Assembly (NCBI GenBank): GCA_030524345.1
Contig: JAUNGP010000006.1
Location: 15,105 to 79,104, forward strand
Length of the DNA stretch: 64,000 bases
Direction: 5' to 3'
Source of the DNA: Clostridia bacterium
GTDB lineage: Bacteria; Bacillota; Clostridia; TANB77; CAG-465
How positions within the stretch are numbered: the stretch's first letter is position 1; the number at the start of each line of letters is the position of its first letter. Of this stretch, positions 1 to 64,000 are shown piece by piece. The notes under the pieces were generated by a model. That model did not search any database and was not told the DNA's origin. It saw only the letters and a list, made by a program, of their open reading frames with translations. The position numbers and the translations under genes are program-made.

Positions 1-453
1 ATGAGAAGGCATCTGAAAGGAGTATTGACCCTGCAACTTGTATGCCGGGCACAGACCGTATTAGACGTGTTTAAAGCGCCTAAAAGAGCTGCAAATATCT
101 ATGAAAAAATGGTGTCATTTGTATGCTTTATAGCTAGAACAGATGCAATTAACATGGAAAATCATGAAGATAAAAGGTGGAAGTTTTCCACAAGAGCATT
201 TCATTCTGATGAATTCTATAATGCGGTAGAGGAAATTTTGGATACCTTAACCAAAGGAACTGATAGAATACAGTATTTTTTGGTAAAGACAGTAAATGAA
301 CTGACCAAAAAGCCAGTACTTGCCTTTACAATAAAAGATGAGAGTGAATTTGATGCAATTGAAGGTAACCTCATTTCGAATTATATTGTAGATTTTAGTC
401 ATTTGGGAGCGGAGAACTATATTGACAAGATTAAAAGTTTAAAAGCAAAATGA
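1..453 (+). CDS. hypothetical protein, C-terminal part (5' end outside window)
   Basis: The ORF is open from the window edge; no motif recognised. Confidence 0.4.
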   Translation: MRRHLKGVLTLQLVCRAQTVLDVFKAPKRAANIYEKMVSFVCFIARTDAINMENHEDKRWKFSTRAFHSDEFYNAVEEILDTLTKGTDRIQYFLVKTVNELTKKPVLAFTIKDESEFDAIEGNLISNYIVDFSHLGAENYIDKIKSLKAK

Positions 454-723
454 ATCAAATTGCGGTGGCCCTATGGCCACTTTTTTTTCGCAAATTTTTT
501 TCTTAAATATGATTTTTTTGTCATTTATGCTTAAAATACTTGATATATTTTTCGTTTTAATGTATAATTTAGATGTATATATGGTATTAATTTAATTTGA
601 AAGAAATTAATTTACATAATATGCAAGAGACAATCTAACATGATAATATAATAAAATTATTGGTTTATGTGAGATATATAAATGTTGGACATTGAAAAAG
701 GAATATTTAAGGAGGAAAAAGAT

Positions 724-2271
724 ATGGTAGGTATAATCATTACTGCAGTAATAGCATTTTCCTTGGGAAGTGTGATTTTTTTCTTTGCTGGAATCAAGTA
801 TAGGAAAAAGATTGCTGAATCTACAGTAATATCTGCTGAAAAGCAAGCAGAAAAAATTATAGAAGATAGTAAAATCGATGCAGAGAGATTAAAAAAAGAT
901 GCTATTTTACAAGCAAAAGATGAAATGTTAAAGCAAAAAGATGAATTTGAAAAGGAAGCAAAGCTTAGGAAGAAAGAATTACAAGAGACTGAGAATAGAA
1001 TCAATCAAAGACAAGATTTGGTTGATAAGAGGGCAGCTTTAATAGAAGAAAAAGAAAATAACATTATTAAGAAAAATGATGAAATAGCAAAAAAAGAAAA
1101 AGATCTTCAAAATGCTAAGCAAAGAGAAATTGAAGAACTTAGTAAAATAGCTAAAATGACAGTAGATGAAGCAAAAGAGAATATGATGTCAAAATTAGAA
1201 GATGATATGAAATCAGATATGGCTACATATGTTAGAACTGAAACGGAAAAAGCAAAAGAAGAAGTAGAGAAAAAAGCAAGAGAAATTCTTGTTGGAGCAA
1301 TACAAAAGTGTGCTACAGATCATACTTCAGAAGCTACTGTCACAGTTGTATCTTTACCAAATGATGATTTAAAAGGAAGAATTATTGGTAGAGAGGGAAG
1401 AAATATAAAGACAATTGAAACATTGACAGGAATTGATTTAATTATTGATGATACTCCAGATGTTATAGTATTGTCAAGCTTTGACCCTATTAGAAGAGAA
1501 GTAGCAAGAATCGCTTTGGAAAGGCTTATTGCAGATGGAAGAATACATCCTGGAAAGATTGAAGAAATGATAGAAAAAGCAAAATCTGAAGTGGAAAATA
1601 CAATTAAAGAAGAAGGAGAAAGAGCATTATATGAGACAGGAGTAATGGATGTTCATCCTGATTTAGTAAAATTACTTGGAAAGTTAAAATACAGAACAAG
1701 TTATGGTCAAAATGTACTTAACCATTCTATCGAAGTATCAAACCTAGCTGGAACTTTGGCGATTGAATTGGGACTTGATCCAACAATTGCTAAAAGGGCT
1801 GGCTTATTACATGATATAGGAAAATCATTTGATCATGATGTAGAAGGTACACATGTTAGCTTAGGTATAGAATTACTAAAAAAATATAAAGAAAAAGATG
1901 AAGTTATTTGGGGAATGGAAGCGCATCATGGTGATACTGAACCGAAAACAATTGAGGCAATTTTAGTTCAAGCAGCAGATATTATATCTGCGTCTAGACC
2001 GGGTGCTAGAAAAGAAACTGTTAGTGCATATATTAAGAGACTACAAAAACTAGAAGAAATATGTGATTCTTATAAAGGTGTTGATAAATCTTATGCAATA
2101 CAAGCAGGTCGTGAAGTAAGAATCATAGTAAAGCCTGAACAAGTAGATGACGACTCAATAGTACTAATGGCTAGAAATGTGGCAAAGCAAATTGAAGAAG
2201 AAATGATTTATCCAGGACAAATCAAAGTGAATGTAATCCGTGAAACTAGAGCAATCGAACTTGCTAAATAA
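724..2271 (+). CDS. rny: ribonuclease Y
   Basis: N-terminal TM helix, long coiled-coil, KH motif ([22 protein letters not shown]) and HD domain (LLHDIGK...HH). Start chosen at the ATG with AGGAGG at 8 nt spacing rather than the first ATG at 682. Confidence 0.9.
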
Positions 2272-2350
2272 AAAATGAGGGCGCTAAGGTGTAAAAGTAA
2301 CATCTTGGTGTCTTTTTGTTTTTATGATAAGCATATTCAGATATACATAT

Positions 2351-2526
2351 TTGACATAATATGAAAAAAAGTGATATAATATAAATATGAATATATAAAT
2401 TAAGTCTCTACAAATTTTAGGGAACTGGTATCCCTTTATATTGTGTAGAACTTTATTTATTTACCATTTTAGGTAGCAAAAAAATAGAAAGGACTCCCAA
2501 GTTATAAAGGGAAAAATGGTGTTATT
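2351..2526 (+). promoter_or_regulatory. promoter plus structured 5' leader, family copy 0
   Basis: TTGACA (2351) and TGnTATAAT (2375-2380). A hairpin at about 2405-2451 (TCTACAA..AGGGA-actggta-TCCCT..TTGTGTAGA) is followed by a U-rich tract. An SD-containing hairpin lies just 5' of the ATG. About 80% identical to the copies at 16.0 and 17.5 kb. Confidence 0.6.
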
Positions 2527-2751
2527 ATGAAAAAGTATGATTTCTTTGGTATGAAACAATTTCTGGTAGGAGGTAAAGCTCATCTTGACGGTGAGACAAT
2601 CATTTCACGGTATCTTATAGGAAACCATAAGATCCTCGTTGAGGACAATGACGACAGTTTTCGAGTTACCGTCGATCGTACTACCCGAGTAGTGGATTCA
2701 GAAGAAAAAGTGGAGGGAATCCTCTTAGGAATCTACCTGGTTACCTATTAA
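2527..2751 (+). CDS. small hypothetical protein (74 aa), GC-elevated, leader-controlled
   Basis: ORF directly after the conserved leader. ATG is preceded by the 4-codon uORF ATGGTGTTATTATGA. A 16-bp perfect terminator follows. Confidence 0.5.
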   Translation: MKKYDFFGMKQFLVGGKAHLDGETIISRYLIGNHKILVEDNDDSFRVTVDRTTRVVDSEEKVEGILLGIYLVTY

Positions 2752-2756
2752 AATGA

Positions 2757-2810
2757 ACACCTTTAAATGTTAGAGAAAATTTTATTTAACATTTAAAGGT
2801 GTATTTTTTG
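2757..2810 (+). terminator. rho-independent terminator
   Basis: 16-bp perfect stem (acacctttaaatgtta / taacatttaaaggtgt) followed by TTTTTTG. Confidence 0.8.
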
Positions 2811-2937
2811 CCTATTTATATATAATATATATTATTTGTGAATTACATATAATTGCTTGCTAAAAGAAATTTTCTCTAAGTATCGATAATTGGTATTAAT
2901 TGGAAAAAAAGACAAATAATAAATTTAGGGTGATGAT

Positions 2938-3897
2938 ATGAAAATTGGAATTCCAAAAGCATTATATTATTATGAATATCCAATCCTTTTTAAAAGTTTT
3001 TTTGAAGCACTTGGAATAGAAGTTGTACTAAGCGATGATACAAATAAAAAAACTTTAGAGGAGGGAATTAGTAAATCAATTGATGAAGAATGCTTAGCAA
3101 GTAAAATATTTTTAGGTCATGTCAATAATTTGGTTAGCAGAATGCAAAGTGAAAGTATAGATTATATTTTTGTACCAAGACTTTGTACTTTTAAGGATAA
3201 GAAAACAATATGTGTGAAATTCTATGCTTTATATGATATTTGTAATAACATATTTAACGCAAATTTTATTACTTTAAATATCGATTATGAAAAGGGAGAA
3301 AATGAGTTAAAATCTTTTATGTGTTTAGGTAAAAAGTTAGGAAAAGGAGTAAGAGAGACTTTCATAGCATACACTTCTGCGAAAAAAAGACAAAAAGAAT
3401 ATGAAATTTTTAGATTAACTAAACAGATGAAAGAGATGAGAACTACAAATAATATGAAAATACTATTGGTATCTCATCCATATATATATAATGATCGTTA
3501 TCTTGGAGATACAATTAAGGGGTATTTAAAAAAGCTTGGTATTGATGTATTCTTTGCAGATATTAATTGTTCTAGTATTCAAAGAAGTGAATCAAAAAAG
3601 ATGAGATATAAAAATATATCAAAAAGTATATATTGGAAACAAAGCATTCATTTACTAAATGGAGTAGAAGAGTATTTAAGATGTGTAGATGGGATCATAT
3701 ATTTATCTGTATTTCCATGTGGCACTGATTCTCTTGTGAATGAGCTGGCTATCAGAAAGGTAAAAGATATACCAAGTCTTAATATTATACTGGATGAAGA
3801 AGATGGAATGGCAGGAATATATACAAGGCTTGAGAGTTTTATTGATATATTAGAAAGCAAAATAGAAAGAAGTGAGATTGAATATGCAAAAAGATAA
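2938..3897 (+). CDS. 2-hydroxyacyl-CoA dehydratase family protein (activase-associated domain)
   Basis: First gene of a three-gene operon with overlapping stop/start codons. Its neighbours are an HgdB/D-component-like gene and a BadF/BcrA-type activase. Family call from composition and context; moderate confidence. Confidence 0.5.
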   Translation: MKIGIPKALYYYEYPILFKSFFEALGIEVVLSDDTNKKTLEEGISKSIDEECLASKIFLGHVNNLVSRMQSESIDYIFVPRLCTFKDKKTICVKFYALYDICNNIFNANFITLNIDYEKGENELKSFMCLGKKLGKGVRETFIAYTSAKKRQKEYEIFRLTKQMKEMRTTNNMKILLVSHPYIYNDRYLGDTIKGYLKKLGIDVFFADINCSSIQRSESKKMRYKNISKSIYWKQSIHLLNGVEEYLRCVDGIIYLSVFPCGTDSLVNELAIRKVKDIPSLNIILDEEDGMAGIYTRLESFIDILESKIERSEIEYAKR

Positions 3898-5002
3898 AAA
3901 GTTTGTTGTTAGTTTTCCTCATATTGGAAATTACTATATTCCTATCTATAATTTATTAAAAAAATTAATTGATGAAGAAACAACAAGGATTTTAATCCCA
4001 GAGAAAATGAGTAAAAATACAATAGATGTAGGGAGCAAATCGAGTCCCGAGTTTATATGTATTCCTTTTAAATATAATATGGGAAATTATATTGAGTCCT
4101 TAAATAGAGGCGCAAATGTATTGATACAAGCCGGTGGAGGATGTAGATATGGATATTATGCTGAAATACAAGAGCAAATCCTAAGGGATATGGGGTATAA
4201 ATTTACCTATATTACATTACTCGATCCAGAGGGGATTAATATTTTAAATGTATATCATAAGTTTCATTCAATTAATCCTAAATTAAAATTGAAGGATTTT
4301 GTTAGCTATTTTTTATTTACCATTAAAGTAATTCACATTTTAGATGAATTTGAGACGTATATTAGAGAAAATATGGTGTTTGAAAAAGAGAAAGGAAATT
4401 TAGAAAAAATACATCAATCTTTTTTAGAGGAATTAAAAAATGTTAACTCATATAAGGAGTTATATTTTATCAAAAATAAATATTTTAAGCTTGCCAAAAG
4501 TGTTCGAAAAGAGGATAACCAGGAAAATTACATTAAAATAGGAATTGTTGGAGAGCTATATACCTCTATGGAGCCATTTTCTAGTCTTTTTTTAGAAAAA
4601 GAACTGGCTACCATGGGGTGCCTTACGAAAAGATATACTACAGTAACATATTTATTATTTGAAAAAGGAAAAGCACAAAATAAATTGTTAAATAAGGCGA
4701 GTAAATATGTAAATTATGCACTTGGTGCTGACGGACTTGAAAGTATTGCGCATACATTAGAACTGATCAATGATGGCTATGATGGAATTATCCATATTAA
4801 GCCATTTGGATGCACCCCTGAAATTAATGCAATGCCAATTTTACAAAAGATCAGCCAAGATGAAAACATACCAATTATTTATTTTACTTTTGATTCGCAA
4901 ACTAGTGAAGTAGGTATAAAAACAAGACTGGAAGCATTTTATGATATGCTAGTTATGAGAAAAGAAAATTTAAATCGTAATGGGAGGGAGATATATGGAT
5001 AA
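3884..5002 (+). CDS. 2-hydroxyglutaryl-CoA dehydratase D-component-like protein
   Basis: Overlaps the upstream gene by about 14 nt and the downstream activase by 8 nt. Resembles the HgdB-like subunit family (uncertain). Confidence 0.5.
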   Translation: MQKDKKFVVSFPHIGNYYIPIYNLLKKLIDEETTRILIPEKMSKNTIDVGSKSSPEFICIPFKYNMGNYIESLNRGANVLIQAGGGCRYGYYAEIQEQILRDMGYKFTYITLLDPEGINILNVYHKFHSINPKLKLKDFVSYFLFTIKVIHILDEFETYIRENMVFEKEKGNLEKIHQSFLEELKNVNSYKELYFIKNKYFKLAKSVRKEDNQENYIKIGIVGELYTSMEPFSSLFLEKELATMGCLTKRYTTVTYLLFEKGKAQNKLLNKASKYVNYALGADGLESIAHTLELINDGYDGIIHIKPFGCTPEINAMPILQKISQDENIPIIYFTFDSQTSEVGIKTRLEAFYDMLVMRKENLNRNGREIYG

Positions 5003-5966
5003 GTATTATATTGGTATAGATATCGGTTCTATATCTACAAAAGCGGTAATGATAAATCAAGATAGAAAAATCATAGCAAGTGAATATCTTTGGACAGAAG
5101 GAAATCCCATAGAAGCTACCAAAAAAGTTATTACAAAACTGAAGGAGAAAATGCCAATAAAAAATCCTAAAATATATGGTGTTGGGACAACTGGATCAGC
5201 TAGAAACCTTGTGGGAAGTGTAGTGGGAGCAAATATCATAAAAAATGAGATTACTGCACATGCCATTGGAACATTGTCTATCTATCCTGATGTTAGGACA
5301 ATTCTTGAAATTGGTGGTCAGGATTCTAAAATTATTATATTAAATCAGGGAATTGTAGTAGATTATGCCATGAATACATTATGCGCAGCAGGCACTGGTG
5401 CATTTTTATCTTCACAATCTAAAAGGCTTGGAATTGATATTAGTGATATGGGAGATATTGCATTAAGTTCCAAAAACCCATCTAAAATAGCTGCAAGGTG
5501 TACCGTGTTTGCAGAGTCTGATCTTGTTCATAAAGCCCAAATTGGTCATAAAAAAGAAGATTTGGTTGCAGGTCTTTGTAATTCAGTAGTGAAAAACTAC
5601 TTAAATAATCTATCTAGGGGTAAAAAAATTAAAGATAGAGTTGTATTTCAAGGTGGAGTGAGCAAAAATAAAGGGGTAATAAAGGCATTTGAAAATGAGC
5701 TTGATACTCAAATATTTGTAGATGAAAATTCACATTTAATGGGAGCATTAGGAATTGCAATATTATCTCAAAAAGCAAATAAAGAAGAAAAAGAGTTAGC
5801 ATTTGATTTTAATATCCAAGATATAGATTTTAAGACACTTGGTGTAGAGTGTAAAGGTTGTAGCAATAACTGTGAAATAGTTTATATTTATAAAAATGGA
5901 AATGTGATCGATAAAATGGGCGGTAGATGTGAAAAATTCAATTTGGTTGAAGCAAAGAGTAGTTAA
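4995..5966 (+). CDS. CoA-substrate-specific enzyme activase (BadF/BadG/BcrA/BcrD ATPase family, HgdC-like)
   Basis: N-terminus YIGIDIGSISTKAVMIN (ASKHA phosphate-1 motif). CAAGTGAF motif. C-terminal Cys cluster. SD GGAGGGAG 5 nt upstream of ATG. Confidence 0.8.
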   Translation: MDKYYIGIDIGSISTKAVMINQDRKIIASEYLWTEGNPIEATKKVITKLKEKMPIKNPKIYGVGTTGSARNLVGSVVGANIIKNEITAHAIGTLSIYPDVRTILEIGGQDSKIIILNQGIVVDYAMNTLCAAGTGAFLSSQSKRLGIDISDMGDIALSSKNPSKIAARCTVFAESDLVHKAQIGHKKEDLVAGLCNSVVKNYLNNLSRGKKIKDRVVFQGGVSKNKGVIKAFENELDTQIFVDENSHLMGALGIAILSQKANKEEKELAFDFNIQDIDFKTLGVECKGCSNNCEIVYIYKNGNVIDKMGGRCEKFNLVEAKSS

Positions 5967-6159
5967 TTTATATAATATACATTATTTGTGAATTACAATA
6001 AAACACTTTCAAAAAAGAAATCTCCCTAAAATCAAGTCATGTCTTATTACTTGACACTTTCTTAGATCGTATGTTATAATAAAATTAAGAAAGAGAATAA
6101 ATACTCAATAACTATTTGAGCATGGTCTCAAAATATTATTTCAAGGGGGTGTTGCCATT

Positions 6160-6318
6160 ATGAGGCATGACTTTGATAGATTGGAATTACCTTTCATTAT
6201 GATAAATGATGAGGTAATACAAAAAAATAAAGTTGAAATAGTAGATGAGAAAAATGGATTTAAAATTGAAGCAGCAGTATTTACTATAAGTAGATTAATA
6301 GATGGTTGTATGGAATAA
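6160..6318 (+). CDS. small hypothetical protein (52 aa)
   Basis: ATG preceded by AAGGGGGTG. Not in the ORF track (<60 aa). The antisense 60-aa ORF in the track is probably spurious. Confidence 0.35.
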   Translation: MRHDFDRLELPFIMINDEVIQKNKVEIVDEKNGFKIEAAVFTISRLIDGCME

Positions 6319-6408
6319 TACAACCTTTTTTCTTGTCTTTCAAAAGAAGTTGTGATATAATGTTAACATAAAGTTCAAAGTGCTAGACACAATTGTGAAA
6401 GGAGAAAC

Positions 6409-7056
6409 ATGATGAAAATATTTTTGATTAGACATGGAGAGTCTATTGCTAACGTTGGAGAAAATTATAAAGAGCGTATATTAGACTCTAAAGTAACTTT
6501 AACCGAAAACGGTATTCATCAGGCATTGGTAGCCGGCAGATGGCTAAAAGAGTATTGTGATATTAATGGTATTGATCTAAATCAAGCGGTAATCTGGAGA
6601 AGTCCTTATAAGCGTACAATCCAAACCTGTGATGCGTTTAATCAAAGCTTGAAGATTAAACGAATAAAAGAAGATGTTACTTTAGTAGAACAGCGCTTTG
6701 GCTTGTTTGATTGCATTCCGGATGAAGAATTGCCAAAAATTTATCCTGTAGAGTTCGAAGAATTTCAGCGTCAAAAGAAAAATGGCGGAAAATTTTTTGC
6801 TAAACCTCCTATGGGTGAAGCTCCATATGATGTAGCGATCAGAATCCATCAATTTTTTGGTACCATTCGAAGAGATTATGAAAAACATGGCACAGATACA
6901 TTGTTTGTTTTTACTCATGGAACAACATTAAGATGTTTTTTAATGCGCTATTTTCATTATACTCTGGACTGGTACGAGGCAGAACATAACCCTAAAAATT
7001 GTTGGGTCCGTCTAATTGATGGTGATAAGGATATGGGATATATTTATAACCAGTAA
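6409..7056 (+). CDS. histidine phosphatase family protein (phosphoglycerate-mutase-like)
   Basis: N-terminal LIRHGES (RHG catalytic motif) and a downstream HG motif. Confidence 0.8.
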   Translation: MMKIFLIRHGESIANVGENYKERILDSKVTLTENGIHQALVAGRWLKEYCDINGIDLNQAVIWRSPYKRTIQTCDAFNQSLKIKRIKEDVTLVEQRFGLFDCIPDEELPKIYPVEFEEFQRQKKNGGKFFAKPPMGEAPYDVAIRIHQFFGTIRRDYEKHGTDTLFVFTHGTTLRCFLMRYFHYTLDWYEAEHNPKNCWVRLIDGDKDMGYIYNQ

Positions 7057-7163
7057 TGTGTTTTAAACACTCACTAAAATTAATAGTGAGTGTTTTTTTG
7101 TTGACTTTCTTAAAATTTGTGATATAATAAGCACACTATAAAAATTAAAGGAGGTATATAATT

Positions 7164-7814
7164 ATGCCAGGAATTTGTTATCATGTATATTATGCAACAT
7201 TAGTAAAAAATTATTTGTGTCTTGCAGAGGATAAAGTAAAAAGGTTCTATGAGGGAAACTTCATTCCTGATATGTTTGGAAAGGAAGGGAAAAACCGAAC
7301 TCATATGTATATTCCTTATACTTATGGTTTTACTGTTCCGGACATGGATAGAATTTTTGGGATTTGTAGGCCACATTTTGAAAATCCAATTGTGTTAGGT
7401 ATTTATTCTCATTTATATCTTGATGATCGATTTATCAGAGAGTTTCTGGTTCCATCTTTTGACTGGAATGTGGAAAAGGGAGTCATTACAAATCCAAAGA
7501 CAGGATATACCGCAACAAAAGAAGAGTTCTTTGGTAGTAAAGATACCGGCCTTTATGGTGCATATACTTCAATCAATCCACTCCTTATCAAAGAATGTAA
7601 CTTAGATATTGAAAGTATACCTGAAAAACTCGAAATGTCTGGTATTGAAATTTATGATGTAGGTAGGAGAGAAAAAACTTGGAAGGAAGAACTGAATGGT
7701 TATTTAGCACAAAGTATCCCATACACAGGCGAAATTCTTGATTATCAGGAACTTACTTCTAAAATAAGAGGATTTGCTCTTGACCTGGCTACAGAATTAA
7801 GTAAAATTTTATAA
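7164..7814 (+). CDS. hypothetical protein
   Basis: ORF with promoter and SD (AAAGGAGG). Followed by a terminator hairpin at about 7825-7860. Confidence 0.5.
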   Translation: MPGICYHVYYATLVKNYLCLAEDKVKRFYEGNFIPDMFGKEGKNRTHMYIPYTYGFTVPDMDRIFGICRPHFENPIVLGIYSHLYLDDRFIREFLVPSFDWNVEKGVITNPKTGYTATKEEFFGSKDTGLYGAYTSINPLLIKECNLDIESIPEKLEMSGIEIYDVGRREKTWKEELNGYLAQSIPYTGEILDYQELTSKIRGFALDLATELSKIL

Positions 7815-7824
7815 TTTCAAAAGG

Positions 7825-7860
7825 GGGCTCCACACTGATTATGTGGAGCTCTTTATATAT
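7825..7860 (+). terminator. rho-independent terminator
   Basis: gctccaca / tgtggagc 8-bp stem followed by a T-rich tract. The 7841 ATG of the ORF-track model lies inside this hairpin. Confidence 0.7.
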
Positions 7861-7918
7861 ATATCTTGATTTTATTCTTGTTTTATTATATAATTTCTAC
7901 GTTAGGGGGAAATTTGAA

Positions 7919-8704
7919 TTGAAAGTTTTAATTGTAGGAGATGTAGTAGGTAGAAATGGCCTTAATAGATTAAAAATAGAATTAGATCATTTACTAAAAG
8001 AGGAAAAAATAGACTTTTGTATAGTAAATGGAGAAAATTCAGCAAGTGGAAGAGGAATAAGAGTAAAAGAATACAATGAAATCATGGAAGATGGGGCAGA
8101 TGCTATCACTATGGGGAATCATATATATTATAGAAAAGAGATGGCATCACAGTACATAAAACTCTCAAGACTTGTAATACCTGCTAATGTAACAAATCTT
8201 AATGGACATGGGTATGTGATAATTGAAAAAAATGGTATTAAATTTTGTGTGATTAATCTAATTGGAAAATTTGGAATGGGTGATATGTTTGAAAAAAATA
8301 CTATTAGTCCATTTGATGAGGTAACAAAAATTCTTGAGAAAATCAAAAATGAGCATGTAGATTATATTTTTGTAGATTTTCATGCAGAAGCAACTGCCGA
8401 AAAAATCGCTATGGGATATTTTTTAGAGGATAAAGTAAGTTGTGTATTTGGGACACATACGCATGTTCAAACAGCAGATGAAAGAATTTCTGAGAGTGGA
8501 ATGGCGTATATAACCGATGTTGGAATGACAGGTCCAACAAATAGTGTAATTGGACTTAAAAAAGAAATTGCTTTAACTAGATTTGTAAAAGGGGAATACG
8601 CAAGATATGAATGTAGTGGAGAAGAAGCAATATTTAATGCTATTATAGTAGAATATGATGACAAAACAAAGAAAGCCATCCATATTAGAAGAATTAATCA
8701 ATAA
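7919..8704 (+). CDS. ymdB: YmdB-like metallophosphoesterase (2',3'-cyclic-nucleotide phosphodiesterase family, TIGR00282)
   Basis: KVLIVGDVVGRNG...NGEN metallophosphatase motifs and an HAE motif. TTG start with GGGGGA SD preferred over the in-terminator ATG at 7841. Confidence 0.75.
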   Translation: MKVLIVGDVVGRNGLNRLKIELDHLLKEEKIDFCIVNGENSASGRGIRVKEYNEIMEDGADAITMGNHIYYRKEMASQYIKLSRLVIPANVTNLNGHGYVIIEKNGIKFCVINLIGKFGMGDMFEKNTISPFDEVTKILEKIKNEHVDYIFVDFHAEATAEKIAMGYFLEDKVSCVFGTHTHVQTADERISESGMAYITDVGMTGPTNSVIGLKKEIALTRFVKGEYARYECSGEEAIFNAIIVEYDDKTKKAIHIRRINQ

Positions 8705-8760
8705 CAATAGTAACTAAAAAGAACTTTTATTAATATGATATATCAAGTGTGGTGATATTA

Positions 8761-9282
8761 ATGAAAGCTTTTTTTAAGAGTATATATGATGATGCAGAAA
8801 ATATGTTAAAGAAGGATCCAGCAGCCACTAACATTTTTTCTGTTATTTTATTATATCCAGGATTTCATGCAATCTTGATACATAGACTCACGCATCTTTT
8901 ATACCGTAAACATTTGTTCTTTATAGCTAGAGCTATCTCACAACTTACCAGATTTTTTACAGGAATTGAAATACACCCTGGAGCCAAAATTGGAAAGCGA
9001 TTATTTATTGATCATGGCATGGGAATTGTTATTGGTGAAACCGCTATTATTGGGGATGATTGCACTATATATCATCAAGTTACTTTAGGTGGAACAGGAA
9101 AAGAAGCCAAAAAGAGACATCCTACGATAGGAAATGATGTGGTGATCGGATGTGGAAGTAAAGTACTTGGAAATATAACTATTGGAAATCATGTAAAAAT
9201 CGGGGCTAATTCTGTTGTATTAAAAGATATACCAGATCATTCAACTGCAGTTGGAATACCATGTAAAATAATCAAGCGTTGA
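8761..9282 (+). CDS. cysE: serine O-acetyltransferase
   Basis: Left-handed beta-helix hexapeptide repeats ([38 protein letters not shown]). Confidence 0.85.
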
Positions 9283-9356
9283 CATAAAATGAAAGAAATG
9301 ATATAATATGCTCGTTAAAAATAATAATCTAATAAAATTTTTAAAGAGGATAAAAA

Positions 9357-9788
9357 ATGAGTTTTGGTAGTATTTTGAAAGCAGCATCTAGTAATCATGT
9401 AGAAGTAGAGGTATATGAAAAGTTAAAACCATTATTACTTCAGCTTGCAAATGAGCGGGAAAAAGGTTGTAAACTTTTGTTTTTCAATATTAGTGATCTT
9501 GTTATTGAAAAATTAAAAGAGTTGATTCGTAGTGATGATATTTTAGTCCAACAGGATATGATCATTTGGGATGAATCTGCCATTTTAAAGAAAGAGTTTC
9601 CTAAACCCTCTCCGTGTCAAAAATGTTCATTTGAAATGAGAATTGCTTGCTGTGGATGTTCGGAACAACAGGCATGGAAAGAATCCAAAGAAACGGAAAC
9701 CAAAACTGTATATGATGTAGAAAAAGAAATATCAATTACTATGAAAGATAAGGAAATCAGTATACAAATTGAAAAAAGGCGGGAATAA
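9357..9788 (+). CDS. hypothetical protein with C-terminal Cys cluster
   Basis: ORF with SD. CQKCSFEMRIACCGC motif. Confidence 0.45.
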   Translation: MSFGSILKAASSNHVEVEVYEKLKPLLLQLANEREKGCKLLFFNISDLVIEKLKELIRSDDILVQQDMIIWDESAILKKEFPKPSPCQKCSFEMRIACCGCSEQQAWKESKETETKTVYDVEKEISITMKDKEISIQIEKRRE

Positions 9789-9798
9789 TCTCCTGCCT

Positions 9799-10287
9799 TT
9801 AATGATGATACGTTTCATGATTGATCATTTTAAATGCTCTAAATAGTTGTTCTAGTAGAAAGACTCTAATTAATTGATGTGGAAATGTCATGCTTGAAAA
9901 GCATATTTTATTTTCACTTGTATTCAGTAATTCATCGGTCATTCCTAAACTTCCACCAATTACAAATACTAAAGTAGAGGTACCATAAGTGGTTAGGTCT
10001 TCTATTTTTTTGGAAAAAGCATCCGAAGAATATTCTTTTCCTTTTAAATCTAGGAAAAATATAGTACTTTTTCCTATCTTAATTAGTTTTTCTTTTAGTT
10101 TATTACTTTCTATCTGTTTTATTTTTTGAATTTCCGCGTCATTTAAATTTTGTGGTAATTTTTCATCTTCTAGTTCTATTATTTCCATTTTAGCATATTT
10201 TGATAGCCTCTTTAGATATTCATTACAAAGTTCTTTTAAAGCTTTTTCTTTTATTTTTCCAACACATACTATTTTAATACTTAACAT
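9799..10287 (-). CDS. rlmH: 23S rRNA (pseudouridine1915-N3)-methyltransferase RlmH
   Basis: SPOUT family, about 160 aa. N-terminus MLSIKIVCVGKIKEK. Confidence 0.85.
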   Translation of the reverse strand: MLSIKIVCVGKIKEKALKELCNEYLKRLSKYAKMEIIELEDEKLPQNLNDAEIQKIKQIESNKLKEKLIKIGKSTIFFLDLKGKEYSSDAFSKKIEDLTTYGTSTLVFVIGGSLGMTDELLNTSENKICFSSMTFPHQLIRVFLLEQLFRAFKMINHETYHH

Positions 10288-11081
10288 ATATTATATTCCT
10301 CACTTGATAATGTTTTGCTTGCAAAGTTAATATTAAGATGATCAGTATCAACATCATTTTGTTTTAGAGTAGTAATGATAGTATTAAAAGCAATATCCTC
10401 ATTATTATTATTTTCGCTTAAATGGGCAAGTAAAAAGTTTGCTTGTCCAAGTTTTGCAAGCCTTGCAATAGTAGTAGCACTAACATCATTAGATAAATGA
10501 CCAATGGGGCTTTTAATACGTCTTTTTAAATGAAAAGGATATTTACCAAAATCAAGCATAGCAGTATCATAGTTTGCCTCTAAAATGATATAATCAGAGA
10601 ATTTTAAATGATCAAACACATCACCTGTCATGTGCCCTAGGTCAGTAGCATATGAAAGAGTAGTATTTCCAGATTTAATTCTAAAGCCACAAGGCATTAC
10701 AGCATCGTGTGGTGTCTCAAAAGGCAATATTTCGATACCATTAATTTGAAAAGGTTTATCATATTCTGTTTTAATGATATTAGCTGATATATTTTTTTCT
10801 TTTAAAAGTTCACTCAAAAGATCAGCTGTTTTACCACAAGCATATATAGGAATGTTAGTATTCTTTCTACATAATAAAGGAAGTCCTTTTATATGATCAG
10901 AATGCTCATGAGTAATTAAAACAGCTGAAATGTTTGAAATATCCTTATCAAGACTTTTTAGTCCATCATTAATTGCTTTATAAGTTACACCAGCATCAAT
11001 TAATATATTGGTTCTACCGCCATTATCGATATGGAACAAATTACCAGAACTAGAACTATATAATGGATGTATATTTAACAT
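10281..11081 (-). CDS. MBL-fold metallo-hydrolase (YycJ/WalJ-like)
   Basis: HEHSDH metallo-beta-lactamase motif. Start at the internal Met with GAGGAG SD. Confidence 0.8.
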   Translation of the reverse strand: MLNIHPLYSSSSGNLFHIDNGGRTNILIDAGVTYKAINDGLKSLDKDISNISAVLITHEHSDHIKGLPLLCRKNTNIPIYACGKTADLLSELLKEKNISANIIKTEYDKPFQINGIEILPFETPHDAVMPCGFRIKSGNTTLSYATDLGHMTGDVFDHLKFSDYIILEANYDTAMLDFGKYPFHLKRRIKSPIGHLSNDVSATTIARLAKLGQANFLLAHLSENNNNEDIAFNTIITTLKQNDVDTDHLNINFASKTLSSEEYNIC

Positions 11082-11082
11082 T

Positions 11083-12354
11083 TTAATTCTCCTCATTCTT
11101 TACATATTCGATATTTGCACCAAGATTTGCAAATTTTGCTGTAATATCTTCGTATCCTCTAAGTATATGATGAATATCATATACTTCAGTATTGCCTTCT
11201 GCAACAAGTCCTGCAATGATCATCGCAGCACCAGCCCTTAAATCATGAGAATGAACAGGAGCACTATATAGTTTATCAACTCCTTTTACGATTGCAGTAG
11301 TTCCATGAGCAGAAATATCAGCTCCCATCTTGGCAAGTTCATCGGTGTATTGAAATCTAGATTCCCAAATATTTTCAACAATCATGCCTGTGCCACTTGC
11401 TACAGTCAGTAGAATACATATTTGCGGTTGCATATCTGTAGGAAAGCCTGGATAAGGACTAGTTTTAACAGTAAAAGAGTTTGGCTTTTTATCCATAGAA
11501 ACTCTGATACTATCTTCATATTCTTTTACAGTAGCTCCAGCTTCCAAAAGCTTAGCAGTAATTGGCTCCATATGTTTTGGAATACAATTTTTAATAAGAA
11601 CATCACCACGAGTAACAGCAGCTGCAACCATAAAAGTGCCAGTTTCGATTTGATCTGGTATAATAGAATAACTAGATACTTGATGTAATTCTTTGACACC
11701 TGTAATCTTAATAGTATCTGTACCGGCTCCTTTAATTTGGGCTCCCATAGAATTTAAAAAGTTTGCCAAATCAACGATGTGAGGTTCCTTTGCTACATTT
11801 TCTATAACAGTAGTTCCTTCTGCTAAAGTAGCGGCAAGAATTGCATTCATTGTAGCTCCAACACTTACTACATCTAAAAATACAGGAGCACCTTTGAGTG
11901 AAGTAGTTCTACTAGCATACACATTACCATTTCTTACTTCAACAGTGGCTCCAAGTCTTTCAAAAGCCTTAATATGTTGATCGATTGGTCTAGCGCCAAG
12001 ATTACAACCACCAGGTAAACTAATTTGAACCTTATCAAATCTTCCAAGTAATGAGCCAAGCAAATAATAAGAAGCTCTAAATTTACTTGTAAGTTCCGAA
12101 GAAGCAATTGCAGAATTAACATTTGAATTGTCAATAATTAGTTCATTTTTAGAAATATATTCAATATTAGAGCCTAGCGACTCTAGTATTTTTACATATG
12201 CTCTGATATCACTTATATCCGGTACATTTTCCAAATGACATTTTCCTTTTACTAACAAAGTAGCAGGTAAAATAGCAACAGCAGCATTCTTAGCGCCACT
12301 TATAGTTACTTCGCCATTTAGTCTACATGGACCATGTACAATAAATTTTTCCAT
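11083..12354 (-). CDS. murA: UDP-N-acetylglucosamine 1-carboxyvinyltransferase
   Basis: MEKFIVHGPCRLNGEVTISGAKNAAV N-terminus and the full-length EPSP-synthase-like fold. SD GGGGGA 7 nt upstream. Confidence 0.9.
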   Translation of the reverse strand: MEKFIVHGPCRLNGEVTISGAKNAAVAILPATLLVKGKCHLENVPDISDIRAYVKILESLGSNIEYISKNELIIDNSNVNSAIASSELTSKFRASYYLLGSLLGRFDKVQISLPGGCNLGARPIDQHIKAFERLGATVEVRNGNVYASRTTSLKGAPVFLDVVSVGATMNAILAATLAEGTTVIENVAKEPHIVDLANFLNSMGAQIKGAGTDTIKITGVKELHQVSSYSIIPDQIETGTFMVAAAVTRGDVLIKNCIPKHMEPITAKLLEAGATVKEYEDSIRVSMDKKPNSFTVKTSPYPGFPTDMQPQICILLTVASGTGMIVENIWESRFQYTDELAKMGADISAHGTTAIVKGVDKLYSAPVHSHDLRAGAAMIIAGLVAEGNTEVYDIHHILRGYEDITAKFANLGANIEYVKNEEN

Positions 12355-12475
12355 ATATGATTCCCCCAATTTTTACCATAAATTATATAAAGAATATAAA
12401 TATTTCTTAATAATTATTCATACAAGAGTATAACATAATTTGTCAAAAAAGACAATAACTATATAAAATAAACAA

Positions 12476-12673
12476 TTAATGGCGTAAATTCCTTTTGGCA
12501 TTTATCAATATACATTTACAATGATTTGTAAAACGACTTAAGGTATTTTCTATACATACTAAATTTGAAAATGTATAAATATCTTTTCCTGTAATGTAAT
12601 GACCGTTTGATGTAGGAAGTTTTAAATTACTACAATTGAGTAAATATTTTTTCATAGTTTGTGGGTTTATCCC
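12476..12673 (-). CDS. small hypothetical protein (about 66 aa)
   Basis: Internal Met preceded by AGGAGGTGA at 7 nt. Confidence 0.35.
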   Translation of the reverse strand, partial: GINPQTMKKYLLNCSNLKLPTSNGHYITGKDIYTFSNLVCIENTLSRFTNHCKCILINAKRNLRH

Positions 12674-12888
12674 CATAAAATCACCTCCTATATTTATTAT
12701 ATGCATTAGAGATGAAAAAAGAAACAAACGGGAAATTGCCTCTTTATATGGGTTGTTTTAATTTAGAATAATTTTGTCATCATGAAACAAATTACAAAAA
12801 ATGATACAAAAGACTTGTTTTTTTAAATTTCATATGTTAAAATATACTAGTAACATTAAAGACTTGAAAATAGGAAGGTGTGAAAAAA

Positions 12889-13107
12889 ATGAAAACAGAT
12901 ATACAACCAAAATATGGAAAAGCTGAAATAAGATGTGTTTGCGGTAACGTAATCGAAACTGGCTCTGTAAAAGAAGAAATGAGAACAGATACATGTAGTA
13001 AATGTCATCCATTTTTCACAGGTCAAAAACAAGCTATGTCTAGCCAAGGTAGAGCAGCTAAGTTTATGGAAAAATATGGAAATAAAGTTAAAAAAGCAGA
13101 TAAATAG
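12889..13107 (+). CDS. rpmE: 50S ribosomal protein L31
   Basis: MKTDIQPKY...CxC...CSKCHPFFTG. Terminator hairpin at about 13125-13165. Confidence 0.9.
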   Translation: MKTDIQPKYGKAEIRCVCGNVIETGSVKEEMRTDTCSKCHPFFTGQKQAMSSQGRAAKFMEKYGNKVKKADK

Positions 13108-13194
13108 TCTTATTTAAATATGGAATAAATGTGAAGAGTGTCGAAGTTGATTGAGACACTCTTTCACTTTATATATTTTAGGAGTTTATGGATT

Positions 13195-14943
13195 ATGAAA
13201 ATTAAGAAAAATAAAGGCAAAAAAGAAAAAATTGGTGGGATTGCTCTTAGTAATGGGATCATCCTAAAAAGTGAAAAAAGGGATAGTATTACAAAGAAAA
13301 ATAGTGATGGAAAGATAATAGTAAAGATAGATAAACATTTTATTGGTAAGAGTAAATTTAGTTTATTAGACCTACCCTTTATAAGAGGAATGTATAATAT
13401 AGTATCACAGCTGACGAGTTCCAAAGTAGATTTAAAAGAAAATGTAAAAGCAATTTGTGATGCATTCAATATCAAATATGATGAAGAAGAGTTAAATATA
13501 AAAACTCCTGTTTTAATAGGCATGATTATAATAATAGTTATATTTTTTCTTGTCATAACTCCATGTCTTATATCACTACCTTTTGGCCATTTCAAAGAAA
13601 TGGTACAAGCATTAATTCAATTTTTAATACTTGCTTTATTGCTAGTATCCTTAAGAGTGAGTAAATCATTAGTATCTATTTTAGAATATCATGGGGCAGA
13701 ACATAAAATTGTCAATGCTTATGAGAACTTAAATTTTGATGAACTAACAGTAGAAAATGTCAAAAAAGAATCTAGAATCCATAGAAGATGTGGCTCTAAC
13801 TTTATTGCTTTTTTTATACTCATTACAATACTTGAGACCTTACTGATCACAGTAGATCATATCGCTATTAAAATGTTAATACTTGCACTTCTTATCATCC
13901 CTAATATATCTATTTCTTATGAACTAGTGATGCTTCTTGGAAATCTTCCTAAATGTTTAGCATATTTATTTTATCCAATTATGGCTGTACAGTTTATGAC
14001 TACAAAAAATCCTAGCGATGATAAAATAAAACTTGCTATTTACGGAGTTTATGGGGTGTTAAAGGAGAATCTAAAGATGAGCGTATCAGAGCTTATAAAA
14101 AAATATGAGGAGGAAAATTATGACTTAATTCAAAACAAAGAGTATCAGTTACAAGATATGCTACAGGTCGTATCCTATGTAACAAAAAAGAATACAAATC
14201 ATATATACATTTATATGAATGAATATCTGTTAAGTTATAATGAGCAAATTGAGGTAATAAGACTTCTAGACCAATTATTTAAAGAAGATGTGCCACTTCA
14301 GTATATTACAAATAGAGCCTATTTTTATAACGAGGAATATATTGTGAACCATCATGTATTGATCCCAAGACAAGATACAGAAATATTAGTACAAAAAGCA
14401 ATTGAATATATTTCAAAATATGATTTAAAAAAAATGATAGATCTATGTACTGGTAGTGGATGTATTGGGATATCTATTGCTAACAATTCTGATATAGAAA
14501 AAGTAATCCTTAGTGATATCTCTAAAGAGGCATTAAGTGTAGCAAGACAAAATATTCAATTAAATAATGCAACTAAAGTAGTAGCCTACCTTTCTGATTT
14601 GTTGGAACTATATATTGATAACAAAACAGTAGTAGATATCATTGTATCAAATCCCCCTTATATCAAAACAGATGTTATCCAAACGCTTGATAAAACGGTA
14701 TTAAAAGAACCAAGACTTGCTCTTGATGGTGGCAAATCTGGGCTTGACATCTATATTAAAATATTAGATCAAGCAAAATATGTCTTAAAGGAACATGGAT
14801 ACTTAATGTTTGAAATTGGATATGATGAATTAGAAGAATTAAAACATATCATTTCAACGCATCCAGAATATGAATTGATAGAGTCAATCAAAGACTATGG
14901 AGGAAATGATAGAGTTATTATATGTCGCTTTTGCAATATTTAG
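13195..14943 (+). CDS. prmC: DUF1385 (YqhQ-like membrane) domain fused to peptide-chain-release-factor N5-glutamine methyltransferase PrmC/HemK
   Basis: The N-terminal half has TM helices and a GAEHK..NAYE motif (YqhQ/DUF1385). The C-terminal half has a SAM-MTase fold with NPPY and VLIPRQDTE motifs. Confidence 0.75.
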   Translation: MKIKKNKGKKEKIGGIALSNGIILKSEKRDSITKKNSDGKIIVKIDKHFIGKSKFSLLDLPFIRGMYNIVSQLTSSKVDLKENVKAICDAFNIKYDEEELNIKTPVLIGMIIIIVIFFLVITPCLISLPFGHFKEMVQALIQFLILALLLVSLRVSKSLVSILEYHGAEHKIVNAYENLNFDELTVENVKKESRIHRRCGSNFIAFFILITILETLLITVDHIAIKMLILALLIIPNISISYELVMLLGNLPKCLAYLFYPIMAVQFMTTKNPSDDKIKLAIYGVYGVLKENLKMSVSELIKKYEEENYDLIQNKEYQLQDMLQVVSYVTKKNTNHIYIYMNEYLLSYNEQIEVIRLLDQLFKEDVPLQYITNRAYFYNEEYIVNHHVLIPRQDTEILVQKAIEYISKYDLKKMIDLCTGSGCIGISIANNSDIEKVILSDISKEALSVARQNIQLNNATKVVAYLSDLLELYIDNKTVVDIIVSNPPYIKTDVIQTLDKTVLKEPRLALDGGKSGLDIYIKILDQAKYVLKEHGYLMFEIGYDELEELKHIISTHPEYELIESIKDYGGNDRVIICRFCNI

Positions 14944-14972
14944 AAAGCTACAGGTATTATAATCAAATTAAA

Positions 14973-15138
14973 TTGACATAACATGCAAAAAATGATATAA
15001 TATAGACATGGATAATAAATGAAGTTCTATATGATTATAAAGGACAGGTACCTTATATGAATCATGTGGAACTTTTTTTGTATCACAACAATTAATGAAA
15101 GGATTCCCGTGATAGAAAATAAGGGAAAAGGTGAACTT
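14973..15138 (+). promoter_or_regulatory. promoter plus structured 5' leader, family copy 1 (diverged)
   Basis: TTGACA (14973) and TATAAT (14996). Hairpin ATGATTAT-AAGG-acaggta-CCTT-ATGAATCAT followed by TTTTTTTG. SD hairpin TTCCC...GGGAA. Confidence 0.55.
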
Positions 15139-15936
15139 ATGCAGACAAATGTAAAACACGTAGGAAAAGGCTATGTAGAGGAAGAGTCCTTTGCTGTAAT
15201 AGGTGGTGAAAAATCTGAAACAATAGGCATCGAAAGATATGAAAATGGGATTTTATGGATCGATAAAAATTTTGGTGTCTGTGGTGCTACTATCGGACGT
15301 TGGGCAGAAATTGTCTCCGGGATGTTTGCAAAAGAGGCAAACTTTGAAAGAGAAATTCAAAGAGTATTTGGATCAAGTACTCCCCTTCATACAGTCATTT
15401 TTTATTTTAATAGGGTGAAGGTAAGTGTCAACAAAGAGCATTCTTCTCCAAAAGAGATTGTAGCTTTATGGGAAAGTAATTTTTATAAGCCAAAAAAGAA
15501 CTATCATGAGGCTGCAAATAGCTTAAAAGAGAAGCTGGAATCTATCATCTATTCTGAACTCAGTGGTATTGTAGATGTTGGCTCTATTACAAAGGAGGAT
15601 GCAACTCTAAGTAAGGATCAGCTGGATTTGCTGGAAAAATGCATTCAAAAACTGGTTACCTTAAAGAAGGCAGAAGCCATTTTCAAGTATACGGAAATGG
15701 AATTTGAAAGTGAGCTTTCAAAACAGGAATTTTATTCGATGAAGGATGCATCCACTCTTAAATTTGCAGTAAAATGGGCAAAGGCAATGCAATACTTGAT
15801 GCAAGAGCGGGATGAATCTGCAAGAGCTGTTGGACAGGAAGCAAGCAAAATGGCAGATCCTGATGTTCCTTTTTATGTCGAGGAAATCGCTAAATCCTAT
15901 TTAAAGCGATGCTGGAAATACGGCAATTCTCTGTAG
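15139..15936 (+). CDS. hypothetical protein (265 aa), GC-elevated, leader-controlled
   Basis: ORF starts at MQTNVKHVGKGY directly after the leader. About 40% GC against a genome at about 28%. Confidence 0.55.
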   Translation: MQTNVKHVGKGYVEEESFAVIGGEKSETIGIERYENGILWIDKNFGVCGATIGRWAEIVSGMFAKEANFEREIQRVFGSSTPLHTVIFYFNRVKVSVNKEHSSPKEIVALWESNFYKPKKNYHEAANSLKEKLESIIYSELSGIVDVGSITKEDATLSKDQLDLLEKCIQKLVTLKKAEAIFKYTEMEFESELSKQEFYSMKDASTLKFAVKWAKAMQYLMQERDESARAVGQEASKMADPDVPFYVEEIAKSYLKRCWKYGNSL

Positions 15937-15944
15937 GTTCTGAC

Positions 15945-15968
15945 AAAAGACTCAGCATTAATTTGCTG
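15945..15968 (+). terminator. rho-independent terminator (repeat family gac[ct]cagcattaatttgctgggtc)
   Basis: 9-bp stem followed by a T-run. The same hairpin recurs at 16549 and 18199. Confidence 0.75.
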
Positions 15969-16035
15969 GGTCTTTTAAGATATAAAAACGATTGATAAAG
16001 AGGTCTATTTTAACCAGTACTATCAGCAAGTTAAA

Positions 16036-16291
16036 TTGACATAATGTCAAGAAAGTGATATAATATAAATATGGAACATATAAATTAAGTTTCCACAAAT
16101 TTTGGGAGCTAGTATCCCTTTATATTGTGTGGAACTTTCTTTTTTTTAAAAAATACAATTTTAAGGTACTCGACATACTGAGTTAGGTGCTACAACTTAA
16201 CCTATTCTACACCTGAAAGTAGACAAGTAGCAACAAGTTTTATAGAAAGGATTCCCCACGCAGTATGATAAAGGGGAAAAATGGTGTTATT
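16036..16291 (+). promoter_or_regulatory. promoter plus structured 5' leader, family copy 2
   Basis: TTGACA (16036), 17 nt, TATAAT (16059). Hairpin TTTCCACAA..GGGA-gctagta-TCCC..TTGTGTGGAA followed by CTTTCTTTTTTTT, which is terminator/attenuator-like. A 130-nt spacer. Then the SD hairpin TTCCCC-N15-GGGGAA. Confidence 0.65.
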
Positions 16292-16537
16292 ATGAAAGAA
16301 TTAAAGGGTTTTGAAAGATTACAGGGATTTGACCATATCCTTCCTAGAGGAATTGATATTATTCAGCTGAAGGCTGGACAGGTTCTTTGGATTGATGAAG
16401 ATGGACTGTATATTGCAGAATCAGATGTCATACTTATAGTTGAACATCTAGATATTATCTATGATCCGGCTGACAGCCAACATGGCAGATTATGGTGGAA
16501 TTGTAGTGATGTTATCAAAGAAATTCCGCTGAAATAA
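16292..16537 (+). CDS. small hypothetical protein (81 aa), GC-elevated, leader-controlled
   Basis: Starts at MKELKGF. The 4-codon uORF ATGGTGTTATTATGA overlaps its ATG. Paralogous N-terminus with the 17747 ORF. Confidence 0.5.
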   Translation: MKELKGFERLQGFDHILPRGIDIIQLKAGQVLWIDEDGLYIAESDVILIVEHLDIIYDPADSQHGRLWWNCSDVIKEIPLK

Positions 16538-16548
16538 ATTTTCCATAT

Positions 16549-16573
16549 GTTCTGAAAAGGACCCAGCATTAAT
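16549..16573 (+). terminator. rho-independent terminator (repeat family)
   Basis: ggacccagcattaatttgctgggtc followed by TTATTTTTATTT. Confidence 0.8.
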
Positions 16574-16654
16574 TTGCTGGGTCTTATTTTTATTTGATAT
16601 TAGAACAAATGTTTATATATGCTACATATACCAATTTTAGTCTATATTTTTTTC

Positions 16655-16683
16655 TTGAAATACCAAATCTTATATGTTACAAT
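16655..16683 (+). promoter_or_regulatory. sigma-A-type promoter for whiA (duplicated copy at 18295)
   Basis: TTGAAA, 17 nt, TACAAT. Confidence 0.6.
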
Positions 16684-16705
16684 ATACTTAATTTGAGGTG
16701 GTAAT

Positions 16706-17446
16706 ATGTCATTTTCATCCGATGTTAAAGATGAAATATTAAAAAACTTTTCGGGAAATCAAAAAACGTGTTGTATTAAAGCTGAAAAATTTGGTGAATA
16801 CTTAACATCAGTACCATTAAAAAATATATTAGGCAATGAATTTAAAGAATATTTAGATATATCCAAACTGAAAGAATGTTGTATTAAGTCAATCTTAAAA
16901 GGCGTGTTTTTAGGTTCTGGCTGTATTGTCGATCCAATGTTAGATTATCATTTTGAAGTAATATTTAAAAATAAAGCTTGCGGAGAGTATATTTTGAATT
17001 TGCTATCAGTACTTGATTTTACTCCTAAAATGATCAAGAGAAAAAAGCAAAATGTGGTATATTTTAAAGAATCAGAACAAATATCTCTTTTTTTGAGTAT
17101 TCTTGGAGCAAATAATGCTGTTTTAAAATTTGAGCAAATACGAGTTGAAAAAGAAGTTAAAAATAGTATCAATAGAACTACTAACTGTGAAACAGCCAAT
17201 TTATCTAAAACAATTAATTCAGCTGTAAAGCAAATAGAGGCGATTAAAAAACTAAAAGAACATGGTAAGTTTGCCTCTTTAAATGATAAATTAAAATATA
17301 CTGCAAATTTACGTTTAAAGTATCCAACAGAAAGCTTAGATTATATAGCATCTAAGACGGCAAAAGATGAAAAAAATAAAATTAGCAAATCTGGTTTAAA
17401 GCATAGATTAGATAAACTGATTCAACTTGCTGCAGAAATAAAATAA
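16706..17446 (+). CDS. whiA: DNA-binding protein WhiA, N-terminally shortened (246 aa)
   Basis: NCETANLSKTI and ISKSGLKHRLDKL (C-terminal HTH) motifs. One LAGLIDADG-like segment (FLGSGCIVDP...YHFEVIF). About 65 aa of the first LAGLIDADG-like domain are absent relative to the Bacillus-type WhiA I recall. Confidence 0.8.
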   Translation: MSFSSDVKDEILKNFSGNQKTCCIKAEKFGEYLTSVPLKNILGNEFKEYLDISKLKECCIKSILKGVFLGSGCIVDPMLDYHFEVIFKNKACGEYILNLLSVLDFTPKMIKRKKQNVVYFKESEQISLFLSILGANNAVLKFEQIRVEKEVKNSINRTTNCETANLSKTINSAVKQIEAIKKLKEHGKFASLNDKLKYTANLRLKYPTESLDYIASKTAKDEKNKISKSGLKHRLDKLIQLAAEIK

Positions 17447-17492
17447 CATTTTTGGCATAATTAGTACTTATAATATCTATAAGCAAGTTAAA

Positions 17493-17746
17493 TTGACATA
17501 ATGTTAAGAAAGTGATATAATATAAATATGGAACATATAAATTAAGTTTCCACAAATTTTGGGAGCTAGTATCCCTTTATATTGTGTGGAACTTTCTTTT
17601 TTTTAAAAAATACAATTTTAAGGTACTCGACATACTGAGTTAGGTGCTACAACTTAACCTATTCTACACCTGAAAGTAGACAAGTAGCAACAAGTTTTAT
17701 AGAAAGGATTCCCCACAGTATGATAAAGGGGAAAAATGGTGTTATT
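17493..17746 (+). promoter_or_regulatory. promoter plus structured 5' leader, family copy 3
   Basis: Nearly identical to copy 2 over about 270 nt. Confidence 0.65.
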
Positions 17747-18172
17747 ATGAAAGAATTAAGACAGTTTTACTTTGGAGATCTTAATAGTGTATCTGTTGCT
17801 CCTGAAGAGGTAACCGTGATCCAGCTAAAAGCCGGTGAATCCATTGAGGTCCATAGGGAACTCTATACAGCACCGATTGATCAAACTTTAGTTGTCGACC
17901 GGTTACGGATTCGGAAAGGCAAAGCTAGTTGTACGATGATTCGTCAGATTATTGACGGATTTCAGGTCCAGCAGTTTCCGGTTCGACCGGATCGCTTCTT
18001 GAGAAGAGTGGCAAGTAACAAAGGATTTAAGACCATAATTGTTCCGGGCGGAATCACTCCGCTGACTAGATACGGCTATGTACCTGTTCCGGATTTCAAC
18101 ATGAATGGTACTACTTACTTCCTGTTTCCCTATAGCTTTTTTAAGAAGCTGACAGCACCGAAAGAAGCTTGA
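17747..18172 (+). CDS. hypothetical protein (141 aa), GC-elevated, leader-controlled
   Basis: Starts at MKELRQF. The N-terminal ~30 aa are paralogous to the 16292 ORF (shared IQLKAG); the rest is unrelated. Confidence 0.5.
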   Translation: MKELRQFYFGDLNSVSVAPEEVTVIQLKAGESIEVHRELYTAPIDQTLVVDRLRIRKGKASCTMIRQIIDGFQVQQFPVRPDRFLRRVASNKGFKTIIVPGGITPLTRYGYVPVPDFNMNGTTYFLFPYSFFKKLTAPKEA

Positions 18173-18198
18173 TCCCACACCACCATATGTTCTGAAAA

Positions 18199-18223
18199 AG
18201 GACCCAGCATTAATTTGCTGGGT
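18199..18223 (+). terminator. rho-independent terminator (repeat family)
   Basis: Identical to the hairpin at 16549. Confidence 0.8.
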
Positions 18224-18294
18224 CTTATTTTTATTTGATATTAGAACAAATGTTTATATATGCTACATATACCAATTTTAGTCTATATTTTTTC

Positions 18295-18323
18295 TTGAAA
18301 TACCAAATCTTATATGTTACAAT
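18295..18323 (+). promoter_or_regulatory. sigma-A-type promoter for hemW (duplicate of 16655)
   Basis: TTGAAA, 17 nt, TACAAT, lying within a 160-nt segment identical to 16540-16700. Confidence 0.6.
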
Positions 18324-18360
18324 ATACTTAGTTTAGAGATACATATATAGGAGGATTATC

Positions 18361-19539
18361 ATGAAACAAGATCTTGGTATATATATCCATATACCTTTTT
18401 GTATAAGTAAATGTTATTATTGCAATTTTGTATCCTATGTAAATCAGGATAATATGATAGAAGAATATATCAATGCAGTCTGCATGGAAATACTACAAAA
18501 TGCAGAAATACTAAGTGAATATAATATAGCAACTGTATATTTTGGTGGCGGTACTCCCTCTTATATAGATTCAAAATATATTAAACAAATAATGGATACT
18601 TTAAACTTATTTAAAAAAGGAAATGACTTTTTAGAAGTAACACTTGAAGTAAATCCTTGTAGTGTTACTTTAGATAAGCTAATTCAGTATAGAAATTGTG
18701 GAATCAATAGAATTAGTATTGGGCTTCAATCCACACATGATGACATTTTAAAAACAATTGGCAGAAAACACACACTAAATGACTTTCATAATACATTAAA
18801 ATATTGTAAAGAGGCAGGTTTTGACAATCTTTCTGTAGATATTATATATCCTTTACCAAATCTTGATCTAAATCGTTTTTCTGAAACTTTAAATTATCTG
18901 ATGAAGGTAAAAGAAGAATACAATATTAAACATATATCAATATATAATTTAGAGATCCATAAAGGTAGTAAAATTGAGTTTTTGTTAAATGAAGGATATG
19001 TGAGCTTGGTAGACGAAGAAACTGAGTATCAAATGAAAGAATTAATTGAATCAAAGCTGAAAGAAAATGGTTTCTATCCATATGAGATTTCTAATTTTTG
19101 TGTAAAAGGTTTTGAGTCTAAACACAATATGAATTATTGGAATCAGGGAATATATCTTGGCTTTGGAGTTTGTTCATCTAGTTTCTTTGGAAGTGTAAGA
19201 TATAAAAATACTGATAGTATAAAGGAATATATAAAAGATATAAAGTCAAACATTAGTCCTATTGCAGAAAAAGAAAGTCTTGACTTACTAGATTTGATGA
19301 AAGAGTTTATAATACTAAAATTAAGACTGAAAAATGGTTTTTCTACAAATGAATTTAAAAAATTTGGAAAAGATATATTTGATATCTTCTCAGAAGAATT
19401 ACAAGAATTAAAAGAAAATCAACTAATTGATATCCGAAAAATAGAAGGAAATTTTGAAGCAAAAACTAAAAATTATAATATAGCCCTGACAAAAAGAGGT
19501 TGTGAAGTAGCAAATGTTGTATGGGAGAAATTTGTATAG
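18361..19539 (+). CDS. hemW: radical SAM family heme chaperone HemW / oxygen-independent coproporphyrinogen-III-oxidase-like protein
   Basis: CxxxCxxC radical-SAM motif (CISKCYYCNF) near the N-terminus. HemN-like length and C-terminal domain. Confidence 0.8.
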   Translation: MKQDLGIYIHIPFCISKCYYCNFVSYVNQDNMIEEYINAVCMEILQNAEILSEYNIATVYFGGGTPSYIDSKYIKQIMDTLNLFKKGNDFLEVTLEVNPCSVTLDKLIQYRNCGINRISIGLQSTHDDILKTIGRKHTLNDFHNTLKYCKEAGFDNLSVDIIYPLPNLDLNRFSETLNYLMKVKEEYNIKHISIYNLEIHKGSKIEFLLNEGYVSLVDEETEYQMKELIESKLKENGFYPYEISNFCVKGFESKHNMNYWNQGIYLGFGVCSSSFFGSVRYKNTDSIKEYIKDIKSNISPIAEKESLDLLDLMKEFIILKLRLKNGFSTNEFKKFGKDIFDIFSEELQELKENQLIDIRKIEGNFEAKTKNYNIALTKRGCEVANVVWEKFV

Positions 19540-19550
19540 GAGGAAATTTT

Positions 19551-20090
19551 ATGATTTCTAATGTCGATAGTAGTGCTAAGTATAATATAAGAGTGAATTG
19601 TAAATTAGAAGAATTGATAAAAGAGATTTCAGATGCTTGCTATATAAATATGAAATCTTATTATATGATCAATATCTATATGATACCAGAGATAGTAGAT
19701 ATTTTAAAAATAACAGATCTATCTTCTTTGGAGTCATATGTTATCATTCAAGACTTAAATGGTCTAGAAAAACAAATCATACATAAAAATGGTAATGTTA
19801 TAAAATCTAGCACAATTAATGATATTTTAGCAGTGAAGGAATTATTATTAAAATTAAATTATAATGAGCTTATGTATATGAACTATGATATATATTGCTA
19901 TCAAAAAAATAATAGTTTCATCACAATAAAAAACATATTAAAACAAGGTATATTTATTGAAGGTAACGAAGAGATGTTATCTTTATTAAAAGAGAAAAAT
20001 ATACCATATGACAGTTCTAATTTATGTGTTGATAATGAAAAAAATGCTTTAGAGAATGTCCAGAAAAATCTAAAAAACAATATGAAATAA
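19551..20090 (+). CDS. hypothetical protein
   Basis: ORF between hemW and polA. No motif recognised. Confidence 0.4.
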   Translation: MISNVDSSAKYNIRVNCKLEELIKEISDACYINMKSYYMINIYMIPEIVDILKITDLSSLESYVIIQDLNGLEKQIIHKNGNVIKSSTINDILAVKELLLKLNYNELMYMNYDIYCYQKNNSFITIKNILKQGIFIEGNEEMLSLLKEKNIPYDSSNLCVDNEKNALENVQKNLKNNMK

Positions 20091-20107
20091 ATGTAAGGAG
20101 TAAATTT

Positions 20108-22855
20108 ATGGAAAAATTTTTAATAATAGATGGTAATAGTATAATGAATAGGGCTTTTTATGGCCTTTCTAGTGCAAGAATGACAACAAAAGAAGGAATA
20201 CATACCAATGCTGTGTTTGGCTTTCTTAATACTTATTGGTTAATGCTAGATAAATTAAATCCGGATTATGTAGCTGTATCTTTTGACTTAAGAGCTCCTA
20301 CATTTAGACATAAATTATATACGGATTATAAAGGTACAAGAAAAGGAATGCCTGAAGAATTAAAAGAACAAATGCCTATCATAAAAGAAGTTCTTAGCGC
20401 CATGAATATTCCAGTACTTCAACTTGAAACTTATGAAGCGGATGATATCCTTGGTACTGTTTCAAATATCAATACAAAAAACAATATATTTACATATATT
20501 CTAACAGGAGATAGAGACAGTTATCAATTAATTAGTTCTAATACTTCTGTAGTCATGCCTAGTAATAAAAATAAAACAGATTATACTATTTATACCCCTG
20601 AACTTTTAAAAGAAAATTATCATATTACTCCAATGCAAGTAATAGAAGTAAAAGCTCTTATGGGTGATGCTTCTGATAATATACCAGGAGTAAAAGGCGT
20701 AGGTGAGAAAACTGCTTATTCCCTTATTGAGGAAAATGGTAATATTGACACTATATATGAAAATATTGATTCATTAGGACTAGCACCCAAACTGAAAGAA
20801 AAACTTATCAAAGACAAAGAAATGGCATATCTTAGCAAAACACTTGCTACCATTGATGTAAATGTTCCAATTGAATTAAATTATAATGATTGTAAATTAA
20901 AAAATGTAGATACTCCAAAATTATATCGCTTATTTAAAAACTTAGAATTTTCGAAGTTTTTAAATAAATATGATTTTACATATGAGATGGAACAAGAAGA
21001 AAAACAAAATAATGCCTCTTTAGTGAATCTTGAGGTTGCTAAAACAATTATAGTAGATGATACCAATATAGATGTTCATTATAATAATTTAGTAGAGCTG
21101 TTTAAGAAAGCTTCTCTATCTTATATCTTTGATACCAACCATTGCAAATTTGATTCTTTTAAATCAATACTTAACTTTACAAATAAATATTACTTAGCAT
21201 TATATTCTCATGATGAAAATATTTCTTATATTATTAATTTAGATCATTTATCTAAAAAAGATATTTTAAAGGAATTTTGTGCATCTGAGTGTAATAAGTT
21301 TAGTTATAACATGAAACAAGATTTAAGATATTTTTTTGATTTAAATATATGCGATGTATGTCATTTTAAATTTGACGTTATGATAGCATATTATTTAATG
21401 GACTCTAATAGAACTAACTATAATATAGACTACATTTTGTACGATTTATTTCACTATGAATTAAAAATAAATGATCAAAAGAAAGGCGACGTACAGTTAT
21501 CATTATTTGGAGATGTAGCAAATGATATACAGGAAACTGAATTTTTAAGTACTGATGATATAAAAAATATCAATGCTTGTTTAAAAGGTATCTATTTGTC
21601 TCATGATATAGTGCTCGAAAAATTAAAAAGACTCAACATGTTGGAGCTTTTTGATATGATTGAAATGCCGCTTGTTGAAACTCTTGCTAGTATGGAACAT
21701 GTTGGTATGTATATTGACTTGGAAAAATTAGAGGCTTTTAGTAAAAAACTAACTGATAGGATGTCTATATTAGAAAAAGAAATTTATGAACTAGCTGGTG
21801 AAACGTTTAATATTAATTCGACGCAACAATTAGGAGTTATCCTCTTTGAAAAATTAAATCTTCCAACCGTGAAGAAAAATAAGACTGGATACTCTACTGA
21901 TAAAGATGTCTTAGATGAATTATCTGATAAACATCCTATTATTAGTAAAATCATAGAACATAGACAGACTATGAAATTATATACTACGTTTGTAGAAGGA
22001 TTAAGAATAACGATTAAGGATGATCATAGAATTCATACTACATTTATGCAAACAGTTACATCTACTGGACGTTTAAGTAGTGTAGAACCAAATCTTCAAA
22101 ATATTCCTGTAAGGTTAGAACTTGGTAGAGAAGTTAGATCATTTTTTGCGGGTGAAGATACTCATGTGATTGTAGACGCCGATTATAGTCAAATAGAACT
22201 TAGGGTACTTGCTCATATATCACATGATGAAACAATGATAGAAGCATTTAAAAATGATATAGATATTCATAAAGTTACTGCTTCACAAGTATTTGATGTT
22301 CCTTTAGAGGAAGTTACTCCTACTATGCGTACACATGCAAAAGCTGTTAATTTTGGTATTGTTTATGGTATAAGCGACTTTGGTCTTGCAAAAAATATAT
22401 CTAGTACAAAAAAAGAAGCTGCTATGTATATAGATAATTATTTAAAGAAATATAGTGGGATAGCTAGATTTATGGAAGATGTTGTTAAAGAGGCTAAAAT
22501 CAATGGATATGTGACTACTTTATTTCATAGAAGAAGATATATTCCTGAATTACTACAGAAAAATAAAATGGTAGTCCAATTTGGTGAGCGTATTGCAATG
22601 AATACTCCAATTCAGGGGACTGCAGCAGATATTATAAAACTTGCAATGAATAGAATATATAAAGAGCTAAAGGTGAATCAATTACAATCTAAACTTGTTA
22701 TGCAAGTACATGATGAATTGATAATCGAAACTGTACCAGAGGAAGTAGAACAAGTAAAAAGCATCATGAAAAAAGCAATGGAGAATGTAATAACATTAGA
22801 CATACCTTTAAAAGTTGACTTAAATGTTGGAAAAACTTGGTATGATGCTAAATAA
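20108..22855 (+). CDS. polA: DNA polymerase I
   Basis: 5'-3' exonuclease N-terminus. Polymerase motifs DYSQIELR and KxxxNFGxxYG (motif B). C-terminal QVHDEL. Confidence 0.95.
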   Translation: MEKFLIIDGNSIMNRAFYGLSSARMTTKEGIHTNAVFGFLNTYWLMLDKLNPDYVAVSFDLRAPTFRHKLYTDYKGTRKGMPEELKEQMPIIKEVLSAMNIPVLQLETYEADDILGTVSNINTKNNIFTYILTGDRDSYQLISSNTSVVMPSNKNKTDYTIYTPELLKENYHITPMQVIEVKALMGDASDNIPGVKGVGEKTAYSLIEENGNIDTIYENIDSLGLAPKLKEKLIKDKEMAYLSKTLATIDVNVPIELNYNDCKLKNVDTPKLYRLFKNLEFSKFLNKYDFTYEMEQEEKQNNASLVNLEVAKTIIVDDTNIDVHYNNLVELFKKASLSYIFDTNHCKFDSFKSILNFTNKYYLALYSHDENISYIINLDHLSKKDILKEFCASECNKFSYNMKQDLRYFFDLNICDVCHFKFDVMIAYYLMDSNRTNYNIDYILYDLFHYELKINDQKKGDVQLSLFGDVANDIQETEFLSTDDIKNINACLKGIYLSHDIVLEKLKRLNMLELFDMIEMPLVETLASMEHVGMYIDLEKLEAFSKKLTDRMSILEKEIYELAGETFNINSTQQLGVILFEKLNLPTVKKNKTGYSTDKDVLDELSDKHPIISKIIEHRQTMKLYTTFVEGLRITIKDDHRIHTTFMQTVTSTGRLSSVEPNLQNIPVRLELGREVRSFFAGEDTHVIVDADYSQIELRVLAHISHDETMIEAFKNDIDIHKVTASQVFDVPLEEVTPTMRTHAKAVNFGIVYGISDFGLAKNISSTKKEAAMYIDNYLKKYSGIARFMEDVVKEAKINGYVTTLFHRRRYIPELLQKNKMVVQFGERIAMNTPIQGTAADIIKLAMNRIYKELKVNQLQSKLVMQVHDELIIETVPEEVEQVKSIMKKAMENVITLDIPLKVDLNVGKTWYDAK

Positions 22856-22882
22856 TAATCATATGGATAAGGGTTGATGTGA

Positions 22883-23443
22883 GTGAAAAAAATTTTATAT
22901 GTATTTGTCATTTTTATAACCATATTTCTAATAGGAATTAAGGTAATTAAAACGTTTGTTTATCCTATCAAGTATTTTGATATTATCAAACAGGAAGCTA
23001 TTAATAATAATATAGATCCTTATTTAATACTTTCTATTATTAAAGCGGAAAGTAGCTTTCATGTTGATGCTACTTCTAATAAAAATGCGAAAGGATTAAT
23101 GCAAATGATAGATTCCACGGCTCAAGAAGTAAATAATAAAATAAATAATTCCGATAATATTGAGGAGAGCAATAACTATATTGATATCTATGATGCAAGT
23201 ACTAACATAGCGCTTGGATGTAATTATTTTGCCTCTTTAGTTGAAAGATATGAGGGAAACTATTACCTTGCAATATGTGCATATAATGCTGGCCTTGGAA
23301 ATGTCGATAAATGGATTAGTGATGGAATTGTGTCTCCTAAATTAGATAGCTATGAAAACATTAATCTTCCATTTAAAGAGACTGAGAAGTATTTAAAAAA
23401 GGTTATGACTACATATAAAATATATAAGATTCTATATAAATAA
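22883..23443 (+). CDS. lytic transglycosylase (SLT domain), membrane-anchored
   Basis: ESSFHVDATSNKNAKGLMQM SLT motif. N-terminal TM. GTG start. Confidence 0.8.
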   Translation: MKKILYVFVIFITIFLIGIKVIKTFVYPIKYFDIIKQEAINNNIDPYLILSIIKAESSFHVDATSNKNAKGLMQMIDSTAQEVNNKINNSDNIEESNNYIDIYDASTNIALGCNYFASLVERYEGNYYLAICAYNAGLGNVDKWISDGIVSPKLDSYENINLPFKETEKYLKKVMTTYKIYKILYK

Positions 23444-23604
23444 TAGTGTATATTATAGAGATAATGATTCAGACCAAAATAGTTAAAGAGGCAAGTATAT
23501 ATGCTTTTTTAACTATTTTTTGACATATTAAATGAATGATGATATAATGTATAGCACACTTTATAAAATAATGATTCTAAAAATTTGGAAAAGGAGAAAA
23601 CATA

Positions 23605-24918
23605 ATGAATGATATGCAAATTGTAAAATGTGGAACTACTCAGCGGATAGCAAGCTATGAATTTTTAAATTGGCACGAATTGCCAATTGAGGTAAGACAA
23701 TATTTTAAATGTATTGGTCCGCTTATGGATTCCGATGATCATATGGAATTAAAAGTCCAAAAGATTTATTATAATGGTGGTGGTGAGCTTGTAAACTATG
23801 GACTGAATGCTTTCGTAAGAGATATTTATTGTTTTGAAAGTTATTCAAACTCCAGGGTATATGTCATATATTCTGATAGGTTTGGTAGATATTATGAGGT
23901 AAGGGATCGTAAGATTGCCCAATTTATTTATGATGCTCATCTTTGTATAAGCGCTGAGGGAGTGCTGCTTTTTTACTGTACAGAAAATAATATCAATTCA
24001 ATTGTTTATGCCACTTTAAACTGTAAATCTGGAACTACAATAAGTGCTTATAATTTTACAAAGCCATATAAAAATAATATCATTACGGATATATTTACAT
24101 ATGATGATATAACCTTTGTTGAAGTGAAAGGAGAAAATAATCTTGACAAATATTATTATGCTCTAAATTTTTCCTTTAAATTATTTGAAGCCTATGGAAC
24201 GCAAATCTATATTGAAGTTCATAGACTACAAGGCTCACGCACTGATATTTTTAATAATGATTTTAAATATGAACATATACAGAGCCGTATTGAAGCATCA
24301 GACCGATTACTTTCATTATCCCAAGTAAGAAGAAATTATTCTTTAGTAGAATTTAAAAAACGTTTTGGGAAGAAAGCTTGTTGTGAGAAAAGGGAAAAAT
24401 TAGAGACAAATTATGAACATCAAATCGAAACAAGCATTATTTCATATGCTGGAGATCCTGGAATTGATGATTGTATTAATTCTTTTGTGTCTCACCTAGT
24501 AGTTCTATGTCCTACAATTTCAAAAAAGATAGGCTTATTTAGACGTATTGAATATCATAAAAATATTATTATTCAAATAGATCGATTTGGTGATGATCAC
24601 ATTCATTCTAATATTCCCGAATATATATCTATTTCAGGGATGAACTTATATGTCTCTCCGGAAGGAATTATACTTGGTATTAACTCCAATTTCTTATACG
24701 TGTCTCTTGATGGGATCGTTTGGAAACGCTATAAGCTTGAGGAACTTACCAAAGACGAGACTTTTTACTCTGCTTTTATATCTTTTAATGATGGGGAAGT
24801 TCGTTTAAATGTAACACTTTCAGGAGAAAAAAAACAATATTTTATTTTAAACTTCAAATTTGATTTTTGGAATTTATACACTTCTCCTGTTGAGGTCTAC
24901 ATGAATCAGGGTAATTAA
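23605..24918 (+). CDS. hypothetical protein (437 aa)
   Basis: SD AAGGAG. Terminator hairpin after the stop (about 24925-24972). Confidence 0.5.
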   Translation: MNDMQIVKCGTTQRIASYEFLNWHELPIEVRQYFKCIGPLMDSDDHMELKVQKIYYNGGGELVNYGLNAFVRDIYCFESYSNSRVYVIYSDRFGRYYEVRDRKIAQFIYDAHLCISAEGVLLFYCTENNINSIVYATLNCKSGTTISAYNFTKPYKNNIITDIFTYDDITFVEVKGENNLDKYYYALNFSFKLFEAYGTQIYIEVHRLQGSRTDIFNNDFKYEHIQSRIEASDRLLSLSQVRRNYSLVEFKKRFGKKACCEKREKLETNYEHQIETSIISYAGDPGIDDCINSFVSHLVVLCPTISKKIGLFRRIEYHKNIIIQIDRFGDDHIHSNIPEYISISGMNLYVSPEGIILGINSNFLYVSLDGIVWKRYKLEELTKDETFYSAFISFNDGEVRLNVTLSGEKKQYFILNFKFDFWNLYTSPVEVYMNQGN

Positions 24919-25043
24919 TACATTACACTGCAAAAAAATAGCAAAAATACAACAAATTACTGTATTTTTGCTATTTTTTACTAGACAGCAACATATATTA
25001 CATGGTATAATATGTAGGTATTTAAGAGATGGAGGGATAAAAA

Positions 25044-25769
25044 ATGAGTGGACATTCAAAATGGGCAAACATAAAAAGAAAGAAAGAAGCTACTGATTCT
25101 AAAAGAGCTAATATTTTCTCAAAACTTGGAAAAGAAATAACAGTAGCAGTAAAGATGGGTGGTAGCCCAGATCCTAATGTTAATCGAAAATTAAAAGATG
25201 TGATTGCTAAAGCAAAAGCACAAAATATGCCAAACGATAATATCAACAGATGTATTCAAAAGGCTGCAGGAGATTCTTCTTCTGACAACTATGAAGAAAT
25301 GGTATATGAAGGGTTTGGACCTTGTGGAACTGCTATCATAGTAGAAGCTTTAACAGATAATAAAAATAGAACAGCAGCAGATCTTAGATCTATATTTAGT
25401 AAATCAGGTGGTAGTCTTGGTCAGACTGGCTCTGTTGGATATATGTTTGATAAAAAGGGTTATATATTAATTGAGAGAACATCTGATATAGATGAAGATA
25501 CGCTAATGCTAGAAGTTTTAGAAATTGGTGCAGAAGATTTTGTTTCGGAAGATGAGTATATAGAGATTATAACCGCTCCAGAAAATTTTTCTAATGTAAG
25601 AGAAGAAATAGAGAAGAAGAATCTTACTATATTAGAAGCTGATATAAGACAAATTGCTAATATCAAAAAAGAACTATCCGATGAGGAAATAGATAAAGTT
25701 CAAAACTTCCTAGATAAGTTAGATGATAATGATGATGTTCAAAATGTTTGGCACAATGCAGAAATATAA
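25044..25769 (+). CDS. yebC: YebC/PmpR family DNA-binding transcriptional regulator
   Basis: MSGHSKWANIKRKK N-terminus, diagnostic of the family. Confidence 0.9.
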   Translation: MSGHSKWANIKRKKEATDSKRANIFSKLGKEITVAVKMGGSPDPNVNRKLKDVIAKAKAQNMPNDNINRCIQKAAGDSSSDNYEEMVYEGFGPCGTAIIVEALTDNKNRTAADLRSIFSKSGGSLGQTGSVGYMFDKKGYILIERTSDIDEDTLMLEVLEIGAEDFVSEDEYIEIITAPENFSNVREEIEKKNLTILEADIRQIANIKKELSDEEIDKVQNFLDKLDDNDDVQNVWHNAEI

Positions 25770-25905
25770 CGTTACATAATTTTAAAACATTTTTGTAATA
25801 TTTATCAAAAAAATATTGACTTTACATAAAATATATGCTATAATGATAATGTAAGAAATTTTCCTCACTTGTCGGAATTTTCTTATAAAGGTTAATAGGA
25901 GGGGG

Positions 25906-26532
25906 ATGTTAAACATGTATTATGATAATAAATCTAGTTTCTATATAAGACAATATGGGCCAAAAGTTTTAGTTATTGTTCTAATTGTGTTAATAGCAAG
26001 TACTGGATTATACATATATATGGCTAGCAGAAAAACTCCTACCGTAGATGTTACACAACAAACAATAGCTCAACAAGGCTCAACTACTTCACAAGAAGAA
26101 CAAAAGGTTGATGAAAATGTAGCATCTTTAGAATTACCTGCAAATTTAGAGAAATTAAAACCATTAGAAACAGCAACTGTAAAAATTGCTTCAATAGAAA
26201 ATAATGGTGAAATAGTAGTAATCTCTGGCGAAACAAGATTTAAAGCAAAATTGATTGGACTTGATTTTAATACTGTAGAGCCAGATACAATATATCAAAT
26301 GGGACAAGATATAGCAAACAGACAAGTTGAGATAGCATTTGATAATATAAAATGTACTAATGATACAGCAAATATATATATCTATTTGAATGATGAATTA
26401 TATAATGCTAAATTATTAGAACAAGGAAAATTAAAGCTTAATTCAAATGATATTAATAAACTACTATTAAAAGAATTAACTGAATCTCAAGCCTATGCAA
26501 AACAAACAAGAGCAGGGATTTGGGAATATTAA
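25906..26532 (+). CDS. membrane-anchored thermonuclease (SNase)-like domain protein
   Basis: N-terminal TM. A C-terminal domain with LIGLDFNTVE...LLEQGKLKLN resembles the SNase OB-fold (weak). Confidence 0.45.
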   Translation: MLNMYYDNKSSFYIRQYGPKVLVIVLIVLIASTGLYIYMASRKTPTVDVTQQTIAQQGSTTSQEEQKVDENVASLELPANLEKLKPLETATVKIASIENNGEIVVISGETRFKAKLIGLDFNTVEPDTIYQMGQDIANRQVEIAFDNIKCTNDTANIYIYLNDELYNAKLLEQGKLKLNSNDINKLLLKELTESQAYAKQTRAGIWEY

Positions 26533-26699
26533 AAAAGCATGCCGAACTAGGGAAAAACCTTAGTTTTCATATATCAACCTCTTATGATCGCCTCTATAGT
26601 AATGTAGAGGCATCTATTTTTTTGTTCAAAACTAAGTTGACATAAATTTGTAGTTGTGATATAATAAGATTATATTTAATAAAGGAGGGTAATTTAACT

Positions 26700-27164
26700 A
26701 TGATTACCGAAAAACAATATCCCTATCGTGTACTTCAATACGAATGGGAACGGCTTTATCCTTGGGTAAACAAAGCATTTTCCGAGCTGGATCATTTATT
26801 TTATCTTAGCTCTACGGAGTATGAGGTTTTCTTTGACAAATTCGGCGTTCATATCTGCCAAAGAGGAAAAGATTCTCTCTTTTCGTTTAACAGTAATCTT
26901 TTTCCCACTATCAAGCAGCGTCATGATGAGATCTGTAAGCAAATTGGTCCCTATGTACCAGAAACTATGAGTGCAAAGATAAAGCTTATCTGTAAACATT
27001 TTGGAGACATCAAAGATATTCCGGACTTGGAAAGTATTTGGCTTAAGGGAGAAAAGGATTTTGTTATTGAGTATCTGTATTCAATAGTAGATGATAATAA
27101 GAAGAAGCAGTCACAGAAAAAGTGTGATTTAATGAATCATTTACTGGATATGGTTGAGTATTAA
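26700..27164 (+). CDS. hypothetical protein, GC-elevated
   Basis: Own promoter (TTGACA / TGTGATATAAT) and SD AAAGGAGGG. Confidence 0.5.
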   Translation: MITEKQYPYRVLQYEWERLYPWVNKAFSELDHLFYLSSTEYEVFFDKFGVHICQRGKDSLFSFNSNLFPTIKQRHDEICKQIGPYVPETMSAKIKLICKHFGDIKDIPDLESIWLKGEKDFVIEYLYSIVDDNKKKQSQKKCDLMNHLLDMVEY

Positions 27165-27265
27165 TGTTTCTTAATTTTATAAAGACGCAGGTAATGAATG
27201 TTACTTGCGTTTTTATTCACATAGCTATTAACTTCTGTTATAATAAGAAAACATAGATAGGTAAG

Positions 27266-27655
27266 GTGATGATAGATATGCAAATAGAATTGCACGAGAA
27301 AAATATTATATACATTTTAAATTGTATAAATTATACCATAAATAATCTTAATCAAGCAGAGGAATATTTTAAAAGATCTAATTATCATCTTTATCTTAAC
27401 GATCTGCTTATCATGCATAGATTATTATCGTTGAAAGGGAATAAGTATTATTATAATGAATCAAATAATATATTCTTTATAGGACAAAAAGATTATTTAT
27501 CTTCTAAAGAAAAAGATTTTGAAATATTAAAGTATAATAAGAAAAAGCATAAGAAAACAAACGTACAAAAGATAGATAAAGTTAAATATAATTATTTTAA
27601 AAGTAAATTTTATATTTTTAAAAAACAACTTGACAAATTAAAAAAAGTAGTGTAG
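27266..27655 (+). CDS. hypothetical Lys-rich protein
   Basis: ORF with SD. Very AT-rich. Confidence 0.35.
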   Translation: MMIDMQIELHEKNIIYILNCINYTINNLNQAEEYFKRSNYHLYLNDLLIMHRLLSLKGNKYYYNESNNIFFIGQKDYLSSKEKDFEILKYNKKKHKKTNVQKIDKVKYNYFKSKFYIFKKQLDKLKKVV

Positions 27656-27766
27656 TATATTAAAAATGATAGTTTGTAATTTTGATATTAGGTGCAAAGC
27701 ACCATTAATAAAAACTATAACGATTGCGCAAAATAATAATTTTGTGAAAATAGGAGTGGAAGTTTA

Positions 27767-27795
27767 TTGACACAGGTTCTAATATATGGTATTAT
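27767..27795 (+). promoter_or_regulatory. near-consensus sigma-A promoter with no adjacent ORF
   Basis: TTGACA, 17 nt, TATTAT. The next start codon (the integrase) is about 320 nt downstream. Confidence 0.5.
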
Positions 27796-28117
27796 ACTAG
27801 TGTTAGTATTTATCATATATTGTTAAGATATTTGAGCTCCATATTTGCGTTTTAAAGGATTTTTATTTTTTTGCCAAGTACTTTTACGTTTGAAATGAAT
27901 GTTTCCATATCTTCTTTATACTATATGATTACTATTTTGTATATTACTATTCCATTCCTATATTATATGTTATAGTTTTATACGATTTCGCAAAACGTTG
28001 TCTTATATTTACTTTTTTAATCTTCTAATAATTTTTCTGCCATGTAACTATATACCTTAACAAATAAAAATGGCTTAAAATCAAAATATGAGCGTCGTTT
28101 TTAAGGAGGTTTTTTTG

Positions 28118-29077
28118 ATGTATGACGATATACCAGATTATATGAAAGAATTCTTATCATATATGCAAAATATAAAAAATAGATCTGCAAATACAATACG
28201 AGAATATTATTATGATTTACGCGATGTGTTTCGATTCTTGAAATTATATAAGTCTAAAGTAAAAATTAAAGATATAACACCAGAACTAATAAATGAAACC
28301 GATATATCAGATTTAGATATAGAATTTTTAAGAAAAGTCGATTTAGCAGATTTATATGAATATTTGAATTTTATTTCAAACATTCGTTCTGACAAAGCTA
28401 CAACTAGAGCCCGTAAAGTTGCTGCATTAAAATCATTTTTTAATTTCATGACTTTCAAGCAAAAAGTGTTAGATAAAAATCCAACTGTAGAACTAGAAAC
28501 ACCAAAGCTTTCTAAAAGATTACCAAAATATCTAACATTAGATGAAAGCAAGGCTCTCCTCCACTCCATCGAGGGAAAACATGAAAAAAGAGATACTTGT
28601 ATTATTACGTTATTTTTAAACTGTGGCTTACGTCTATCTGAGCTTGTATCTATCAATATGAAAGACATGAAAGATAATGTTTTAACGATTGTGGGTAAAG
28701 GTGATAAAGAGCGTTCTGTATACTTAAATAATGCCTGCCAGAAGGCAATTTCAGAATATATTGCTGTACGCCCTAAGGATGTTAAAGACCATGAAGCTTT
28801 ATTTATAAGTGAGAGGGGAACAAGAATAGGAAGAAGGACAATTGAAATGATGGTGAAAAAGTATATTACTTTGGCAGGATTAGATCCTAAAAAGTATTCT
28901 CCTCATAAATTACGACATACAGCTGCAACACTTATGCACAAATATGGTAATGTAGATATTCGTTCTTTACAACAAATACTTGGACATGAAAGCATATCTA
29001 CAACTGAAATATATACCCATATTGACAGTGAGCAAGTAAAAGAAGCATTAGAGAGTAATCCATTAAATGATATGTAA
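28118..29077 (+). CDS. tyrosine recombinase, XerC/XerD family (phage-integrase fold)
   Basis: C-terminal HKLRHTAATLMH...LGHESISTTEIYTH (R-H-R-Y catalytic set). N-terminal core-binding-domain motifs. Confidence 0.85.
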   Translation: MYDDIPDYMKEFLSYMQNIKNRSANTIREYYYDLRDVFRFLKLYKSKVKIKDITPELINETDISDLDIEFLRKVDLADLYEYLNFISNIRSDKATTRARKVAALKSFFNFMTFKQKVLDKNPTVELETPKLSKRLPKYLTLDESKALLHSIEGKHEKRDTCIITLFLNCGLRLSELVSINMKDMKDNVLTIVGKGDKERSVYLNNACQKAISEYIAVRPKDVKDHEALFISERGTRIGRRTIEMMVKKYITLAGLDPKKYSPHKLRHTAATLMHKYGNVDIRSLQQILGHESISTTEIYTHIDSEQVKEALESNPLNDM

Positions 29078-29386
29078 TAAAAAGTAAGAGAAGAAAACCT
29101 GATCCTTATTATTTTTGTGTTTCTTCTCTTCTATTTTGCCTCTTTAACTAAAATCCTTTAATAGATCTATATGATATTATCTAACTGCCTCCCCACTCGA
29201 CTACTGTTCTTCTATCTTTTCTCTAATATTCTTTCCCAGCAGCAATATAACGCTTATTATTATCCAGACTATATTAGACTTTTTCATGATGTCATCTCCT
29301 ATGTATAACTTATACGTAAAATAGATAAGAAAGTTAATAAAGAGGCTAAAAAGAAGTAGTAACAATATATACTACTTCTAGTTTTA

Positions 29387-29971
29387 TTATATTACAGGTA
29401 AAAGGTAAAATTCATGATTTAATATTCTTTTCTTATAATCATAAACAATGGAAATGCCATCTGGAAAATCTTCATATTGATCGATTACATGAATCAAATC
29501 CATATAAAAATTTAAAAAGGATAGCCTATTACCATGAAATTTAATAATAATTGGTTCTTTGCCAAGCTTTTCAATATTTTCCATAATTTGATAAAAGGCT
29601 TCTCTAACTCTTTTTAAACTTTCAGCTTCATTGAAAGGCGCAGACATTTCTGTAATATAATAAGTCAGCATATCATATCCTTTCTTTGACACATTATACC
29701 CGTTAATTAAAAAAACAAAATCTTCTATTGCTATATCGTTTGGAATAAAATGATAAGAAATATAATAATGATATGTTAAGAATTCATTTAATATCACACT
29801 AATTTCTTCCTCTGTTAAATTATTAGAGGAGATGCCATAAATTCTAAATTCTTTTCTTTGCGGAGAAAAGTAGAATTTAGCTTTCCAATTATTATGTCCA
29901 TCATCGTATATCAACATTTCATCTTCTAATACATATTCAGTTATTAATTTGTCCATACTAATTCCCTCCAT
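29387..29971 (-). CDS. hypothetical protein, operon partner of the transglutaminase-like protein
   Basis: 3-nt gap to the upstream gene. Terminator hairpin (agaagtagta...tactacttct) after its stop. Confidence 0.45.
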   Translation of the reverse strand: MEGISMDKLITEYVLEDEMLIYDDGHNNWKAKFYFSPQRKEFRIYGISSNNLTEEEISVILNEFLTYHYYISYHFIPNDIAIEDFVFLINGYNVSKKGYDMLTYYITEMSAPFNEAESLKRVREAFYQIMENIEKLGKEPIIIKFHGNRLSFLNFYMDLIHVIDQYEDFPDGISIVYDYKKRILNHEFYLLPVI

Positions 29972-29974
29972 CTG

Positions 29975-30652
29975 TCATACTGATTTAGATAAAAGTTCAT
30001 ATATAGCATTATCTACTTCCTTAGAGATGCTCTCAAAATCATATTGAATATCAACAAGAAAATCATGGTACTCTTTCTGAAAACTATCATTATTAGAATC
30101 ATTTACAATTTCTTGTATTAGTGGAACTACACATAATAGGTTTGCCCTTTGCTCTAATGATGTTCTCAGGTCATTTATTGAAGTTTTTTTGATATTTTCA
30201 ATAAGAGGTATTGCTTTCAATTCTTTATCACTCCAGCTCTGCATGTTTTTAGGTTTGCGCATCAAATAATAAAGCCTTTTGTCTATTTTAAGTAACATAG
30301 TGGGATCATATACATATCCATTGCTTTCAATAAAATAATGCCAGGCACTATCCTTTCCATATTTTAATTCTAAATCTTTCATATCGGCCTGTATCAAAGT
30401 AGGATGTTCAAATCCAAAAGATAATAATAGACTCCTATCATAACATTTACCAGGTCCCATTATCGGCTTTAAATACTTAATATGTATTGAAAGTGGGATA
30501 CCATTAAAATAAAACCCTTTTAGCTTATCATAGACATCTTCTTCAAATAATTGAACTTTCCCTAAGAAAACGCCAATTTTTAGTAGCAAGTAGATACGTT
30601 TTAGAAATAGTCTAGTGATCAAATTATATTTCATATTATTGTCTCCTCTCAT
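29975..30652 (-). CDS. transglutaminase-like superfamily cysteine peptidase-like protein
   Basis: GKCYDRS...SAWHYFIESNGYVYDPT matches the Cys...His-x-W/Y...Asp-Pro-Thr arrangement of the transglutaminase-like core. Confidence 0.5.
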   Translation of the reverse strand: MRGDNNMKYNLITRLFLKRIYLLLKIGVFLGKVQLFEEDVYDKLKGFYFNGIPLSIHIKYLKPIMGPGKCYDRSLLLSFGFEHPTLIQADMKDLELKYGKDSAWHYFIESNGYVYDPTMLLKIDKRLYYLMRKPKNMQSWSDKELKAIPLIENIKKTSINDLRTSLEQRANLLCVVPLIQEIVNDSNNDSFQKEYHDFLVDIQYDFESISKEVDNAIYELLSKSV

Positions 30653-30799
30653 CTCCTTTATATAATTAATAAAGAGTTTTATAAAAATTTAGGTAGATTA
30701 TATCACAGTTTTGGCCTATAGGCAAATAAAAAGCACTAAATTAGTGCTTTTCTTAGTTTAGTATAGTTAATATATTATTAAAATAAAGAGGCATGCTAT

Positions 30800-31102
30800 T
30801 TAATGATAGATAGGTATCAATAAAGTTTGACCTTTATATATATTACTAGATGACATATGATTAACATCTTGTATGTCATATATTACTTTTTGTATATCCA
30901 TATTATTTTTTTTAGAAATATCGCCTGCAATATTCCATAAAGTATCTTTATCATTTACTATAATACTGTAAGTTTTTACTTCTTCTTTACCAAGCTCATA
31001 GACAGTAATAAGTCTAAATAAGGAAAATATTGCGAAAGCAATTAGAATATTTGATATCATCTTTTTTACATTTATTTTGTAATTAATACTACATTTTACC
31101 AT
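30800..31102 (-). CDS. small membrane-anchored LysM-domain protein
   Basis: N-terminal TM. YSIIVNDKDTLWNIAGDISKK...GQTLLIPI is LysM-like. Confidence 0.6.
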   Translation of the reverse strand: MVKCSINYKINVKKMISNILIAFAIFSLFRLITVYELGKEEVKTYSIIVNDKDTLWNIAGDISKKNNMDIQKVIYDIQDVNHMSSSNIYKGQTLLIPIYH

Positions 31103-31283
31103 AAAATCACCTCATAAAACATTTGTTCTTTTAACTAATATTATTATAGTACATGAACAAATGTTTGTCAATAGCTTTTTGAAATAAAAAAGAATAAATG
31201 TTCGATTATATAGGAGAATAAAAAGATACCGTTCTTTAAGCGATATCTTTTTTACTTTCTAGAATTCAAGTTATGCACACTAT

Positions 31284-31892
31284 TTATATTTGATTTACTA
31301 CAGTTTGATACATTAGATCCCTAATTTTTATAGAAATATCGACATTTTCATTAAATTGTATATCCTTTAAAATAATAGTTTCATCAATGATATACTTATC
31401 TATGATAGGTTTTATTTGTGTATATTTAGAATAAGTAACACTGAAATCATAATCTATATAGTGATATATCTCCTTTTTGGTGCAAATATCTAATGCCTTC
31501 CTTGCAGTATTTAGGTAAGTTCTTGATAGTGGTCCTGCGCCAAGTAAAATCCCACCAAAATATCTTACAATTATAATACATATATTAGTAATTGCCTCTT
31601 TAGTTAAAAGTTCATATATTGCCTTGGTACCTGTTCCTTTGGGTTCACCATCATCTGAAAATCGAATGTTACAAACATTATTTTGAAGAAGAGAATAAAT
31701 ATATACCACATGTCTTGCCTCTTTATTATTATCTTTTATTATATTTATATAATTTATTGCTTCTTCTTCACTATTTACTTTAAAAATATATGAATAAAAT
31801 TTAGATTTTTTCTCTATAATAACACCATTTGCTATTTCTCCAAATTTTGGTATGTAACTTTTATCATGATTTAATATACTATAGTATTTCAT
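31284..31892 (-). CDS. YigZ/IMPACT family protein (UPF0029)
   Basis: DDGEPKGTGTKAI...IIVVRYFGGILLGAGPLSRTY matches the IMPACT core (DDGEP..GTAG...VVTRYFGGIKLG..GL.RAY). Confidence 0.75.
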   Translation of the reverse strand: MKYYSILNHDKSYIPKFGEIANGVIIEKKSKFYSYIFKVNSEEEAINYINIIKDNNKEARHVVYIYSLLQNNVCNIRFSDDGEPKGTGTKAIYELLTKEAITNICIIIVRYFGGILLGAGPLSRTYLNTARKALDICTKKEIYHYIDYDFSVTYSKYTQIKPIIDKYIIDETIILKDIQFNENVDISIKIRDLMYQTVVNQI

Positions 31893-32083
31893 TAATATAG
31901 GTCTCCTTTATATTAAGGATTATAGCATAAAGGTATATTATTTTCAATCTTTTATTTAGTCCACATATAAAAGATTGATTTGATAAGATGCTTATGGTAT
32001 AATATATTACATAATTTTATAATATGTAATGGTTAATATCTACGCTACTTATAAACTATAATAATTTAAAGGAGAATGAAAAT

Positions 32084-33019
32084 ATGAAAAAAAAGTTATT
32101 TACAAGTCACTCTAAGATTGTCTTTATTTATGCTGCAGATTACATTTATAAATGCTTTCATGTATTTCATGCAGACACTATATTTACAAGTAATTATGAA
32201 TCGTACATATTAGAAAATGATTTGAAACATTTTTCGCCTGATGATGCTAAAAACTCTCATAATGCAAAGCATAATGATTTAATCATAAAGCGGATTCAAC
32301 TTGCTATGAAAGAAAATAAAAAGATTAAAATTGTAAGTTCTACTTTTAAATACCAGTTTAATGATGAAAACTTTAGATTTAAAGGTAGAGATAATACTTT
32401 TGATAATATCTTTAAGCCTAATTTAAATCCTAAATATGTTCCAAAAATACAAAGCGTATACAATAATGATGTATTATTAAATTTTGCATTGTATATGAGA
32501 GCTAAAGGGAAAATACCAGTTATTGTTACAAGAAATCCATATACAATTCTTAATGCCTTATACTTAGGAATTTGTGTAAACCCAAATAATGAACAAAACT
32601 TTACTATGATGAAAAGGGATGTTTTAGTATCATCAAGAAAAACGAGAAATAAAACTCATTTATTTTTTGAAGCTCAATATATTATGAAAAATCCTAGTGA
32701 GTTTAATCATTACTTAAAAAACGATTTCTATGTAAAAGTTATATTTTCCTGCGTTTTAGAAAAATTAATAAAGCATAACTATATTGAAGTATTTTATTAT
32801 CTTGCATACCTGATATCTACTCATGAAAATTTTAAGTTTGTTATAACACCTTCTATTACCACTTATAGTTATTCCTTTAAAAATAGTATGATTTTTAACC
32901 ATGCTATGGCAGTAGCTAGTAATATAAAAGGAAATAGTCATATAATAGGTACAGAAAATATAGATATTTCAGATATAGCTAATAATAATACTTATACAAT
33001 GAAACCTTACTTCAAATAA
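32084..33019 (+). CDS. hypothetical protein, paralog A (PIN-like C-terminal motif)
   Basis: NDVLLNFALYMRAKGKIPVIVTRN...LGI aligns with the downstream paralog and with the DD.IL..A.....V.LVT.D....A...GI signature of PhoH-type PIN domains, but has Asn in place of the last Asp. Confidence 0.4.
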   Translation: MKKKLFTSHSKIVFIYAADYIYKCFHVFHADTIFTSNYESYILENDLKHFSPDDAKNSHNAKHNDLIIKRIQLAMKENKKIKIVSSTFKYQFNDENFRFKGRDNTFDNIFKPNLNPKYVPKIQSVYNNDVLLNFALYMRAKGKIPVIVTRNPYTILNALYLGICVNPNNEQNFTMMKRDVLVSSRKTRNKTHLFFEAQYIMKNPSEFNHYLKNDFYVKVIFSCVLEKLIKHNYIEVFYYLAYLISTHENFKFVITPSITTYSYSFKNSMIFNHAMAVASNIKGNSHIIGTENIDISDIANNNTYTMKPYFK

Positions 33020-33036
33020 AAAAGGAGATTTGGAAT

Positions 33037-34413
33037 ATGATAAACTATAGTAAAGATGAAATTATAAAGCTTGCTTTTGATGATAAGAAAACAATTTGGG
33101 ATTTATTTGAACTTTTTAAGGTTGCTAATGATAAAGAGTATTATCGTTTTATACATGACATATTTGGTGATGATATGATAGGATATACTACTTTTGCTGA
33201 TCAAGTATCTCTTAATAATAAAAAATATCGTATAAACCATACAATCCCAAAAGGCATATCTCCGGAAGAATTAATAAAAATGGCGGAAAATGGCAAAAAT
33301 AGAATTGACTTTATGAGAATGTTAGGAATAAACGGAACTAGTAAGTTTTATAAAATGGCTAAAGAAGTATTTGGAAGAGATGAATATGAATATGATATTT
33401 TTATAAGCAAGGTAAAAGAAAATACAGCTAAGTTTTTAGGTGACTCTATTGAAAAGGCTAAAGCTACTAAAAAGCAAAATAAATTAAAAGGAAATAATCA
33501 AGTAGCATATTTATATAGCATAGACTATTTATATATGTATAAAGACTGCGAAAACTTTAGTATACCGCTCTCTCAGGAGTCATATATTCTTTCTTTGGCT
33601 ATAAAGTACTTTTCTTCTAACCCATTTTTAAAATCAATTAGTTCTAAAATAGCAGAAGTGATAAATAAAAACTCTAACGTAGAACTTATTACTGAGGAAA
33701 ATACATTTGATTTTGTAGAGAGAATAAATATAAGCGATGACCCCCACTCAGTATCAGGCATGTTCAATATATTACAAAATAATGTATCGGGGGCATGTCA
33801 TACGCCCATATGTGCTGTTGATAATGATTTATTAATCTTAGATGCACTTAAGCTGAAAAGCCAAGGGAAAAAACCTATTGTAGTTACAAGTAATGTTATT
33901 ACTCAAAGAAACTTACAATATTTTGGTATTGCTTCTATGCCTGCCTGTATATATAACCTAGATGATGGCATACTTTCTTTACAAGATAAAATGCTTTTAC
34001 CTAAAGAGGCAACTCCTCTTCTTCCTTGCATTTGTTTTGATGCTTCATATGTGTTAAGTAAAAAAGACGAATTTTTTAGCTACTTATGTAGTATGGATTC
34101 TATTAAAGTCATTTTTTCAACTATATATGATGATATAATAGAATATTTTATGAAGAAATCTGGATTTAATGCATCTGACGAACTTATGCTAAAAAAGATT
34201 CTATATAGTATCTGTTATGCTGTTTCTTTTAATCCTACCGTTAAATTCATCCCTGTTTCAGGAACCTCTACTGGTTTATACAGTTTTAATTCCAGTATTA
34301 TATTAAATAATACTATTAATTTAAGTAGAGTATATAATGATATTACTATTGCAAGCACTAATAGCAATTTGGTAACAACAGCAAATTTAATGGGGATCAA
34401 AGTAATAATGTAA
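33037..34413 (+). CDS. hypothetical protein, paralog B (N-terminal HTH-like region plus PIN-like C-terminal half)
   Basis: The C-terminal ~200 aa are homologous to paralog A (DNDLLILDALKLKSQGKKPIVVTSN...FGI; VKFIPVSGTSTGLYSFNSS). The N-terminal ~200 aa are extra. Confidence 0.4.
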   Translation: MINYSKDEIIKLAFDDKKTIWDLFELFKVANDKEYYRFIHDIFGDDMIGYTTFADQVSLNNKKYRINHTIPKGISPEELIKMAENGKNRIDFMRMLGINGTSKFYKMAKEVFGRDEYEYDIFISKVKENTAKFLGDSIEKAKATKKQNKLKGNNQVAYLYSIDYLYMYKDCENFSIPLSQESYILSLAIKYFSSNPFLKSISSKIAEVINKNSNVELITEENTFDFVERINISDDPHSVSGMFNILQNNVSGACHTPICAVDNDLLILDALKLKSQGKKPIVVTSNVITQRNLQYFGIASMPACIYNLDDGILSLQDKMLLPKEATPLLPCICFDASYVLSKKDEFFSYLCSMDSIKVIFSTIYDDIIEYFMKKSGFNASDELMLKKILYSICYAVSFNPTVKFIPVSGTSTGLYSFNSSIILNNTINLSRVYNDITIASTNSNLVTTANLMGIKVIM

Positions 34414-34463
34414 AATAAAAAGAATGAATTCTGTAATACAGTTTTCATTCTTTCTTTTTATGA

Positions 34464-35750
34464 TTATTTTTTCATTATATACTTTGCTTTTGCTTTTTTT
34501 AGGACAGTATCTTTTGTGATGATACATTTTTCTATATTAGGATTAGATGGGACTTCATACATAGAATCCATCATAATACTCTCCATGATTGATCTAAGAC
34601 CCCTTGCACCAGTTTTTCTAGATAAAGCTAAGTCTACTATCTCTTCAATTGCATCTTGTTCTATTTCTAGCTCTACATGATCCATTTTAAACAATTTTTT
34701 ATATTGCTTTAATAATGCATTCTTAGGTTTAGATAATATATTAATCAAGGCATCCTTTGTTAATTGATTTAAACTTGTTATGATAGGTAATCTTCCAACA
34801 AGTTCTGGAATCAATCCATATTTTACTATATCATTTGGTAAAACTTTAGAAAATGCTTTTCCTACATCCATTTCTTCTTTTGGTTCTAATGTAGCACCAA
34901 ATCCCATTGTTTTGGTCTCAGTTCTAGCATTGATGATTTTCTCTAGTCCATCAAAAGCTCCTCCACATATAAATAGGATATTAGTCGTATCTATCTTAAT
35001 AAACTCTTGCTGTGGATGTTTTCGCCCGCCTTGGGGAGGTACATTTGCTACAGTTCCTTCGATGATTTTAAGTAATGCTTGTTGTACCCCTTCGCCACTA
35101 ACATCTCTTGTTATGGATGGATTTTCTGATTTTCTGGATATTTTATCCAATTCATCTATGTAGATAATTCCTCTTTCTGCTTTTTGTACATCATAATCTG
35201 CTGCTTGTATTAGCCTTAATAATATATTTTCTACATCTTCTCCTACATAACCTGCTTCTGTAAGCGTAGTAGCATCTGCTATTGCAAATGGGACATGTAG
35301 TATTTTAGCAAGCGTTTGAGCAAGTAATGTTTTTCCGCATCCTGTTGGACCTAAAAGAAGAATATTACTTTTTTGTATTTCAACATCATCTAATTTATCC
35401 ATATTTCTAATTCTCTTGTAATGGTTATATACAGATACTGATAATACTTTTTTAGCCTCATCTTGGCCAATTACATACTCATCCAATACTCTTTTGATAT
35501 TTTCAGGTGATGGAAGCTCATTGCTTTCTAATAGTTCTTTTGAACCATTTTTTTCTATATTATCTCCAATATCTTCATCTTGTATAATTTTATGGCACAT
35601 TTCAATACATTCATCACATATAAAAATACCATCTGGGCCTTCTATTAATTTGTTTACTTCTTGTCTAAGTCTTCCACAAAATGAACAAAATATAATGTCT
35701 GATGTATAACTTTTTGTTGTATCATCACCATTTTTTTTCCCTTTTCCCAT
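34464..35750 (-). CDS. clpX: ATP-dependent Clp protease ATP-binding subunit ClpX
   Basis: N-terminal C4 zinc finger (CSFCG...CDECIE). Walker A GPTGCGKT. Length 428 aa. Confidence 0.95.
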
Positions 35751-35755
35751 ATGAA

Positions 35756-36367
35756 TTATTTCTCCTTATTTATATTTCCAATGTTGTCCATAACTTCATC
35801 AATTAATCCATATTCTTTTGCTTCTTCTGCTGATAAGAAGTTATCTCTGTCAGTATCTTTTTCTATGATATCTAATGGCTTACCAGTTCTCTCACTTAAT
35901 ATTTTATTTAGATTTGCCTTTACTTTTAATAAGTATTCAGTATGTATTTTGATATCACTAGCTTGACCTTGAACTCCACCTAATGGTTGATGTATCATTA
36001 CAGTTGAGTTAGGTAATGCAAATCTTTTTCCTTTTGTCCCTGCTGCAAGTAAAAATGCTCCCATACTAGCTGCCATACCTACACATATTGTGGATACATC
36101 AGATTTTATATATTGCATTGTATCATATATTCCCATACCTGCAGTAACACTTCCTCCAGGACTATTAATATATATGTATATATCCTTTCCTGGATCTTCA
36201 GCGTCTAAAAATAATAATTGTGCTATTACTAAAGAGGCAGTTACATCATTTACTTCATCAGATAAGAATATAATTCTTTCCTTTAGAAGTCTAGAATAAA
36301 TATCATAAGATCTCTCACCTTTACTTGTTTGCTCTATTACCATTGGTACTAAACTATTATTAATCAT
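35756..36367 (-). CDS. clpP: ATP-dependent Clp protease proteolytic subunit ClpP
   Basis: [19 protein letters not shown]...[11 protein letters not shown]...MIHQPLGG (Ser-His-Asp triad context). Confidence 0.95.
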
Positions 36368-36396
36368 AATTAAACCTCCTTTATTTAATTATAAAA

Positions 36397-37683
36397 TTAT
36401 TTTTCAATGGCATTATCTACAACAACAGCCATTGTTTTTTCTTGTATTACTTGCTCAGTAATATAGTGTCTTATATTTGGGTTTGTTTTAAAGTTTGAAG
36501 TATCTTCAGTATTACCATATTGTTTTACTAATTCTTCAATCTTTTCATCGATATCTTTTTCTTCGGCCTTAATGCCTTCGACTTTTGCTATAAATTCTAA
36601 TGCAAGTTTTAATGTTACATCTCTTTTTGCATTAGGTCTTAGATTTGTTTTGAACTCCTCTAAAGTTGAACCCATATATTGACAATATTGTTCCATTGTA
36701 ATGCCTTGGTATGATAAATTAGCAGAAAATTGCTCTATCATTTTTTCTACTTCACTATCAATCATAGCTTCTGGTATAGTTACCTCGGTATTTTCTACTA
36801 ATTTTTCCAAAGCTTTGCTTTCTTTATTTCTTTTTGCTTCGGCTTCTTTATCTGATTTTATTTTTTTCTCTAAATCCTTTTTATATTCTTCTAAAGTTTC
36901 AAATTCAGAAACATCTTTTGCAAACTCATCATCTAATTCTGGTAGAATTTTTGATTTTATACTAATTAATTTTACTTTAAACATAGCATCTTTTCCAGCT
37001 AAATTTTCTGCATGATAATCTTCTGGAAATTTAACATTAATTTCTTTTTCTTCACCAATTTTCATACCTACTAATTGATCTTCAAATCCTGGTATAAATT
37101 GACCACTTCCAATTGTTAATTCGAAATTTTCTGCCTTTCCGCCATCAAATGCTACTCCATCAACAAATCCTTCAAAATCGATTGTTGAGATATCATCTTT
37201 GGCTAAATCCCTATCATCAACACTAACAATTCTAGCATTTTTGTCTCTTGCATTTTCTAATTCTTTTTCAACATCTTTTTTAGTTACTCTTGTACTAAAT
37301 TTTTCAACTTCTAAACCTTTATAAGCTTTTACATTAACTTCAGGTTTTACATAAAAAGTTACAGTATAAATGAATTCTTTTCCTTTTCCGATCTGTTTTA
37401 CATCCAATTCTGGTTTTGAAACAACTTCTAATTTATGTTCTTCAATTGCTTTAGCATAAGCTTCATCAACATTATCTTCGATAACTGTTTCGTACAAAAC
37501 ACCTTCTCCATAAGTTTTTTCAACAATACTTCTTGGTACTTTACCGTTTCTGAATCCAGGCACTTTAAAGTATTTTGCGTTTTTAGTAAATGCCTTATCT
37601 AAAGCTTTTTCAAAATCTTCTTTAGACATTGTAAATTCTAATACTACTTTTGAATTTTCTTGTTTTTCTACTTTTACACTCAT
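36397..37683 (-). CDS. tig: trigger factor
   Basis: 428 aa. FKBP-type PPIase central domain. Canonical tig-clpP-clpX gene order. Confidence 0.9.
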   Translation of the reverse strand: MSVKVEKQENSKVVLEFTMSKEDFEKALDKAFTKNAKYFKVPGFRNGKVPRSIVEKTYGEGVLYETVIEDNVDEAYAKAIEEHKLEVVSKPELDVKQIGKGKEFIYTVTFYVKPEVNVKAYKGLEVEKFSTRVTKKDVEKELENARDKNARIVSVDDRDLAKDDISTIDFEGFVDGVAFDGGKAENFELTIGSGQFIPGFEDQLVGMKIGEEKEINVKFPEDYHAENLAGKDAMFKVKLISIKSKILPELDDEFAKDVSEFETLEEYKKDLEKKIKSDKEAEAKRNKESKALEKLVENTEVTIPEAMIDSEVEKMIEQFSANLSYQGITMEQYCQYMGSTLEEFKTNLRPNAKRDVTLKLALEFIAKVEGIKAEEKDIDEKIEELVKQYGNTEDTSNFKTNPNIRHYITEQVIQEKTMAVVVDNAIEK

Positions 37684-37934
37684 TCTAATTCCTCCATTAA
37701 CAAAAATTTGACTTATATAATATATATTAACCAGTCAGTTTAACTATTATATTATACCATAAATCTTTAAATTTTCAACCTATTTATAAAAAAACATACA
37801 AAAAGTTACACTTCCTTTTTTAGAAAGAATTTGTTTTTTTATTTATTTTATTGTAATTCGCAAATAATGTATATTATATAAAATAAAAGCAATTAAAGAC
37901 GCACAGATATTTCTGTACGTCTCTTTCTTTTCCT

Positions 37935-38264
37935 TTAAAGTGCTCTTACCAACGTTTTCAGTTCATTGAAATATGACTGATTGTTTTCAATAGCCAACTG
38001 ACATGGTGTATAATCCATCGTTACTCCTCTTCTAAGCCCAAGTACAATCTCTGCACTCTTCTCTCCAAGTTTTTCGATCCCCATCGCCTGGCAGAGCCTC
38101 TCTTCTATCTCCTCCATGGGAATATGGAGTTCTCTTGACATAAACAGTGCCGCGATATTTGCCTTTGCTGCATAATATTCTTGGCCTCTTCCGTGTTGTT
38201 CTCCCATAGGGAAACCTCTCACAATACCCATTACTTGTAATTCAGTAAATCTCATGTTTGCCAT
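37935..38264 (-). CDS. hypothetical protein (about 109 aa), GC-elevated
   Basis: Start at MANMRF with AAGGAGG at 8 nt. Upstream in-frame Mets lack an SD. Confidence 0.45.
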   Translation of the reverse strand: MANMRFTELQVMGIVRGFPMGEQHGRGQEYYAAKANIAALFMSRELHIPMEEIEERLCQAMGIEKLGEKSAEIVLGLRRGVTMDYTPCQLAIENNQSYFNELKTLVRAL

Positions 38265-38461
38265 ATTTTTGGCCTCCTTCATAATATAATCTATTAATAT
38301 TATATCACATTTTAAAAATTCCATCAAATTATGTCATTTTCTTATTCCTTTTTATAGAATTTTTCTTTATATTTTACTTATATGTGATTTACAAATATTA
38401 TCTTTTATATACTTTAAGTAACATAAAAAGGCATGCTTTTCTATTGCATGTCTTTTTTATG

Positions 38462-40516
38462 TTACTTACTATCTACCATATAATCTTCAATGACTTTATA
38501 AGTCCAAGCCGACGAACCAGTATACCAAGTCCAACCTCCTCTGCCTACATGATCTGGATTAGAATAAATATCTGCCGCTACAACATAAGGCTCTACCATA
38601 TATTTATCTGCCATATCCTTAGAATCAGAATGATAGATAGGATTAATATATTTTAGGATTTGTATTCCTTCTTCTTTCATTCCAAATTCAAAATATGCCT
38701 TAGCAAGCCATGTTGCAGCATGAGTATATTGGCCTCCATTTTCTCTTGTACCAGGTACATAGGCCTTGATATATCCGGGATTATTCTTTGGCTTATCAAA
38801 AGCCGGATAAAGCAATTTTACAATCATATTTTCTTTATCTACCAAATATTTATCAGCTGTTTTTAAACATTCGACTAGTTCATTTCTTACATCTGGATAA
38901 TCTTTCATTGCAATCACAGCCCAAGCTTGGGAAATCAAGTCTATCTTACATTCCCTATTAGAGTTTGCTCCTAGCACTTCCCCATTTTCAAAAAAGGCTC
39001 TAACAAAATGATCTTCATCCCAAGCATTATCAATAATACTATGTTTAAAAATATGTCTTTGCTTTTCACATAATTTTTCCATTGTATCATCTTTTTTAAT
39101 CTGAGATAACTTAGTAAATCTTTTTAAAATATCCATCATAAAAAATGTAAGCCACACGGATTCTCCTCTTATACTGCTAAATCCATCATTCCAATCGCCA
39201 TCTCCTATTTCAAGTAAACCATTTTTTTCATTAATTCTTGATAGGCTATACTGAATAGCTAGTTTTGCGTGCTCATATACAGTAGCCTCTTTATCTATTT
39301 GATGATATATATCATATACCTCTCTTTTATCTCCCATCGGTTTATCTTCTAAAAAATGTGTTTTAACATCTAATATAGAAATATCTCCTGTTTTTTCTAC
39401 ATATTCAGAAAGTACATATGGAAGCCATAGATAATCATCACTAAAATAGGTTCTAATCCCTGCATTATTATGAACATGCCACCAATGAAGAACATCACCT
39501 TTTTCAAATTGTTTACTAGAATTTAATATGATCTGTTCCCTCGTTTTTTCAGGCCAAGAGCTAATCAATGCTAAAGTATCTTGAAGTTGATCTCTAAATC
39601 CTATGGCTCCACCAGATTGATAAAAAGCAGATCTTGCAAAAAGTCTACACACGATGGTCTGATATAGTAACCAACCATTTGCCATAATTTCTAAATACTG
39701 ATTATCCAGCTTAAAGTTTCTTACTACACGCTCCCTCCAATACGCAATTGTATCTTGATATTCCTTTTCTATTGCCTCCTTGGTATCATATTTTTTTAAT
39801 ACTTCGGCAATATACTCTTTATCATTGCTACAGCCGAATATAATAGAGTATTTTTCTTCTTTTCCCTCTGCAAGTTTTGTTGTAATTCTTACCATGTAAT
39901 CGTCTGGCATATACTCTACAATTGAATTCTCATTTGCTCCTTTTACAGTAACAAAAGATATGCAGTCAGAAAACTCTAAACTATATGGATTTTTAAACTG
40001 CATTACACCATCTTTTTCTCTACACAAAATATATTGTAAATTAGTCTCCTGGGCAACACCAAGAACTGGTTCTAATCGATACTCTATTACACATTCTTGA
40101 GCTTTAGAATATTTATTTTCAAGTGTAATCGTTTGTATTTTTACAGTATCCTCTTTAGGAATAAAGATATCCATTTTTTTAGATATATAATGATCTTCTT
40201 GTAATACTTTAGAATATCCAAATCCATATACTAAATTATAATTATTATCATATATTCCATGAAATATCTCTCCAGGCTTAAAGCTAATCCAATCATTACA
40301 CCAATTCGTAAGTTTAAATCCTTGACTATTTTTATAATAGGTGTATACAGTACCATAGCTTGAAACTACGGTACCGAAATTTTCATTTGCCATGACATTA
40401 CACCAAGGAAGTGGAGTTTTAACATTTAATATATGATATTCATCTCCTTGCTTATTAAATCCACCATATGAATTAAAAGCTATATATTCATTTGAGTTAG
40501 AATTAAACTCCATCAA
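38462..40516 (-). CDS. GH94-family glycoside hydrolase/phosphorylase module (C-terminal module of a split cyclic beta-1,2-glucan synthase)
   Basis: N-terminal beta-sandwich motif (TPLPWCNVMANENFG). GDWNDG catalytic-acid motif. C-terminal GGWTWYTGSSAW, typical of GH94. Overlaps the upstream gene by 14 nt. Confidence 0.75.
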   Translation of the reverse strand: MMEFNSNSNEYIAFNSYGGFNKQGDEYHILNVKTPLPWCNVMANENFGTVVSSYGTVYTYYKNSQGFKLTNWCNDWISFKPGEIFHGIYDNNYNLVYGFGYSKVLQEDHYISKKMDIFIPKEDTVKIQTITLENKYSKAQECVIEYRLEPVLGVAQETNLQYILCREKDGVMQFKNPYSLEFSDCISFVTVKGANENSIVEYMPDDYMVRITTKLAEGKEEKYSIIFGCSNDKEYIAEVLKKYDTKEAIEKEYQDTIAYWRERVVRNFKLDNQYLEIMANGWLLYQTIVCRLFARSAFYQSGGAIGFRDQLQDTLALISSWPEKTREQIILNSSKQFEKGDVLHWWHVHNNAGIRTYFSDDYLWLPYVLSEYVEKTGDISILDVKTHFLEDKPMGDKREVYDIYHQIDKEATVYEHAKLAIQYSLSRINEKNGLLEIGDGDWNDGFSSIRGESVWLTFFMMDILKRFTKLSQIKKDDTMEKLCEKQRHIFKHSIIDNAWDEDHFVRAFFENGEVLGANSNRECKIDLISQAWAVIAMKDYPDVRNELVECLKTADKYLVDKENMIVKLLYPAFDKPKNNPGYIKAYVPGTRENGGQYTHAATWLAKAYFEFGMKEEGIQILKYINPIYHSDSKDMADKYMVEPYVVAADIYSNPDHVGRGGWTWYTGSSAWTYKVIEDYMVDSK

Positions 40517-43500
40517 TCATATCACCCTCCATATTATCTTTTGTATTTTCATTTAAAAGCTCTGTTGCTTTTTCAGTAGCAGATTCTTCGTTTTTCTCAA
40601 AACATAAGAATTCAGATATGTTTTGTATATATCTTCTAGAAAGATATGTAAGTAATGTTATTTCTTGTTTTGTCAAATTACTGATATTTAAGATATATAT
40701 ATCACCCTTACTTTGTTCCATATATACCGCTCTATCAATTCTTGTCTTAATATACCTATATATTGGACCATCTTGCTTTTGTGGTTCATCTATTAATACT
40801 ATGATATCTAAGTCAATTTTCCTATTTTTTACATAGTCCATAAAGTTAATCACTTCATTGATGATTCCTGCATCTTCTATTTTATTAATATGTACAAGAA
40901 TAATCGGTAAATCTCCAGATATTGAATATTTCCAAAGTGCTGATTGATTTAAATTTTCATCCCAGAATTTTTCATCCTCTGTAATACTCTTTTTAATCAA
41001 AACATCTTTTAAAATGTTATTATATACCTCTGCTCTAGTTGGCTCTAATTTTAAATATCTTGCTACAACACTATTTAATTCATTTGTAAGTTTACATTGA
41101 TCTTCTATTCCATCCTTATCTAGGTTTAATATTGCATTTGATATTTTATATCTACTATCTGCAACACCTAAAACATAATAAAATTCTTGTCTTTCATAAG
41201 GCTCTAAGATAATTCTTGCCCTATAGGATAAAACTGGCCATAATGGATACCTTACAATATTTTCATCATATGAAGTCTCATCGTTATTAAATAACTTTTG
41301 CTTTTCTGTTTCCACTTCTTTTTCAAGATCGATTCCAACAAGTTTTGCAAACACATATAATTCTTTATCATCGTCTGATTTCTTTCTTTTGCTTGCAACC
41401 AATACATCTAAATCTTCGTCATAGTAAGTTTCGATCTGTAAATTACTAAATGAAGGATGAACAATTCCTGTCATATAATCAGTCATTGCGGGTTCAACAT
41501 AGGTATTAATGATAATTTCCTTTTTAGTATTTCCATTATTATATACACTAATTTTTTTCATTTCTGCATTAAATTCTGGTGATATAGATATTGTTGTAGC
41601 GGTCTCTAAATCTCCTGCTACAAGTGTACATTCAACATTGTTTAATGAACTCACCCATTTACATTTGTCCGTATTTTTATTAAATTTACTATGTATATTG
41701 CAATCTGTAACAGAAATAGTATTTCCAGTAGTCTTATCAGTAAGATATACAAAATTTCCACTTGTTTCAAGTTCAGTATATCTTTGTCTATTTACAATTT
41801 TATCTTTATACCTTAAAAAGCTTGCTCCATTATTGCTAATCATACTTGATAGATGAGAGCCCTTTAAAAATGCAATATTTAATTTATTACTTGCATCATT
41901 TGGTGTAATATATTTTCTATCTGCATAAGTATAACTAACATATGTAGTATATTTTTGTGTATTTTTCTGTTTAAATTTATTTTCTTTGTCCTTTGCACCC
42001 TTTTTAATATTGGCTTTTATTCTCTCACGCTCTTTTAATAATATTTCACATGCTTTTATATTTGGATTGGAATGAAATCTTGACTTGATAACTCCATGAT
42101 TTATATAATTATTAATTGCAGTCAGTATCATACCCTGATGGTGCGCCATATATGTTTTGGCTATCTCACACTCAGCACCTGCATGTAAGTTTTCCTTTGT
42201 GTAGTCAATAGACTCATAAAATCCATAAGAAGAATATAATCCCAGTTCTTTTAACCTATTCATATTTTTATATACTCTGACTGGATCTATTTCTATCATA
42301 AGGATTGAAGAATATGGAGATATTACAAGTGAGTCATTAAGCCCTCTTTTTAATCCAAGCCAAGGTATTCCAAATGCTTTATACTGATAATTTAATTCAT
42401 CATCTTTTACAGCATATGCAGATTCAGATATTCCCCAAGCAACATTATTTGCTTTTGCATATTTTAATTGACTATATTTTGTAAAGAAGAGTGACTGATC
42501 AATTAAAGTATGCTCATAGGATTTATTAAATAGAAATGGCATAAAATACTCAAATGCTGTACCAGTCCAAGATATTAGTCCTTTATATCCATCCAAGCTC
42601 ACTAGGTTTCTTGCTAAAGCAAACCAGTGCTTTGAAGTCACTTGCTTTGATGCAATTGCAATCAAACTTGTTGTTCTACTCTCTGACATTAACATATCAT
42701 AATAGCTATCTACTAGCGTTCCATTTTCCACTGCATATCCAATCGAAAATAAATTTCTAGAAGTATCATATAATTTGGAAAAGTCCGCTTCCTCTATAAT
42801 ACTTTCAGTAATGTCAAGCATCCCATCAATTCTTTCTTGATACTCGGCAATAAAATCTTTGATACTATACGATTTATCTTTCTTTAAATCATATAAAAAT
42901 TCTCTTGCTACATAAAGACAAGATATAAAATTTCCACTGTCAACCGTAGAAACAAATCTAGGTCGTAATGGTTCTAATGTTTTAATATTATACCAATTAT
43001 ATAAGTGACCATTCCAGGTTTCTAACTTTTCAATAGTGTTATATATATTTTCTAACCTTTTAATCATATCCGCTTTATTAATAAAGCCTAAATCATAAGC
43101 ATCAATAATTGCAAGTATCCCAAATCCAATATTAGTAGAAGATGTTCTATTTGCTATTTTGTGCCTTCTATTTTCTTGAAAATTATCTGTAGGTAAATAA
43201 TTATTCGTTGGACTCATCATCGTATCAAAGAAAGTCCAAGTTCTTTTAGCTACTTCTAATACCTCTTCCTTTTCTTTTTCCTCCAATGGTTTTATTCTAC
43301 CTACTAAATGATCCTTTCCAAGTAAATAACAAAGCATTGGTCCAAGTAAAAATGAAATTGCTACAAATATTTTAAAGTCTATTAATACAACTGCCTCAGT
43401 ATCTAATGCAAATGGAACAAACAAAATGAAAAGTCCTACAATTACATTAATAAACATATTAGAATAATAATATGATAAACTATCTTTTGCTGATTTTTCT

Positions 43501-46133
43501 AGCATTTCTCCTGTTGTCCATTGTAGTAAATTCTTTTTAGAAATCAACATTCTATAAAGTGACATCGTAAATGCACTAATACAATTATATGCCCTATATG
43601 GCATTGTAACAAAATGAAAGCACATTGTAAGAAAATCAGCACTAGCTCCATGAATAATAGGAATATATTGCACATCTTTTGTGTGTCTTACTTTACCATA
43701 TAATATAATATCAATAATTGAGAGTACATATCCAAAATTTAAAGCTACAAAACTTAATAAAGTGGTCACTATGAAAGTCTCTTTTGATACAAATATCGAT
43801 ACAATAATAGCAATTAGGGCAAATACATCTAAAAGGGGTCTTCTTAAATTATCAAATATTTTCCATTTAGATAATATGTTAAGTTTTGATTTTGGACTGA
43901 TCAGCCATCTAATGATTTGCATGTCTCCCCTATACCATCTATGATTTCTTTTCATATATGCTATATAATTATTTGGAAAACCATCTTGAAGTTCAACATC
44001 TGATGCAAGTCCTGCCCTTATAAACGATCCTTCTAGTAAATCATGACTTAATACCAAATTTTCTGGTATTTCTTTTCCAAGTAACTTTTCAAAAAGTTCT
44101 ATATTATAGATTCCTTTTCCACAAAATATAGCTTCTCCAAAAACATCTTGATAAACATTTGCTATCGCATTTGTGTAAATGTCAAGGCCACCTACACCCC
44201 CAAATATTTTGGAAAATATACTTTTATTTGCAGCTTCTATGTCAAGACCTACAGAAGGTGTGATAAGGCCATATCCCTTTTCTACAATTTTTCCATTTTG
44301 AGATAATACTGGCTGGTTTAATGGATGAGCGATAATCGATACTAAATCCTTTGCAGTATTAAGTGATAATTGGCTATCTTCATCCATTGTGATTGCATAT
44401 TTTGCAGGCATAATATCATCATAGATAAGATACATTGCTCTACTTATTTCCTCTTGGCTTAAATTTCCAAGAATCAATTTATTAAACTGTGAAAGAGCCC
44501 CTCTTTTTCTCTCCCATCCCATATAGCAGCCTTCACCTTTAGAATATACACGTTTTCTATATATAAAATTAAATATTTTATGTTCAGATTCATACTTTTC
44601 ATTTAATTCATCTAATCTTTTCTTTGCATATTCAACTATTTTTTTGTCAATACTAATCGTTTCCCTATCACTAGAAATACAATCTCCAAGGAGCATATAA
44701 TACATATTCTCGCTTCTATTAGAAAGATATGTAACTTCCATTTTTTTAATCATGTCATCTAATTTTTCTACAGAAGAGATCACTGTTGGCATAACAACAT
44801 AGGTTGGATATTTCTTATCAACCGTTTTGGCAAAATCAAATCTAGGTAATACTTTAGGATGTATCATTTTTCTAAGTAGATAACTTAGTATTTTATCAGA
44901 AGCCTCCAAAGAAAATACAAAGGCGATGATATAAAAGAATATATTGATCCCTAAATATTCAAAATGAATTAACTCTCTGCCAACAAAATAAGTTATTAAC
45001 GCAGCAATCAATAATAAAAAAGAAATGTAAATATGTGCTTTGATTGGTTGTATACACTTATAATAAAGTCTATCAGTAAAATAAGATTTATTAAGCTCCT
45101 TTTTTAAAAGATATTTTTCTTCACCAATTAGGAAAAAACCAACATGTTTTTTATACTTATGTGAACATTCTACTGCTTTTTTAGCTACATATGCTTCCGA
45201 CAAATTATACTTTTTAGCAAGCCTTATAATATAGCTTCTATATCTTCCTTTTGTTTTATAATCACATTTTTTAAATTCATTTGTATAATCTTTTCTTAAG
45301 GTTTCATCAATTTTATTTACTTTTTCAAATATTTCCCTAAAATTAAGTCCCTGTAATTGCTTATATGCAAGTATTGCTCTTCCTATATAATCTGTCGTTT
45401 TAGCAATTTCCATATGCTCTTTTACAATTGCCTCTTCTACTGTAAATCCAATCTTATCTGCTTCTTCTGTTAATATATTAAAAAAGCTCTCTCCTTTTGG
45501 GCCAAGTTCTTTTAATCTATATGCCATATATTCTACTAATGCTGTATTTGTATGTTTTATTTTAGAATAATCTGTTAATGCTGTTTTATTAAAGCCTTTA
45601 AAAAAATTAAAATCATGATATAATTCTTTTACCAATTTATCAGTAGAAAGATTTTCATTGGAAAGGATTTTTTCAACTTCCATTTTTCTCATCTGAGAAT
45701 TTGATATATTAACACAAATTCTTGCTATAAACTTTAATAATGCCATTTTTAACATTAGAACAAATAAATCTAGCTCTTCCGAAGTAAGGTATGATAACTT
45801 CTGATGTTCCTTTAAACAATTTAATATAATATTTTTATCAATATATCCCGTATTTTTTTCCACTAGCTCATAAGCTAAGAAAAAAATGCTAATGCACTTA
45901 TCACCATTATTTGTTTTTATCACCGGCAATTTTTTGTTTTTTAGTATTCTTCTAGATTCTTTTATTTCATCGTATTCTTGTTCTATGATATACATATTGT
46001 CTAGTATCCATTGCCCAGCAGAATGTATCTGTATTTTCATATCATAAGTTTTCTCTAAAATCTTATGCGTTTTTGCTATTATTTTATAATTTTTTTCTGC
46101 TTCATTAAATGTGGCTTTTAGCGAATTTTTCAT
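40503..46133 (-). CDS. cyclic beta-1,2-glucan synthase-like protein (N-terminal domain plus GT84 glycosyltransferase plus TM region plus central glucan-processing domain)
   Basis: 1876 aa. The GT84-type motif GWERKRGAL and DxD-containing region (ITMDEDSQL). Multiple TM helices after the GT domain. Large alpha-helical central domain. Confidence 0.7.
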   Translation of the reverse strand: MKNSLKATFNEAEKNYKIIAKTHKILEKTYDMKIQIHSAGQWILDNMYIIEQEYDEIKESRRILKNKKLPVIKTNNGDKCISIFFLAYELVEKNTGYIDKNIILNCLKEHQKLSYLTSEELDLFVLMLKMALLKFIARICVNISNSQMRKMEVEKILSNENLSTDKLVKELYHDFNFFKGFNKTALTDYSKIKHTNTALVEYMAYRLKELGPKGESFFNILTEEADKIGFTVEEAIVKEHMEIAKTTDYIGRAILAYKQLQGLNFREIFEKVNKIDETLRKDYTNEFKKCDYKTKGRYRSYIIRLAKKYNLSEAYVAKKAVECSHKYKKHVGFFLIGEEKYLLKKELNKSYFTDRLYYKCIQPIKAHIYISFLLLIAALITYFVGRELIHFEYLGINIFFYIIAFVFSLEASDKILSYLLRKMIHPKVLPRFDFAKTVDKKYPTYVVMPTVISSVEKLDDMIKKMEVTYLSNRSENMYYMLLGDCISSDRETISIDKKIVEYAKKRLDELNEKYESEHKIFNFIYRKRVYSKGEGCYMGWERKRGALSQFNKLILGNLSQEEISRAMYLIYDDIMPAKYAITMDEDSQLSLNTAKDLVSIIAHPLNQPVLSQNGKIVEKGYGLITPSVGLDIEAANKSIFSKIFGGVGGLDIYTNAIANVYQDVFGEAIFCGKGIYNIELFEKLLGKEIPENLVLSHDLLEGSFIRAGLASDVELQDGFPNNYIAYMKRNHRWYRGDMQIIRWLISPKSKLNILSKWKIFDNLRRPLLDVFALIAIIVSIFVSKETFIVTTLLSFVALNFGYVLSIIDIILYGKVRHTKDVQYIPIIHGASADFLTMCFHFVTMPYRAYNCISAFTMSLYRMLISKKNLLQWTTGEMLEKSAKDSLSYYYSNMFINVIVGLFILFVPFALDTEAVVLIDFKIFVAISFLLGPMLCYLLGKDHLVGRIKPLEEKEKEEVLEVAKRTWTFFDTMMSPTNNYLPTDNFQENRRHKIANRTSSTNIGFGILAIIDAYDLGFINKADMIKRLENIYNTIEKLETWNGHLYNWYNIKTLEPLRPRFVSTVDSGNFISCLYVAREFLYDLKKDKSYSIKDFIAEYQERIDGMLDITESIIEEADFSKLYDTSRNLFSIGYAVENGTLVDSYYDMLMSESRTTSLIAIASKQVTSKHWFALARNLVSLDGYKGLISWTGTAFEYFMPFLFNKSYEHTLIDQSLFFTKYSQLKYAKANNVAWGISESAYAVKDDELNYQYKAFGIPWLGLKRGLNDSLVISPYSSILMIEIDPVRVYKNMNRLKELGLYSSYGFYESIDYTKENLHAGAECEIAKTYMAHHQGMILTAINNYINHGVIKSRFHSNPNIKACEILLKERERIKANIKKGAKDKENKFKQKNTQKYTTYVSYTYADRKYITPNDASNKLNIAFLKGSHLSSMISNNGASFLRYKDKIVNRQRYTELETSGNFVYLTDKTTGNTISVTDCNIHSKFNKNTDKCKWVSSLNNVECTLVAGDLETATTISISPEFNAEMKKISVYNNGNTKKEIIINTYVEPAMTDYMTGIVHPSFSNLQIETYYDEDLDVLVASKRKKSDDDKELYVFAKLVGIDLEKEVETEKQKLFNNDETSYDENIVRYPLWPVLSYRARIILEPYERQEFYYVLGVADSRYKISNAILNLDKDGIEDQCKLTNELNSVVARYLKLEPTRAEVYNNILKDVLIKKSITEDEKFWDENLNQSALWKYSISGDLPIILVHINKIEDAGIINEVINFMDYVKNRKIDLDIIVLIDEPQKQDGPIYRYIKTRIDRAVYMEQSKGDIYILNISNLTKQEITLLTYLSRRYIQNISEFLCFEKNEESATEKATELLNENTKDNMEGDMIDGV

Positions 46134-46417
46134 ATTAAATCAAACCTTTCATATATATTTTAACCTACATACATGATTATATAATAAAAAGAATTATTTT
46201 GCAACATAAAAAAGCTATATTCAAGCTAAAAAAAGACAGAATAATACTTTATTTTTCTATTCATATTTTATGCACAAAAGATATTCTTTATTATACCATC
46301 AGCATTGTAATATTATGTAAAATATGATATAATATTTTGGAATTTATAATAGATTTTAAAAGAATAATTTCTTTAATACACTTATTCTTTTAAAATAAAA
46401 AATAGGAGGAATTTGAT

Positions 46418-47836
46418 ATGTTAAACGCTATTAGTAACCATGACTTCAAAGAATTTGGATGTCCAAACTGTGGCTGTGATTTTGCCTACAATTCGTGTGG
46501 TATCAGCGGTATGGGTGCAATGCCTGCAAAATGTGGAGAATGTAACCATGAATTTGTTATCTTAGCAGATGGGCTCACAGAATCTCCAATAGGATTTGGC
46601 ACAGAAAACCAAAATGAATATTACCATCCAAAACTTCAGACACATCCAAGAAAAGGTACACCTAAACACAAATTTGTACGGCCCGATCTTAGACCAGAAA
46701 ATGGTATAGGTGAATTTTGTAGTCCGCGGGGTGTTGGATATGATCTTGCATGCTTTGTAAAAAGTAAAGAAGCAGGTCAGCGAATCGTGCAAATGTTTGA
46801 AAAAATTGCTGCCAAAAGAAAGAAAAAAGCACAAGGCTGTAAATGCTTTGTATGTGGCCACAGTCCTGCCTGGCTTGACTACAGACCTCACGAGCCATTA
46901 TGGATACAGGTTAAAATTCAATATTGTAGCAAACATGAAAGAAATATTTCTGTACTTTCACAATTGATTGCAAAAGACGGAATTATCACAGAAGATAAAA
47001 TCATGCAAGCTATTAATTTTGAAGAGACGTTTGAAAATTTGTGGAATTTTGTAGTATGTCATTCTGTTTACAATGTTGTTGACTTAGAATTTTTACAGAA
47101 CTTGTTAAAAGATCCTAATCAACTTACAAAACAAGATAAAAGTCTTATGGAAATCGACTATAAATATCATAAAAATATTTTGGCGATGTTCCACTCTTTT
47201 GGATTTTATCTACAATTTAATGACTTGCTGAAAAACAATAGAACTAATATGGCTTATCTTGCTGCAGAACAATATGGTCAAGCTATTTCTTTTGTATTTA
47301 ATCATTCTGTAAATCCAGATGGTTTAGAGAAAAAAACTTACCTTTCTCTCTCTAACGAAATAAAGGAAATGCTTATGGCCTATCCATATGTAAATGTCTC
47401 AAGCACATATTGTGATTTTAAAACGGCTCGCGTGGATGAGTTAACTAAAAAATACCAAAAAACATTAACAGAGCAAAACTTTGCATTTACCTTCAGAAAT
47501 CTTTGGAACAAAATCATTAAAATGCATGTTTATGATTGTATTGATATTGAATATTTAAGAAAACTCTCAGATCCCAAAGAACCCAATCCTGACTTTTCTG
47601 ATACAGATATCATTACAATGTTTCATGCATATGGTCTATATCTTCAGGTTACCATATTACTCAATGAAGAAAATGTGAAAATGGCAGCGTTTGCCGTAGA
47701 GCAGTTTTCTAACACATTAACTTCTCATTTTAACCTGGACTTTGAAAATCAAATGGAAAGAGAAAAATATAAAAATCTTTTCATGGACCTTGCCGTATTA
47801 CTCAATTCCTACTGGAATAAAAAACACTTAGATTAA
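46418..47836 (+). CDS. hypothetical Cys-rich protein with internal ~120-aa tandem repeats
   Basis: N-terminal CPNCGC...CGECNHEF and CKCFVCGH zinc-ribbon-like clusters. Two repeats (FENLWNFVVCHSVYNVVDLEFLQNL... vs FRNLWNKIIKMHVYDCIDIEYLRKL...). GC-elevated. Confidence 0.5.
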   Translation: MLNAISNHDFKEFGCPNCGCDFAYNSCGISGMGAMPAKCGECNHEFVILADGLTESPIGFGTENQNEYYHPKLQTHPRKGTPKHKFVRPDLRPENGIGEFCSPRGVGYDLACFVKSKEAGQRIVQMFEKIAAKRKKKAQGCKCFVCGHSPAWLDYRPHEPLWIQVKIQYCSKHERNISVLSQLIAKDGIITEDKIMQAINFEETFENLWNFVVCHSVYNVVDLEFLQNLLKDPNQLTKQDKSLMEIDYKYHKNILAMFHSFGFYLQFNDLLKNNRTNMAYLAAEQYGQAISFVFNHSVNPDGLEKKTYLSLSNEIKEMLMAYPYVNVSSTYCDFKTARVDELTKKYQKTLTEQNFAFTFRNLWNKIIKMHVYDCIDIEYLRKLSDPKEPNPDFSDTDIITMFHAYGLYLQVTILLNEENVKMAAFAVEQFSNTLTSHFNLDFENQMEREKYKNLFMDLAVLLNSYWNKKHLD

Positions 47837-47883
47837 AAAAATAACCATAAGCTTAATAATTAGCTTATGGTTATTTTTATGAT

Positions 47884-49695
47884 TTATTTTTTACCACTTC
47901 TAAATCTCAATGTAGGATCTAGTATTTTCTTTCTAAGTCTGATATTTTCTGGTGTTACTTCAACAAGCTCGTCATCTCCAATAAATTCAATTGATTGCTC
48001 TAATGTCATTTTTTTCACTGGAACAAGTTTTAATGCATCATCACTACCAGATGCTCTTGTATTTGTTAAATGTTTTTCTTTACATACATTGATTGTCAAA
48101 TCATCGCTTCTTGAATTTTCGCCAACAATCATTCCAACATAAACTTCAGTACCAGGTGTAATGAATAATGTTGAACGTTCTTGCGCTTGGAAAAGTCCAT
48201 ATCCTGTAGCTTTACCTTGTTCAAAAGCAATAACGGCCCCTCTTGGTCTTGTTGTAATTTCACCTTTATCTGGCTCATAGCCTGCAAACATATGATTCAT
48301 GATACCATTTCCTTTAGTATCTGTCATAAATTCCCCTCTATAGCCTATAAGGCCACGAGCAGGTATTTTAAACTCTAATCTACTATATCCAATTTGTGAA
48401 GCGGAAGCTGTCATATTAGTCATTTCACCTTTTCTCTGACCAATTTTTTCCATAACTACACCCACAAATTCTTCTGGAACATCAATAATTAAATCTTCCA
48501 TTGGTTCACATTTAACGCCATCTATTTCTTTATAAATAACAGTAGGTCTTGATACTAAAAGTTCAAATCCTTCTCTTCTCATATTTTCTATTAAGATAGA
48601 CAAGTGTAACTCTCCCCTACCAGATACTTTAAAGCTATCTGCACTATCTGTATCTTCTACTCTTAAAGATACATTTTTCTCAAGTTCTTTGTATAGTCTA
48701 TCTCTCAAATGTCTAGATGTAATAAATTTTCCTTCTTTTCCTGCAAAAGGTCCATTATTTACACTAAATGTCATAGAAACAGTTGGCTCATCAATATTAA
48801 CAAATTCTACTGCTTCAGGGTTTTGAACATCAGCTATTGTTTCACCAATTTCAATTCCTTCCACTCCATTTACAGCCACAATATCACCACAATAAGCAAC
48901 TTCTGCTTCTACTCTATTTAGTCCGGAATAAGTAAATAGTTTACCGATCTTAATATTTTCTACTCTACCATCTTTCTTACAAAGGGCTACTTGTTGACCA
49001 TTTTTTATGGTACCTCTCTCTATTCTTCCTATCCCCACTCTTCCTGTGTATTCATCAGAATCAATATTTGTTACAAGGAGTTGTAAAGGCTCATCTTTAT
49101 CTCCCTTTGGCTCTGGAACAGTATTAATAATTGTTTCAAATAATGGTTGCATATTATCACTTTCATCATCTAATGATAATTTTGCAAAGCCATTCTTACC
49201 AGATGCGTATACTACCTTAAAATCAAGTTGTTCATCATTTGCATCTAAATCCATAAATAGCTCTAGTACTTCATCAACAACTTCTGTTGGCCTAGCACCA
49301 GGTCTATCAATTTTATTAATAACTACAATTGGGACTAAATTTAGAGCTAATGCTTTACTAAGTACAAATCTTGTTTGAGGCATTGGTCCATCAAAAGCAT
49401 CTACAACAAGAATTACACCATCAACCATTTTTAGTACACGTTCTACTTCTCCACCAAAATCAGCATGTCCAGGAGTATCAACAATATTTATTTTAATATC
49501 TTTGTACTGAATTGCTGTATTTTTAGATAAAATTGTAATTCCTCTTTCTCTTTCTATATCATTAGAATCCATTACACGTTCTGCTACTTTTTCATTACTT
49601 CTAAATGTTCCGCTTTGCTTTAAAAGTGCATCTACAAGTGTAGTTTTACCATGGTCAACGTGTGCTATGATGGCCACATTTCTTAAGTTTTTCAT
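47884..49695 (-). CDS. typA: translational GTPase TypA/BipA
   Basis: [14 protein letters not shown]1 motif. Full EF-G-like domain order without domain IV. 603 aa. Confidence 0.95.
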
Positions 49696-49859
49696 CTTTA
49701 TATCATCCTTTCTAAAACATTTTCATTCCTAAATAAAATTGTCCAAAAATATAACCTAAAATAAAATCACCTAGGTCATATATAAATTTCCGTATATATC
49801 ATATATATATTTACCGAAATATTATACTACAATATATACTATTTGTCAACATAAAGTGA

Positions 49860-50294
49860 CTAATTATCAGAAAACAACTTATTCATCACTTGAAAGCTAT
49901 TTAAAAGTTCTTCCCTTTCCTTTTCTGAAAGTCCTTCCCAGTTCTTTTTATATTTTTTACTTAAAAAATCATTTAATTCCATAATTACTAGTCTTCCTTG
50001 TTTGGTAAGTGATACATCTACTACTCTTTCATCATACTTTTTTCTAAGCCTTAAAGTATAACCTTTTTTCTCAAGTCTTTTACACTGGGCAGACATATTC
50101 CCTGTATCCATGCTCATTTCACTACTTAACTCCCCTATATTTAAAGTTCCTTCTTCAAATAAAACAGCAAGTATTTGATACTGCAAATATGTTATTTTAT
50201 GCTTATAGCAAAAAGGACGTAAAGCTTCCATAAGTCCATTTTCCATATTTCTATTTAACTTATCAATTGTATTTTTATATGTAATAAAATTCAT
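49860..50294 (-). CDS. MarR family transcriptional regulator
   Basis: Winged-helix region LQYQILAVLFEEG...IGELS...DERVVDVSLTKQG. Confidence 0.8.
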   Translation of the reverse strand: MNFITYKNTIDKLNRNMENGLMEALRPFCYKHKITYLQYQILAVLFEEGTLNIGELSSEMSMDTGNMSAQCKRLEKKGYTLRLRKKYDERVVDVSLTKQGRLVIMELNDFLSKKYKKNWEGLSEKEREELLNSFQVMNKLFSDN

Positions 50295-50477
50295 ATAAAT
50301 CCTCCTTTAAAAAAACTATATTTCTATTAAAAATATATGTATTTCACATATTATATAATTTATATGAAATTAATGCAATAGTAATCCCCCATTTTTTGAT
50401 AAATTTTCTAATTTATGATATAATAATAGTAGTAATATTTTTTATATCTATAAAATAATTTTTAAGGAGGAACGACT

Positions 50478-50678
50478 ATGTTCAAAAAAATGGTGAAAGA
50501 TGTAAAAAGCGTAAGGAGACTGATTGAAGTGAAAAAGGCAGCTGGTTTTACTGTTGGCAACAAAAAGATGATCAACGGCGGTCATACGCTACTGATCAAT
50601 TTGAAAGCTCCTGACGGTCACTGTGACGAACAAGTCTTAAGACACGGATTCAATCCGTTATTGGCTATGTTTGTCTAA
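50478..50678 (+). CDS. small hypothetical protein (66 aa), GC-elevated, strongly signalled
   Basis: TTGATA, 17 nt, TATAAT promoter. AAGGAGG SD. Terminator ggcgaccaactggtcgcc followed by a T-run. Confidence 0.55.
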   Translation: MFKKMVKDVKSVRRLIEVKKAAGFTVGNKKMINGGHTLLINLKAPDGHCDEQVLRHGFNPLLAMFV

Positions 50679-50684
50679 ACATCA

Positions 50685-50712
50685 AAACGGCGACCAACTG
50701 GTCGCCCTTATT
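50685..50712 (+). terminator. rho-independent terminator
   Basis: GC-rich 8-bp stem ggcgacca/tggtcgcc followed by CTTATTTTTTTATTTT. Confidence 0.85.
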
Positions 50713-50715
50713 TTT

Positions 50716-51327
50716 TTATTTTATTTTGACATTATTTTTCTTTTCATAATCTCCTTTTAATTTATATGCCTCATCTAACATACTCTTAGCAAACTCATTT
50801 AATTTTGCTTTATCCTCAGCAATTTCCTTTGTAACATATACTGGTTTTCCATAAATCACATATACCTTAGAAAATAGCCTAGCATTTTTTGTAAGATATA
50901 CTGGTATAATTGGTACATTTGCTTTATATGCAATATATGCAGCTCCAACTTTGGCAATACCTTTTTCTTTATCCTTTTTGATTCTTTTTCCCTCAGGAAA
51001 AATTAAAAGTTTTCTTTTTTCTCCCTCACTAAATATATTAATAGCATGCATAACACTTTTGACGTCTTTCTCTCCCCTACGAATTGGAAAAACATGGCAC
51101 TTTCTAAATAAATATCCAAAAAATTTATATTTAAAGAGTTCAGCTTTTGCCATAATCCATAAATTATCAGTTTTTGCATATATCCATAAGGGTTCTAGCG
51201 TATTGGAATGATTTGGACATATTAAACATTTATCAAGATTTTCCTCTGCCTCTTTATTGACATACCTTACTCTATATAAAAAATGGCATACCACAATATT
51301 AATAATGAATTTTACAAATTTAATCAT
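50716..51327 (-). CDS. plsC: 1-acyl-sn-glycerol-3-phosphate acyltransferase family protein
   Basis: ICPNHSNTLEP (HxxxxD/E acyltransferase box) and FPEGKR motif. Overlaps cmk by 4 nt. Confidence 0.75.
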   Translation of the reverse strand: MIKFVKFIINIVVCHFLYRVRYVNKEAEENLDKCLICPNHSNTLEPLWIYAKTDNLWIMAKAELFKYKFFGYLFRKCHVFPIRRGEKDVKSVMHAINIFSEGEKRKLLIFPEGKRIKKDKEKGIAKVGAAYIAYKANVPIIPVYLTKNARLFSKVYVIYGKPVYVTKEIAEDKAKLNEFAKSMLDEAYKLKGDYEKKNNVKIK

Positions 51328-52010
51328 GATAGTTCAACTCTTTCCTTTAAAAGCTCTATCACCATATCTACTGTCTCATCATTTGTAAGAGAAGTAGTAT
51401 CAATTTCAATTGCGTCCTCTGCTTTCCTTAAAGGGGATTCTTTTCTTGTTGAATCTTGTAAATCTCTTTTTAATAATTCTTCCCTTATAATGTCAATATC
51501 TTTTATCTCTCCCTTTTTAGCCAAATCCCTTTGCCTTCTTATCGCACGTATATCTGCAGTAGCACTTAAAAATATTTTTAAAGTAGCATTTGGAAATACC
51601 ACAGTACCAATATCTCTTCCTTCTAAAACCACATTAGAATTTTCTGCCATTTTTCTTTGCAATTCAACTAACTTTTCTCTTACTGGTAAAAATTTTGATA
51701 CATCAGATGCTGCCATACTAGCTTTAGATGTACGGATTTTATCTGTCACATCCTTATTATTTAAAAATACTTTTGTCATATTATCCTCATATGCAAGTCT
51801 TATATCGATACTATCAATATTTCTCTTAATATTTTCTTCTGTAAGCTCTAGTCCTTTTTCTAAAAAATATACTCCTGCTGCTCTATACATAGCACCAGTA
51901 TCAATATACAAAATATTTAATTTTTGTGCTATTCCTTTTGCTAACACAGATTTTCCAGTTGCAGCACAACCATCTATTGCAATAATATAATTTTTATTTG
52001 ATTTTTCCAT
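51324..52010 (-). CDS. cmk: cytidylate kinase
   Basis: IIAIDGCAATGKSVLAKGIAQKLNILYIDTGAMYRA P-loop/NMP-binding. Start at the internal Met with AAGAGGAGAGAGG SD; the ORF-track N-terminal extension of about 59 aa is rejected. Confidence 0.9.
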   Translation of the reverse strand: MEKSNKNYIIAIDGCAATGKSVLAKGIAQKLNILYIDTGAMYRAAGVYFLEKGLELTEENIKRNIDSIDIRLAYEDNMTKVFLNNKDVTDKIRTSKASMAASDVSKFLPVREKLVELQRKMAENSNVVLEGRDIGTVVFPNATLKIFLSATADIRAIRRQRDLAKKGEIKDIDIIREELLKRDLQDSTRKESPLRKAEDAIEIDTTSLTNDETVDMVIELLKERVELS

Positions 52011-52107
52011 AAATATTCCTCTCTCCTCTTTATTTTTCACAAGATTTATGTTATCATATATGTTGATATTTGTAAAGTAATTTTTAACGAAAGGTAGTGA
52101 ATTTATC

Positions 52108-52638
52108 ATGGCAAAAGATTTAGAACTTTTTGATAACAAAATTATAGTATTATATATACTTGACACAAACTCTAAAGCTTTATCCATTGATCAAATTGCA
52201 AAATTTTGTGAAGATTTCGATGATATAACTTACTTTGACATCTGTGCTTATGTAGAAGATTTAAAAGCAAGTAATTATATCAAGGAAGTCTTGCAAGATA
52301 GTAATTTGCTATATGAAATAACAGAAAATGGTATTTTAACATTAAGGGAACTATTAGAACTAATCCCTGGTGTAAATTTATATAATATAAAAAAGATCAT
52401 CAATAAAAATATTGTGAAAGTAAAAACTGATTATTCAATTGATACTGTAACAATCCCTATTAAGTCAGAAGAATTTAAAGTCTCCTGTTATATCAAAGAT
52501 GGTAATGATGAACTTGTGAACATCACAATATATGCTGGAAACAAAAATCAAGCCAAAAATATTTCTAAAAATTGGAATGAAAATGCTGAAAAAATATATT
52601 CAACACTATTAGAAATGATGACAAAAGATGAATTATAA
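52108..52638 (+). CDS. hypothetical protein (possible winged-helix N-terminus)
   Basis: ORF with start overlapping the cmk upstream region. No strong motif. Confidence 0.45.
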   Translation: MAKDLELFDNKIIVLYILDTNSKALSIDQIAKFCEDFDDITYFDICAYVEDLKASNYIKEVLQDSNLLYEITENGILTLRELLELIPGVNLYNIKKIINKNIVKVKTDYSIDTVTIPIKSEEFKVSCYIKDGNDELVNITIYAGNKNQAKNISKNWNENAEKIYSTLLEMMTKDEL

Positions 52639-52735
52639 ATAGATACTATTCGTTTTATTTTTATGATACTTGCATTTTATGAAGTATTATACTATAATAA
52701 ATATGTTAATTTTAAAGCTATAAGGAGTGAATTTT

Positions 52736-54013
52736 ATGTTAGATATAAAGTATATAAGAGAAAATAGTGACATCGTAAAAAAAGCAGCTGAAAATAAACT
52801 AATTCAAGTTGATATAGATCGTTTATTAGAAATCGATTTGCTGCTTCGTAACAAGAATCAAGAGCTTGATACATTAAGAGAAGAAAGAAATAAACTCTCT
52901 TCTTCTATCCCAACTCTTGTAGATCCTGAAAAGAAGAATACAATAGAATATGTAAGAACACTAAAAGATAAAATTTCAGCACTAGAATCAGAAGTTGCAC
53001 CTTTAAAAGAAGAATTTGATAACTTGATGTATGAGGTTCCTGGCGTTCCTTTTGAAGAAGTCCCAATTGGAAAAACAGATGAAGATAATGTAGAAATCAA
53101 AAGGGTTGGCAAAATCCCTACTTTTGATTTTGAAATTAAAGACCATGTAGATTTAGCAGAATCTCTTGATTTAGTAGACATTCCTAGAGGCGTAAAAGTT
53201 GCAGGATCTAGATCTTATTATCTAAAGAATGAAGCTGTATTACTTGAAATGGCTTTATGTAGATATGTTGTTGATAAATTGGTCAAAAAAGGATTTACAC
53301 CAATGACTGTTCCTACACTTGTAAAAGAAGCACCTATGTATGGTACAAGTTATTTCCCTGGCGGACGTGATCAAGCTTATGCAGTAACAGAAGATGAGTT
53401 ATACCTAGTTGGGACTTCTGAAGTAGCTCTTGTCTCTTATCATAGTAATGAGACTTTTGAAAGTGAAGCAGAACTACCAAAAATGTATTGTGGATATTCA
53501 AGCTGTTACAGACGTGAAGCTGGTACTTATGGTAAAGATACAAGAGGTCTTTACAGAGTTCATCAATTTACAAAAATTGAGCAAGTTATCATGTGTAAAG
53601 CAGACTTTGATGAACAATATAGACTACATGACTTTTTACTAAATAATGCAGAGGAAATTCTACAAGACTTAAAAATCCCATACAGAGTTGTTAAAGTTTG
53701 TACTGGTGATATGGGAATTGGACAAGTAAGAAAACATGATATTGAAGCGTGGATGCCAAGTCGTGGCAAATATAGCGAAACACACTCTTGTTCTTCTTTT
53801 AATGATTTCCAAGCAAGACGTAGTAATATCAAATATAAAGATCAAGATGGCAATACAAAATATTGTTATACATTAAATAATACTGCAATTGCCTCACCAA
53901 GAATATTAATTCCGCTTCTTGAATTATATCAAAATGCGGATGGATCTGTAAACATACCAGAAGTTTTAGTTCCATATATGGGTGGTATGACAAAAATAGA
54001 AAAGAAAAAATAA
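52736..54013 (+). CDS. serS: serine--tRNA ligase
   Basis: MLDIKYIREN coiled-coil tRNA-binding arm. Class II motifs (FRRE-like CYRREAG, GxGxGxxR-like region). Confidence 0.95.
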   Translation: MLDIKYIRENSDIVKKAAENKLIQVDIDRLLEIDLLLRNKNQELDTLREERNKLSSSIPTLVDPEKKNTIEYVRTLKDKISALESEVAPLKEEFDNLMYEVPGVPFEEVPIGKTDEDNVEIKRVGKIPTFDFEIKDHVDLAESLDLVDIPRGVKVAGSRSYYLKNEAVLLEMALCRYVVDKLVKKGFTPMTVPTLVKEAPMYGTSYFPGGRDQAYAVTEDELYLVGTSEVALVSYHSNETFESEAELPKMYCGYSSCYRREAGTYGKDTRGLYRVHQFTKIEQVIMCKADFDEQYRLHDFLLNNAEEILQDLKIPYRVVKVCTGDMGIGQVRKHDIEAWMPSRGKYSETHSCSSFNDFQARRSNIKYKDQDGNTKYCYTLNNTAIASPRILIPLLELYQNADGSVNIPEVLVPYMGGMTKIEKKK

Positions 54014-54058
54014 TAATAAACGATATCGAGACTTTAACCATTCTCGATATCGCTTTTT

Positions 54059-54412
54059 TTAAATAATATCTACGGGATAATAGTATAAGAACACTTCATT
54101 AACCGCATCTATTTCAGAATCAAACTCAAAATAGAGCTTCAGTTCTATTGGAAGCTCCTGATATTTTTTCATAATCTTCCGATAATCTTTGGCTGTTCTT
54201 TCCTTTTTAATCAGCCAGTTTAAAAACTTTTCAAGTTTTTTCAGATGTTTTGGCTTAATATCCTTTGTCCTTTCAAAATCAAAGTCTTTCACTTGTTCTA
54301 AAGTTTCATACGCATACGAAATAAGATGCTTAATTGCTCGTTCCCGTTCTACTGCTAAAGCACTATTATACTTTTGTGCTTCTTGTAAAATATTACTTTC
54401 GAAAATTTCCAT
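54059..54412 (-). CDS. hypothetical protein, GC-elevated
   Basis: ORF only. Confidence 0.4.
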   Translation of the reverse strand: MEIFESNILQEAQKYNSALAVERERAIKHLISYAYETLEQVKDFDFERTKDIKPKHLKKLEKFLNWLIKKERTAKDYRKIMKKYQELPIELKLYFEFDSEIDAVNEVFLYYYPVDII

Positions 54413-54569
54413 CGCTTTTCTCTCCTTTCATAATCATATTAGGTTTATATTTTCAATAATCATATTATAACTTGTTTTTGATTTTATGTCAAGCTAATCT
54501 TACTTTTATAACAATATATTGCTTTTTTACCTAATATATGTTATGATATTGATGTTAGTGAGGTAAATT

Positions 54570-55151
54570 ATGTTAAAAAATGTAAAATTTGAAACTTCTA
54601 TATTTAGTGCAAAACAAATTCTTCAAACTGAACTTGAGCAGATTGTTCTTGTTGGTAAATCTAATGTTGGTAAGTCATCCTTTATCAATAGTCTTTGTGG
54701 TCAAAAAAAACTAGCAAAAGTGGGACAAAATCCCGGAAAAACTAGAAGTATCAACTATTATAATGTTAATCAAGAATTCTATTTAGTAGACTTACCAGGA
54801 TATGGATATTCAATTATGTCGCAAAAGGAAAAAGAAAATATAAATCAATTAATAGACCATTATATGAATAAAAATAATAAAATTAAACATATATTCTTTT
54901 TGGTAGATATCAGACATCAGCCTACTGAAAACGACAGAACGATGTATGAATGGTTACTAGATAAAAAAATTCCATTTACCATCATTGCTACAAAAGCTGA
55001 TAAAATTGCAAAAACCAAAATAGATGAGTATACTCTTCAAATAACAAAAACGCTTTTTGCAAAAGAGGAGATCATTGCCTTCTCTAGCGAAAATAAAATA
55101 AATATAGAAAAAATTGAAAATATCATATTAGATGTTATAAAAGCTGACTAA
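54570..55151 (+). CDS. engB: ribosome biogenesis GTP-binding protein YsxC/EngB
   Basis: LVGKSNVGKSSFINSL (G1) and DLPGYG (G3) motifs. Confidence 0.9.
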   Translation: MLKNVKFETSIFSAKQILQTELEQIVLVGKSNVGKSSFINSLCGQKKLAKVGQNPGKTRSINYYNVNQEFYLVDLPGYGYSIMSQKEKENINQLIDHYMNKNNKIKHIFFLVDIRHQPTENDRTMYEWLLDKKIPFTIIATKADKIAKTKIDEYTLQITKTLFAKEEIIAFSSENKINIEKIENIILDVIKAD

Positions 55152-55189
55152 AATCAGCTTTTTTTTATTCAAAAAAAATTGACTAATTG

Positions 55190-55918
55190 TCAATTCTTTA
55201 TATCATTTTCAATTTTTTCTTCTGCCCTACTACTAATTTTATATCCAATAATACCAAGAGCTATAAATAGCGCAACAAGTAATATTGCTATAATAAAATT
55301 TCCTTCAGATAATCTGTTTCCAGCATAAACAGTAATGAATAAACCAGGGATTCTTGAAATAGTAGCAATTATTAAGAATCTCTTTGGATTTACGGGACTA
55401 ATTCCTGCTAAATAGATAAATATATCTTTCGGAATGAGTGGTATCACGAACATGATAAACATAAAAAGTTCCAATTTTTTTGGATTTTTAAATAGCTTTT
55501 TATTTTTAAACTTATCAATCTGCTCTTGGTCAAAAAATAGCTGTATAAAACTAATACCAATTTTCCTAGTTAAATAAAATACAATGAATGTACCAATAAA
55601 GATACCAACTAAACAAAGTAACATTCCACCTAATGTTCCATAAAGCATACCAGAGATAATTTCCATTGGCTGGCCTGGAATGACAGCTACTACAATTTGA
55701 AGTATTTGTAATCCTAAAGTGATTATAACTCCTTTGATTCCCATATTAGCAATATCATCTTTTAATTCTAATCTTGATTCTTCTGTTGCAAGTTTTGAAA
55801 TAAACGGTAAAGCCTTTATTGTAAGATATGTGATCAAACAAATTGTTAAAAATATGATAATTGTTCTTATCAATAGAATCTTTTTTTCCTTTTTTGTTAA
55901 TTTCTCTTTTCTTGTCAT
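55190..55918 (-). CDS. TVP38/TMEM64 (DedA-related) family membrane protein
   Basis: Multi-TM protein with VIPGQPMEIISGMLYG motif. Confidence 0.75.
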   Translation of the reverse strand: MTRKEKLTKKEKKILLIRTIIIFLTICLITYLTIKALPFISKLATEESRLELKDDIANMGIKGVIITLGLQILQIVVAVIPGQPMEIISGMLYGTLGGMLLCLVGIFIGTFIVFYLTRKIGISFIQLFFDQEQIDKFKNKKLFKNPKKLELFMFIMFVIPLIPKDIFIYLAGISPVNPKRFLIIATISRIPGLFITVYAGNRLSEGNFIIAILLVALFIALGIIGYKISSRAEEKIENDIKN

Positions 55919-55998
55919 TATGCAAAACCTCACATTTTCTAATTATAACATATAACGACATTACTTACAATAAAATAACAAAAATATAGAGCAATTTT

Positions 55999-56418
55999 TC
56001 ATACCCTTTTCTTCCCTAAATCTTGTGAAAATCTTAACAAATACCCATCTGGATCCATGATTAAAAACTCCCTATTTCCTAATAATTCATTATCTTTTCT
56101 ATACCAATTTTCCTCCATATCTACCGTAACATCATAATGATTTGCTAACACGTTATGATAGATACAATCTACATTTTTTACTTCTAATTGAAAATTAATT
56201 CCCCTTCCAAACGGGTATTCTAGTTTCCCTGTTTCCCACTTGTTATTCTGAGTATCTAACTCTTGTAACATGAATTGTATTTCTCCTAAAGAAAGAAATA
56301 CAAATTTATCCTCTCTTCTTTCATATTCCAATTGAAAACCTAATATATCTTGATAAAAATGTAATGATTTCTTAATATCTCTAACATCTAACTCTGGTAT
56401 TATTTTATTATAATACAT
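55999..56418 (-). CDS. VOC (glyoxalase/bleomycin-resistance) family protein
   Basis: PELDVRDIKKSLHFYQDILGF beta-alpha-beta-beta-beta motif. Confidence 0.7.
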   Translation of the reverse strand: MYYNKIIPELDVRDIKKSLHFYQDILGFQLEYERREDKFVFLSLGEIQFMLQELDTQNNKWETGKLEYPFGRGINFQLEVKNVDCIYHNVLANHYDVTVDMEENWYRKDNELLGNREFLIMDPDGYLLRFSQDLGKKRV

Positions 56419-56645
56419 AGTCTTTCTCCTTTATACTAATATAATTTTATCATGGAAAAAATAAAATGCAATATAGTTTAAATAAAAACTATATTGCATC
56501 TTACTTTTATTTAACCATATGCCAAGAAAAAATAAGACCCAAGAGAAAAAAGGTCTTATTTTTAATTTAACTTAAAAAACAGGAGGTTATCAAGTTAAAT
56601 AAAGTGTTAAACACCTATTATATATATATTCACATAATACGATAA

Positions 56646-56885
56646 TTATTCCATATGATCTATGATTTTTTCAAATTCCCTTTGCGACAGCACTTTTCCC
56701 TCGCTAACAAGATTATCATTTACAACTAGCCCTGGGATATTTTTCACCCCATATTTCCCCATCGATTTCTGATCATCTAATTTTTCTATTTTTATAATAT
56801 TGTCATGTTCTTCCGCCACACGTGTTATGACTTTGCAAAGTTGTATTCCATTTCTACAGTTTGCACCTATGATTTTAACATTCAT
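56646..56885 (-). CDS. thioredoxin-fold small protein (redox-active-disulfide-protein-2-like) with CxxG instead of CxxC
   Basis: MNVKIIGANCRNG...KYGVKNIPGLVVNDNLVSEGKV resembles the TIGR00412 family. Start chosen at the Met with AAGGAG SD; the upstream part of the ORF-track model is rejected. Confidence 0.55.
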   Translation of the reverse strand: MNVKIIGANCRNGIQLCKVITRVAEEHDNIIKIEKLDDQKSMGKYGVKNIPGLVVNDNLVSEGKVLSQREFEKIIDHME

Positions 56886-57047
56886 ATCCATTCTCCTTTC
56901 CATATCATTTTTTGTTTTTACATTATCTCCTTTACTGATATGCTTATTATAATCAATATTTGTGTTATTTTTATGTTCATTTTCAAAAAATAATGTATGA
57001 ATCCAATGAAAAATACCAGACATCATTTCATATGTCTGGTATCCCAA

Positions 57048-57389
57048 TTATTGCTTTTTGTAATACTCCAAATGTACTTTCTCCCCATTAGACTGAAAGA
57101 TTTCCTCCCCTACATCAAATCCAAGTCTTGATAGAACGTTGTACGTAAAAAGTGGTCCTATACCTCTATATCCTGCCGTAGCGACGGCAATACTTGCAAC
57201 GCACTCAATTTCATTTTCAACAATCCGAAAAAGTTGTAGTGGCCAGGTGTCAGATTCTGAGTAGTTGACTTTGGAGCCTTTTACATAATCAATAACAGCG
57301 ATATGGAAGAATTCTTCTACATCTTTGAAGCTAAATATCTGCTCATATGCAATATCTGTGTATGTTCCTCCAAATTTCATCTTAAACAT
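57048..57389 (-). CDS. hypothetical protein, GC-elevated
   Basis: ORF only. Confidence 0.4.
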   Translation of the reverse strand: MFKMKFGGTYTDIAYEQIFSFKDVEEFFHIAVIDYVKGSKVNYSESDTWPLQLFRIVENEIECVASIAVATAGYRGIGPLFTYNVLSRLGFDVGEEIFQSNGEKVHLEYYKKQ

Positions 57390-57479
57390 GTGCTTCCCCC
57401 TATAATAATTATATTTTTTGTAAAAAAATCGCTGTTAATATTATATCACATTTCAAAGTACTTGTAAATATTATGTAAA

Positions 57480-58436
57480 TCACTTTTGTGATTTCTCTTT
57501 ATTTCTTTTATCATTAATCATATCCATTTCTTTTTCTGTTATGAGAAATACCTTATTTTCTTTTGCCCAAGCAACACAGCCTTTCAAAACAGTATTTAAA
57601 AAGACTCTTGGAACTTTGATAAGTCTTTGACAAGCCTCATCTGTAAATTTAATTTCTGGGTCTATTCTGGAAGCAGCATATTTTACAGTATCTAAACTAA
57701 TTCCTTTGCTTGCTGGAATTGGTTCTGATATAGGTCTTTTAAACCTAGTATACCAAAAATTTTTATTGTCCCTATATCCATAATCAACTGGTATAGCTGG
57801 AAATCCTCCCGCTCTTACACCATTTACGATAGTATCATAATACTGGTTCTTCATTAATATATTATCTATCTTGAGAATAAAATGTGCTCCATGCTCACTA
57901 GTTATTCCATTAAAATCATGGTATGGTGGTAAGTACTCTTCTTTTACAGTATCATTTTGCGCATGATCTAGTTCCTTTACCCAAGTACATTCAAATACTT
58001 GAAATGCCTCTTTTACAATTTTAGGATATTTTTCATTTGGATTCTCTCTTGCCCTTTTTCCATCAACTAGAGTAAAAATACAGTCCTTCATTTTCTCATC
58101 TGTTGTCTCACCTGGATATCCCAGTCTTACTGCCTCCTTAAAATATTTCCTTTTATCAGTTATAAAATTGATACTACATTTTCCGGTTTTTAAAATATTT
58201 TTTGCAGTGTTAGAACTATTTCTACAACAAAGCACCATAGCATAATAATCCTTTCCTGCAATATAATATGGAAAACACAAAGAATAGGAACCTAAATTTG
58301 TCTTTCCATTTTCATTTAATGTACCAATCTCAGTTGTTGGCATTGGAAAAAAACTAGATGTTTGATAGAAATTATCAACAATTCTTAAATTTTTAAATCC
58401 TTCTAATTCCTCTATTTTTTTCATTTCTTCACTCAT
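57480..58436 (-). CDS. flavin-reductase-like (FMN-binding split-barrel) domain protein with C-terminal extension
   Basis: N-terminal region LGSYSLCFPYYIAGKDYYAMVLC...CSINFIT resembles the flavin reductase-like fold. Confidence 0.5.
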   Translation of the reverse strand: MSEEMKKIEELEGFKNLRIVDNFYQTSSFFPMPTTEIGTLNENGKTNLGSYSLCFPYYIAGKDYYAMVLCCRNSSNTAKNILKTGKCSINFITDKRKYFKEAVRLGYPGETTDEKMKDCIFTLVDGKRARENPNEKYPKIVKEAFQVFECTWVKELDHAQNDTVKEEYLPPYHDFNGITSEHGAHFILKIDNILMKNQYYDTIVNGVRAGGFPAIPVDYGYRDNKNFWYTRFKRPISEPIPASKGISLDTVKYAASRIDPEIKFTDEACQRLIKVPRVFLNTVLKGCVAWAKENKVFLITEKEMDMINDKRNKEKSQK

Positions 58437-58456
58437 ATATCTTTCCCCCTTATAAT

Positions 58457-59641
58457 TTATTTTACCAAGTCATATGTGTCTCTTGCTATCATAAGCTCTT
58501 CATTAGTAGGAACAACGTAAAGTTTTACTTTTGAATCATCAGTAGAAATACATACTTCTTTTCCCTTTACTTTATTTCTATCTTTATCTAACTTAATATC
58601 TAAAAATTCTAAATAATTGCATATTCTCTCGCGAGCCTCATATCCATTTTCGCCTACTCCACCAGTAAAAGTGATAACATCGACACCTCCAAGAGAAACC
58701 ATATATTGTGCAATATATTGTGCAATTTTATATGCCTGAGAATCAAGAGCAAGCATAGAACGGCTATCATTATCTTCATATGCTCTTTCTATATCCCTAT
58801 AGTCTTCCGAAACGCCGGATACTCCCCAAGCACCAGATCCCTTATTTAAAATTTTTTCCATTTCTTCTATTGTTAATTTATCACGCTTCATGATATAAGT
58901 TACAATAGAAGGATCAATATCGCCGCATCTAGTAGCCATCGGAATACCAGACATTGGTGTAAGCCCCATAGAAGTCTCTATAGACTTTCCATTCTCTATA
59001 GCACATATAGATGCACCTTGTCCTAAATGGCAATTGATTACTTTCATATTTTGATTACCCAAAATTTCAGCTATTCTACCATATACATACCTATGACTAG
59101 TACCATGGAATCCATATTTCCTAATTTTGTACTCTTCGTAGTACTTATACGGTATTTGATATATATATGCCTCTTTAGGCATAGTCTGATGAAAGGCTGT
59201 GTCAAATACAGCAACCATTGGCACATTAGGTAACTTTTTTTGCATAGCCCTAATTCCAGCAATTCCTTCAGGATTATGTAGTGGTGCAAGAGGAATGCAT
59301 TTTTCTATTTGTGAAATCACTTTTTCATCTATTAAAACAGACTGATTAAAGATTTCTCCGCCATGTACAATTCTATGCCCAACAGCTCCAATTTCATCTA
59401 GTGATTCTAAAGCTTTATACTCATTACTAGTTAATAGTTTTAATACAATGTCTAGTGCTTCTTTATAATCTCTTGCCACATGTTGTATAACATGTTTTGT
59501 TCCTCTCACATTAAGTCTTAAAGATGAATTCTTTCCACCAATCCTCTCATAGTTTCCTTTTACAATTCTCTCTTCATTTTTCATATCAATCAGTTGAAAT
59601 TTTAATGTAGAGCTACCACAATTCAAAACAAATATTTTCAT
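58457..59641 (-). CDS. ackA: acetate kinase
   Basis: MKIFVLNCGSSTLKFQL N-terminus. VHGG motif. AVFDTAFHQTMP. Start at the internal Met with AAAGGAG SD. Confidence 0.9.
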   Translation of the reverse strand: MKIFVLNCGSSTLKFQLIDMKNEERIVKGNYERIGGKNSSLRLNVRGTKHVIQHVARDYKEALDIVLKLLTSNEYKALESLDEIGAVGHRIVHGGEIFNQSVLIDEKVISQIEKCIPLAPLHNPEGIAGIRAMQKKLPNVPMVAVFDTAFHQTMPKEAYIYQIPYKYYEEYKIRKYGFHGTSHRYVYGRIAEILGNQNMKVINCHLGQGASICAIENGKSIETSMGLTPMSGIPMATRCGDIDPSIVTYIMKRDKLTIEEMEKILNKGSGAWGVSGVSEDYRDIERAYEDNDSRSMLALDSQAYKIAQYIAQYMVSLGGVDVITFTGGVGENGYEARERICNYLEFLDIKLDKDRNKVKGKEVCISTDDSKVKLYVVPTNEELMIARDTYDLVK

Positions 59642-59798
59642 AAGACTCACTCCTTTAGTGTCAAATTGATACTTTAGTATATCATAAACCTTGTCTATTG
59701 TAAATTCATTTTTACGATAAATAATGAAAAAACTATCCTTGTACCAATATATGTTAATATTATAGTACAAAAATACAATTTAATTTTACAATAGTACA

Positions 59799-59827
59799 TT
59801 GATTATCACAAAAAACTTATATATAAT
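59799..59827 (+). promoter_or_regulatory. consensus-like sigma-A promoter driving a noncoding transcript convergent with cas9
   Basis: TTGATT, 17 nt, TATAAT. Confidence 0.6.
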
Positions 59828-59833
59828 AAAGAT

Positions 59834-59937
59834 AATACACACCTAACACACACACTCGTTATACTTTCCTATTGTTTTATAATAAATTTGTCACTATCAA
59901 GAAGGATTACTTCCTTCTTGTTTTTATTTTTTTAAAT
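59834..59937 (+). ncRNA. candidate ~100-nt small RNA abutting the cas9 3' end (possible tracrRNA / fixed guide RNA)
   Basis: Defined by the promoter at 59799-59827 and the terminator caagaaggattacttccttcttg plus TTTTTATTTTTTT at 59898-59937. Contains no ATG. The U-tract overlaps the last cas9 codons on the opposite strand. Confidence 0.5.
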
Positions 59938-62900
59938 GAAAATTCATGCGTATCTCGGGTAATTTTACCTCAGTGTAATTGCCTAAAATATCTACCTGAT
60001 ACTTTTTTATAACAGCTAAATTTCGAACTCCAAGACTTGGTTGCCAATATCTTCTATCATGAGTAGACAAAGCAATGGATGAGGAATTAATCCCACATTT
60101 TATATAGTATCCATATATTTCATTAACAAATATTTTTTCTTTTGTATTTCCTTTCTTCATTGAAGTTAAATAAAAGCCTTTTTTGCTTTGAATATAAACT
60201 AAATCTCCCGGATATAATGAAAAAATAAAATGATCATTTTTCATTTCTTTCCACTTAGATTGTGGCTTAGCGGAAACACAAGCCTTACTTGGCAATGCTT
60301 CTCTAATAGTATCTGATACATATATTGGTACAAAATAATATCCTTCATTAGGAATATGGAAAACATCAATTCTTACTGTATCTCCATTTCCTGCAACTCC
60401 CCCTATTTTATCTATTTTAACATTGCTAGAACTTTTTAACTCTAGTTTTACTTTATTTACAATAGGACCCTTTTCTCCATTTGATTTTGGTTTAAAGAAA
60501 GGTTTACTAAAAGCTACTTTGGCATTTCCATTCGCTTCTATTAATTTTTTTCTTAGCGCTTCATATAATAGCCTATCATCTTTTTTATTATAATAATTTT
60601 CTATCTCATTTTCTTTATTTAACTTAAGCTCAGTAAGTTTTTTTCTAACAATGATGTTTCCATTTTTACATAATCCATTAATTGTTTCCTTATGTGCCAT
60701 TCCTCTCACTTTCCTATTTGGCATTTTAGATACAAAAATTGCTTTTGGATTATCATAGACATTGATCATTTCCAGTTCTTTTTTTACTTCACTATCAGTA
60801 TCTTTCATTCTTGCTTTAAGTTCCAAAATAATTTTTTGATACGCCTCACTTAAATCCATTCTTTTATTACATGTGATACTTTGGATCATCTTTTCACTTA
60901 CTATGGCAATAATAACAGCATCAAGAGCATGATGTTTATCATCTTCTCTAGACTTATTTAAATGAAACATTTTCCTAACAGTATAGGTAATTCCCCCTCT
61001 TAAAGCCATAATTCTTTTACTTTCAGAAATATTTTCATTTGGCTCAATATACAAATAATTTCTGATTAGAGAAAGTACAATTCTTGTTATATATTGAGTA
61101 TCTTTTAAGTTTCTTTCTTTCCATAACATTTCCTCCTCCAAAGAAATCGTCTCTTTCAAAAGATTGCTTACCTTTTTGTGCGTTTTAAGACAGGAAAGTA
61201 CTCTTTCTTTGTATTCATCTATGTTTTTACCAGATTTTAAAATATATTCATTTGGCAACATATCTCCCTTACTTCTAATTTCACATACTTTTGCAAGTAC
61301 TTTATTGTGATAACTATTATCAAAAGTTCTATGATAGGGAATCATATAATCAATATCTACTTTTTTGGAAAATAATTCGCTCAAAGGAATCGTATCCCCA
61401 GAATAGATACATGTTCCATTTTGTTCTTTCCAAAGTCTATACTTTAATATTTCTTCATCTGTAACATTTTCCTTACAAAATTTTTCTTTTATTTCCGTGA
61501 CAATACTTTGTTCCCTAAGCGCATTTGCTGCATTTTCTCTACCAATTCTGGTAATGAATTCTCGAGCAAGTTCTATGTTTACAATTTCAGGACTGCCATA
61601 TTTATCAATGATAGCATTAATTACTTTAATAGACTGTGATATTCCTCGCCTTACTACTGGATTTGTGATCTCTGTTAAATCATTTAATGACAACTTCCTC
61701 TTCTTTTCAAAGTTCATATTTCCTCTAAAATCATGATATACCATATTCGTTGCTTTATCATATGTAAGTCCCTCTTTCAAATAAGGGATTATCTTTTTCA
61801 TTGCCTTGATGGAAAGATGACTAAAATTGGAAAATGTTATATTTAATAGCAATGAAACTATCTGATCATTTAATCCAATTTTAGACAAATATTCTATTCT
61901 TTTCTCATCACTTTTATACAAAGTCAGTATGGTTGCTATATAATCTAATGTATTCTCGTCAAAATGATATATATAGTCTTTTTCATAACCATCTAAAACT
62001 TTTCTTAATTTATGAAAAGACTCTAATTCTCTTAACTTGATATCTGTATTTTTTTCATTTTGTTCTATAACATTTTTGGTATCTTCACTTTTTGATAAAG
62101 AAAAAAAGTTATAATGGATCATATTAAATATCTCATCATCCGGAAGATGAATTATTTCCCTGATACGAAAATAGGAAAGCTCTGATGTATGTCTAAATTC
62201 TTCAATAATTTTTACTTTCTCATCTTCACTAAGTTCTCTTGTATCTGACTTTTTATGATTCATGATTCCATTTTTTCCTACATCCAAATTTAATTTTTCA
62301 ATCTTAATTTTATTTAAGTCTTGTAACAATTTAAATATTTCAAATGTATATGTACTTTTAGCAGCCCTTAGCTCATTTTTTTCAAAAGTACAAGTTCCTA
62401 TCATCTTCTCTATGACATTTCCTGTATAATGGCTTGTAAAAGCAGGTCCTTCATCAAAATTTCGCTGTGACAAGAATATATTTATATATTCATTAATGAA
62501 TTCCTCATCTATATTCTCATAATAATTCCTTTGGCTATCTAAAATAAGTTTTATCTCATGCAATATATGTTCTCTTTTAACTACAGAGCCATAATCCCCT
62601 ATTTTATTTCTCACCTTCAGTATTTTATCACCATTTGAATCGAGGACAAATTCATTTTCTACACGATATTTAAATTTATCATCTTTTAAATACATTTCAC
62701 CAACAGTTCTATATCCCTTCTCTATAAGGATTTTATCATTTTCAGCAATTGCCTTTAAAACTTTACCGTTTTTATCATCTAATGTATTATATTTTGCATT
62801 GGATTGATAACCACGCTTTTTAACAAAATGAATCAGTAGTGAAGCAAGTTCTAACTTAGATATTTTATGATCCAATGCTTTTACTCGAATTTCATAAATA

Positions 62901-63187
62901 TTATGACAATGTATTTGATATAATTCGCTCTCACTTACAATATTGCTTCGAATTAAGAGTTGTTTTACTCTTAAAATTCTATGAGTTCTTCTTCTCAATC
63001 TTCTTCTATTACTTCGCTTTTTACTTCTTTCTTCTGCAAGAGAAGCCCCACTTTTAGGAACTTCTGCAGCTTCAAATATTCTCACACCAAGATCTAAAAT
63101 TTTGACTGGCTCTCCCATATCATCATCTTTTACTACTGCCCAGCCAACTGATGTAATTCCTATGTCTAGCCCTATTCTATATCCCAT
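59924..63187 (-). CDS. cas9: type II CRISPR-associated endonuclease Cas9-like protein with degenerate HNH active site (orphan; no cas1/cas2/array)
   Basis: RuvC-I IGLDIGITSVGWAV. Arg-rich bridge helix RRRLRRRTHRILR. RuvC-II EIVNIELARE. HNH block DIDYMIPYHRTFDNSYHNKVL...EIRSKG has Tyr at the catalytic His position and Ile at the metal-binding Asn position. RuvC-III KHHALDAVIIA. Start at MGYRIG with GGAGGG SD. Confidence 0.85.
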   Translation of the reverse strand: MGYRIGLDIGITSVGWAVVKDDDMGEPVKILDLGVRIFEAAEVPKSGASLAEERSKKRSNRRRLRRRTHRILRVKQLLIRSNIVSESELYQIHCHNIYEIRVKALDHKISKLELASLLIHFVKKRGYQSNAKYNTLDDKNGKVLKAIAENDKILIEKGYRTVGEMYLKDDKFKYRVENEFVLDSNGDKILKVRNKIGDYGSVVKREHILHEIKLILDSQRNYYENIDEEFINEYINIFLSQRNFDEGPAFTSHYTGNVIEKMIGTCTFEKNELRAAKSTYTFEIFKLLQDLNKIKIEKLNLDVGKNGIMNHKKSDTRELSEDEKVKIIEEFRHTSELSYFRIREIIHLPDDEIFNMIHYNFFSLSKSEDTKNVIEQNEKNTDIKLRELESFHKLRKVLDGYEKDYIYHFDENTLDYIATILTLYKSDEKRIEYLSKIGLNDQIVSLLLNITFSNFSHLSIKAMKKIIPYLKEGLTYDKATNMVYHDFRGNMNFEKKRKLSLNDLTEITNPVVRRGISQSIKVINAIIDKYGSPEIVNIELAREFITRIGRENAANALREQSIVTEIKEKFCKENVTDEEILKYRLWKEQNGTCIYSGDTIPLSELFSKKVDIDYMIPYHRTFDNSYHNKVLAKVCEIRSKGDMLPNEYILKSGKNIDEYKERVLSCLKTHKKVSNLLKETISLEEEMLWKERNLKDTQYITRIVLSLIRNYLYIEPNENISESKRIMALRGGITYTVRKMFHLNKSREDDKHHALDAVIIAIVSEKMIQSITCNKRMDLSEAYQKIILELKARMKDTDSEVKKELEMINVYDNPKAIFVSKMPNRKVRGMAHKETINGLCKNGNIIVRKKLTELKLNKENEIENYYNKKDDRLLYEALRKKLIEANGNAKVAFSKPFFKPKSNGEKGPIVNKVKLELKSSSNVKIDKIGGVAGNGDTVRIDVFHIPNEGYYFVPIYVSDTIREALPSKACVSAKPQSKWKEMKNDHFIFSLYPGDLVYIQSKKGFYLTSMKKGNTKEKIFVNEIYGYYIKCGINSSSIALSTHDRRYWQPSLGVRNLAVIKKYQVDILGNYTEVKLPEIRMNFHLKK

Positions 63188-63238
63188 ATATCCCTCCAAG
63201 AGCAAAAGTGTATCTGAAAAAAGATACACTTATGTCAA

Positions 63239-63958
63239 TTATTTTTCATAAATTAATATTGTATAAGAACTATTACCACGATACTTTTTTGTCATAGGAG
63301 TAAAATCATCTTCTCCATCAAAAGTAAATACAGTAAGTTCTATAGGAGATACTATATTTCTAGTATTTTTATCTCCAACTAATTTAATTGAACTACAAAT
63401 TCTCTCATCATTCATGATATCTTGTGTTATATGATAATATGATCTTCCAGGTATTAAATGAATATCATCATATAAATAGCATTGTACTTTAGGAAACAAT
63501 AAATATGCATCATCAGGATTTAAGACTATTTGATTGATTGTTTCTCCGCTATCTAAAGTAAACTTTATGTTATACCCTATTTTATAATTGTTATAATTTA
63601 CATACTCATGATAATACTGATCAAAAATTGTTTTAAAATCATCTCTAACAATTTCTTCCTCTAGTGTAGGTATTGCATAAAAAATCCCCATAATATTTTC
63701 TGCAGAAAAGTCACAATAGTATTCTTTTACTAGCCTTTTTCTATTTCCTTCGTCAATATATAATCCTATTTTCATTTCATTCTCATCTACATATTCTTCA
63801 GTTTTTTGAGATTTTACTTCATTTTCAAGCGTTTTCGATGCTTCACTAACATGAGAAGATATGTTTGTTACAACTTTAGTATTTGATAGTACTATTTTTG
63901 CAACGACTACACAGAGTAGTATCATACAAATTAGAATAACGAATATTTTCTTTTTCAA
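63239..63958 (-). CDS. hypothetical membrane-anchored/secreted protein
   Basis: N-terminal signal/TM segment (KIFVILICMILLCVVVA). A weak terminator hairpin (gtgtatc/gatacac) lies between it and cas9. Confidence 0.5.
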   Translation of the reverse strand: MKKKIFVILICMILLCVVVAKIVLSNTKVVTNISSHVSEASKTLENEVKSQKTEEYVDENEMKIGLYIDEGNRKRLVKEYYCDFSAENIMGIFYAIPTLEEEIVRDDFKTIFDQYYHEYVNYNNYKIGYNIKFTLDSGETINQIVLNPDDAYLLFPKVQCYLYDDIHLIPGRSYYHITQDIMNDERICSSIKLVGDKNTRNIVSPIELTVFTFDGEDDFTPMTKKYRGNSSYTILIYEK

Positions 63959-64000
63959 AATGCCACCTCATAAATTATATTCCTATTTTAGCATTAAAAA

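Follow-up and report, generated by a model that had tools for sequence, protein, structure and literature searches.

A repeated promoter and terminator-hairpin leader in front of unrelated accessory genes in a Clostridia genome, tentatively read as a transcription attenuator

In a 64,000-nucleotide stretch of contig JAUNGP010000006.1 from a Clostridia bacterium (the window), promoters followed by structured leaders of similar sequence stand in front of several genes, and the question is what kind of leader is being repeated. A preliminary description had proposed a riboswitch or attenuator class. The module is here tentatively interpreted as a portable leader for accessory gene cassettes, which would act mainly to attenuate and insulate transcription close to the promoter in the manner of the erm leaders, with translation of a leaderless mini-ORF as a possible trigger. 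It is probably a new on/off leader; it matches none of the catalogued RNA families, and a riboswitch sensing a metabolite is improbable. The attenuator half of the proposal has stood, as a terminator-like leader, whereas the riboswitch half has not, there being neither a conserved aptamer core nor coherent cargo.

Copies of the module and their relatives

Modules start at 2351, 14973, 16036 and 17493 (modules 1 to 4), and the four loci and their common architecture were all present as first described. They had also been called four near-identical copies, but since modules 3 and 4 share 99% identity across 240 nt, the independent versions in the window number three. Modules 1 and 3 are 86-88% identical in blocks of 33-50 nt, and GAAAGGAYTCCC occurs four times against 0.22 occurrences expected by chance. 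The homology between modules 3 and 4 has sharp boundaries, at cargo codon 4 and at the cassette terminator.

Related metagenome contigs yielded a copy standing alone (L007/L008), two that are cut or decaying (L012 and L013, both contigs ending inside the module) and, on the minus strand of L017, a complete, divergent copy from a relative whose PrmC is 50% identical. A covariance model, R1, recovered every complete copy at an E-value of at most 1e-7, and in 189 kb (the window plus related loci) it found nothing else below 0.2 except reverse-strand reads of the same hairpins. An Rfam scan of the window and eight related loci gave no match at the gathering score and chance-level matches only at E-values up to 10. 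That the element could not be placed in a known family, as stated earlier, agrees with Rfam, and additional covarying copies do exist in related genomes. Phage and viral collections contained no match to the module, and the modules lie outside prophage.

Putative mobile promoters are highly similar 5' regions before non-homologous genes, within or across genomes (Matus-Garcia, Nijveen and van Passel 2012, PMC3488235). By the definition of at least 50-100 nt of upstream sequence at least 80% identical before non-homologous genes of one genome, the modules belong here, being highly similar and lying upstream of genes that are unrelated or only distantly related. This is a descriptive class without mechanism, to which the module adds a structured leader, a terminator and a long-range partner. 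Another repeated promoter family was seen at L046.

Promoter, mini-ORF and terminator hairpin

All four promoters have TTGACA, a spacer of 17-18 nt and TATAAT with an upstream TG, and the sigma-A assignment made earlier was upheld with a score of 12/12. Consensus promoters of the form TTGACATAA...TGnTATAAT are common across this genome and its relatives, so the promoter by itself is not distinctive. The 5' parts of the modules are as follows.

2351..2380, plus strand: module 1 promoter, TTGACA, 18 nt, TGATATAAT; 12/12 with TG
2387..2398, plus strand: module 1 mini-ORF ATGAATATATAA (MNI*), its ATG 6 nt past the -10 at the predicted transcription start
2402..2462, plus strand: module 1 hairpin T and U-run, outer stem TCTACA/TGTAGA, inner stem AGGGA/TCCCT; -17.6 kcal/mol, z -2.8, 75 bits with R1
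14973..15001, plus strand: module 2 promoter, by sigma-A score
15008..15022, plus strand: module 2 mini-ORF (MDNK*), its ATG 6 nt past the -10 hexamer
15021..15080, plus strand: module 2 hairpin T and U-run; -21.4 kcal/mol, z -5.1, 70 bits with R1
16036..16064, plus strand: module 3 promoter, by sigma-A score
16071..16088, plus strand: module 3 mini-ORF (MEHIN*)
16087..16147, plus strand: module 3 hairpin T and U-run, by fold and R1
17493..17521, plus strand: module 4 promoter, by sigma-A score
17528..17545, plus strand: module 4 mini-ORF (MEHIN*)
17544..17604, plus strand: module 4 hairpin T and U-run, by R1

Every copy carries a long imperfect hairpin (T) with a U-run between promoter and ORF. 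The hairpin had been placed about 30 nt past the promoter; one is found in each copy, but it starts 22-27 nt past the -10 hexamer, or ~15-20 nt past the predicted transcription start. Taken in isolation, the T RNAs have folding energies between -16.7 and -22.7 kcal/mol, and relative to dinucleotide shuffles their z-scores lie between -2.0 and -5.1. In an alignment of six distinct sequences, other genomes included, 81% of hairpin cells pair and six pairs have changed on both sides; the covariation score was reached by 3 of 500 shuffles, and every slid control scored lower. The compensatory changes reported earlier are therefore real within this small set of six, and so is the terminator-like character of hairpin plus U-run in each copy. 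Outside the window the apical stem and loop vary (loop AUAGAAAC in L007, ACUUGAUUA in L017), and L013 is without the GGGA/UCCC stem. A stable hairpin directly 5' of a U-run is the layout of an intrinsic-terminator attenuator, and two alternative structures that exclude T are predicted in silico, a hairpin H1' and a long-range helix.

Absent from the preliminary description were the long-range pairing predicted between the 3' half of T and a GAAAGGA element, and an ATG at the predicted transcription start. This ATG lies exactly 6 nt past the -10 in six of seven copies, with the intervening 6 nt variable; the exception is L013, which has no ATG and a 5-nt deletion in the promoter spacer. The mini-ORFs are 3-8 codons long, and in all five complete ATG-bearing copies the stop overlaps the first paired bases of T. 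No conserved regulatory codon or stalling peptide is common to the five mini-peptides (MNI, MDNK, MEHIN, MKYIKYSI and MRIII). With its ATG so close to the -10 and no Shine-Dalgarno sequence, the mini-ORF could be used only if ribosomes accepted a leaderless 5' AUG at the predicted start. Leaderless initiation is not known as a common mode in Clostridia, and RNA polymerase in Firmicutes tends to outrun ribosomes; the time for a ribosome to load on the mini-ORF would be that of ~55 nt of transcription. In sequence of 25-30% GC, short ORFs with an early stop are to be expected, and as the copies share ancestry the retained ATG represents few independent observations.

On the attenuator reading the order of parts would be sigma-A promoter, an RNA starting with AUG (within 1 nt), mini-ORF, T, variable spacer, element E, ribosome-binding site, cargo ORF and cassette terminator. 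By default T would form and stop transcripts from its own promoter, giving an RNA of ~75 nt, and would also block read-through from the upstream gene. The T of module 2, as read from the sequence, is the sole terminator after prmC (stop codon at 14943), and that of module 4 is the sole terminator after a whiA-like gene (stop codon at 17446). Read-through would depend on something occupying the T 5' arm, most likely a 70S ribosome that had loaded on the 5'-terminal AUG and run to the stop at the foot of T.

Protein-dependent antitermination, in which an RNA-binding protein stabilises H1' in the manner of BglG/SacY or a polymerase-modifying factor loads at the promoter as lambda Q does, is an unlikely substitute for the ribosome. 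It would make the cassettes one regulon, and one leader common to unrelated cargo does suggest one signal. In all six copies H1' can arise by pairing between the outer 5' arm and the inner 5' strand plus first loop bases (-3.8 to -8.1 kcal/mol), and the loop start tracks the stem foot, AGU accompanying ACU or GCU in L017 as in the window and UAU accompanying AUA in L007. However, for the majority of copies H1' is not significant when compared with shuffles, of which between 6 and 66 in 300 fold equally well. On a comparison of geometry alone, this weak hairpin overlaps the terminator 5' arm as in the RAT-terminator arrangement of BglG/SacY, but no RAT-like consensus is apparent and neither a PRD-domain regulator nor sugar-utilisation genes are evident nearby. 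At lambda PR'-tR' a strong constitutive promoter with a terminator close by produces a short RNA unless Q makes polymerase terminator-resistant. The module follows the same logic in its strong promoter and nearby terminator, although the analysis turned up neither a Q-like gene nor a binding element, and the lambda system, unlike the modules, belongs to a phage setting. No candidate antiterminator gene was detected in the window, including by Pfam scans of its unknown ORFs, and in AT-rich DNA chance is expected to produce -10-like sequences early in the transcribed region.

Element E and its alternative partners

Between T and the cargo start codon every module of the window has a second element, E, of the form GAAAGGA-YUCCC...GGGRAA. 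Its copies and the features around them are listed here.

2487..2513, plus strand: module 1 E, GAAAGGACTCCC...GGGAA; duplex with the 3' half of T of 26 bp, -18 kcal/mol
2516..2530, plus strand: module 1 four-codon uORF ATGGTGTTATTATGA, overlapping the cargo start; likely Shine-Dalgarno GGTG at 2518-2521
15097..15127, plus strand: module 2 E, GAAAGGATTCCC...GGGAA; duplex of 22 bp, -20.2 kcal/mol
15129-15134, plus strand: module 2 Shine-Dalgarno AGGTGA
16148..16244, plus strand: module 3 long spacer, containing three small hairpins; in comparison with L013, two of these have stayed paired through changes to both members of a pair
16245..16278, plus strand: module 3 E; duplex of 26 bp, -29.2 kcal/mol, present in the unconstrained minimum-energy fold
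16281-16295, plus strand: module 3 uORF; Shine-Dalgarno GGTG at 16283-16286
17702..17733, plus strand: module 4 E, with a 2-nt deletion relative to module 3; duplex of 25 bp, -26.9 kcal/mol

The preliminary description had an anti-Shine-Dalgarno TTCCCC pairing with a Shine-Dalgarno GGGGAA immediately 5' of the ATG, and this part does not hold in that form. GGGGAA ends 13-14 nt 5' of the ATG in three copies and 11 nt in module 2, too far to be the cargo Shine-Dalgarno sequence. A better-placed one can be read between GGGGAA and ATG (GGTG, or AGGTGA in module 2) at the customary spacing of ~7 nt, and the TTCCC(C)/GGG(G)AA hairpin (S) has only 4-6 bp. GAAAGGA is itself Shine-Dalgarno-like and invariant, and in all copies it has no start codon at working distance. 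Placed in a 5' untranslated region, it recalls the STAB-SD of Bacillus thuringiensis cryIIIA mRNA but differs in lying 35-45 nt before the start codon, where the U-rich tail of the terminator is predicted to be able to sequester it.

E is predicted either to fold on itself as S or to form a helix of 20-26 bp (LR) with the 3' half of its own T, in a copy-specific manner, so that T (segments 1:2), LR (2:3+4) and S (3:4) are mutually exclusive. The T-3'/E duplexes reach -18 to -29 kcal/mol, values that none of 500 shuffles of E attained in any copy; among 56 upstream regions actually present in the window, no more than 2 equalled them. In modules 3 and 4 and in L017 the full leader has LR as its minimum-energy fold, and so have all five leaders once the 5' arm of T is blocked. 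On the attenuator reading the freed 3' strand of T would be captured by E, locking the read-through transcript in a non-terminator fold. Blocking the 5' arm shifts the predicted accessibility of the ribosome-binding site only slightly and inconsistently, so that LR has no clear predicted effect on the cargo. The spacer between the end of the U-run and GAAAGGA, 3' of T, varies from 16 to 100 nt (16-24 nt in modules 1 and 2) and is dispensable.

In the erm leaders (ermC, translational; ermK, transcriptional and translational) helices 1:2, 2:3 and 3:4 are mutually exclusive, and in ermK helix 1:2 acts as terminator; segment 2 becomes free for downstream pairing when a ribosome sits on segment 1. 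The module resembles them in a short leader ORF overlapping segment 1 and in predicted helices that exclude one another. It differs in that its leader ORF lacks a Shine-Dalgarno sequence, begins at the predicted 5' end and encodes no conserved stalling peptide in its few codons, in that the predicted 2:3 pairing does not clearly expose the cargo ribosome-binding site, and in having orphan genes and no resistance gene as cargo. Leaderless short ORFs rich in cysteine codons are known from mycobacteria, where an inhibitory RNA duplex is blocked when ribosomes occupy the ORF (Canestrari et al., bioRxiv 10.1101/834739). Those polycysteine attenuators likewise have a leaderless short ORF, which in the module lies at the predicted transcript 5' end; however, they are found in Actinobacteria, work at the level of translation and use runs of Cys codons to sense cysteine (bioRxiv 10.1101/834739), whereas the module would have an intrinsic terminator as the blocked structure, has no codon signature and resides in a Clostridia host.

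It is improbable that promoter to U-run is instead a small RNA gene of ~75 nt, with the cargo expressed by leakage only and the RNA or 5' leader pairing with E-type sites of the cassette mRNAs. The only stand-alone promoter-to-terminator unit is that of L007/L008, where promoter, hairpin and U-run are intact and the whiA-like gene's own promoter follows directly 3'. That L007 has neither E nor a cargo ORF suggests that the 5' part of the module may have a function of its own, yet this copy may simply act on the whiA-like gene by read-through, and in the window E and an ORF follow every copy. The promoters are at consensus strength, and T-3'/E complementarity extends across copies (-20 to -24 kcal/mol for module 1 against module 3). 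Pairing in trans must, however, open T (-15 to -22 kcal/mol) and would gain about as much in return, and the best partner of a T 3' half is usually its own E in cis (modules 2 and 3 and L017). The apical loop, the usual seed, and the 5' tail both differ between genomes, which leaves no conserved single-stranded seed.

Cargo genes and their setting

Each module of the window is followed by one cargo ORF and a cassette terminator.

2527..2751, plus strand: cargo ORF 1, 74 aa, no known family
2757..2809, plus strand: cassette 1 terminator, read from the sequence
15139..15936, plus strand: cargo ORF 2, 265 aa, C-terminal 60 aa matching Pfam Tad4
15946..15977, plus strand: cassette 2 terminator, related to those of cassettes 3 and 4 (repeat family D8)
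16292..16537, plus strand: cargo ORF 3, 81 aa, related only to the N-terminal domain of a 141-aa family
16558..16694, plus strand: cassette 3 terminator, GAACAAATGTTT box and second promoter (repeats D4 and D11)
17747..18172, plus strand: cargo ORF 4, 141 aa, of a small uncharacterised family
18199..18334, plus strand: cassette 4 terminator, GAACAAATGTTT box and hemW promoter (repeats)

Together with a 151-aa ORF in L017 these genes are mutually unrelated except for the 81/141-aa pair, and database matches gave them no known function and no functional coherence. The match of cargo ORF 2 to Tad4, an anti-Thoeris protein, has an E-value of 1.1e-6 and 29.3 bits (cut-off 25); its database search returned only the protein itself. 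For cargo ORF 4, 25 homologues besides itself were found among 1.84 billion representatives, and an AlphaFold2 model (pLDDT 92) had no structural neighbour in a structure search. L017 has a DUF2229 gene directly after rny and hemW directly after prmC; L018 and L021 have the order prmC, whiA-like gene, hemW. Judged by gene order, the cargo consists of orphan genes inserted into a conserved housekeeping backbone.

Such insertions might carry a recently propagated mobile promoter without regulation, its leaky terminator ending the upstream transcript and damping a very strong promoter, and the similarity between copies reflecting copying and gene conversion; this is doubtful. The 99% identity and sharp boundaries of modules 3 and 4 would suit it, as would the role of T as sole terminator after prmC and the whiA-like gene and the wide occurrence of consensus promoters in the clade. 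Repeated promoter families are common in prokaryotes (PMC3488235), that of L046 being one more. Against this, L017 has kept T and its T-3'/E complementarity despite many substitutions, the ATG is kept between variable flanks, and a passive terminator needs no downstream partner of 20-26 bp.

A ligand-sensing riboswitch, with the three-hairpin spacer inside LR as aptamer in the long-leader copies, is very unlikely. The spacer hairpins of modules 3 and 4, two of them with paired changes against L013, would be closed by LR into a multi-stem junction, and the L017 spacer has four hairpins (leader fold z -5.2). The L017 spacer, however, is of different sequence, the spacer shrinks to 16-24 nt in two modules, and lying 3' of the terminator it cannot inform the termination decision. 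A riboswitch is not supported on the 5' side either, where only ~15-20 nt precede T and the apical stem and loop are unconserved. The absence of conserved unpaired core nucleotides, of an Rfam match and of related cargo counts against it as well, the want of an aptamer-like core being what makes a riboswitch unlikely.

That the hairpin is an attC-like folded DNA site for cassette capture or exchange can practically be discounted: variable ORFs do lie inserted between a conserved 5' module and a 3' terminator and two contigs (L012 and L013) do break within the module, but the cassettes are scattered rather than arrayed, no integrase or recombinase adjoins them (an integrase-family gene in L017 is ~16 kb away), no target-site duplications were seen, and the hairpin sits with its U-run inside a transcription unit.

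The second promoter in the block at 16558..16694 (TTGAAA, 17 nt, TACAAT) serves the whiA-like gene, and the whole block is duplicated at 18199-18334.

The leader family and its distribution

A preliminary description of four promoter-plus-leader modules in the window was confirmed by repeat finding and alignment, which recovered a common promoter, hairpin and pre-start elements at 2351, 14973, 16036 and 17493 (ahead of cargo ORFs of 74, 265, 81 and 141 aa). All four modules exist, but they amount to three independent versions, since the copies at 16036 and 17493 share 99% identity across 240 nt; both belong to a duplication in which the cassette terminator and a second promoter are likewise repeated (16555-16694 = 18196-18334). 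The promoter scores 12/12 with an extended -10 in every window module, and GAAAGGAYTCCC occurs four times against 0.22 expected. Consensus TTGACATAA...TGnTATAAT promoters are common in this genome and its relatives, so the promoter by itself is not special. A long, imperfect hairpin with a U-run comes next in each module (the terminator hairpin, T; -16.7 to -22.7 kcal/mol, z -2.0 to -5.1). An element of the form GAAAGGA-YUCCC...GGGRAA containing a short hairpin (E) precedes the cargo start.

Syntenic contigs of relatives were obtained through homologues of PrmC, the best being 69% identical, and some of these contigs (prefixed L) carried further copies.

Module copies on contigs of relatives
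L007/L008, directly after prmC: promoter, ATG, hairpin and U-run; lacks both E and an ORF
L012, 6077-6117: promoter and ATGAAA, then the contig end
L013, 3100-3257: long spacer, cut by the contig end; 5-nt promoter-spacer deletion, no ATG
L017, minus strand: complete, strongly diverged, before a 151-aa orphan gene
L009, 2237-2672: decayed remnant with the T outer stem only, no promoter, and the start of the spacer

The L012 and L013 contigs both end within the module, as expected if it is a multi-copy repeat that breaks short-read assemblies there. The L009 remnant is followed by an unannotated 39-aa ORF with its own terminator, and Rfam gave no match in this region.

The presence of covarying copies in related genomes was borne out by a covariance model of the hairpin, built from six sequences and searched against 189 kb of window and related loci. 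It recovered exactly the known copies, everything else having an E value of at least 0.2 save reverse-strand reads of the same hairpins, and found no extra copy in the window or in four further contigs (L018, L019, L021 and L046; PrmC 48-65% identical). In the model-based alignment 81% of hairpin cells were paired and six pairs were altered on both sides; the covariation score was matched by just 3 of 500 shuffles and slid controls scored lower. That the leader could not be assigned to a known family also held, as Rfam returned no match in the window or related loci at gathering thresholds and nothing beyond chance level at permissive ones. Exact-pattern scans for E in viral, genome and metagenome collections, from which the window's own genome is absent, gave only chance matches in unrelated high-GC organisms. 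The promoter-ATG-hairpin pattern matched viral contigs 24 times, none of which passed the covariance model, and neither module nor cargo matched phage genomes by blastn or tblastn. Judged from these comparisons of six distinct sequences, the leader family is real, conserved and uncatalogued, with a limited phylogenetic range.

Inserted genes and their products

The window is a 29% GC chromosome segment with the backbone order rny, hydroxyacyl-CoA dehydratase set, ymdB, cysE, rlmH, murA, rpmE, DUF1385-prmC, whiA-like, hemW, polA. L017 (PrmC 50% identical) has no intervening gene between rny and the next operon or between prmC and hemW; L018 and L021 have prmC, whiA-like and hemW in this order with short gaps. 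From this gene order in the three relatives, the module-bearing genes are read as insertions into a conserved backbone.

Inserted genes in the window
After rny: 74-aa ORF
After prmC: 265-aa ORF (15139-15936) and 81-aa ORF (16292-16537)
After the whiA-like gene: 141-aa ORF (17747-18172)

The cargo genes are unrelated and uncharacterised. Among 5.8 billion proteins the 265-aa cargo protein and the 151-aa protein of L017 matched only themselves; the former has the same sequence as a protein from an NCBI metagenome-assembled genome, locus tag Q4D02_04060. Exact look-ups of window proteins returned no record. The C-terminal 60 residues of the 265-aa protein match Pfam Tad4 (E value 1e-6), a protein with which phages inhibit ThsB, the TIR protein of Thoeris (PMC13402655), and such a match was unexpected in a gene flanked by prmC and the whiA-like gene. 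A search of 1.84 billion representatives found 25 homologues of the 141-aa protein in addition to the protein itself, and the family motifs are LIVDR, C-TxIRQ, VPGGIxPL and VAVPDFxMSGTxWY. AlphaFold2 models the 141-aa protein with confidence (pLDDT 92), and no structural neighbour was found in PDB or BFVD. The 81-aa ORF matches solely the N-terminal domain of this family. Scans of the cargo with PHROGs and PADLOC gave nothing significant, the 265-aa cargo and a neighbouring 437-aa ORF having weak matches to PHROGs of unknown function only. A type I or type III toxin-antitoxin system was rejected, as the cargo proteins are hydrophilic, 74-265 aa long and unrelated, and tandem RNA repeats are absent.

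Predicted alternative pairing and proposed control of the terminator

The 3' half of T, made up of the inner 3' strand, the outer 3' arm and the U-run, can pair with E over 20-26 bp, at -18 to -29 kcal/mol. None of 500 shuffles of E attained this duplex energy, and among 56 real upstream regions of the window no more than 2 did. In the copies at 14973 and 16036 and in L017 the best partner of the T 3' half is the E of the same copy, which is covariation between distant segments. Folding the full leader at minimum energy yields this long-range helix in the copies at 16036 and 17493 and in L017, and does so in all five leaders once the 5' arm is blocked. E is described here as an alternative pairing partner and not as a plain duplicate of the T 5' half, because direct similarity to that half is significant in the copy at 2351 only. 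Predicted accessibility of the ribosome-binding site is almost unchanged between fold states. The GGGGAA of E had been taken for the Shine-Dalgarno sequence of the cargo, a role that does not hold, as it ends 11-14 nt upstream of the ATG; GGTG or AGGTGA occupies the normal distance.

An ATG lies exactly 6 nt past the -10 hexamer in six of seven copies, whereas the hexamer between them varies (ATAAAT, ATAGAC, ATAAGT, AATAGT), and its position is that of the expected, predicted transcription start. It opens mini-ORFs of 3-8 codons (MNI, MDNK, MEHIN, MKYIKYSI, MRIII), and their stop codons coincide in part with the bases at which T begins to pair. Leaderless short ORFs are documented as attenuators in mycobacteria (10.1101/834739). 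A separate four-codon uORF, ATGGTGTTATTATGA, lies at the cargo start (2516-2530, 16281-16295, 17736-17750), its stop sharing bases with the cargo start codon (ATGA). Three modules with different cargo carry this uORF unchanged, which suggests termination-reinitiation coupling.

The leader is best filed, on six distinct sequences, as a putative new form of terminator-based attenuation riding on a mobile promoter. As in erm-type leaders there would be four segments, with 1:2 the terminator, 3:4 the hairpin in E and 2:(3+4) the long helix. T would normally halt polymerases that started at the module promoter as well as those arriving from upstream genes; after prmC and after the whiA-like gene there is no terminator other than T. 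For read-through, something would have to sit on the T 5' arm, the simplest occupant being a ribosome engaged on the 5'-terminal mini-ORF; E would then capture the 3' strand so released. A bolder and rather improbable version makes the module a self-insulating, promoter-specific antitermination device. Only RNAs from its own promoter would carry the AUG at their extreme 5' end, so only they would load a ribosome without a Shine-Dalgarno sequence, melting T and letting E capture the 3' strand; read-in transcripts, holding the AUG internally, would go untranslated there and be terminated. If true, this device would be a portable, context-independent expression unit allowing new genes to be inserted directly behind housekeeping genes, one newly acquired gene bearing the anti-defence-like Tad4 domain.

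Attenuation has several rivals. The parts are modular, L007 having T alone and L046 an E-and-hairpin leader without T, and the stand-alone L007 copy favours a small RNA gene. Antitermination may instead depend on a protein acting at the promoter or through a weak nascent hairpin overlapping the 5' arm of T. This hairpin would join the outer 5' arm to the inner 5' strand and first loop bases, a pairing that is available in 6/6 copies and significant in no single one. A passive mobile promoter with a leaky terminator (PMC3488235) and a DNA recombination site are further rivals. A riboswitch in the long spacer is a weak candidate, since leaders can do without this spacer and it is located downstream of the terminator.

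Other candidates were rejected. Pairing of the 5' tail with the T 5' arm, as a classical antiterminator, is not conserved among copies as judged by eye; GGA motifs of possible CsrA sites lie in stems and are inconsistent; and an upstream in-frame start codon behind GAAAGGA, found in three copies, is absent from that at 2351 and from L017.

If terminator-based attenuation is confirmed, the leader would be a new cis-regulatory family in an uncultured lineage of Clostridia and an instance, outside Actinobacteria, of leaderless mini-ORF control of a terminator. It would also illustrate how a compact promoter-plus-leader unit moves together with unrelated orphan genes and enters intergenic sites in a conserved backbone, which bears on how newly acquired genes gain insulated expression. 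The compact, self-contained design may interest builders of genetic parts, its practical value being limited by an uncultured organism and only six distinct sequences.

Other repeats and promoters near the cassettes

The near-exactly duplicated 140-nt block (16555-16694, 18196-18334) holds a bidirectional terminator, a LexA-like box and a TTGAAA-17-TACAAT promoter; through the duplication, the whiA-like gene and hemW are served by the same promoter, which in L017 directly precedes hemW. The sequence GAACAAATGTTT resembles a LexA (Cheo) box and occurs six times against 1.3 expected, one mismatch allowed.

LexA-like boxes (GAACAAATGTTT)
16603-16614
18244-18255
31117-31128, minus strand
31155-31166, plus strand
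8908-8919, minus strand

Two boxes lie in and just downstream of a consensus promoter (31143-31171, minus) upstream of a 100-aa YneA-like ORF (30800-31102, minus), and two more within the duplicated terminator and second-promoter block that follows cassettes 3 and 4. In L007 and L009 the equivalent box is reversed. Further perfect TTGACA...TGnTATAAT promoters, without a terminator leader, precede orphan genes at 9279-9788, 6051-6323, 23520-24918 and 26637-27164; a 143-aa ORF (9357-9788) is missing between cysE and rlmH in L017. Another repeated promoter, TTGACAWAATATATTTTCTGTGATATAAT, has three copies in L046, where a leader with the E element and hairpin only, GAAAGGGAUUCUAAUUUAGAAUUAGGUGAG, precedes an 86-aa orphan gene; these features lie at 585-700, 989-1016 and 1608-1636. 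A 61-nt AT-rich repeat, TATATAATATAYATTATTTGTGAATTACA..., is present at 2819-2879 and 5969-6029 (77% identical), one copy lying where backbone homology with L017 resumes after cassette 1 and the other after the dehydratase operon.

Follow-up and report, generated by a model that had tools for sequence, protein, structure and literature searches.

The window analysed here, 64,000 nucleotides (nt) long, comes from one MAG contig (locus-tag prefix Q4D02) of an AT-rich uncultured Clostridia bacterium. Its genes for L31, DUF1385-PrmC, WhiA, HemW and PolA stand in conserved chromosomal synteny, but the gaps on either side of whiA are filled by extra open reading frames (ORFs), which we call cargo. 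Cargo A and cargo B lie between prmC and whiA, and cargo C lies between whiA and the hemW-like gene. Each sits in a cassette with its own predicted signals (Table 1; cassette A spans 14973-15976), and a fourth cassette, D, is found elsewhere in the window. A reading made from the sequence alone (the sequence-only reading) had noted that the genes downstream of cassettes B and C differ, and the Pfam assignments agree: WhiA in one case and a HemW-like radical-SAM protein in the other.

Table 1. Cassette parts and neighbouring genes, in window coordinates
Feature	Position	Strand	Basis
Cassette D: promoter-hairpin module and ribosome-binding leader as in B and C, different terminator	2351-2800	+	
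Cassette D cargo, 74-aa GC-rich ORF	2527-2751	+	
Cassette A promoter, TTGACA-17-TATAAT with TG extension	14973-15001	+	12/12 consensus; in three-member promoter pattern
Cassette A leader hairpin and U-tract, terminator-like or attenuator (predicted)	15021-15082	+	MFE -26.9 kcal/mol, z -5.7
Cargo A, 265-aa ORF (NCBI Q4D02_04060), C-terminal Tad4-like domain	15139-15936	+	Pfam
Cassette A terminator hairpin, diverged copy of shared hairpin	15947-15976	+	
Cassette B 5' shell	16017-16304	+	283/289 identical to 17474-17759
Cassette B promoter, 12/12 with TG	16036-16064	+	promoter scan
Cassette B leader hairpin and U-tract	16087-16149	+	hairpin fold
Cargo B, 81-aa ORF, same family as cargo C, N-terminal domain only	16292-16537	+	
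Cassette B 3' shell	16545-16697	+	149/155 identical to 18186-18337
Cassette B bidirectional intrinsic terminator (predicted)	16558-16585		terminator scan
Predicted whiA promoter, TTGAAA-17-TACAAT, 10/12 with TG	16655-16683	+	promoter scan
whiA, 246 aa, single copy, between cassettes B and C	16706-17446	+	Pfam HTH_WhiA, LAGLIDADG_WhiA
Cassette C 5' shell, including ribosome-binding leader, spacer and first codons	17474-17759	+	
Cassette C promoter, 12/12 with TG	17493-17521	+	
Cassette C leader hairpin and U-tract	17544-17606	+	
Cargo C, 141-aa ORF (NCBI Q4D02_04075), full-length family member	17747-18172	+	
Cassette C 3' shell	18186-18337	+	
Cassette C terminator (predicted)	18199-18226		terminator scan
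Native hemW promoter, 10/12 with TG	18295-18323	+	
hemW-like radical-SAM gene, host core, downstream of cassette C	18361-19539	+	Pfam Radical_SAM and HemN_C

The flanks of cargo B are repeated around cargo C. The 5' blocks (16017-16304 and 17474-17759) are identical in 283 of 289 aligned columns, with differences that include two mismatches and a 2-nt indel at 16259-16260, while 149 of 155 columns are identical in the 3' blocks (16545-16697 and 18186-18337). The near-100% identity described in the sequence-only reading is therefore confirmed for the 5' blocks, and also for the 3' blocks except that the repeat ends at 18337 and not at 18350; beyond that point the two copies differ, each having a locus-specific ribosome-binding site. 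That reading also placed the first ~12 codons within the identical block, which is correct only if the ORFs are read as 90 and 150 aa; 4-5 codons of the 81-aa and 141-aa ORFs are included. Binned every 30 nt, the global alignment gives identities of about 1.0 throughout both shells and of 0.27-0.63 across the cargo. The cassette-like layout of constant flanks and variable cargo is thus supported, and the abrupt fall in identity at the cargo edges supports recent recombination or gene conversion, as had been suggested.

The shell had been treated as a two-copy feature, which it is not. Diverged further copies of the promoter-hairpin module occur at 14970-15086 and 2349-2462, in cassettes A and D, giving at least four copies in 64 kb, and the shared terminator has a third copy at 15947-15976. 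The core of the shared hairpin, CAGCATTAATTTGCTGGGTC, is found three times against an expectation of 0.01, and the promoter pattern of cassettes A, B and C three times against an expectation of 0. The leaders of cassettes A and D have drifted to 75-86% identity (the module of D is 86% identical to those of B and C over 50 nt), and both cassettes lack the ~85-nt spacer of the B and C 5' shells. Cassette A has only ~78% of its promoter-proximal sequence in common with adjoining B; its leader matches the module profile at E 4.6e-25 (nhmmer), the profile having been built partly from the cassette A copy.

Judged by sequence, each copy appears to be a self-contained unit composed of a promoter, a leader hairpin with U-tract, a ribosome-binding leader, an ORF, a terminator and a hemW-type promoter. 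Specifically, downstream of its hairpin the 5' shell of cassette B has the ~85-nt spacer, then GGATTCCCC..GGGGAAAAATGGTG as the ribosome-binding leader, and then the opening 4-5 codons. The leader hairpins fold in every copy despite their sequence divergence, three predicted pairs being preserved through two-sided changes, and for cassette A none of 200 shuffled sequences folded equally well. The leader is also predicted to be complementary to the Shine-Dalgarno region. A sequence scan gave terminators with a stem of 9-11 bp followed by a T-run. We infer that the leader hairpin and U-tract form a leaky terminator or attenuator; the hairpin could end most transcripts, in which case the module would chiefly be a small-RNA gene. 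Rfam gave no matches at gathering thresholds across the whole window and only sub-threshold chance hits (E up to 10) in 14900-18400. We rejected the idea that the GC-rich islands are themselves structured RNAs, because they contain long ORFs with proper ribosome-binding sites and protein-level homologs.

The bodies of the B and C ORFs had been called unrelated, which the protein comparison contradicts. Cargo B and cargo C are 37% identical over 41 aa (BLASTP E 1e-6; residues 15-55), and a family HMM built without the window proteins matches cargo B with an E value of 1.6e-7 at profile positions 22-74. By these alignments the two are distant homologs within one family of ~150 aa, of which B covers the N-terminal half only. 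An exhaustive phmmer search found 26 remote homologs of cargo C at 30-47% identity, with contexts that include a prophage moron site, a phage early region and the leading region of a conjugative element (ICE). For example, the Eisenbergiella homolog occupies a classical prophage moron position beside lysis genes. Because cargo of this type is otherwise found in phages and conjugative elements, a role in counter-defence or host modulation is likely by analogy. AlphaFold models cargo C with confidence (pLDDT 94.7), and a search with this model for similar folds in BFVD and the PDB had no hit at E < 0.1.

The composition of the cargo also sets it apart from the host genes. Both ORFs had been put at ~40% GC in a ~28% GC genome; GC is indeed elevated, but B comes to 36% and C to 43%, and the whole window to 29.4%. 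GC at third codon positions (GC3) is 0.27 in cargo B, 0.33 in A, 0.39 in the cassette D ORF and 0.41 in C, so that the cargo of A, B and C spans 0.27-0.41 against 0.17-0.22 in the host genes prmC, whiA, hemW and polA.

Residues 204-265 of cargo A match the Pfam family PF25186, Tad4 (E 1.1e-6, 29.3 bits, gathering cut-off 25), in a partial alignment that covers profile positions 24-86 (63 of 113). Tad4, a type I Thoeris inhibitor, is a phage protein that binds ThsB (PMC13402655). The likeness concerns the C-terminal 62 residues, which score above the Pfam gathering threshold; cargo A differs in being a chromosomal gene of 265 aa with an unrelated N-terminal part of 200 aa. We found no other homolog of cargo A among 5.8 billion proteins and only chance hits by sequence in the PDB, and its single-sequence AlphaFold model was unusable (pLDDT 41.5). 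Searches of PHROGs, PADLOC and NCBIfam returned no match for the cargo apart from a weak PHROG hit of A, and the 74-aa ORF of cassette D has no Pfam or NCBIfam match.

Comparison with related genomes shows what has been added. Relatives have a whiA ortholog (58-89% identity) at the corresponding place in the operon, and the operon is compact: in L087, prmC is followed after 15 nt by whiA and after a further 106 nt by hemW; in L001, the end of prmC and whiA overlap; and in the sister species the prmC-whiA spacer is only 215-249 nt. On the evidence of these genomes, prmC-whiA-hemW-polA is the ancestral order, in a compact operon. The sequence-only reading had said that a single locus with no variable cargo in relatives would count against it. 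Instead, relatives hold different accessory genes at both gaps, among them a 172-aa gene with PHP genes, a ParE module and a HIT gene, and a 166-aa gene. In the sister species a promoter-hairpin module without cargo directly follows prmC, at the position orthologous to the cassette A promoter; it is present in strains L071-L080 and absent from L081-L086, where a plain terminator is found in its place.

These comparisons also bear on the TTGAAA/TACAAT promoter, which had been assigned to the cassette. The copy at 16655-16683 is identical at 43 of 46 positions to the hemW promoter of L087, the compact-operon relative, and the promoter of the 3' shell is the ancestral hemW promoter, copied in front of whiA, and not DNA brought in with the cassette. 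The ribosome-binding site of whiA matches that of the sister species, and the repeat stops exactly where the locus-specific sites begin.

Among known systems, the units most resemble phage morons of the HK97/HK022 type (reviewed in PMC3594210). As with morons, related genomes lack the DNA in question, a lone ORF comes with a predicted promoter and a predicted factor-independent terminator, and GC content is unlike that of the neighbours. They differ in lying between housekeeping genes of a bacterial chromosome instead of in a phage or prophage, with no similarity to phage records, and in having a common leader and shell and a duplicated host promoter that would rescue the downstream gene. The promoter-early stem-loop (PeSL) cassettes of T4-type phages (PMC2839356, PMC4122927) are also similar: these are repeated intergenic modules with a strong sigma-70-type promoter and a terminator stem-loop, which are found on either side of ORFans where plastic regions separate core genes. 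Insertion, deletion and replacement are explained by PeSL modules recombining with one another, with each unit remaining transcriptionally insulated. The repeated promoter and stem-loop motif is present here in four window copies and one in the sister species. However, the stem-loop here is downstream of the promoter, within the transcript, and AU-rich instead of GGGG..CCCC; the location is a bacterial chromosome and not a T4-type hyperplastic region; and a native host promoter serves as one of the homology arms. In the one genome of this species the breakpoints of B/C identity fall at the shell edges.

Integron cassettes likewise have constant boundaries, variable cargo and, at the 3' end of the ORF, an element that forms a hairpin. 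Here, by contrast, whiA interrupts the array, each cassette has its own promoter, and the hairpin has a terminator stem of 9 perfect base pairs, whereas attC has extrahelical bases. The tyrosine recombinase at 28088-29077 scores best as XerC/XerD (235 bits) and reaches 88 bits with the integron integrase model (cut-off 265). We ruled out an integron on the basis of the interrupted array and of this Xer-like protein, the only tyrosine recombinase found in a scan of the window ORFs except about seven, the two largest among these. The locus resembles integration hot spots, in that the same two gaps bear different accessory genes in each related species, and gene conversion tracts, in that near-identical flanks end abruptly at heterologous DNA. 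The accessory genes of the relatives differ in being host-like in composition (GC3 0.12-0.18) and in having no common shell; among the genomes compared, shell and foreign cargo occur together only in this one.

The best reading, in our view, is that the locus did not arise by simple duplication and corresponds, on a bacterial chromosome, to the morons of phages. We give a probability of about 0.6 to the proposal that A, B and C are moron/PeSL-like single-gene cassettes and that recent recombination homogenised or copied the shells of B and C. Under this proposal, three self-contained transcription units would have been inserted into two gaps of prmC-whiA-hemW-polA. Each would comprise a sigma-A promoter, a leaky terminator or attenuator hairpin, a ribosome-binding leader with sequences able to sequester the Shine-Dalgarno site, a foreign ORF and a bidirectional terminator. 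The strong terminators would sever whiA and hemW from upstream transcription, so that the copy of the ancestral hemW promoter after each would restart the housekeeping gene. The B/C shell identity would be recent and due to intrachromosomal homologous recombination, whether copying or gene conversion, in which the left arm would be the promoter-hairpin module and the right arm the terminator with the hemW-type promoter; exchange would have halted where the divergent paralogous cargo genes lose homology. Several points weigh against the proposal. All the data come from one MAG contig, and exact look-ups with WhiA and cargo C gave no record and no second genome of the species. No donor element bearing the shell turned up in the searches described below, the leader hairpin could end most transcripts, and the Tad4 match extends over 63 of 113 profile positions only. 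A and B are only ~78% alike near the promoter, so that conversion is not homogenising all copies, and identical flanks around different cargo call for two separate conversion tracts.

A second explanation, which we consider possible but unlikely, is active cassette exchange of the PeSL type. Here the arms would be portable and shared with phages or mobile elements, a double crossover or mini-circles would swap the cargo, and the identical shells would reflect recent import, not internal conversion. The architecture fits that of published PeSLs, with promoter and stem-loop beside ORFans between core genes (PMC2839356), and the number of module copies in the window, the variable presence of the module among sister-species strains, the foreign composition and mobile-element type of the cargo, and the precise fusions at ribosome-binding site and start codon all favour it. 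Against it, the 3' arm is native DNA (the hemW promoter), there is no sign of circles or alternative alleles, and the sole recombinase found is Xer-like and 10 kb away. Nor was a donor element bearing the shell found: tblastn and blastn searches of phage and plasmid collections gave no match, and exact-pattern scans for the leader, the ribosome-binding leader and the promoter-start region gave zero in viral, genome and metagenome collections. These zeros are weak, since L075, a JGI record, contains the promoter-start pattern and was nevertheless missed by the metagenome scan. The shell was thus not seen on any phage, plasmid or metagenome sequence searched.

An assembly artefact is improbable. 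An assembler could have threaded the 150-290-bp repeats, swapping the cargo sites or importing cassettes of a co-resident mobile element; the source is a MAG contig, the exact repeats are longer than typical short-read k-mers, and an empty module does exist in the sister species. However, unique junctions link the end of whiA to the 5' shell, and each 3' shell is followed by a native ribosome-binding site of its own. Emptied of cargo, a B/C-type shell would hold a start codon and ribosome-binding site without an ORF, and cassettes A and D, with their diverged shells and unique flanks, are not products of repeat threading.

About as improbable is purifying selection on a shared cis-regulatory leader, which would make the cassettes one regulon with no recent recombination. 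The hairpin, U-tract and ribosome-binding leader are kept in four cassettes with different cargo, some changes are compensatory, and the predicted complementarity to the Shine-Dalgarno region fits such a role. Selection of this kind does not, however, yield 98-100% identity over ~290 and ~150 nt, with the ~85-nt spacer and a further spacer behind the terminator included; the leaders of A and D have drifted, and there is no Rfam match. Finally, the plain tandem segmental duplication of ~1.45 kb proposed in the sequence-only reading, with later divergence of the coding part, agrees with direct repeats spaced 1457 and 1641 nt apart but was ruled out, because whiA is single-copy, the hemW after the second shell is its ancestral neighbour, the spacings differ by 184 nt, and the cargo is 30-50% identical in DNA and ~37% in protein beside flanks that are 98-99% identical.

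If the moron-like reading is true, the insulated promoter-plus-terminator mode of gene addition used by phages (morons, PeSLs) also operates in a bacterial housekeeping operon, and the duplicated host promoter is a built-in repair that would maintain expression of the essential genes downstream. The shell would also offer a guilt-by-association handle: given the Tad4-like domain in A and the mobile-element family of C, the remaining shell-linked ORFans would be candidate counter-defence or host-modulating proteins. A bolder version, which we regard as doubtful, is that this gut Clostridia lineage uses the portable promoter-stem-loop, with duplicated host promoters as a second arm, as a gene-capture platform that places counter-defence genes of phages and conjugative elements among essential genes without silencing these; an anti-defence or immune-modulating set of new proteins would then be recognisable by its shell, namely the Tad4-like fusion, the B/C family with its novel fold, and the 74-aa protein of D. 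Deletion or amplification of whiA through the direct repeats, raised in the sequence-only reading, is plausible, and on the moron-like reading whiA would be a predicted target of recombinational loss or excision. The GC-elevated units E, F and G have the promoter type alone in common with the shell units.

Two pairs of direct repeats, located by a repeat finder and alignment, bracket whiA. Their 5' blocks (16017-16304 and 17474-17759) are identical in 283 of 289 aligned columns and their 3' blocks (16545-16697 and 18186-18337) in 149 of 155. Chance does not account for the pairs: the hairpin core they share has three copies where 0.01 would be expected, and the promoter pattern three where none would be. 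The sequence-only reading had described both pairs, and they are real; it had carried the 3' block on to 18350, whereas beyond 18337 the copies diverge into separate ribosome-binding sites, of whiA in one and hemW in the other (both genes confirmed by Pfam).

We conclude that the near-identical shells (flanks) of B and C, the cassettes on either side of whiA, arose by recent recombination bounded by divergent cargo, and that cassettes A, B and C are moron/PeSL-like units within a bacterial operon. Recent recombination or gene conversion had been proposed from the sequence, and that part stands: identity per 30-nt bin of a global alignment is about 1.0 in both blocks and drops at the cargo edges, to 0.27-0.63 between the blocks, and a promoter has been copied ahead of whiA. 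The proposed segmental duplication of about 1.45 kb does not stand; whiA is single-copy, which excludes a plain tandem duplication. Phage morons are extra DNA relative to related genomes, bring a promoter and terminator of their own and differ in GC content (PMC3594210); the cassettes share these properties, but sit in a chromosome rather than a phage. In PeSL cassettes of T4-type phages, inter-module recombination leads to insertion, deletion, replacement and mini-circles (PMC2839356); the likeness lies in ORFans that are set between core genes and flanked by a repeated module of strong promoter and terminator stem-loop.

Positions of features in the window, or in another locus where named
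Feature	Position	Description
Sigma-70-type promoters	14973, 16036, 17493	12/12 + TG extension; promoter scan
Promoters	16655, 18295	10/12 + TG; promoter scan
Strong terminators	16558-16585, 18199-18226	terminator scan
Cassette A	14973-15976	promoter-hairpin module ahead of 265-aa ORF, directly after prmC
Cassette D	2351-2800	promoter-hairpin module ahead of 74-aa ORF, after rny
Arm/leader complementarity	16110-16135 vs 16255-16285 (B); 2425-2445 vs 2505-2520 (D); 15050-15060 vs 15118-15126 (A)	
Upstream ORF MVLL-stop	16281-16295 (B), 17736-17750 (C), 2516-2530 (D)	
85-nt spacer	16150-16235 (B), 17607-17692 (C)	
15-mer AGAACAAATGTTTAT	16603-16617, 18244-18258; L071 ~5903-5917	
Further units	26636-27215 (+), 38340-37900 (-), 57480-57040 (-), 50416-50720 (+), 9278-9788 (+)	ORFs of 154, 109, 113, 66 and 143 aa, respectively
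Motif TATATAATATAYATTATTTGYGAATTACA..	2819-2879, 5969-6029, 37890-37830 (-); L001 1450-1504	
DUF1385-PrmC	13138-14943	601-aa ORF
WhiA	16706-17446	
hemW-polA ORF	19521-20090	189 aa
Recombinase	28088-29077	Xer-type tyrosine recombinase

Gene content between the conserved genes was compared across relatives. The order L31, DUF1385-PrmC, WhiA, HemW, PolA is retained in L001, of all GTDB representatives the nearest in PolA (61%; WhiA 58%), in which whiA overlaps the end of prmC and one 166-aa minus-strand gene separates whiA from hemW. The prmC-whiA and whiA-hemW gaps measure 15 and 106 nt in L087 (WhiA 80%), and hold a ParE module with two small ORFs and a HIT gene, respectively, in L093 (WhiA 86%). 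Strains of a sister species (WhiA 89%) carry 172-aa and PHP genes between whiA and hemW, in L081-L086 where the contig extends so far; their prmC-whiA spacer is 249 nt with an empty module in L071-L080, and 215 nt with a plain terminator replacing the module in L081-L086. The window has cassettes A and B in the first gap and C in the second. Given this varying content, both gaps are sites of recurrent insertion; the promoter-hairpin module, present in one group of sister strains and absent from the other, is therefore an indel polymorphism. The empty module consists of promoter, hairpin and T-run (nhmmer E ~6e-22, with L071 itself among the four sequences behind the profile), followed by a weaker promoter and then the whiA ribosome-binding site. 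Accessory genes of the relatives are host-like (GC3 0.12-0.18); shell and foreign cargo occur together only in the window genome among those compared.

The TTGAAA-17-TACAAT promoter of both 3' shells matches the hemW promoter of L087, the relative with the compact operon, at 43 of 46 positions. The hemW promoter of the sister species agrees at 35 and that of L093 at 33, whereas the promoter upstream of whiA in the sister species reaches only 32. The shell promoter is therefore native hemW DNA, so that whiA now has a promoter of the hemW type ahead of it. The end of the repeat coincides exactly with the start of the whiA-specific ribosome-binding site TTTGAGGTG, which the sister species shares; such a boundary is the mark of gene conversion or homologous recombination between promoters that were already alike. 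Without a hemW-type promoter, the cassette terminators would silence whiA and hemW, ancestrally co-transcribed with prmC; the arrangement would be tolerated because such promoters stand 3' of the terminators. The 15-mer AGAACAAATGTTTAT of both 3' shells lies inverted in the sister species' prmC-whiA spacer, perhaps the trace of a small inversion, or else a binding site that works in either orientation.

The cargo genes (A, Q4D02_04060, and C, Q4D02_04075, on an 88-kb contig of an NCBI MAG labelled Clostridia bacterium) are compositionally foreign, with GC3 of 0.33 in A, 0.27 in B, 0.41 in C and 0.39 in D versus 0.17-0.22 in prmC, whiA, hemW and polA. The B and C bodies had been called unrelated; they are in fact homologous, with 37% identity across residues 15-55 (BLASTP). 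An exhaustive phmmer search found 26 remote homologs of C, about 150 aa each, sharing the motifs LIVDRL, CTxIRQ and VPGGIxPLT..VAVPDFxMSGT, and the family profile, built with both window proteins left out, matches the N-terminal half of B (E 1.6e-7). B is therefore a short, N-terminal-domain-only member and C a full-length one.

Context loci of the family lie in mobile elements of gut Firmicutes (L067-L070, L091 and L092). In an Eisenbergiella prophage (L067-L070), with an Acb2/Tad1-type gene nearby, the homolog adjoins the endolysin, holin and XkdX lysis genes and lies on the opposite strand to them; a second contig has it alongside ArdA, ParB-N, MazEF and Fic genes in the leading region of a conjugative element, and a third in a phage early region, 3' of a repressor/Cro-like pair. 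The AlphaFold model of C (pLDDT 94.7, pTM 0.86; 23-sequence alignment) had no Foldseek match in BFVD or PDB, and the protein none in Pfam, NCBIfam, PHROG or PADLOC. We regard this unannotated family, whose confidently predicted fold had no match, as a candidate for counter-defence. The C-terminus of cargo A exceeds the Pfam threshold for Tad4, a phage protein that binds the TIR domain of ThsB and so inhibits Thoeris (PMC13402655), though the match is partial; the rest of A gave no homolog. The operon-rescue promoter and this novel-fold, mobile-element-associated family raise the interest of the locus.

Cargo may be exchanged with an external pool, or the flanks may merely have been homogenised internally. 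The shell was not found elsewhere in exact-pattern scans of viral, genome and metagenome collections or in phage and plasmid searches, but these negatives are weak: the metagenome_contigs scan missed a pattern present in sister strain L075 (5783-5811; JGI 3300006217), so zero matches there do not prove absence. The cassette findings rest on a single MAG, which lessens the interest of the locus; the unique junctions at the cassettes make an assembly artefact unlikely. An integron is rejected on three grounds: a Xer-like recombinase, an interrupted array and a separate promoter for every cassette. The sole recombinase among scanned window ORFs best matches XerC (235 bits, under the equivalog cut-off).

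About 20 nt 3' of every strong promoter, folding shows a long AU-rich hairpin and then a U-tract; at the end of cassette A the shared terminator hairpin recurs, as its third copy. The promoter-hairpin leader matched no Rfam family. Individual folds retain the hairpin despite differing arm sequences, with both-side changes at three predicted pairs (only four distinct sequences were compared). Cassettes A, B, C and D have in common the ribosome-binding leader GAAAGGAYTCCC..GGGRAAAA(T)GGTG, to which the hairpin 3' arm (UCCCUUUAUA) is complementary: UAUAAAGGGA in D, AUAAAGGG in B and C, and CCUUAU/AUAAGG in A. When the complete 5' UTRs of B and C are folded, the two are paired in the MFE structures. 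A second segment, just 3' of the U-tract (ACCAUUUU in D, ACAAUUUU in B and C), complements AAAAUGGU at the Shine-Dalgarno site. The sequence suggests translational control through Shine-Dalgarno sequestration, with duplex energies not clearly specific across cassettes. Cassettes B, C and D carry an upstream ORF of four codons, ATGGTGTTATTATGA, whose stop codon shares bases with the main start (ATGA); cassette A lacks it. B and C only, and not A or D, have an 85-nt spacer between U-tract and ribosome-binding leader, without match in any fetched locus or Rfam.

Five further single-gene units start from a consensus promoter of the extended -10 type (such as TGTGATATAAT), followed by a short leader and an ORF of somewhat to clearly elevated GC (GC3 0.24-0.45), without Pfam or NCBIfam match. 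None has a leader hairpin; the three with downstream sequence read (154-, 109- and 113-aa ORFs) have their own terminator. This genome seems unusually rich in ORFan units of foreign appearance. Downstream of the terminators of cassette D and of E, another GC-elevated unit, comes the motif TATATAATATAYATTATTTGYGAATTACA.., which also follows a gene that ends at 5966, at a position orthologous in L001; it is one more native intergenic segment recurring beside cassettes, possibly an operator or promoter. The fusion of DUF1385 and PrmC methyltransferase is kept in all relatives examined (571-588 aa). WhiA is a short form in this clade (239-250 aa), in which Pfam detects only the LAGLIDADG-like domain and the HTH domain. 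The ORF between hemW and polA, absent from L001, holds the same position in relatives (177-183 aa); its sole match is T4 Spackle (sub-threshold Pfam, E 0.025).

Follow-up and report, generated by a model that had tools for sequence, protein, structure and literature searches.

For TnpB, as in TldR, and for Cas12f-like proteins it is established that RNA-guided nucleases have been exapted into regulators in nature. Natural repression mediated by Cas9 is, to our knowledge, confined to catalytically active Cas9s in complete loci. Francisella novicida scaRNA and Streptococcus pyogenes tracr-L are CRISPR-derived RNAs with a fixed short guide that send Cas9 to a chromosomal site without double-strand cleavage, and mini-arrays distinct from the tracrRNA have been reported for ~6% of type II loci (PMC10120712). 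TldRs are polyphyletic RNA-guided nucleases with a degraded active site, in which the loss of catalytic residues is graded (PMC10705468). A search of the open-access literature for natural HNH-dead or stand-alone Cas9s gave nothing relevant; a prior description is possible.

The locus considered here lies in a 64,000-nt stretch of DNA (‘the window’) from a gut Clostridia bacterium (GTDB lineage Bacteria; Bacillota; Clostridia; TANB77; CAG-465), which covers positions 15,105-79,104 of the forward strand of contig JAUNGP010000006.1 in assembly GCA_030524345.1. A second sequence, L001, is 100% identical to window positions 49924..64000 and extends 9,187 bp past position 64000, giving ~73 kb of readable DNA from the source genome. 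The window belongs to a clade of six lineages (the window, L002, L003/L010, L005, L085 and L086), and all sequences compared are MAGs or metagenome contigs. It seems fairly probable that the locus descends from a type II-C system, is fixed in the chromosome and inherited vertically, and consists of an HNH-dead Cas9 and one fixed guide that act as a regulator or a nickase.

The window Cas9 shares its protein family and domain order with the canonical type II-C Cas9s of Neisseria meningitidis, Campylobacter jejuni and Geobacillus. It differs from those systems in the absence of cas1, cas2 and an array, in the loss of the HNH His and Asn, and in having a single fixed spacer that is conserved between species at a core chromosomal position; no tracrRNA was found in the ~73 kb. 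With scaRNA and tracr-L the locus has in common a CRISPR-derived small RNA with a fixed guide and, presumably, DNA binding. However, the Cas9s used by scaRNA and tracr-L are catalytically active and reside in complete adaptive loci, cleavage is avoided by partial complementarity rather than by a dead active site, and the targets are known, whereas the window Cas9 appears to be HNH-dead and stands alone. Mini-arrays, crlRNA and CreR resemble it in being degenerate repeat, spacer, repeat units beside cas genes, but they occur alongside complete arrays and intact effectors, and their usual targets are cas or toxin promoters; the window unit is the sole CRISPR element left and has no match to the cas9 promoter region. 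The likeness to TldR lies in the degraded active site, the non-mobile context, the adjacent fixed guide RNA gene, the polyphyly and the stepwise way in which catalytic residues are lost. TldR, though, derives from TnpB, has a single RuvC site and has promoter targets that were identified and tested, while the window protein is a Cas9 with an intact RuvC. The natural changes also fall at the positions that engineers mutate to make nCas9 (H840A-type) and dCas9, namely the HNH His in the window clade and, in another lineage, P0126, HNH together with E, H and D of RuvC. Unlike the engineered proteins, the natural variants are conserved and tied to a single native guide, and their nickase or dead state is predicted from residues.

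The cas9 gene and its neighbours

The first-pass annotation had described a cas9 with ackA downstream in the same orientation, an unrelated secreted protein upstream beyond a terminator hairpin, and neither an adaptation module nor a direct-repeat array in its neighbourhood. On all of these points the present analysis agrees. The genes and features concerned are:

58457..59638, minus strand: ackA (acetate kinase), a housekeeping neighbour (Pfam Acetate_kinase, E 3.5e-146)
59924..63187, minus strand: cas9, type II-C family, 1087 aa from ATG; the listed ORF reaches a GTG at 63229
61253..61411, minus strand: HNH core (Pfam HNH_4, E 1.4e-12), within cas9
63206..63231, minus strand: terminator-like hairpin separating the 239-aa gene from cas9
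63239..63958, minus strand: upstream gene, 239 aa, with a hydrophobic N-terminal segment and no cas domain

The ORF at 63187..59924 (-) encodes a genuine type II-C Cas9 with RuvC-I/II/III, HNH, REC and PI domains. Its product matches TIGR01865 over the full length (690.8 bits against a cut-off of 100), carries Pfam HNH_4, RuvC_III and Cas9_RuvC, and has type II-C Cas9s, such as GeoCas9 (E 4e-174; full-length alignment), as its best solved relatives. The HNH site had been called dead, and its residues point the same way. The catalytic His is replaced by Tyr614 (codon TAT, 61346..61348) and the metal-binding Asn by Ile637 (61277..61279); alignment with GeoCas9 sets DIDY against EVDH and EIRSKGD against ENREKGN, and the competent HNH signature DxDH...N...N is absent. 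The RuvC tetrad (D8, E539, H753 and D756) is complete. No clear cas9 promoter was seen in the 50-nt gap upstream of the gene.

Translation of ackA probably starts at the ATG at 59638; the gene has its own promoter (TTTACA-17-TATACT, 59704..59676) and is syntenic in L002, L003, L005 and L086. The 239-aa gene, which has orthologues upstream of cas9 in L002-L005, L085 and L086, is a conserved neighbour in the clade that lies outside the Cas9 system and encodes a small membrane or secreted protein.

Neither TRF nor a direct-repeat search found a repeat array in the 64 kb. Using the Cas1 and Cas2 of L007, the closest intact relative, tblastn gave no match in the window, L001-L005, L009, L010 or L012, and none of the called genes of the window-edge extension and the syntenic loci matched the Cas1 or Cas2 Pfam families. 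The earlier account had left room for cas1, cas2 and an array just past position 64000; the 9,187 bp of L001 beyond the edge carry R-M and other defence-type genes, with no cas1, cas2 or repeats. No cas1 or cas2 is present at the loci of the six syntenic lineages, nor is there a second cas9 on their contigs. Since cas1, cas2 and the remaining array have been lost, no new spacers can be acquired, and the proposal of a stand-alone effector unable to acquire spacers is supported across the ~73 kb and the six lineages.

A crRNA-like unit between cas9 and ackA

What does not stand is the absence of every CRISPR element from the neighbourhood. Near the effector gene is a single repeat-like element beside a spacer-like sequence, arranged as promoter, 30-nt CA-rich spacer, first 24 nt of the family repeat, and terminator:

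59799..59933, plus strand: relic CRISPR unit, between cas9 and ackA and on the strand opposite to both
59799..59827, plus strand: sigma-70-type promoter, TTGATT-17-TATAAT, score 10/12, the top plus-strand site
59828..59857, plus strand: spacer-like guide AAAGATAATACACACCTAACACACACACTC, with a 3' seed, ACACACACACTC, invariant in the clade
59858..59881, plus strand: partial repeat GTTATACTTTCCTATTGTTTTATA, the first 24 nt of the family's CRISPR repeat and the part that pairs with the tracrRNA anti-repeat
59898..59933, plus strand: intrinsic terminator, 9-bp stem and T-tract, overlapping the cas9 stop codon and ending the crRNA-like RNA

The repeat part matches the repeat of L007, which has an intact cas9-cas1-cas2-array layout; positions 59858..59880 correspond to the first 23 nt of the relative's repeat with 2 mismatches (chance expectation 0.00). 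Paired with the tracrRNAs of L006 and L007 it forms a duplex of -19 to -21 kcal/mol that takes in precisely nt 1-24. The 3' end of the repeat in relatives is TGGTATAAT, readable as an extended -10 box, and the -10 box of the unit, a TATAAT unchanged in six lineages, appears to descend from the 3' terminus of a further, degenerate copy of the repeat. Repeat-embedded promoters have been described for N. meningitidis and C. jejuni. The plus orientation of the unit follows from the relatives' tracrRNAs, the plus-strand promoter, the 3' end of the repeat and the terminator, which scored on the plus strand only, the cas9 strand having no T-tract. In the MFE structure of the crRNA-like RNA the terminator hairpin appears, and the guide and repeat are unstructured. 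A natural single-guide fold of this RNA was rejected: support extends to the terminator hairpin alone, which L003 does not have, and the linker shows no conservation. The first-pass annotation mentioned a small RNA beside cas9, which is best interpreted as this crRNA-like unit rather than a tracrRNA. The effector is not without a guide, a single hard-wired and strongly conserved crRNA-like gene having been retained.

Canonical Cas9 cannot use a crRNA without a tracrRNA. No tracrRNA was found in the window, L001 or the syntenic loci by an RNA duplex scan against the repeat, by nhmmer with the tracrRNAs of three relatives (which align poorly with each other) or by an anti-repeat regex. The best non-self duplex match, at window position 12846, was rejected as a tracrRNA, being the ribosome-binding region of rpmE. 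Rfam gave nothing around the locus at a permissive E-value, nor across the window at gathering scores. The position upstream of cas9 that the relatives' tracrRNA occupies holds a hairpin alone in the window. A hairpin in L002 (ACCACTA..TAGTGGTTTTTCT) resembles the terminator of the L007 tracrRNA, and it is possible that tracrRNA remnants persist in L002 and L003.

The CA-dinucleotide content of the window guide far exceeds that of ordinary spacers. Complementarity of the spacer to promoters was searched in the window and the fetched loci, where no convincing protospacer was found and seed matches were at chance level. IMG/VR gave 72 matches to a 14-mer of the guide, none extending further, and the phage and plasmid collections gave E >= 2 and no protospacer. 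Autoregulation was rejected, with no convincing guide complementarity to the region upstream of cas9 or its promoter. A phage origin was likewise rejected, no relatives of the window Cas9 being found on viral contigs. A scan of JGI metagenomes found no copies of the unit.

Conservation in the clade and parallel cases

The gene order 240-aa gene, cas9, crRNA unit, ackA is common to the six lineages, and synteny extends through a DUF447-like gene as far as serS; the context is stable and non-mobile, with a conserved guide adjacent. The His to Tyr change is present in six of six members, and Tyr614 and the RuvC tetrad are invariant. As in TldR, inactivating active-site substitutions are thus conserved in the clade, here at HNH, with RuvC intact. 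A block of 36 nt, made up of the 12-nt guide seed and the repeat (ACACACACACTC plus GTTATAYTTTCCTA), is invariant in the six lineages, and the flanking intergenic DNA is largely unalignable. Between clade lineages SerS is 93-96% identical but Cas9 just 58-63%. The cas9 ORFs, of more than 1,080 codons, remain open in DNA of 29% GC throughout the clade with the exception of L005, the one disrupted orthologue, which has an in-frame TAA at codon 180. The dN/dS of cas9 in the clade is 0.17-0.35, the window gene giving 0.19-0.35 against its orthologues, compared with 0.20 for an intact pair, at a dS of ~0.9-1.4, and these values are rough because dS is near saturation. The HNH domain is relaxed (identity ratio 0.80) but PI/WED is not (1.07), its conservation matching that in intact relatives. 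Purifying selection seems to persist on the RuvC tetrad, the RNA-binding lobes and the PAM-interacting domain. Among GTDB species genomes searched with a degenerate repeat pattern, the MAG MGBC120553 (mouse gut, L010) matched once, at the solitary unit, and its assembly therefore has no array bearing that repeat.

Intact sister systems have the layout tracrRNA, cas9, cas1, cas2, array, and of the 54 catalytically intact relatives whose flanks are long enough, 53 have retained a downstream cas1 or cas2. L006 has lost cas1, and has a degraded cas2, degenerate repeats and an intact HNH. Two further Cas9 lineages are without HNH catalysis through independent losses, one having also lost RuvC; both are without cas1 and cas2, and each has a solitary repeat unit. 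The Cas9 of P0046/L009 is 62% identical to intact Cas9s and 50% to the window clade, and carries a His to Tyr change; its locus has no cas1/cas2 but includes a tracrRNA as well as a solitary repeat accompanied by a CA-rich guide. After its cas9 come the stop, a hairpin, the repeat, the CA-rich spacer and a -10 box, and the next gene encodes a CsoR-type repressor. In P0126/P0297 (L012, L090), found at a locus flanked by rho and a housekeeping gene, residues of both HNH and RuvC are gone (in P0126, those of HNH together with E, H and D of RuvC), and a tracrRNA and a solitary repeat are present; full loss is seen in P0126 and in P0169, both of them related lineages. L009 and L090 each combine a solitary unit and its cognate tracrRNA with the lack of an array. 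Because the reduced state is conserved, vertically inherited and has arisen more than once, it is not a one-off decay.

Alternative explanations and the fate of the effector

A type II-C system caught in mid-loss, with neither the Cas9 nor the leftover unit functional, would be consistent with the failure of three search methods to find a tracrRNA in the clade, with the nonsense codon in L005, with intermediate states such as L006, and with the lack of a target in the loci, IMG/VR and the phage and plasmid collections. Such decay is quite unlikely, however, given long intact ORFs kept at 29% GC in six lineages under dN/dS 0.17-0.35 at dS ~0.9-1.4, relaxation at HNH only, the invariance of Tyr614 and the RuvC tetrad, and a seed-plus-repeat block and -10 box that are unchanged where the surrounding intergenic DNA has diverged past alignment. 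Alternatively, the effector may not stand alone: a tracrRNA, and possibly an array and cas1-cas2, could be located in another part of the genome, perhaps within an additional type II-C locus that is intact and whose RNAs the window Cas9, as an HNH-dead paralogue, would share. The retained 24 nt are exactly the tracrRNA-pairing part of the repeat, and their pairing with a relative's tracrRNA argues that a tracrRNA exists somewhere; moreover, just ~73 kb of the source genome is readable. But the MGBC120553 assembly holds the repeat pattern once, at the solitary unit, the syntenic contigs are without a second cas9, cas1 or cas2, and L009 and L090 have a solitary unit and cognate tracrRNA without an array, and sharing of this kind is judged unlikely.

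It would also be conceivable that the conserved block encodes no guide RNA, and that Cas9 acts without it. The block lies ~200 nt upstream of ackA and could be regulatory DNA of that gene; or, since the cas9 strand offers no T-tract at the hairpin after cas9, transcripts of cas9 probably run on across the block, and it could belong to a sense-strand RNA, either a cas9 3'UTR or a tracrRNA-like species. The GT-rich part does differ in length among lineages. The matching architecture in L009, where a CsoR-type repressor gene stands in place of ackA and the bona fide tracrRNA is separate, speaks against either version, as does the absence, past the repeat-like part, of the nexus or hairpins of relatives' tracrRNAs. 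Promoter and terminator fit the plus strand, and an unstructured guide and repeat followed by a terminator is what a crRNA should look like, making this explanation very unlikely.

If the locus is instead, as we favour, a fixed-guide descendant of a type II-C system, that system would have been reduced to two genes: cas9 and one opposite-strand crRNA-like gene, its promoter salvaged from a degenerate repeat and its predicted RNA ~95 nt long. The RNA would be made and then loaded into Cas9, which the hard-wired guide, through the seed ACACACACACTC, would take to a single fixed DNA target. Bound Cas9 would block transcription in the manner of CRISPRi, and RuvC, if still licensed, may nick the non-target strand.

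A broader and more tentative proposal is that gut Clostridia have repeatedly turned Cas9 into a domesticated host factor that carries one hard-wired guide. There would be a nickase-type form (the window clade, P0046 and P0144; HNH dead, RuvC kept) and a fully dead form (P0126 and P0169), each without cas1-cas2 and an array and with a single crRNA gene, as Cas9 counterparts of TldR. If this is true, the independent evolution of CA-rich guides in two lineages would suggest that their chromosomal targets are of one kind. The series from intact L007 through L006 (cas1 lost) and the window clade (HNH dead) to fully dead P0126 would represent a staged reduction of adaptive immunity to a factor of fixed specificity. 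From the window locus one would gain a compact nickase or binder of natural origin whose guide scaffold is native, and a testable case of what one conserved guide does for its host. The locus has the look of an immune nuclease that has become a nickase or DNA binder with a fixed target and, if so, evolution would also have made native equivalents of nCas9 and dCas9.

The HNH-altered Cas9 and its surroundings

The open reading frame at 63229..59924 (-) encodes a full-length Cas9 of 1101 aa from its GTG; an ATG at 63187, 3' of a GGAGG, gives a product of 1087 aa. In the source MAG this Cas9 is NCBI protein MDO4282832.1, encoded on a contig of 88 kb. The protein scores 690.8 bits against TIGR01865 (cut-off 100 bits), carries the Pfam domains HNH_4, RuvC_III and Cas9_RuvC, also matches the PADLOC Cas9 models, and has as its nearest solved structures type II-C Cas9s, among them GeoCas9 (E 4e-174), all of which place it by sequence in the Cas9 family. 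In the alignment to GeoCas9, EVDH falls opposite DIDY, so that the general-base His of the HNH site corresponds to Tyr614, and ENREKGN falls opposite EIRSKGD, the metal-binding Asn being replaced by Ile637. The Tyr614 codon, TAT, is a single transition away from CAT. The RuvC residues D8, E539, H753 and D756 are all kept. The dead HNH site proposed in the first-pass annotation is thus borne out by loss of residues, and the RuvC site is predicted not to be dead.

The genes around cas9 are housekeeping genes (serS, cmk, engB, typA and GH94 genes). As had been described, ackA lies 3' of cas9 on the same strand, in a Pfam-annotated ORF that probably begins in fact at the ATG at 59638, and the gene 5' of cas9 is unrelated: its 239-aa product lacks any cas domain and is hydrophobic at its N-terminus. 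The hairpin reported between this gene and cas9 is terminator-like and lies after the 239-aa gene, at 63231..63206.

The absence of an array and an adaptation module from the window, also claimed from the sequence, held on searching. Neither Tandem Repeats Finder nor a direct-repeat search found a CRISPR-like array in the 64 kb, and tblastn with Cas1 and Cas2 queries from the nearest intact relative (P0014, locus L007) gave no match. Nor do such elements lie just past position 64000, where their presence would have overturned the claim: the public contig L001, with 100% identity to window 49924..64000, runs 9,187 bp beyond the window without cas1, cas2 or repeats. A GTDB-wide scan for the repeat pattern matched a clade member, MAG MGBC120553, at its solitary unit only, which makes it less likely that this assembly contains an array at another site. 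Tested for five features that define type II-C systems, the locus fails on four.

The extension in L001 (1-9187) is itself a defence-island-like stretch adjoining the cas9 neighbourhood, with CTD10/MC6/DUF2326 genes and genes for a phage-integrase fragment, an HTH protein, an EcoRI-type methylase, a GmrSD_N/HNH protein and a SMEK_N protein. Elsewhere in the window, a promoter and leader of ~240 nt are duplicated at 16020-16259 and 17477-17716 (99% identity, 1,457 bp apart), a third, diverged copy lies at ~2350-2540, and a small ORF follows each copy. The duplicated sequence matches no Rfam family and may thus be a cis-regulatory leader not described before.

A solitary repeat-spacer unit between cas9 and ackA

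The statement that there is no array stands, but the locus is not devoid of CRISPR elements, since one relic repeat-spacer unit had been overlooked at 59799..59933 (+). In L007, cas9-cas1-cas2 is followed by an array with a 36-nt repeat, ATTATACCATAAAATAAAACATTAGGGAAGTATAAC as read on the cas9 strand, and a tracrRNA consisting of anti-repeat, nexus and terminator lies 5' of cas9 on the cas9 strand; the HNH-intact relative L006 has the same tracrRNA arrangement. Because the tracrRNAs of these relatives, with their anti-repeats, are on the cas9 strand, crRNAs are expected to be read antisense to cas9. In this RNA sense the L007 repeat is GTTATACTTCCCTAATGTTTTATTTTATGGTATAAT, and its 3' end is an extended -10 box.

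Features on the ackA side of cas9
59799..59827 (+): candidate crRNA promoter, TTGATT-17-TATAAT, the best-scoring + strand site
59828..59857 (+): 30-nt spacer, AAAGATAATACACACCTAACACACACACTC
59858..59881 (+): first 24 nt of a repeat, by similarity to the L007 repeat
59898..59933 (+): hairpin and T-tract, with a terminator score on the + strand only
5' of the ATG at 59638 (-): ackA promoter, TTTACA-17-TATACT

Nucleotides 1-23 of the L007 repeat match window 59858..59880 with 2 mismatches (chance expectation 0.00). The predicted RNA is ~95 nt long and would run from ~59834 to ~59930 on the + strand, with guide and repeat unstructured in the predicted fold and followed by the terminator stem; the unit contains the sequence GTTATAYTTYCCTANTGTTTTAT. 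It represents the remnant of an ancestral array, namely the last, cas2-proximal member, which stayed when cas1-cas2 and the remaining array units were deleted.

No tracrRNA was found for the clade in the window, in L001 or in the syntenic loci; where the relatives encode it there is just a hairpin, and L002 and L003 may retain remnants. Searches of the window, the fetched loci, IMG/VR and phage and plasmid collections gave no target for the guide. Apart from the guide, the window has a single CA tract, AAAACACACACTA at 18765-18777 (+) inside the ORF 18361-19539. It matches the guide over 9 contiguous nt but differs from it at the repeat-proximal base, and the match is thus probably due to chance.

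Conservation within the six-lineage clade

The window protein groups in a single clade with its five nearest Cas9 homologues, which are 55-66% identical; in all five the His is changed to Tyr and the metal-binding Asn is lost, with the RuvC tetrad kept. Their contigs share a gene order that runs from the 240-aa gene through cas9, ackA and the DUF447-like gene to serS, and cas1 and cas2 are absent from every clade contig examined. Among members, SerS is 93-96% and AckA 79-87% identical, Cas9 only 58-63%. Despite this divergence, cas9 ORFs longer than 1,080 codons remain open in DNA of 29% GC. Their dN/dS (Nei-Gojobori) is 0.17-0.35 at a dS of 0.9-1.4, which is close to saturation; an intact pair gives 0.20, ackA 0.09-0.14 and serS ~0.05. 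Relative conservation of the HNH domain is 0.56 in the clade versus 0.69 in the intact sister clade; for the PI/WED domain the values are 0.73 and 0.68. In L005 the cas9 reading frame (1087-4383) is broken once, by a TAA in frame at codon 180; the rest of the gene and its crRNA-like unit are intact, and the TAA either marks a gene that became a pseudogene recently or is an error of assembly.

In the intergenic region only the -10 box, a 12-nt seed, ACACACACACTC, and the start of the repeat, GTTATAYTTTCCTA, are invariant in 6/6 lineages, the rest being unalignable. The 24 nt of repeat that are conserved coincide with the segment predicted to pair with the tracrRNA of a relative. These comparisons indicate that the reduced cas9 and its unit are conserved and not an accident. 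The (CA)n/(GT)n guide tract (window 59837-59857 and its equivalents in L002, L003, L085 and L086) varies in length by lineage in a way that looks like microsatellite slippage. The distance from -10 box to repeat varies too, from 24 to 30 nt, giving a predicted guide of ~17 to 23 nt.

Independent losses and likeness to known systems

Canonical catalytic residues are present in 80/80 metagenomic relatives fetched. Among the 54 for which 2.5 kb or more of sequence is available downstream, 53 have cas1 or cas2 3' of cas9. Fisher's test gives p = 1.4e-7 when each of the six dead contigs whose flank is long enough enters separately, and p = 0.002 when the count is limited to the two independent origins with sufficient flank. 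L006, with an intact HNH site, a 14-aa cas1 remnant, a fragmented cas2 and five mutually divergent, degenerate repeats (13400-14200), seems to be an intermediate in the reduction. In L088 (1686-12086), from the HNH-intact sister lineage P0008, ackA is followed at a distance of ~4.4 kb by a complete cas9-cas1-cas2 locus, with nrdD, nrdG and nrdR, in that order, between ackA and cas9; the link of this Cas9 family to ackA may therefore predate the reduction.

The HNH-dead state without cas1/cas2 is indicated to have arisen more than once. P0046 (L009) shares 62% identity with intact Cas9s from a different subclade and only 50% with the window protein; its HNH His is changed to Tyr, and no cas1/cas2 is found on its short contig.

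Features of L009
2393-2478: tracrRNA
2496-5792: cas9
5820-5875: solitary unit

Here a good tracrRNA lies 5' of cas9, and the same type of reduced unit lies 3', with a CA-rich guide, ATGTATGGAACACACACTCACACACACCAC; the predicted duplex of repeat and own tracrRNA has -21 kcal/mol. CA-rich guides thus converge in two lineages, the window clade and P0046: the last 20 nt contain 5-8 CA dinucleotides in guides of the two independent lineages, versus 0-3 in 21 ordinary spacers.

P0126/P0297 (L012 513-3671; L090 10001-13159) is a 1052-aa Cas9 that has lost both nuclease sites (HNH INY and SEAEQ; RuvC-II Glu to Lys; RuvC-III HHAxD to KYSIN, with His and Asp lost) and looks like a natural 'dCas9'. Its gene sits between rho and an FGE-sulfatase-like gene, also called housekeeping, with an intact-looking tracrRNA 5', a degenerate solitary repeat 3' and neither cas1 nor cas2 in the 10 kb to each side. 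The 12-nt seed of its guide, TTTTAATTGTGT, is matched exactly at one place, on the L090 minus strand at ~4262 inside mutS (3452-6079), in an orientation predicted to block elongation; mutS as the target is speculative, the match being post hoc with a rough chance probability of ~0.03 over 46 kb. Representatives of 50%-identity clusters add P0144 (HNH dead) and P0169 (both sites dead), and show the opposite pattern in P0176, P0261, P0285 and P0207, in which RuvC residues are replaced (e.g. D to N, E to T, H to Y, D to K) and the HNH motif is canonical. Nine members make up the P0003 cluster.

The locus has a functional likeness to Cas9 repression guided by scaRNA or tracr-L and to mini-array crRNA-like regulators (PMC10120712), and the closest to TldR, exapted nuclease-dead derivatives of TnpB (PMC10705468). 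It differs from all of these in having a Cas9 with a genetically inactivated HNH site, RuvC kept, and a single native guide, and no description of such natural Cas9 variants was found in the searchable literature, the coverage of which is incomplete. The original proposal of a stand-alone effector unable to acquire spacers is supported and extended; the mechanism inferred from the sequence would be that of a Cas9 with a fixed guide.

Follow-up and report, generated by a model that had tools for sequence, protein, structure and literature searches.

CRISPR effectors that are used without adaptive immunity have been documented for types I, IV, and V. In type II, regulatory reuse of a catalytically active Cas9 has been documented with the scaRNA and with tracr-L, and about 6% of type II loci are reported to contain mini-arrays and other repeat-derived regulatory RNAs. 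In the scaRNA systems, Cas9 is used for binding and not for cleavage; the scaRNA acts with a tracrRNA and a catalytically active Cas9, belongs to a complete CRISPR-Cas locus, and avoids cleavage by partial complementarity. The tracr-L of S. pyogenes is a long-form tracrRNA whose fold-back gives a hard-wired guide. In type II-C systems, each repeat carries a promoter for the next crRNA, as described for N. meningitidis and C. jejuni (PMC5965381), and the scaRNA of N. meningitidis, a regulatory RNA associated with a type II-C locus, has been reported to act on the efeO mRNA post-transcriptionally and largely free of Cas9 (PMC13431127). An array-less type II-C Cas9 has been described from phages (Altae-Tran et al. 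2023), in which RuvC is dead and HNH is active, a tracrRNA is kept but no crRNA is present, and for which an anti-CRISPR decoy role was proposed.

The DNA analysed here is a stretch of 64,000 nucleotides from a Clostridia bacterium (GCA_030524345.1, JAUNGP010000006.1:15105-79104), referred to below as the window, with positions counted from its first letter. A predicted noncoding RNA converges with the 3′ end of a cas9 gene for which no array is found, and a reading made from the sequence alone had named this RNA a candidate tracrRNA or a hard-wired guide. Our best explanation is that it is a solitary, self-promoted crRNA, the last remnant of an array, which has been kept with an HNH-dead Cas9 as a hard-wired RNA-guided module; we consider this somewhat better than an even bet (a probability of roughly 0.55). 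The features of the locus are as follows.

59782–59790, plus strand: invariant 9-mer AATTTTACA, within a wider semi-conserved stretch AATTTTACAAT(A/G)TAC
59799–59827, plus strand: predicted promoter, with −35 TTGATT (59799–59804), a 17-nt spacer, and −10 TATAAT (59822–59827)
59828–59857, plus strand: spacer equivalent AAAGATAATACACACCTAACACACACACTC, exactly 30 nt (the arrays of the family have 36-nt repeats and 30-nt spacers)
59846–59857, plus strand: putative seed ACACACACACTC at the 3′ (PAM-proximal) end of the spacer equivalent, 12 nt, identical in all orphan lineages
59858–59883, plus strand: putative repeat-derived crRNA handle GTTATACTTTCCTATTGTTTTATAAT, with the first 14 nt invariant except for one C/T site
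59898–59936, plus strand: predicted intrinsic terminator, consisting of a 9-bp stem, a 5-nt loop, and a U-tract (59921–59936)
59924–63187, minus strand: orphan type II-C cas9, 1087 aa (TIGR01865, E = 4e-207)
61262–61357, minus strand: HNH active-site segment DIDY(614)MIPY...CEI(637)RSKGD, with Tyr at the position of the catalytic His and Ile at that of the metal-binding Asn

Promoter, transcript, and terminator

The elements on which the sequence-only reading was based are all present at 59799–59937, namely the TTGATT-17-TATAAT promoter, a strong hairpin followed by a U-tract, the overlap with cas9, and the lack of a start codon. The promoter agrees with the consensus at 10 of 12 positions. 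The terminator hairpin (CAAGAAGGA/TCCTTCTTG, 59898–59920 on the plus strand, followed by TTTTTATTTTTTT) has a predicted energy of −12.4 kcal/mol (z = −3.6 relative to shuffled sequences). Because the cas9 reading frame on the minus strand ends at 59924, its TAA stop codon occupies 59924–59926, and the U-tract covers this stop codon and the last Lys codons of the minus strand. The predicted transcript is about 95 to 100 nt in length, extending from about 59834 to 59930; it contains no ATG or GTG, and the sole ORF that can be read mechanically starts with TTG and has no ribosome binding site.

Promoter and terminator matches by themselves are weak evidence for such a feature. In 6 kb, 56 promoter-like sites were observed (38 expected) and 2 terminator-like sites (1.3 expected); since consensus matches of this kind are common in DNA of 29% GC, the case rests on the relatives. 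The strong terminator and the TTGATT −35 hexamer are limited to the window and to its closest relative, locus L089, where the hairpin is kept with another stem (CAGGAGA/TCTCCTG; −15 kcal/mol, z = −4.9). The other lineages have a weak AU hairpin or a U-run. That these two elements are not kept in all lineages, and that transcription is a prediction, we count against our best explanation.

The 9-mer AATTTTACA lies 32 to 40 nt 5′ of the −10 box and, in the window, immediately 5′ of the −35 hexamer. It may be an UP-like promoter element or the remains of an upstream repeat's 5′ end. Pairing of the 9-mer with the repeat was considered and rejected, because the energies were no better than those of shuffled controls, and a change in L089 that seemed compensatory does not hold in another lineage (L091). 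The upstream 36 nt were likewise rejected as a recognisable degenerate repeat, as TATAAT is the only part that matches convincingly; in the L003 group, a hand alignment that allows one gap gives an 11/17 repeat match, which is not significant. A CcpA cre site in the conserved block was dismissed by eye because of unsuitable spacing.

Related loci, synteny, and decay

The closest relatives of the window Cas9 are 56 to 66% identical and come from other Clostridia MAGs, one of which (MGBC120553) is from mouse gut; the assembly that contains CAOYAN010000014.1 also has the locus. The orphan Cas9s of six lineages form one clade, sister to canonical loci; the next-closest Cas9s (about 45 to 55% identical) belong to ordinary type II-C loci with the order cas9-cas1-cas2-array. 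The sequence-only reading had stated that no array was present, and a search of the window with TRF and for direct repeats returned none. Neither cas1, cas2, nor an array was found in the window, in the 10 kb beyond it, or at any orphan locus. The order at the orphan loci is a tRNA, a gene of about 240 aa, cas9, an intergenic region of about 300 nt that contains the RNA, and ackA (the gene for acetate kinase, which is also the gene that follows cas9 in the window), with a DUF447-like gene next in most of them. We count the constant order of the 240-aa gene, cas9, the RNA, and ackA in every member in favour of our best explanation.

In a related species (GCA_947625855.1; positions 10001–12039 of locus L094), the site is empty: a 241-aa gene with its terminator hairpin borders on ackA, neither cas9 nor the crRNA unit is present, and the ackA promoter is unchanged. 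The module is therefore dispensable in that species, which we count against our best explanation. A canonical relative (positions 9823–14147 of L007) has a cas9 with intact HNH, a tracrRNA, a 69-aa fragment of cas2, about five repeats, and no cas1, and plausibly represents an intermediate of decay toward the orphan state.

Several other observations were made in the regions flanking cas9. The protein encoded upstream of cas9 in the window (63239–63958, minus strand; 239 aa) has an N-terminal membrane anchor and a weak match to DUF3139; it was rejected as a specific partner of Cas9, because its family is far wider (439 uncharacterised Clostridia proteins) and is found without cas9. Beyond position 64000 of the window, the first 9150 nt of the adjoining DNA (L001) encode a phage-integrase fragment, an EcoRI-like methylase, a GmrSD/HNH protein, and a DUF2326 protein. 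This restriction/integrase island adjoins a 3′ tRNA fragment and, as read by eye, looks like a mobile element integrated at a tRNA. At the position of the island, loci L002 and L004 have a tRNA sequence on the other strand (L002 being cut by the end of the contig). Just 5′ of cas9 in L003 (about 930–1056), and also in L010, L090, and L091, there is a perfect TTGACA-17-TATAAT promoter with the hairpin AAACGCTAAATGTAGCGTTTTTTT directly after it, and a near-identical hairpin terminates the 241-aa gene at the empty site of L094. This hairpin may be a leader attenuator of cas9 or a leftover of insertion.

A spacer and a repeat in the crRNA sense

The core of the RNA, GTTATACTTTCCTATTGTTTTAT (59858–59881), agrees at 22 of 24 bases with the 5′ end of the repeat of the canonical locus L005, GTTATACTTCCCTAATGTTTTATT... 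This repeat is GTTATACTTCCCTAATGTTTTATTTTATGGTATAAT in the crRNA sense, and close variants of it occur in other canonical loci. A position weight matrix was built from 45 distinct repeats of family loci, and the handle is the best match to it in the whole 64-kb window on both strands (14.6 bits). The family repeats start with GTTrTA, and 43 of the 45 end in a TATAAT −10 box. The anti-repeat of the tracrRNA is on the cas9 strand at every family locus that was mapped, and the crRNAs of canonical loci are therefore read from the opposite strand; on the cas9 strand the repeats of canonical arrays read ATTATA...TAyrAC.

The window thus contains a repeat-like core with a TATAAT one spacer length (30 nt) upstream of it, on the strand opposite to cas9, and these properties identify the RNA as what appears to be a solitary, self-promoted unit of one spacer and one repeat, in the crRNA sense and with its own terminator. 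The TATAAT of the window would be the −10 box of a degenerate upstream repeat, equivalent to the one that ends the family repeats. TATAAT and the repeat are separated by 30 nt in both the window and L089; the separation is shorter in L002 (28 nt) and in the L003 group (24 nt). A mature guide of about 23 nt is predicted, starting near 59834. The sequence-only reading had pointed to the 5′ portion of the RNA as a guide segment, and this fits the anatomy found, in which a spacer with an invariant 3′ 12 nt is followed by a repeat-derived handle. When paired with the anti-repeats of the family, the handle gives the family pattern of 8 bp, a 2-nt mismatch, and CCU:AGG.

Apart from the terminator hairpin, the RNA is unstructured in both minimum free energy and consensus folds, and no conserved pairs were found on either strand; the lack of conserved structure in a conserved stretch is what is expected of a guide that acts by base pairing. 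No Rfam family matches the RNA at gathering or E-value thresholds. The notion of a hard-wired guide is thus favoured by anatomy and conservation, but not in the form of a single guide of the tracr-L type, because folding gave no repeat:anti-repeat fold-back.

The other proposal, that the RNA is the tracrRNA of the window Cas9, with a 5′ anti-repeat that pairs with crRNAs made elsewhere and a hairpin that serves as the tracr terminator, agrees with a noncoding RNA that adjoins cas9 and has its own promoter and terminator. Its placement beside cas9 is tracrRNA-like only to that extent, as the tracrRNAs of the canonical relatives examined are located 105 to 220 nt upstream of cas9 and on the cas9 strand, and not convergent with it. 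Because the core reads in the same sense as the family repeat, it is not complementary to it and so is not an anti-repeat. Furthermore, the RNA has no nexus or other tracr-type hairpins, is not matched by the covariance model of the family tracrRNAs described below, and would have no array to serve in the window or in the 10 kb beyond. We regard this proposal as refuted by the sense of the core, and give it next to no credence.

Conservation across the orphan lineages

The intergenic regions of six lineages were aligned (the window, L089, L002, L003/L010, L090, and L091/L092). In the block consisting of ACACACACACTC followed by GTTATAyTTTCCTA, 25 of 26 columns are invariant, whereas the proportion is 43% for the remaining ungapped intergenic columns; outside the block, no invariant run is longer than the 9-nt sequence AATTTTACA. 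The TATAAT −10 box is kept in all orphan lineages. The PAM-distal part of the spacer and the distal part of the repeat vary among lineages, with higher conservation of the guide within subclades (the window and L089 share 22 identical nt). The fixed 14 nt of the repeat correspond to the lower stem, the mismatch, and the CCU:AGG of the repeat:anti-repeat duplexes of the family. Because the dS of cas9 between the six lineages is 0.4 to 1.4, the invariance of the block indicates strong purifying selection on the nucleotide sequence.

This conservation across relatives argues that the RNA is a real feature, and its pattern appears to track the anatomy of a crRNA, in which the seed and the lower-stem handle are fixed. 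It also bears on an alternative raised by the sequence-only reading, that of an antisense regulator of the cas9 3′ end. Any mutation preserves the complementarity of sense and antisense strands, and so an antisense role cannot explain an invariant sequence and fails to account for the conservation.

Cas9 with an altered HNH domain

All six Cas9s of the orphan clade have Tyr in place of the general-base His of HNH, and Ile, Ala, or Tyr in place of the Asn, whereas every aligned canonical relative has DxDH...EN[RK] (one with TENK). In an alignment with the PDB chain 8uzb, which we take to be GeoCas9, Y614 of the window Cas9 falls on the position that is Ala in that dead-mutant chain, and I637 falls on the N of ENREKGN. 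All full-length members retain the RuvC residues Asp, Glu, His, and Asp (in GLDIG, IELA, and HHAxDA). It appears from these residues that HNH of the window Cas9 is inactivated and that the RuvC site is intact.

The cas9 genes are under purifying selection, with dN/dS values of 0.15 to 0.19 at dS of 0.4 to 0.6. By domain, with approximate boundaries, HNH is the most relaxed (omega up to 0.28 to 0.37), and RuvC-I with the bridge helix, and the WED and PI domains, are the tightest. The cas9 that is closest to that of the window (L089, positions 1087–4383; 66% identity) is interrupted by one in-frame TAA, at codon 180; its frame is otherwise full-length, and its crRNA unit and terminator are intact. 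An assembly error could explain this stop codon, as could variation among strains or a recent loss of the gene's activity; since it occurs beside an intact RNA unit, we count it against our best explanation.

These observations, together with those on synteny, could also be read as simple decay: the RNA would be an inert remnant that no longer has a function, the last decaying repeat-spacer of a degenerating CRISPR locus, and its Cas9 neighbour would be turning into a pseudogene. Such a reading draws on the loss of cas1, cas2, the array, and the tracrRNA from the locus, the inactivated HNH, the nonsense codon in L089, the loss of the module from the related species with the empty site, and the intermediate stage of decay seen in L007. 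However, 25 of 26 positions are invariant while the synonymous sites of cas9 are near saturation, the cas9 reading frame is intact in five of six lineages and evolves at the dN/dS given above, and the HNH-dead state is a derived character common to the clade, maintained while the proteins diverged by about 40%. Simple decay is hard to reconcile with this conservation, and we think it quite improbable. A near-unchanged unit beside a Cas9 with one dead site suggests that CRISPR machinery may have been reused for one fixed target.

Search for a tracrRNA

A covariance model was built from 12 tracrRNAs of the family and gave scores of 77 to 85 bits on three held-out canonical loci (L016, L007, and L005). 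In L005 the tracrRNA is located at 9843–9932. With its filters on or off, the same model found no tracrRNA at the RNA, in the 64-kb window, in the 10 kb beyond, or at the orphan loci; its best score in the window with filters off was 20.7 bits, inside a 915-aa ORF. With RNAduplex, true anti-repeats gave −28 to −30 kcal/mol, whereas the best non-self candidates at the orphan loci gave a background level of −20 to −22 kcal/mol and were at non-homologous places. An anti-repeat was also sought by BLAST of the intergenic region against the window, by a GU-aware Smith-Waterman alignment, and by a motif search, all of which yielded background matches within ORFs (at 45262 on the minus strand in a 1876-aa ORF, and at 21047 on the plus strand in the 915-aa ORF).

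The first of these matches is at 45245–45262, inside the ORF at 40503–46133 on the minus strand, where 17 of 18 bases match the repeat core (TTCCTTTTGTTTTATAAT). The complement of this segment, which is followed by ATAAGGCT, is the best non-self anti-repeat candidate (−20 kcal/mol), and was judged to be a chance match because it is coding and has a background energy. A structured tracr-like RNA on the cas9-sense strand was considered and rejected, as no conserved structure was found there. In L002, a terminator before cas9 (about 935–965; ACCACTATTTTTAAATAGTGGTTTTTCT) closely resembles the terminator of the tracrRNA in L011 and L005 (CCACTACTTTTTAAGTAGTGGTTTTCTC), and may be the last remnant of a lost tracrRNA. 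We count the lack of a tracrRNA within the searched DNA against our best explanation.

A function that does not involve Cas9 has to be weighed at this point. The RNA could be a trans-acting sRNA, with a CA-rich single-stranded stretch that pairs with mRNAs, or the DNA could be a conserved site bound by a regulator either of cas9 or of the divergent ackA promoter. This possibility would agree with the unstructured nature of the conserved part, with the intact RNA unit of L089 beside a cas9 that has a stop codon, with the negative searches for a tracrRNA in the window and at orphan loci, and with the report of a type II-C scaRNA whose post-transcriptional action depends little on Cas9 in vivo (PMC13431127). 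The extent of the invariant block is less easily explained in this way, because it consists of exactly the seed and the lower-stem handle that is recognised by Cas9 and the tracrRNA, and the seed of an sRNA alone needs less. In addition, the unit and cas9 are always found together, and are jointly absent from the empty site, which has an unchanged ackA promoter, and no Rfam family matches the RNA. We consider a Cas9-independent element unlikely.

Search for a target

About 150 kb of DNA of the orphan lineages (the orphan loci) contained neither a second copy of the seed with up to two mismatches nor a target of the full spacer. Among the other family loci (about 1.05 Mb), there was one exact copy of the seed, in a locus that had been retrieved using that sequence. 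A comparison of the spacer with phage and plasmid collections gave matches with E ≥ 2 in all cases. In metagenome contigs, the 22-mer identified no target and the conserved block had 0 matches, and in viral contigs the repeat had 0 matches. The sole protospacer match in viral contigs (L093), in a GC-richer and apparently unrelated contig, was judged to be due to chance for an 18-mer. As these searches returned no target, and those described above no tracrRNA partner, the function of the module, as set out below, is one that we infer, and the lack of a target within the searched collections counts against our best explanation.

Discussion

In our best explanation, the RNA would consist of one spacer and the 5′ 24 nt or so of a type II-C repeat, as the sole remainder of a CRISPR array. 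The ancestral array would have been located downstream of cas9-cas1-cas2 and transcribed toward cas9, and a single unit abutting the 3′ end of cas9 would have remained once cas1, cas2, and the other units of the array were deleted. The unit is predicted to be transcribed from the repeat-end TATAAT. The invariant handle (GUUAUAyUUUCCUA) would load the RNA into Cas9, and the 12-nt seed, which does not vary (ACACACACACUC; within subclades, conservation extends to about 22 nt), would guide Cas9 to one fixed nucleic-acid target, which might be a chromosomal promoter or a conserved mobile element. At this target, Cas9 would bind and thereby repress in a CRISPRi-like manner, or its activity would go no further than a nick in the non-target strand; it would not produce a double-strand break.

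The tracrRNA would be either unlinked or dispensable, and in the latter case, Cas9 would use the crRNA differently. We know of no Cas9 that binds double-stranded DNA targets without a tracrRNA. On single-stranded DNA, type II-C Cas9s are said to act without a tracrRNA (as stated in PMC13431127). In favour of our explanation by analogy, scaRNA and tracr-L are precedents for repression by Cas9 through repeat-derived RNAs with short seeds. We are doubtful of the more far-reaching proposal, that of a domesticated HNH-dead Cas9, acting as a nickase or a binder with one hard-wired crRNA, perhaps free of a tracrRNA, and serving a host role other than adaptive immunity, such as nicking at a specific site or the repression of a gene.

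If true, our explanation would provide a natural counterpart of engineered nickases and dCas9 with a fixed guide, and a direct test of whether Cas9 is loaded by a crRNA alone or with the help of an unlinked tracrRNA. It would also define the minimal features of the RNA under selection as a 12-nt seed and a 14-nt handle, and imply that there is some target in these gut Clostridia that apparently needs to be bound or nicked. We found no report in the literature of a chromosomal and syntenic clade of HNH-dead Cas9 that keeps only a solitary conserved crRNA.

The known systems that are most informative for comparison share different parts of this arrangement. Like the repeat-promoted crRNAs of type II-C systems, the unit in the window has a −10 box at the end of a repeat and a predicted short transcript that runs from within the spacer into the next repeat, and like the arrays of N. 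meningitidis and C. jejuni, it is oriented opposite to cas9; the 36-nt repeats and 30-nt spacers of its family are a further likeness to those arrays. Unlike those arrays, it is a single unit with its own terminator, and its upstream repeat appears to have degenerated to little beyond the −10 box; the locus has no cas1, no cas2, and no detectable tracrRNA, and the seed portion of the spacer is fixed across species.

The F. novicida scaRNA and the type II mini-arrays (Shmakov et al. 2023) resemble the RNA of the window in that a standalone repeat-derived RNA with a short conserved seed is found beside cas9. We propose the same logic for the window, but with the difference that cleavage would be avoided genetically, through inactivation of HNH, and that the locus is stripped to cas9 and the RNA. 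As in N. meningitidis, the small RNA is linked to a type II-C locus. The likeness to tracr-L would consist in a hard-wired guide with a seed of the 11-nt class that repurposes Cas9 for repression, as proposed here, whereas the RNA of the window has no anti-repeat, no nexus, and no fold-back. The phage array-less Cas9 (Altae-Tran et al. 2023) is similar in the loss of the array and of one nuclease site and in its apparent repurposing, but the two cases are reversed in most other respects: in the window, HNH is the site that appears dead, a crRNA appears to have been kept while no tracrRNA was seen, and the locus is chromosomal and syntenic.
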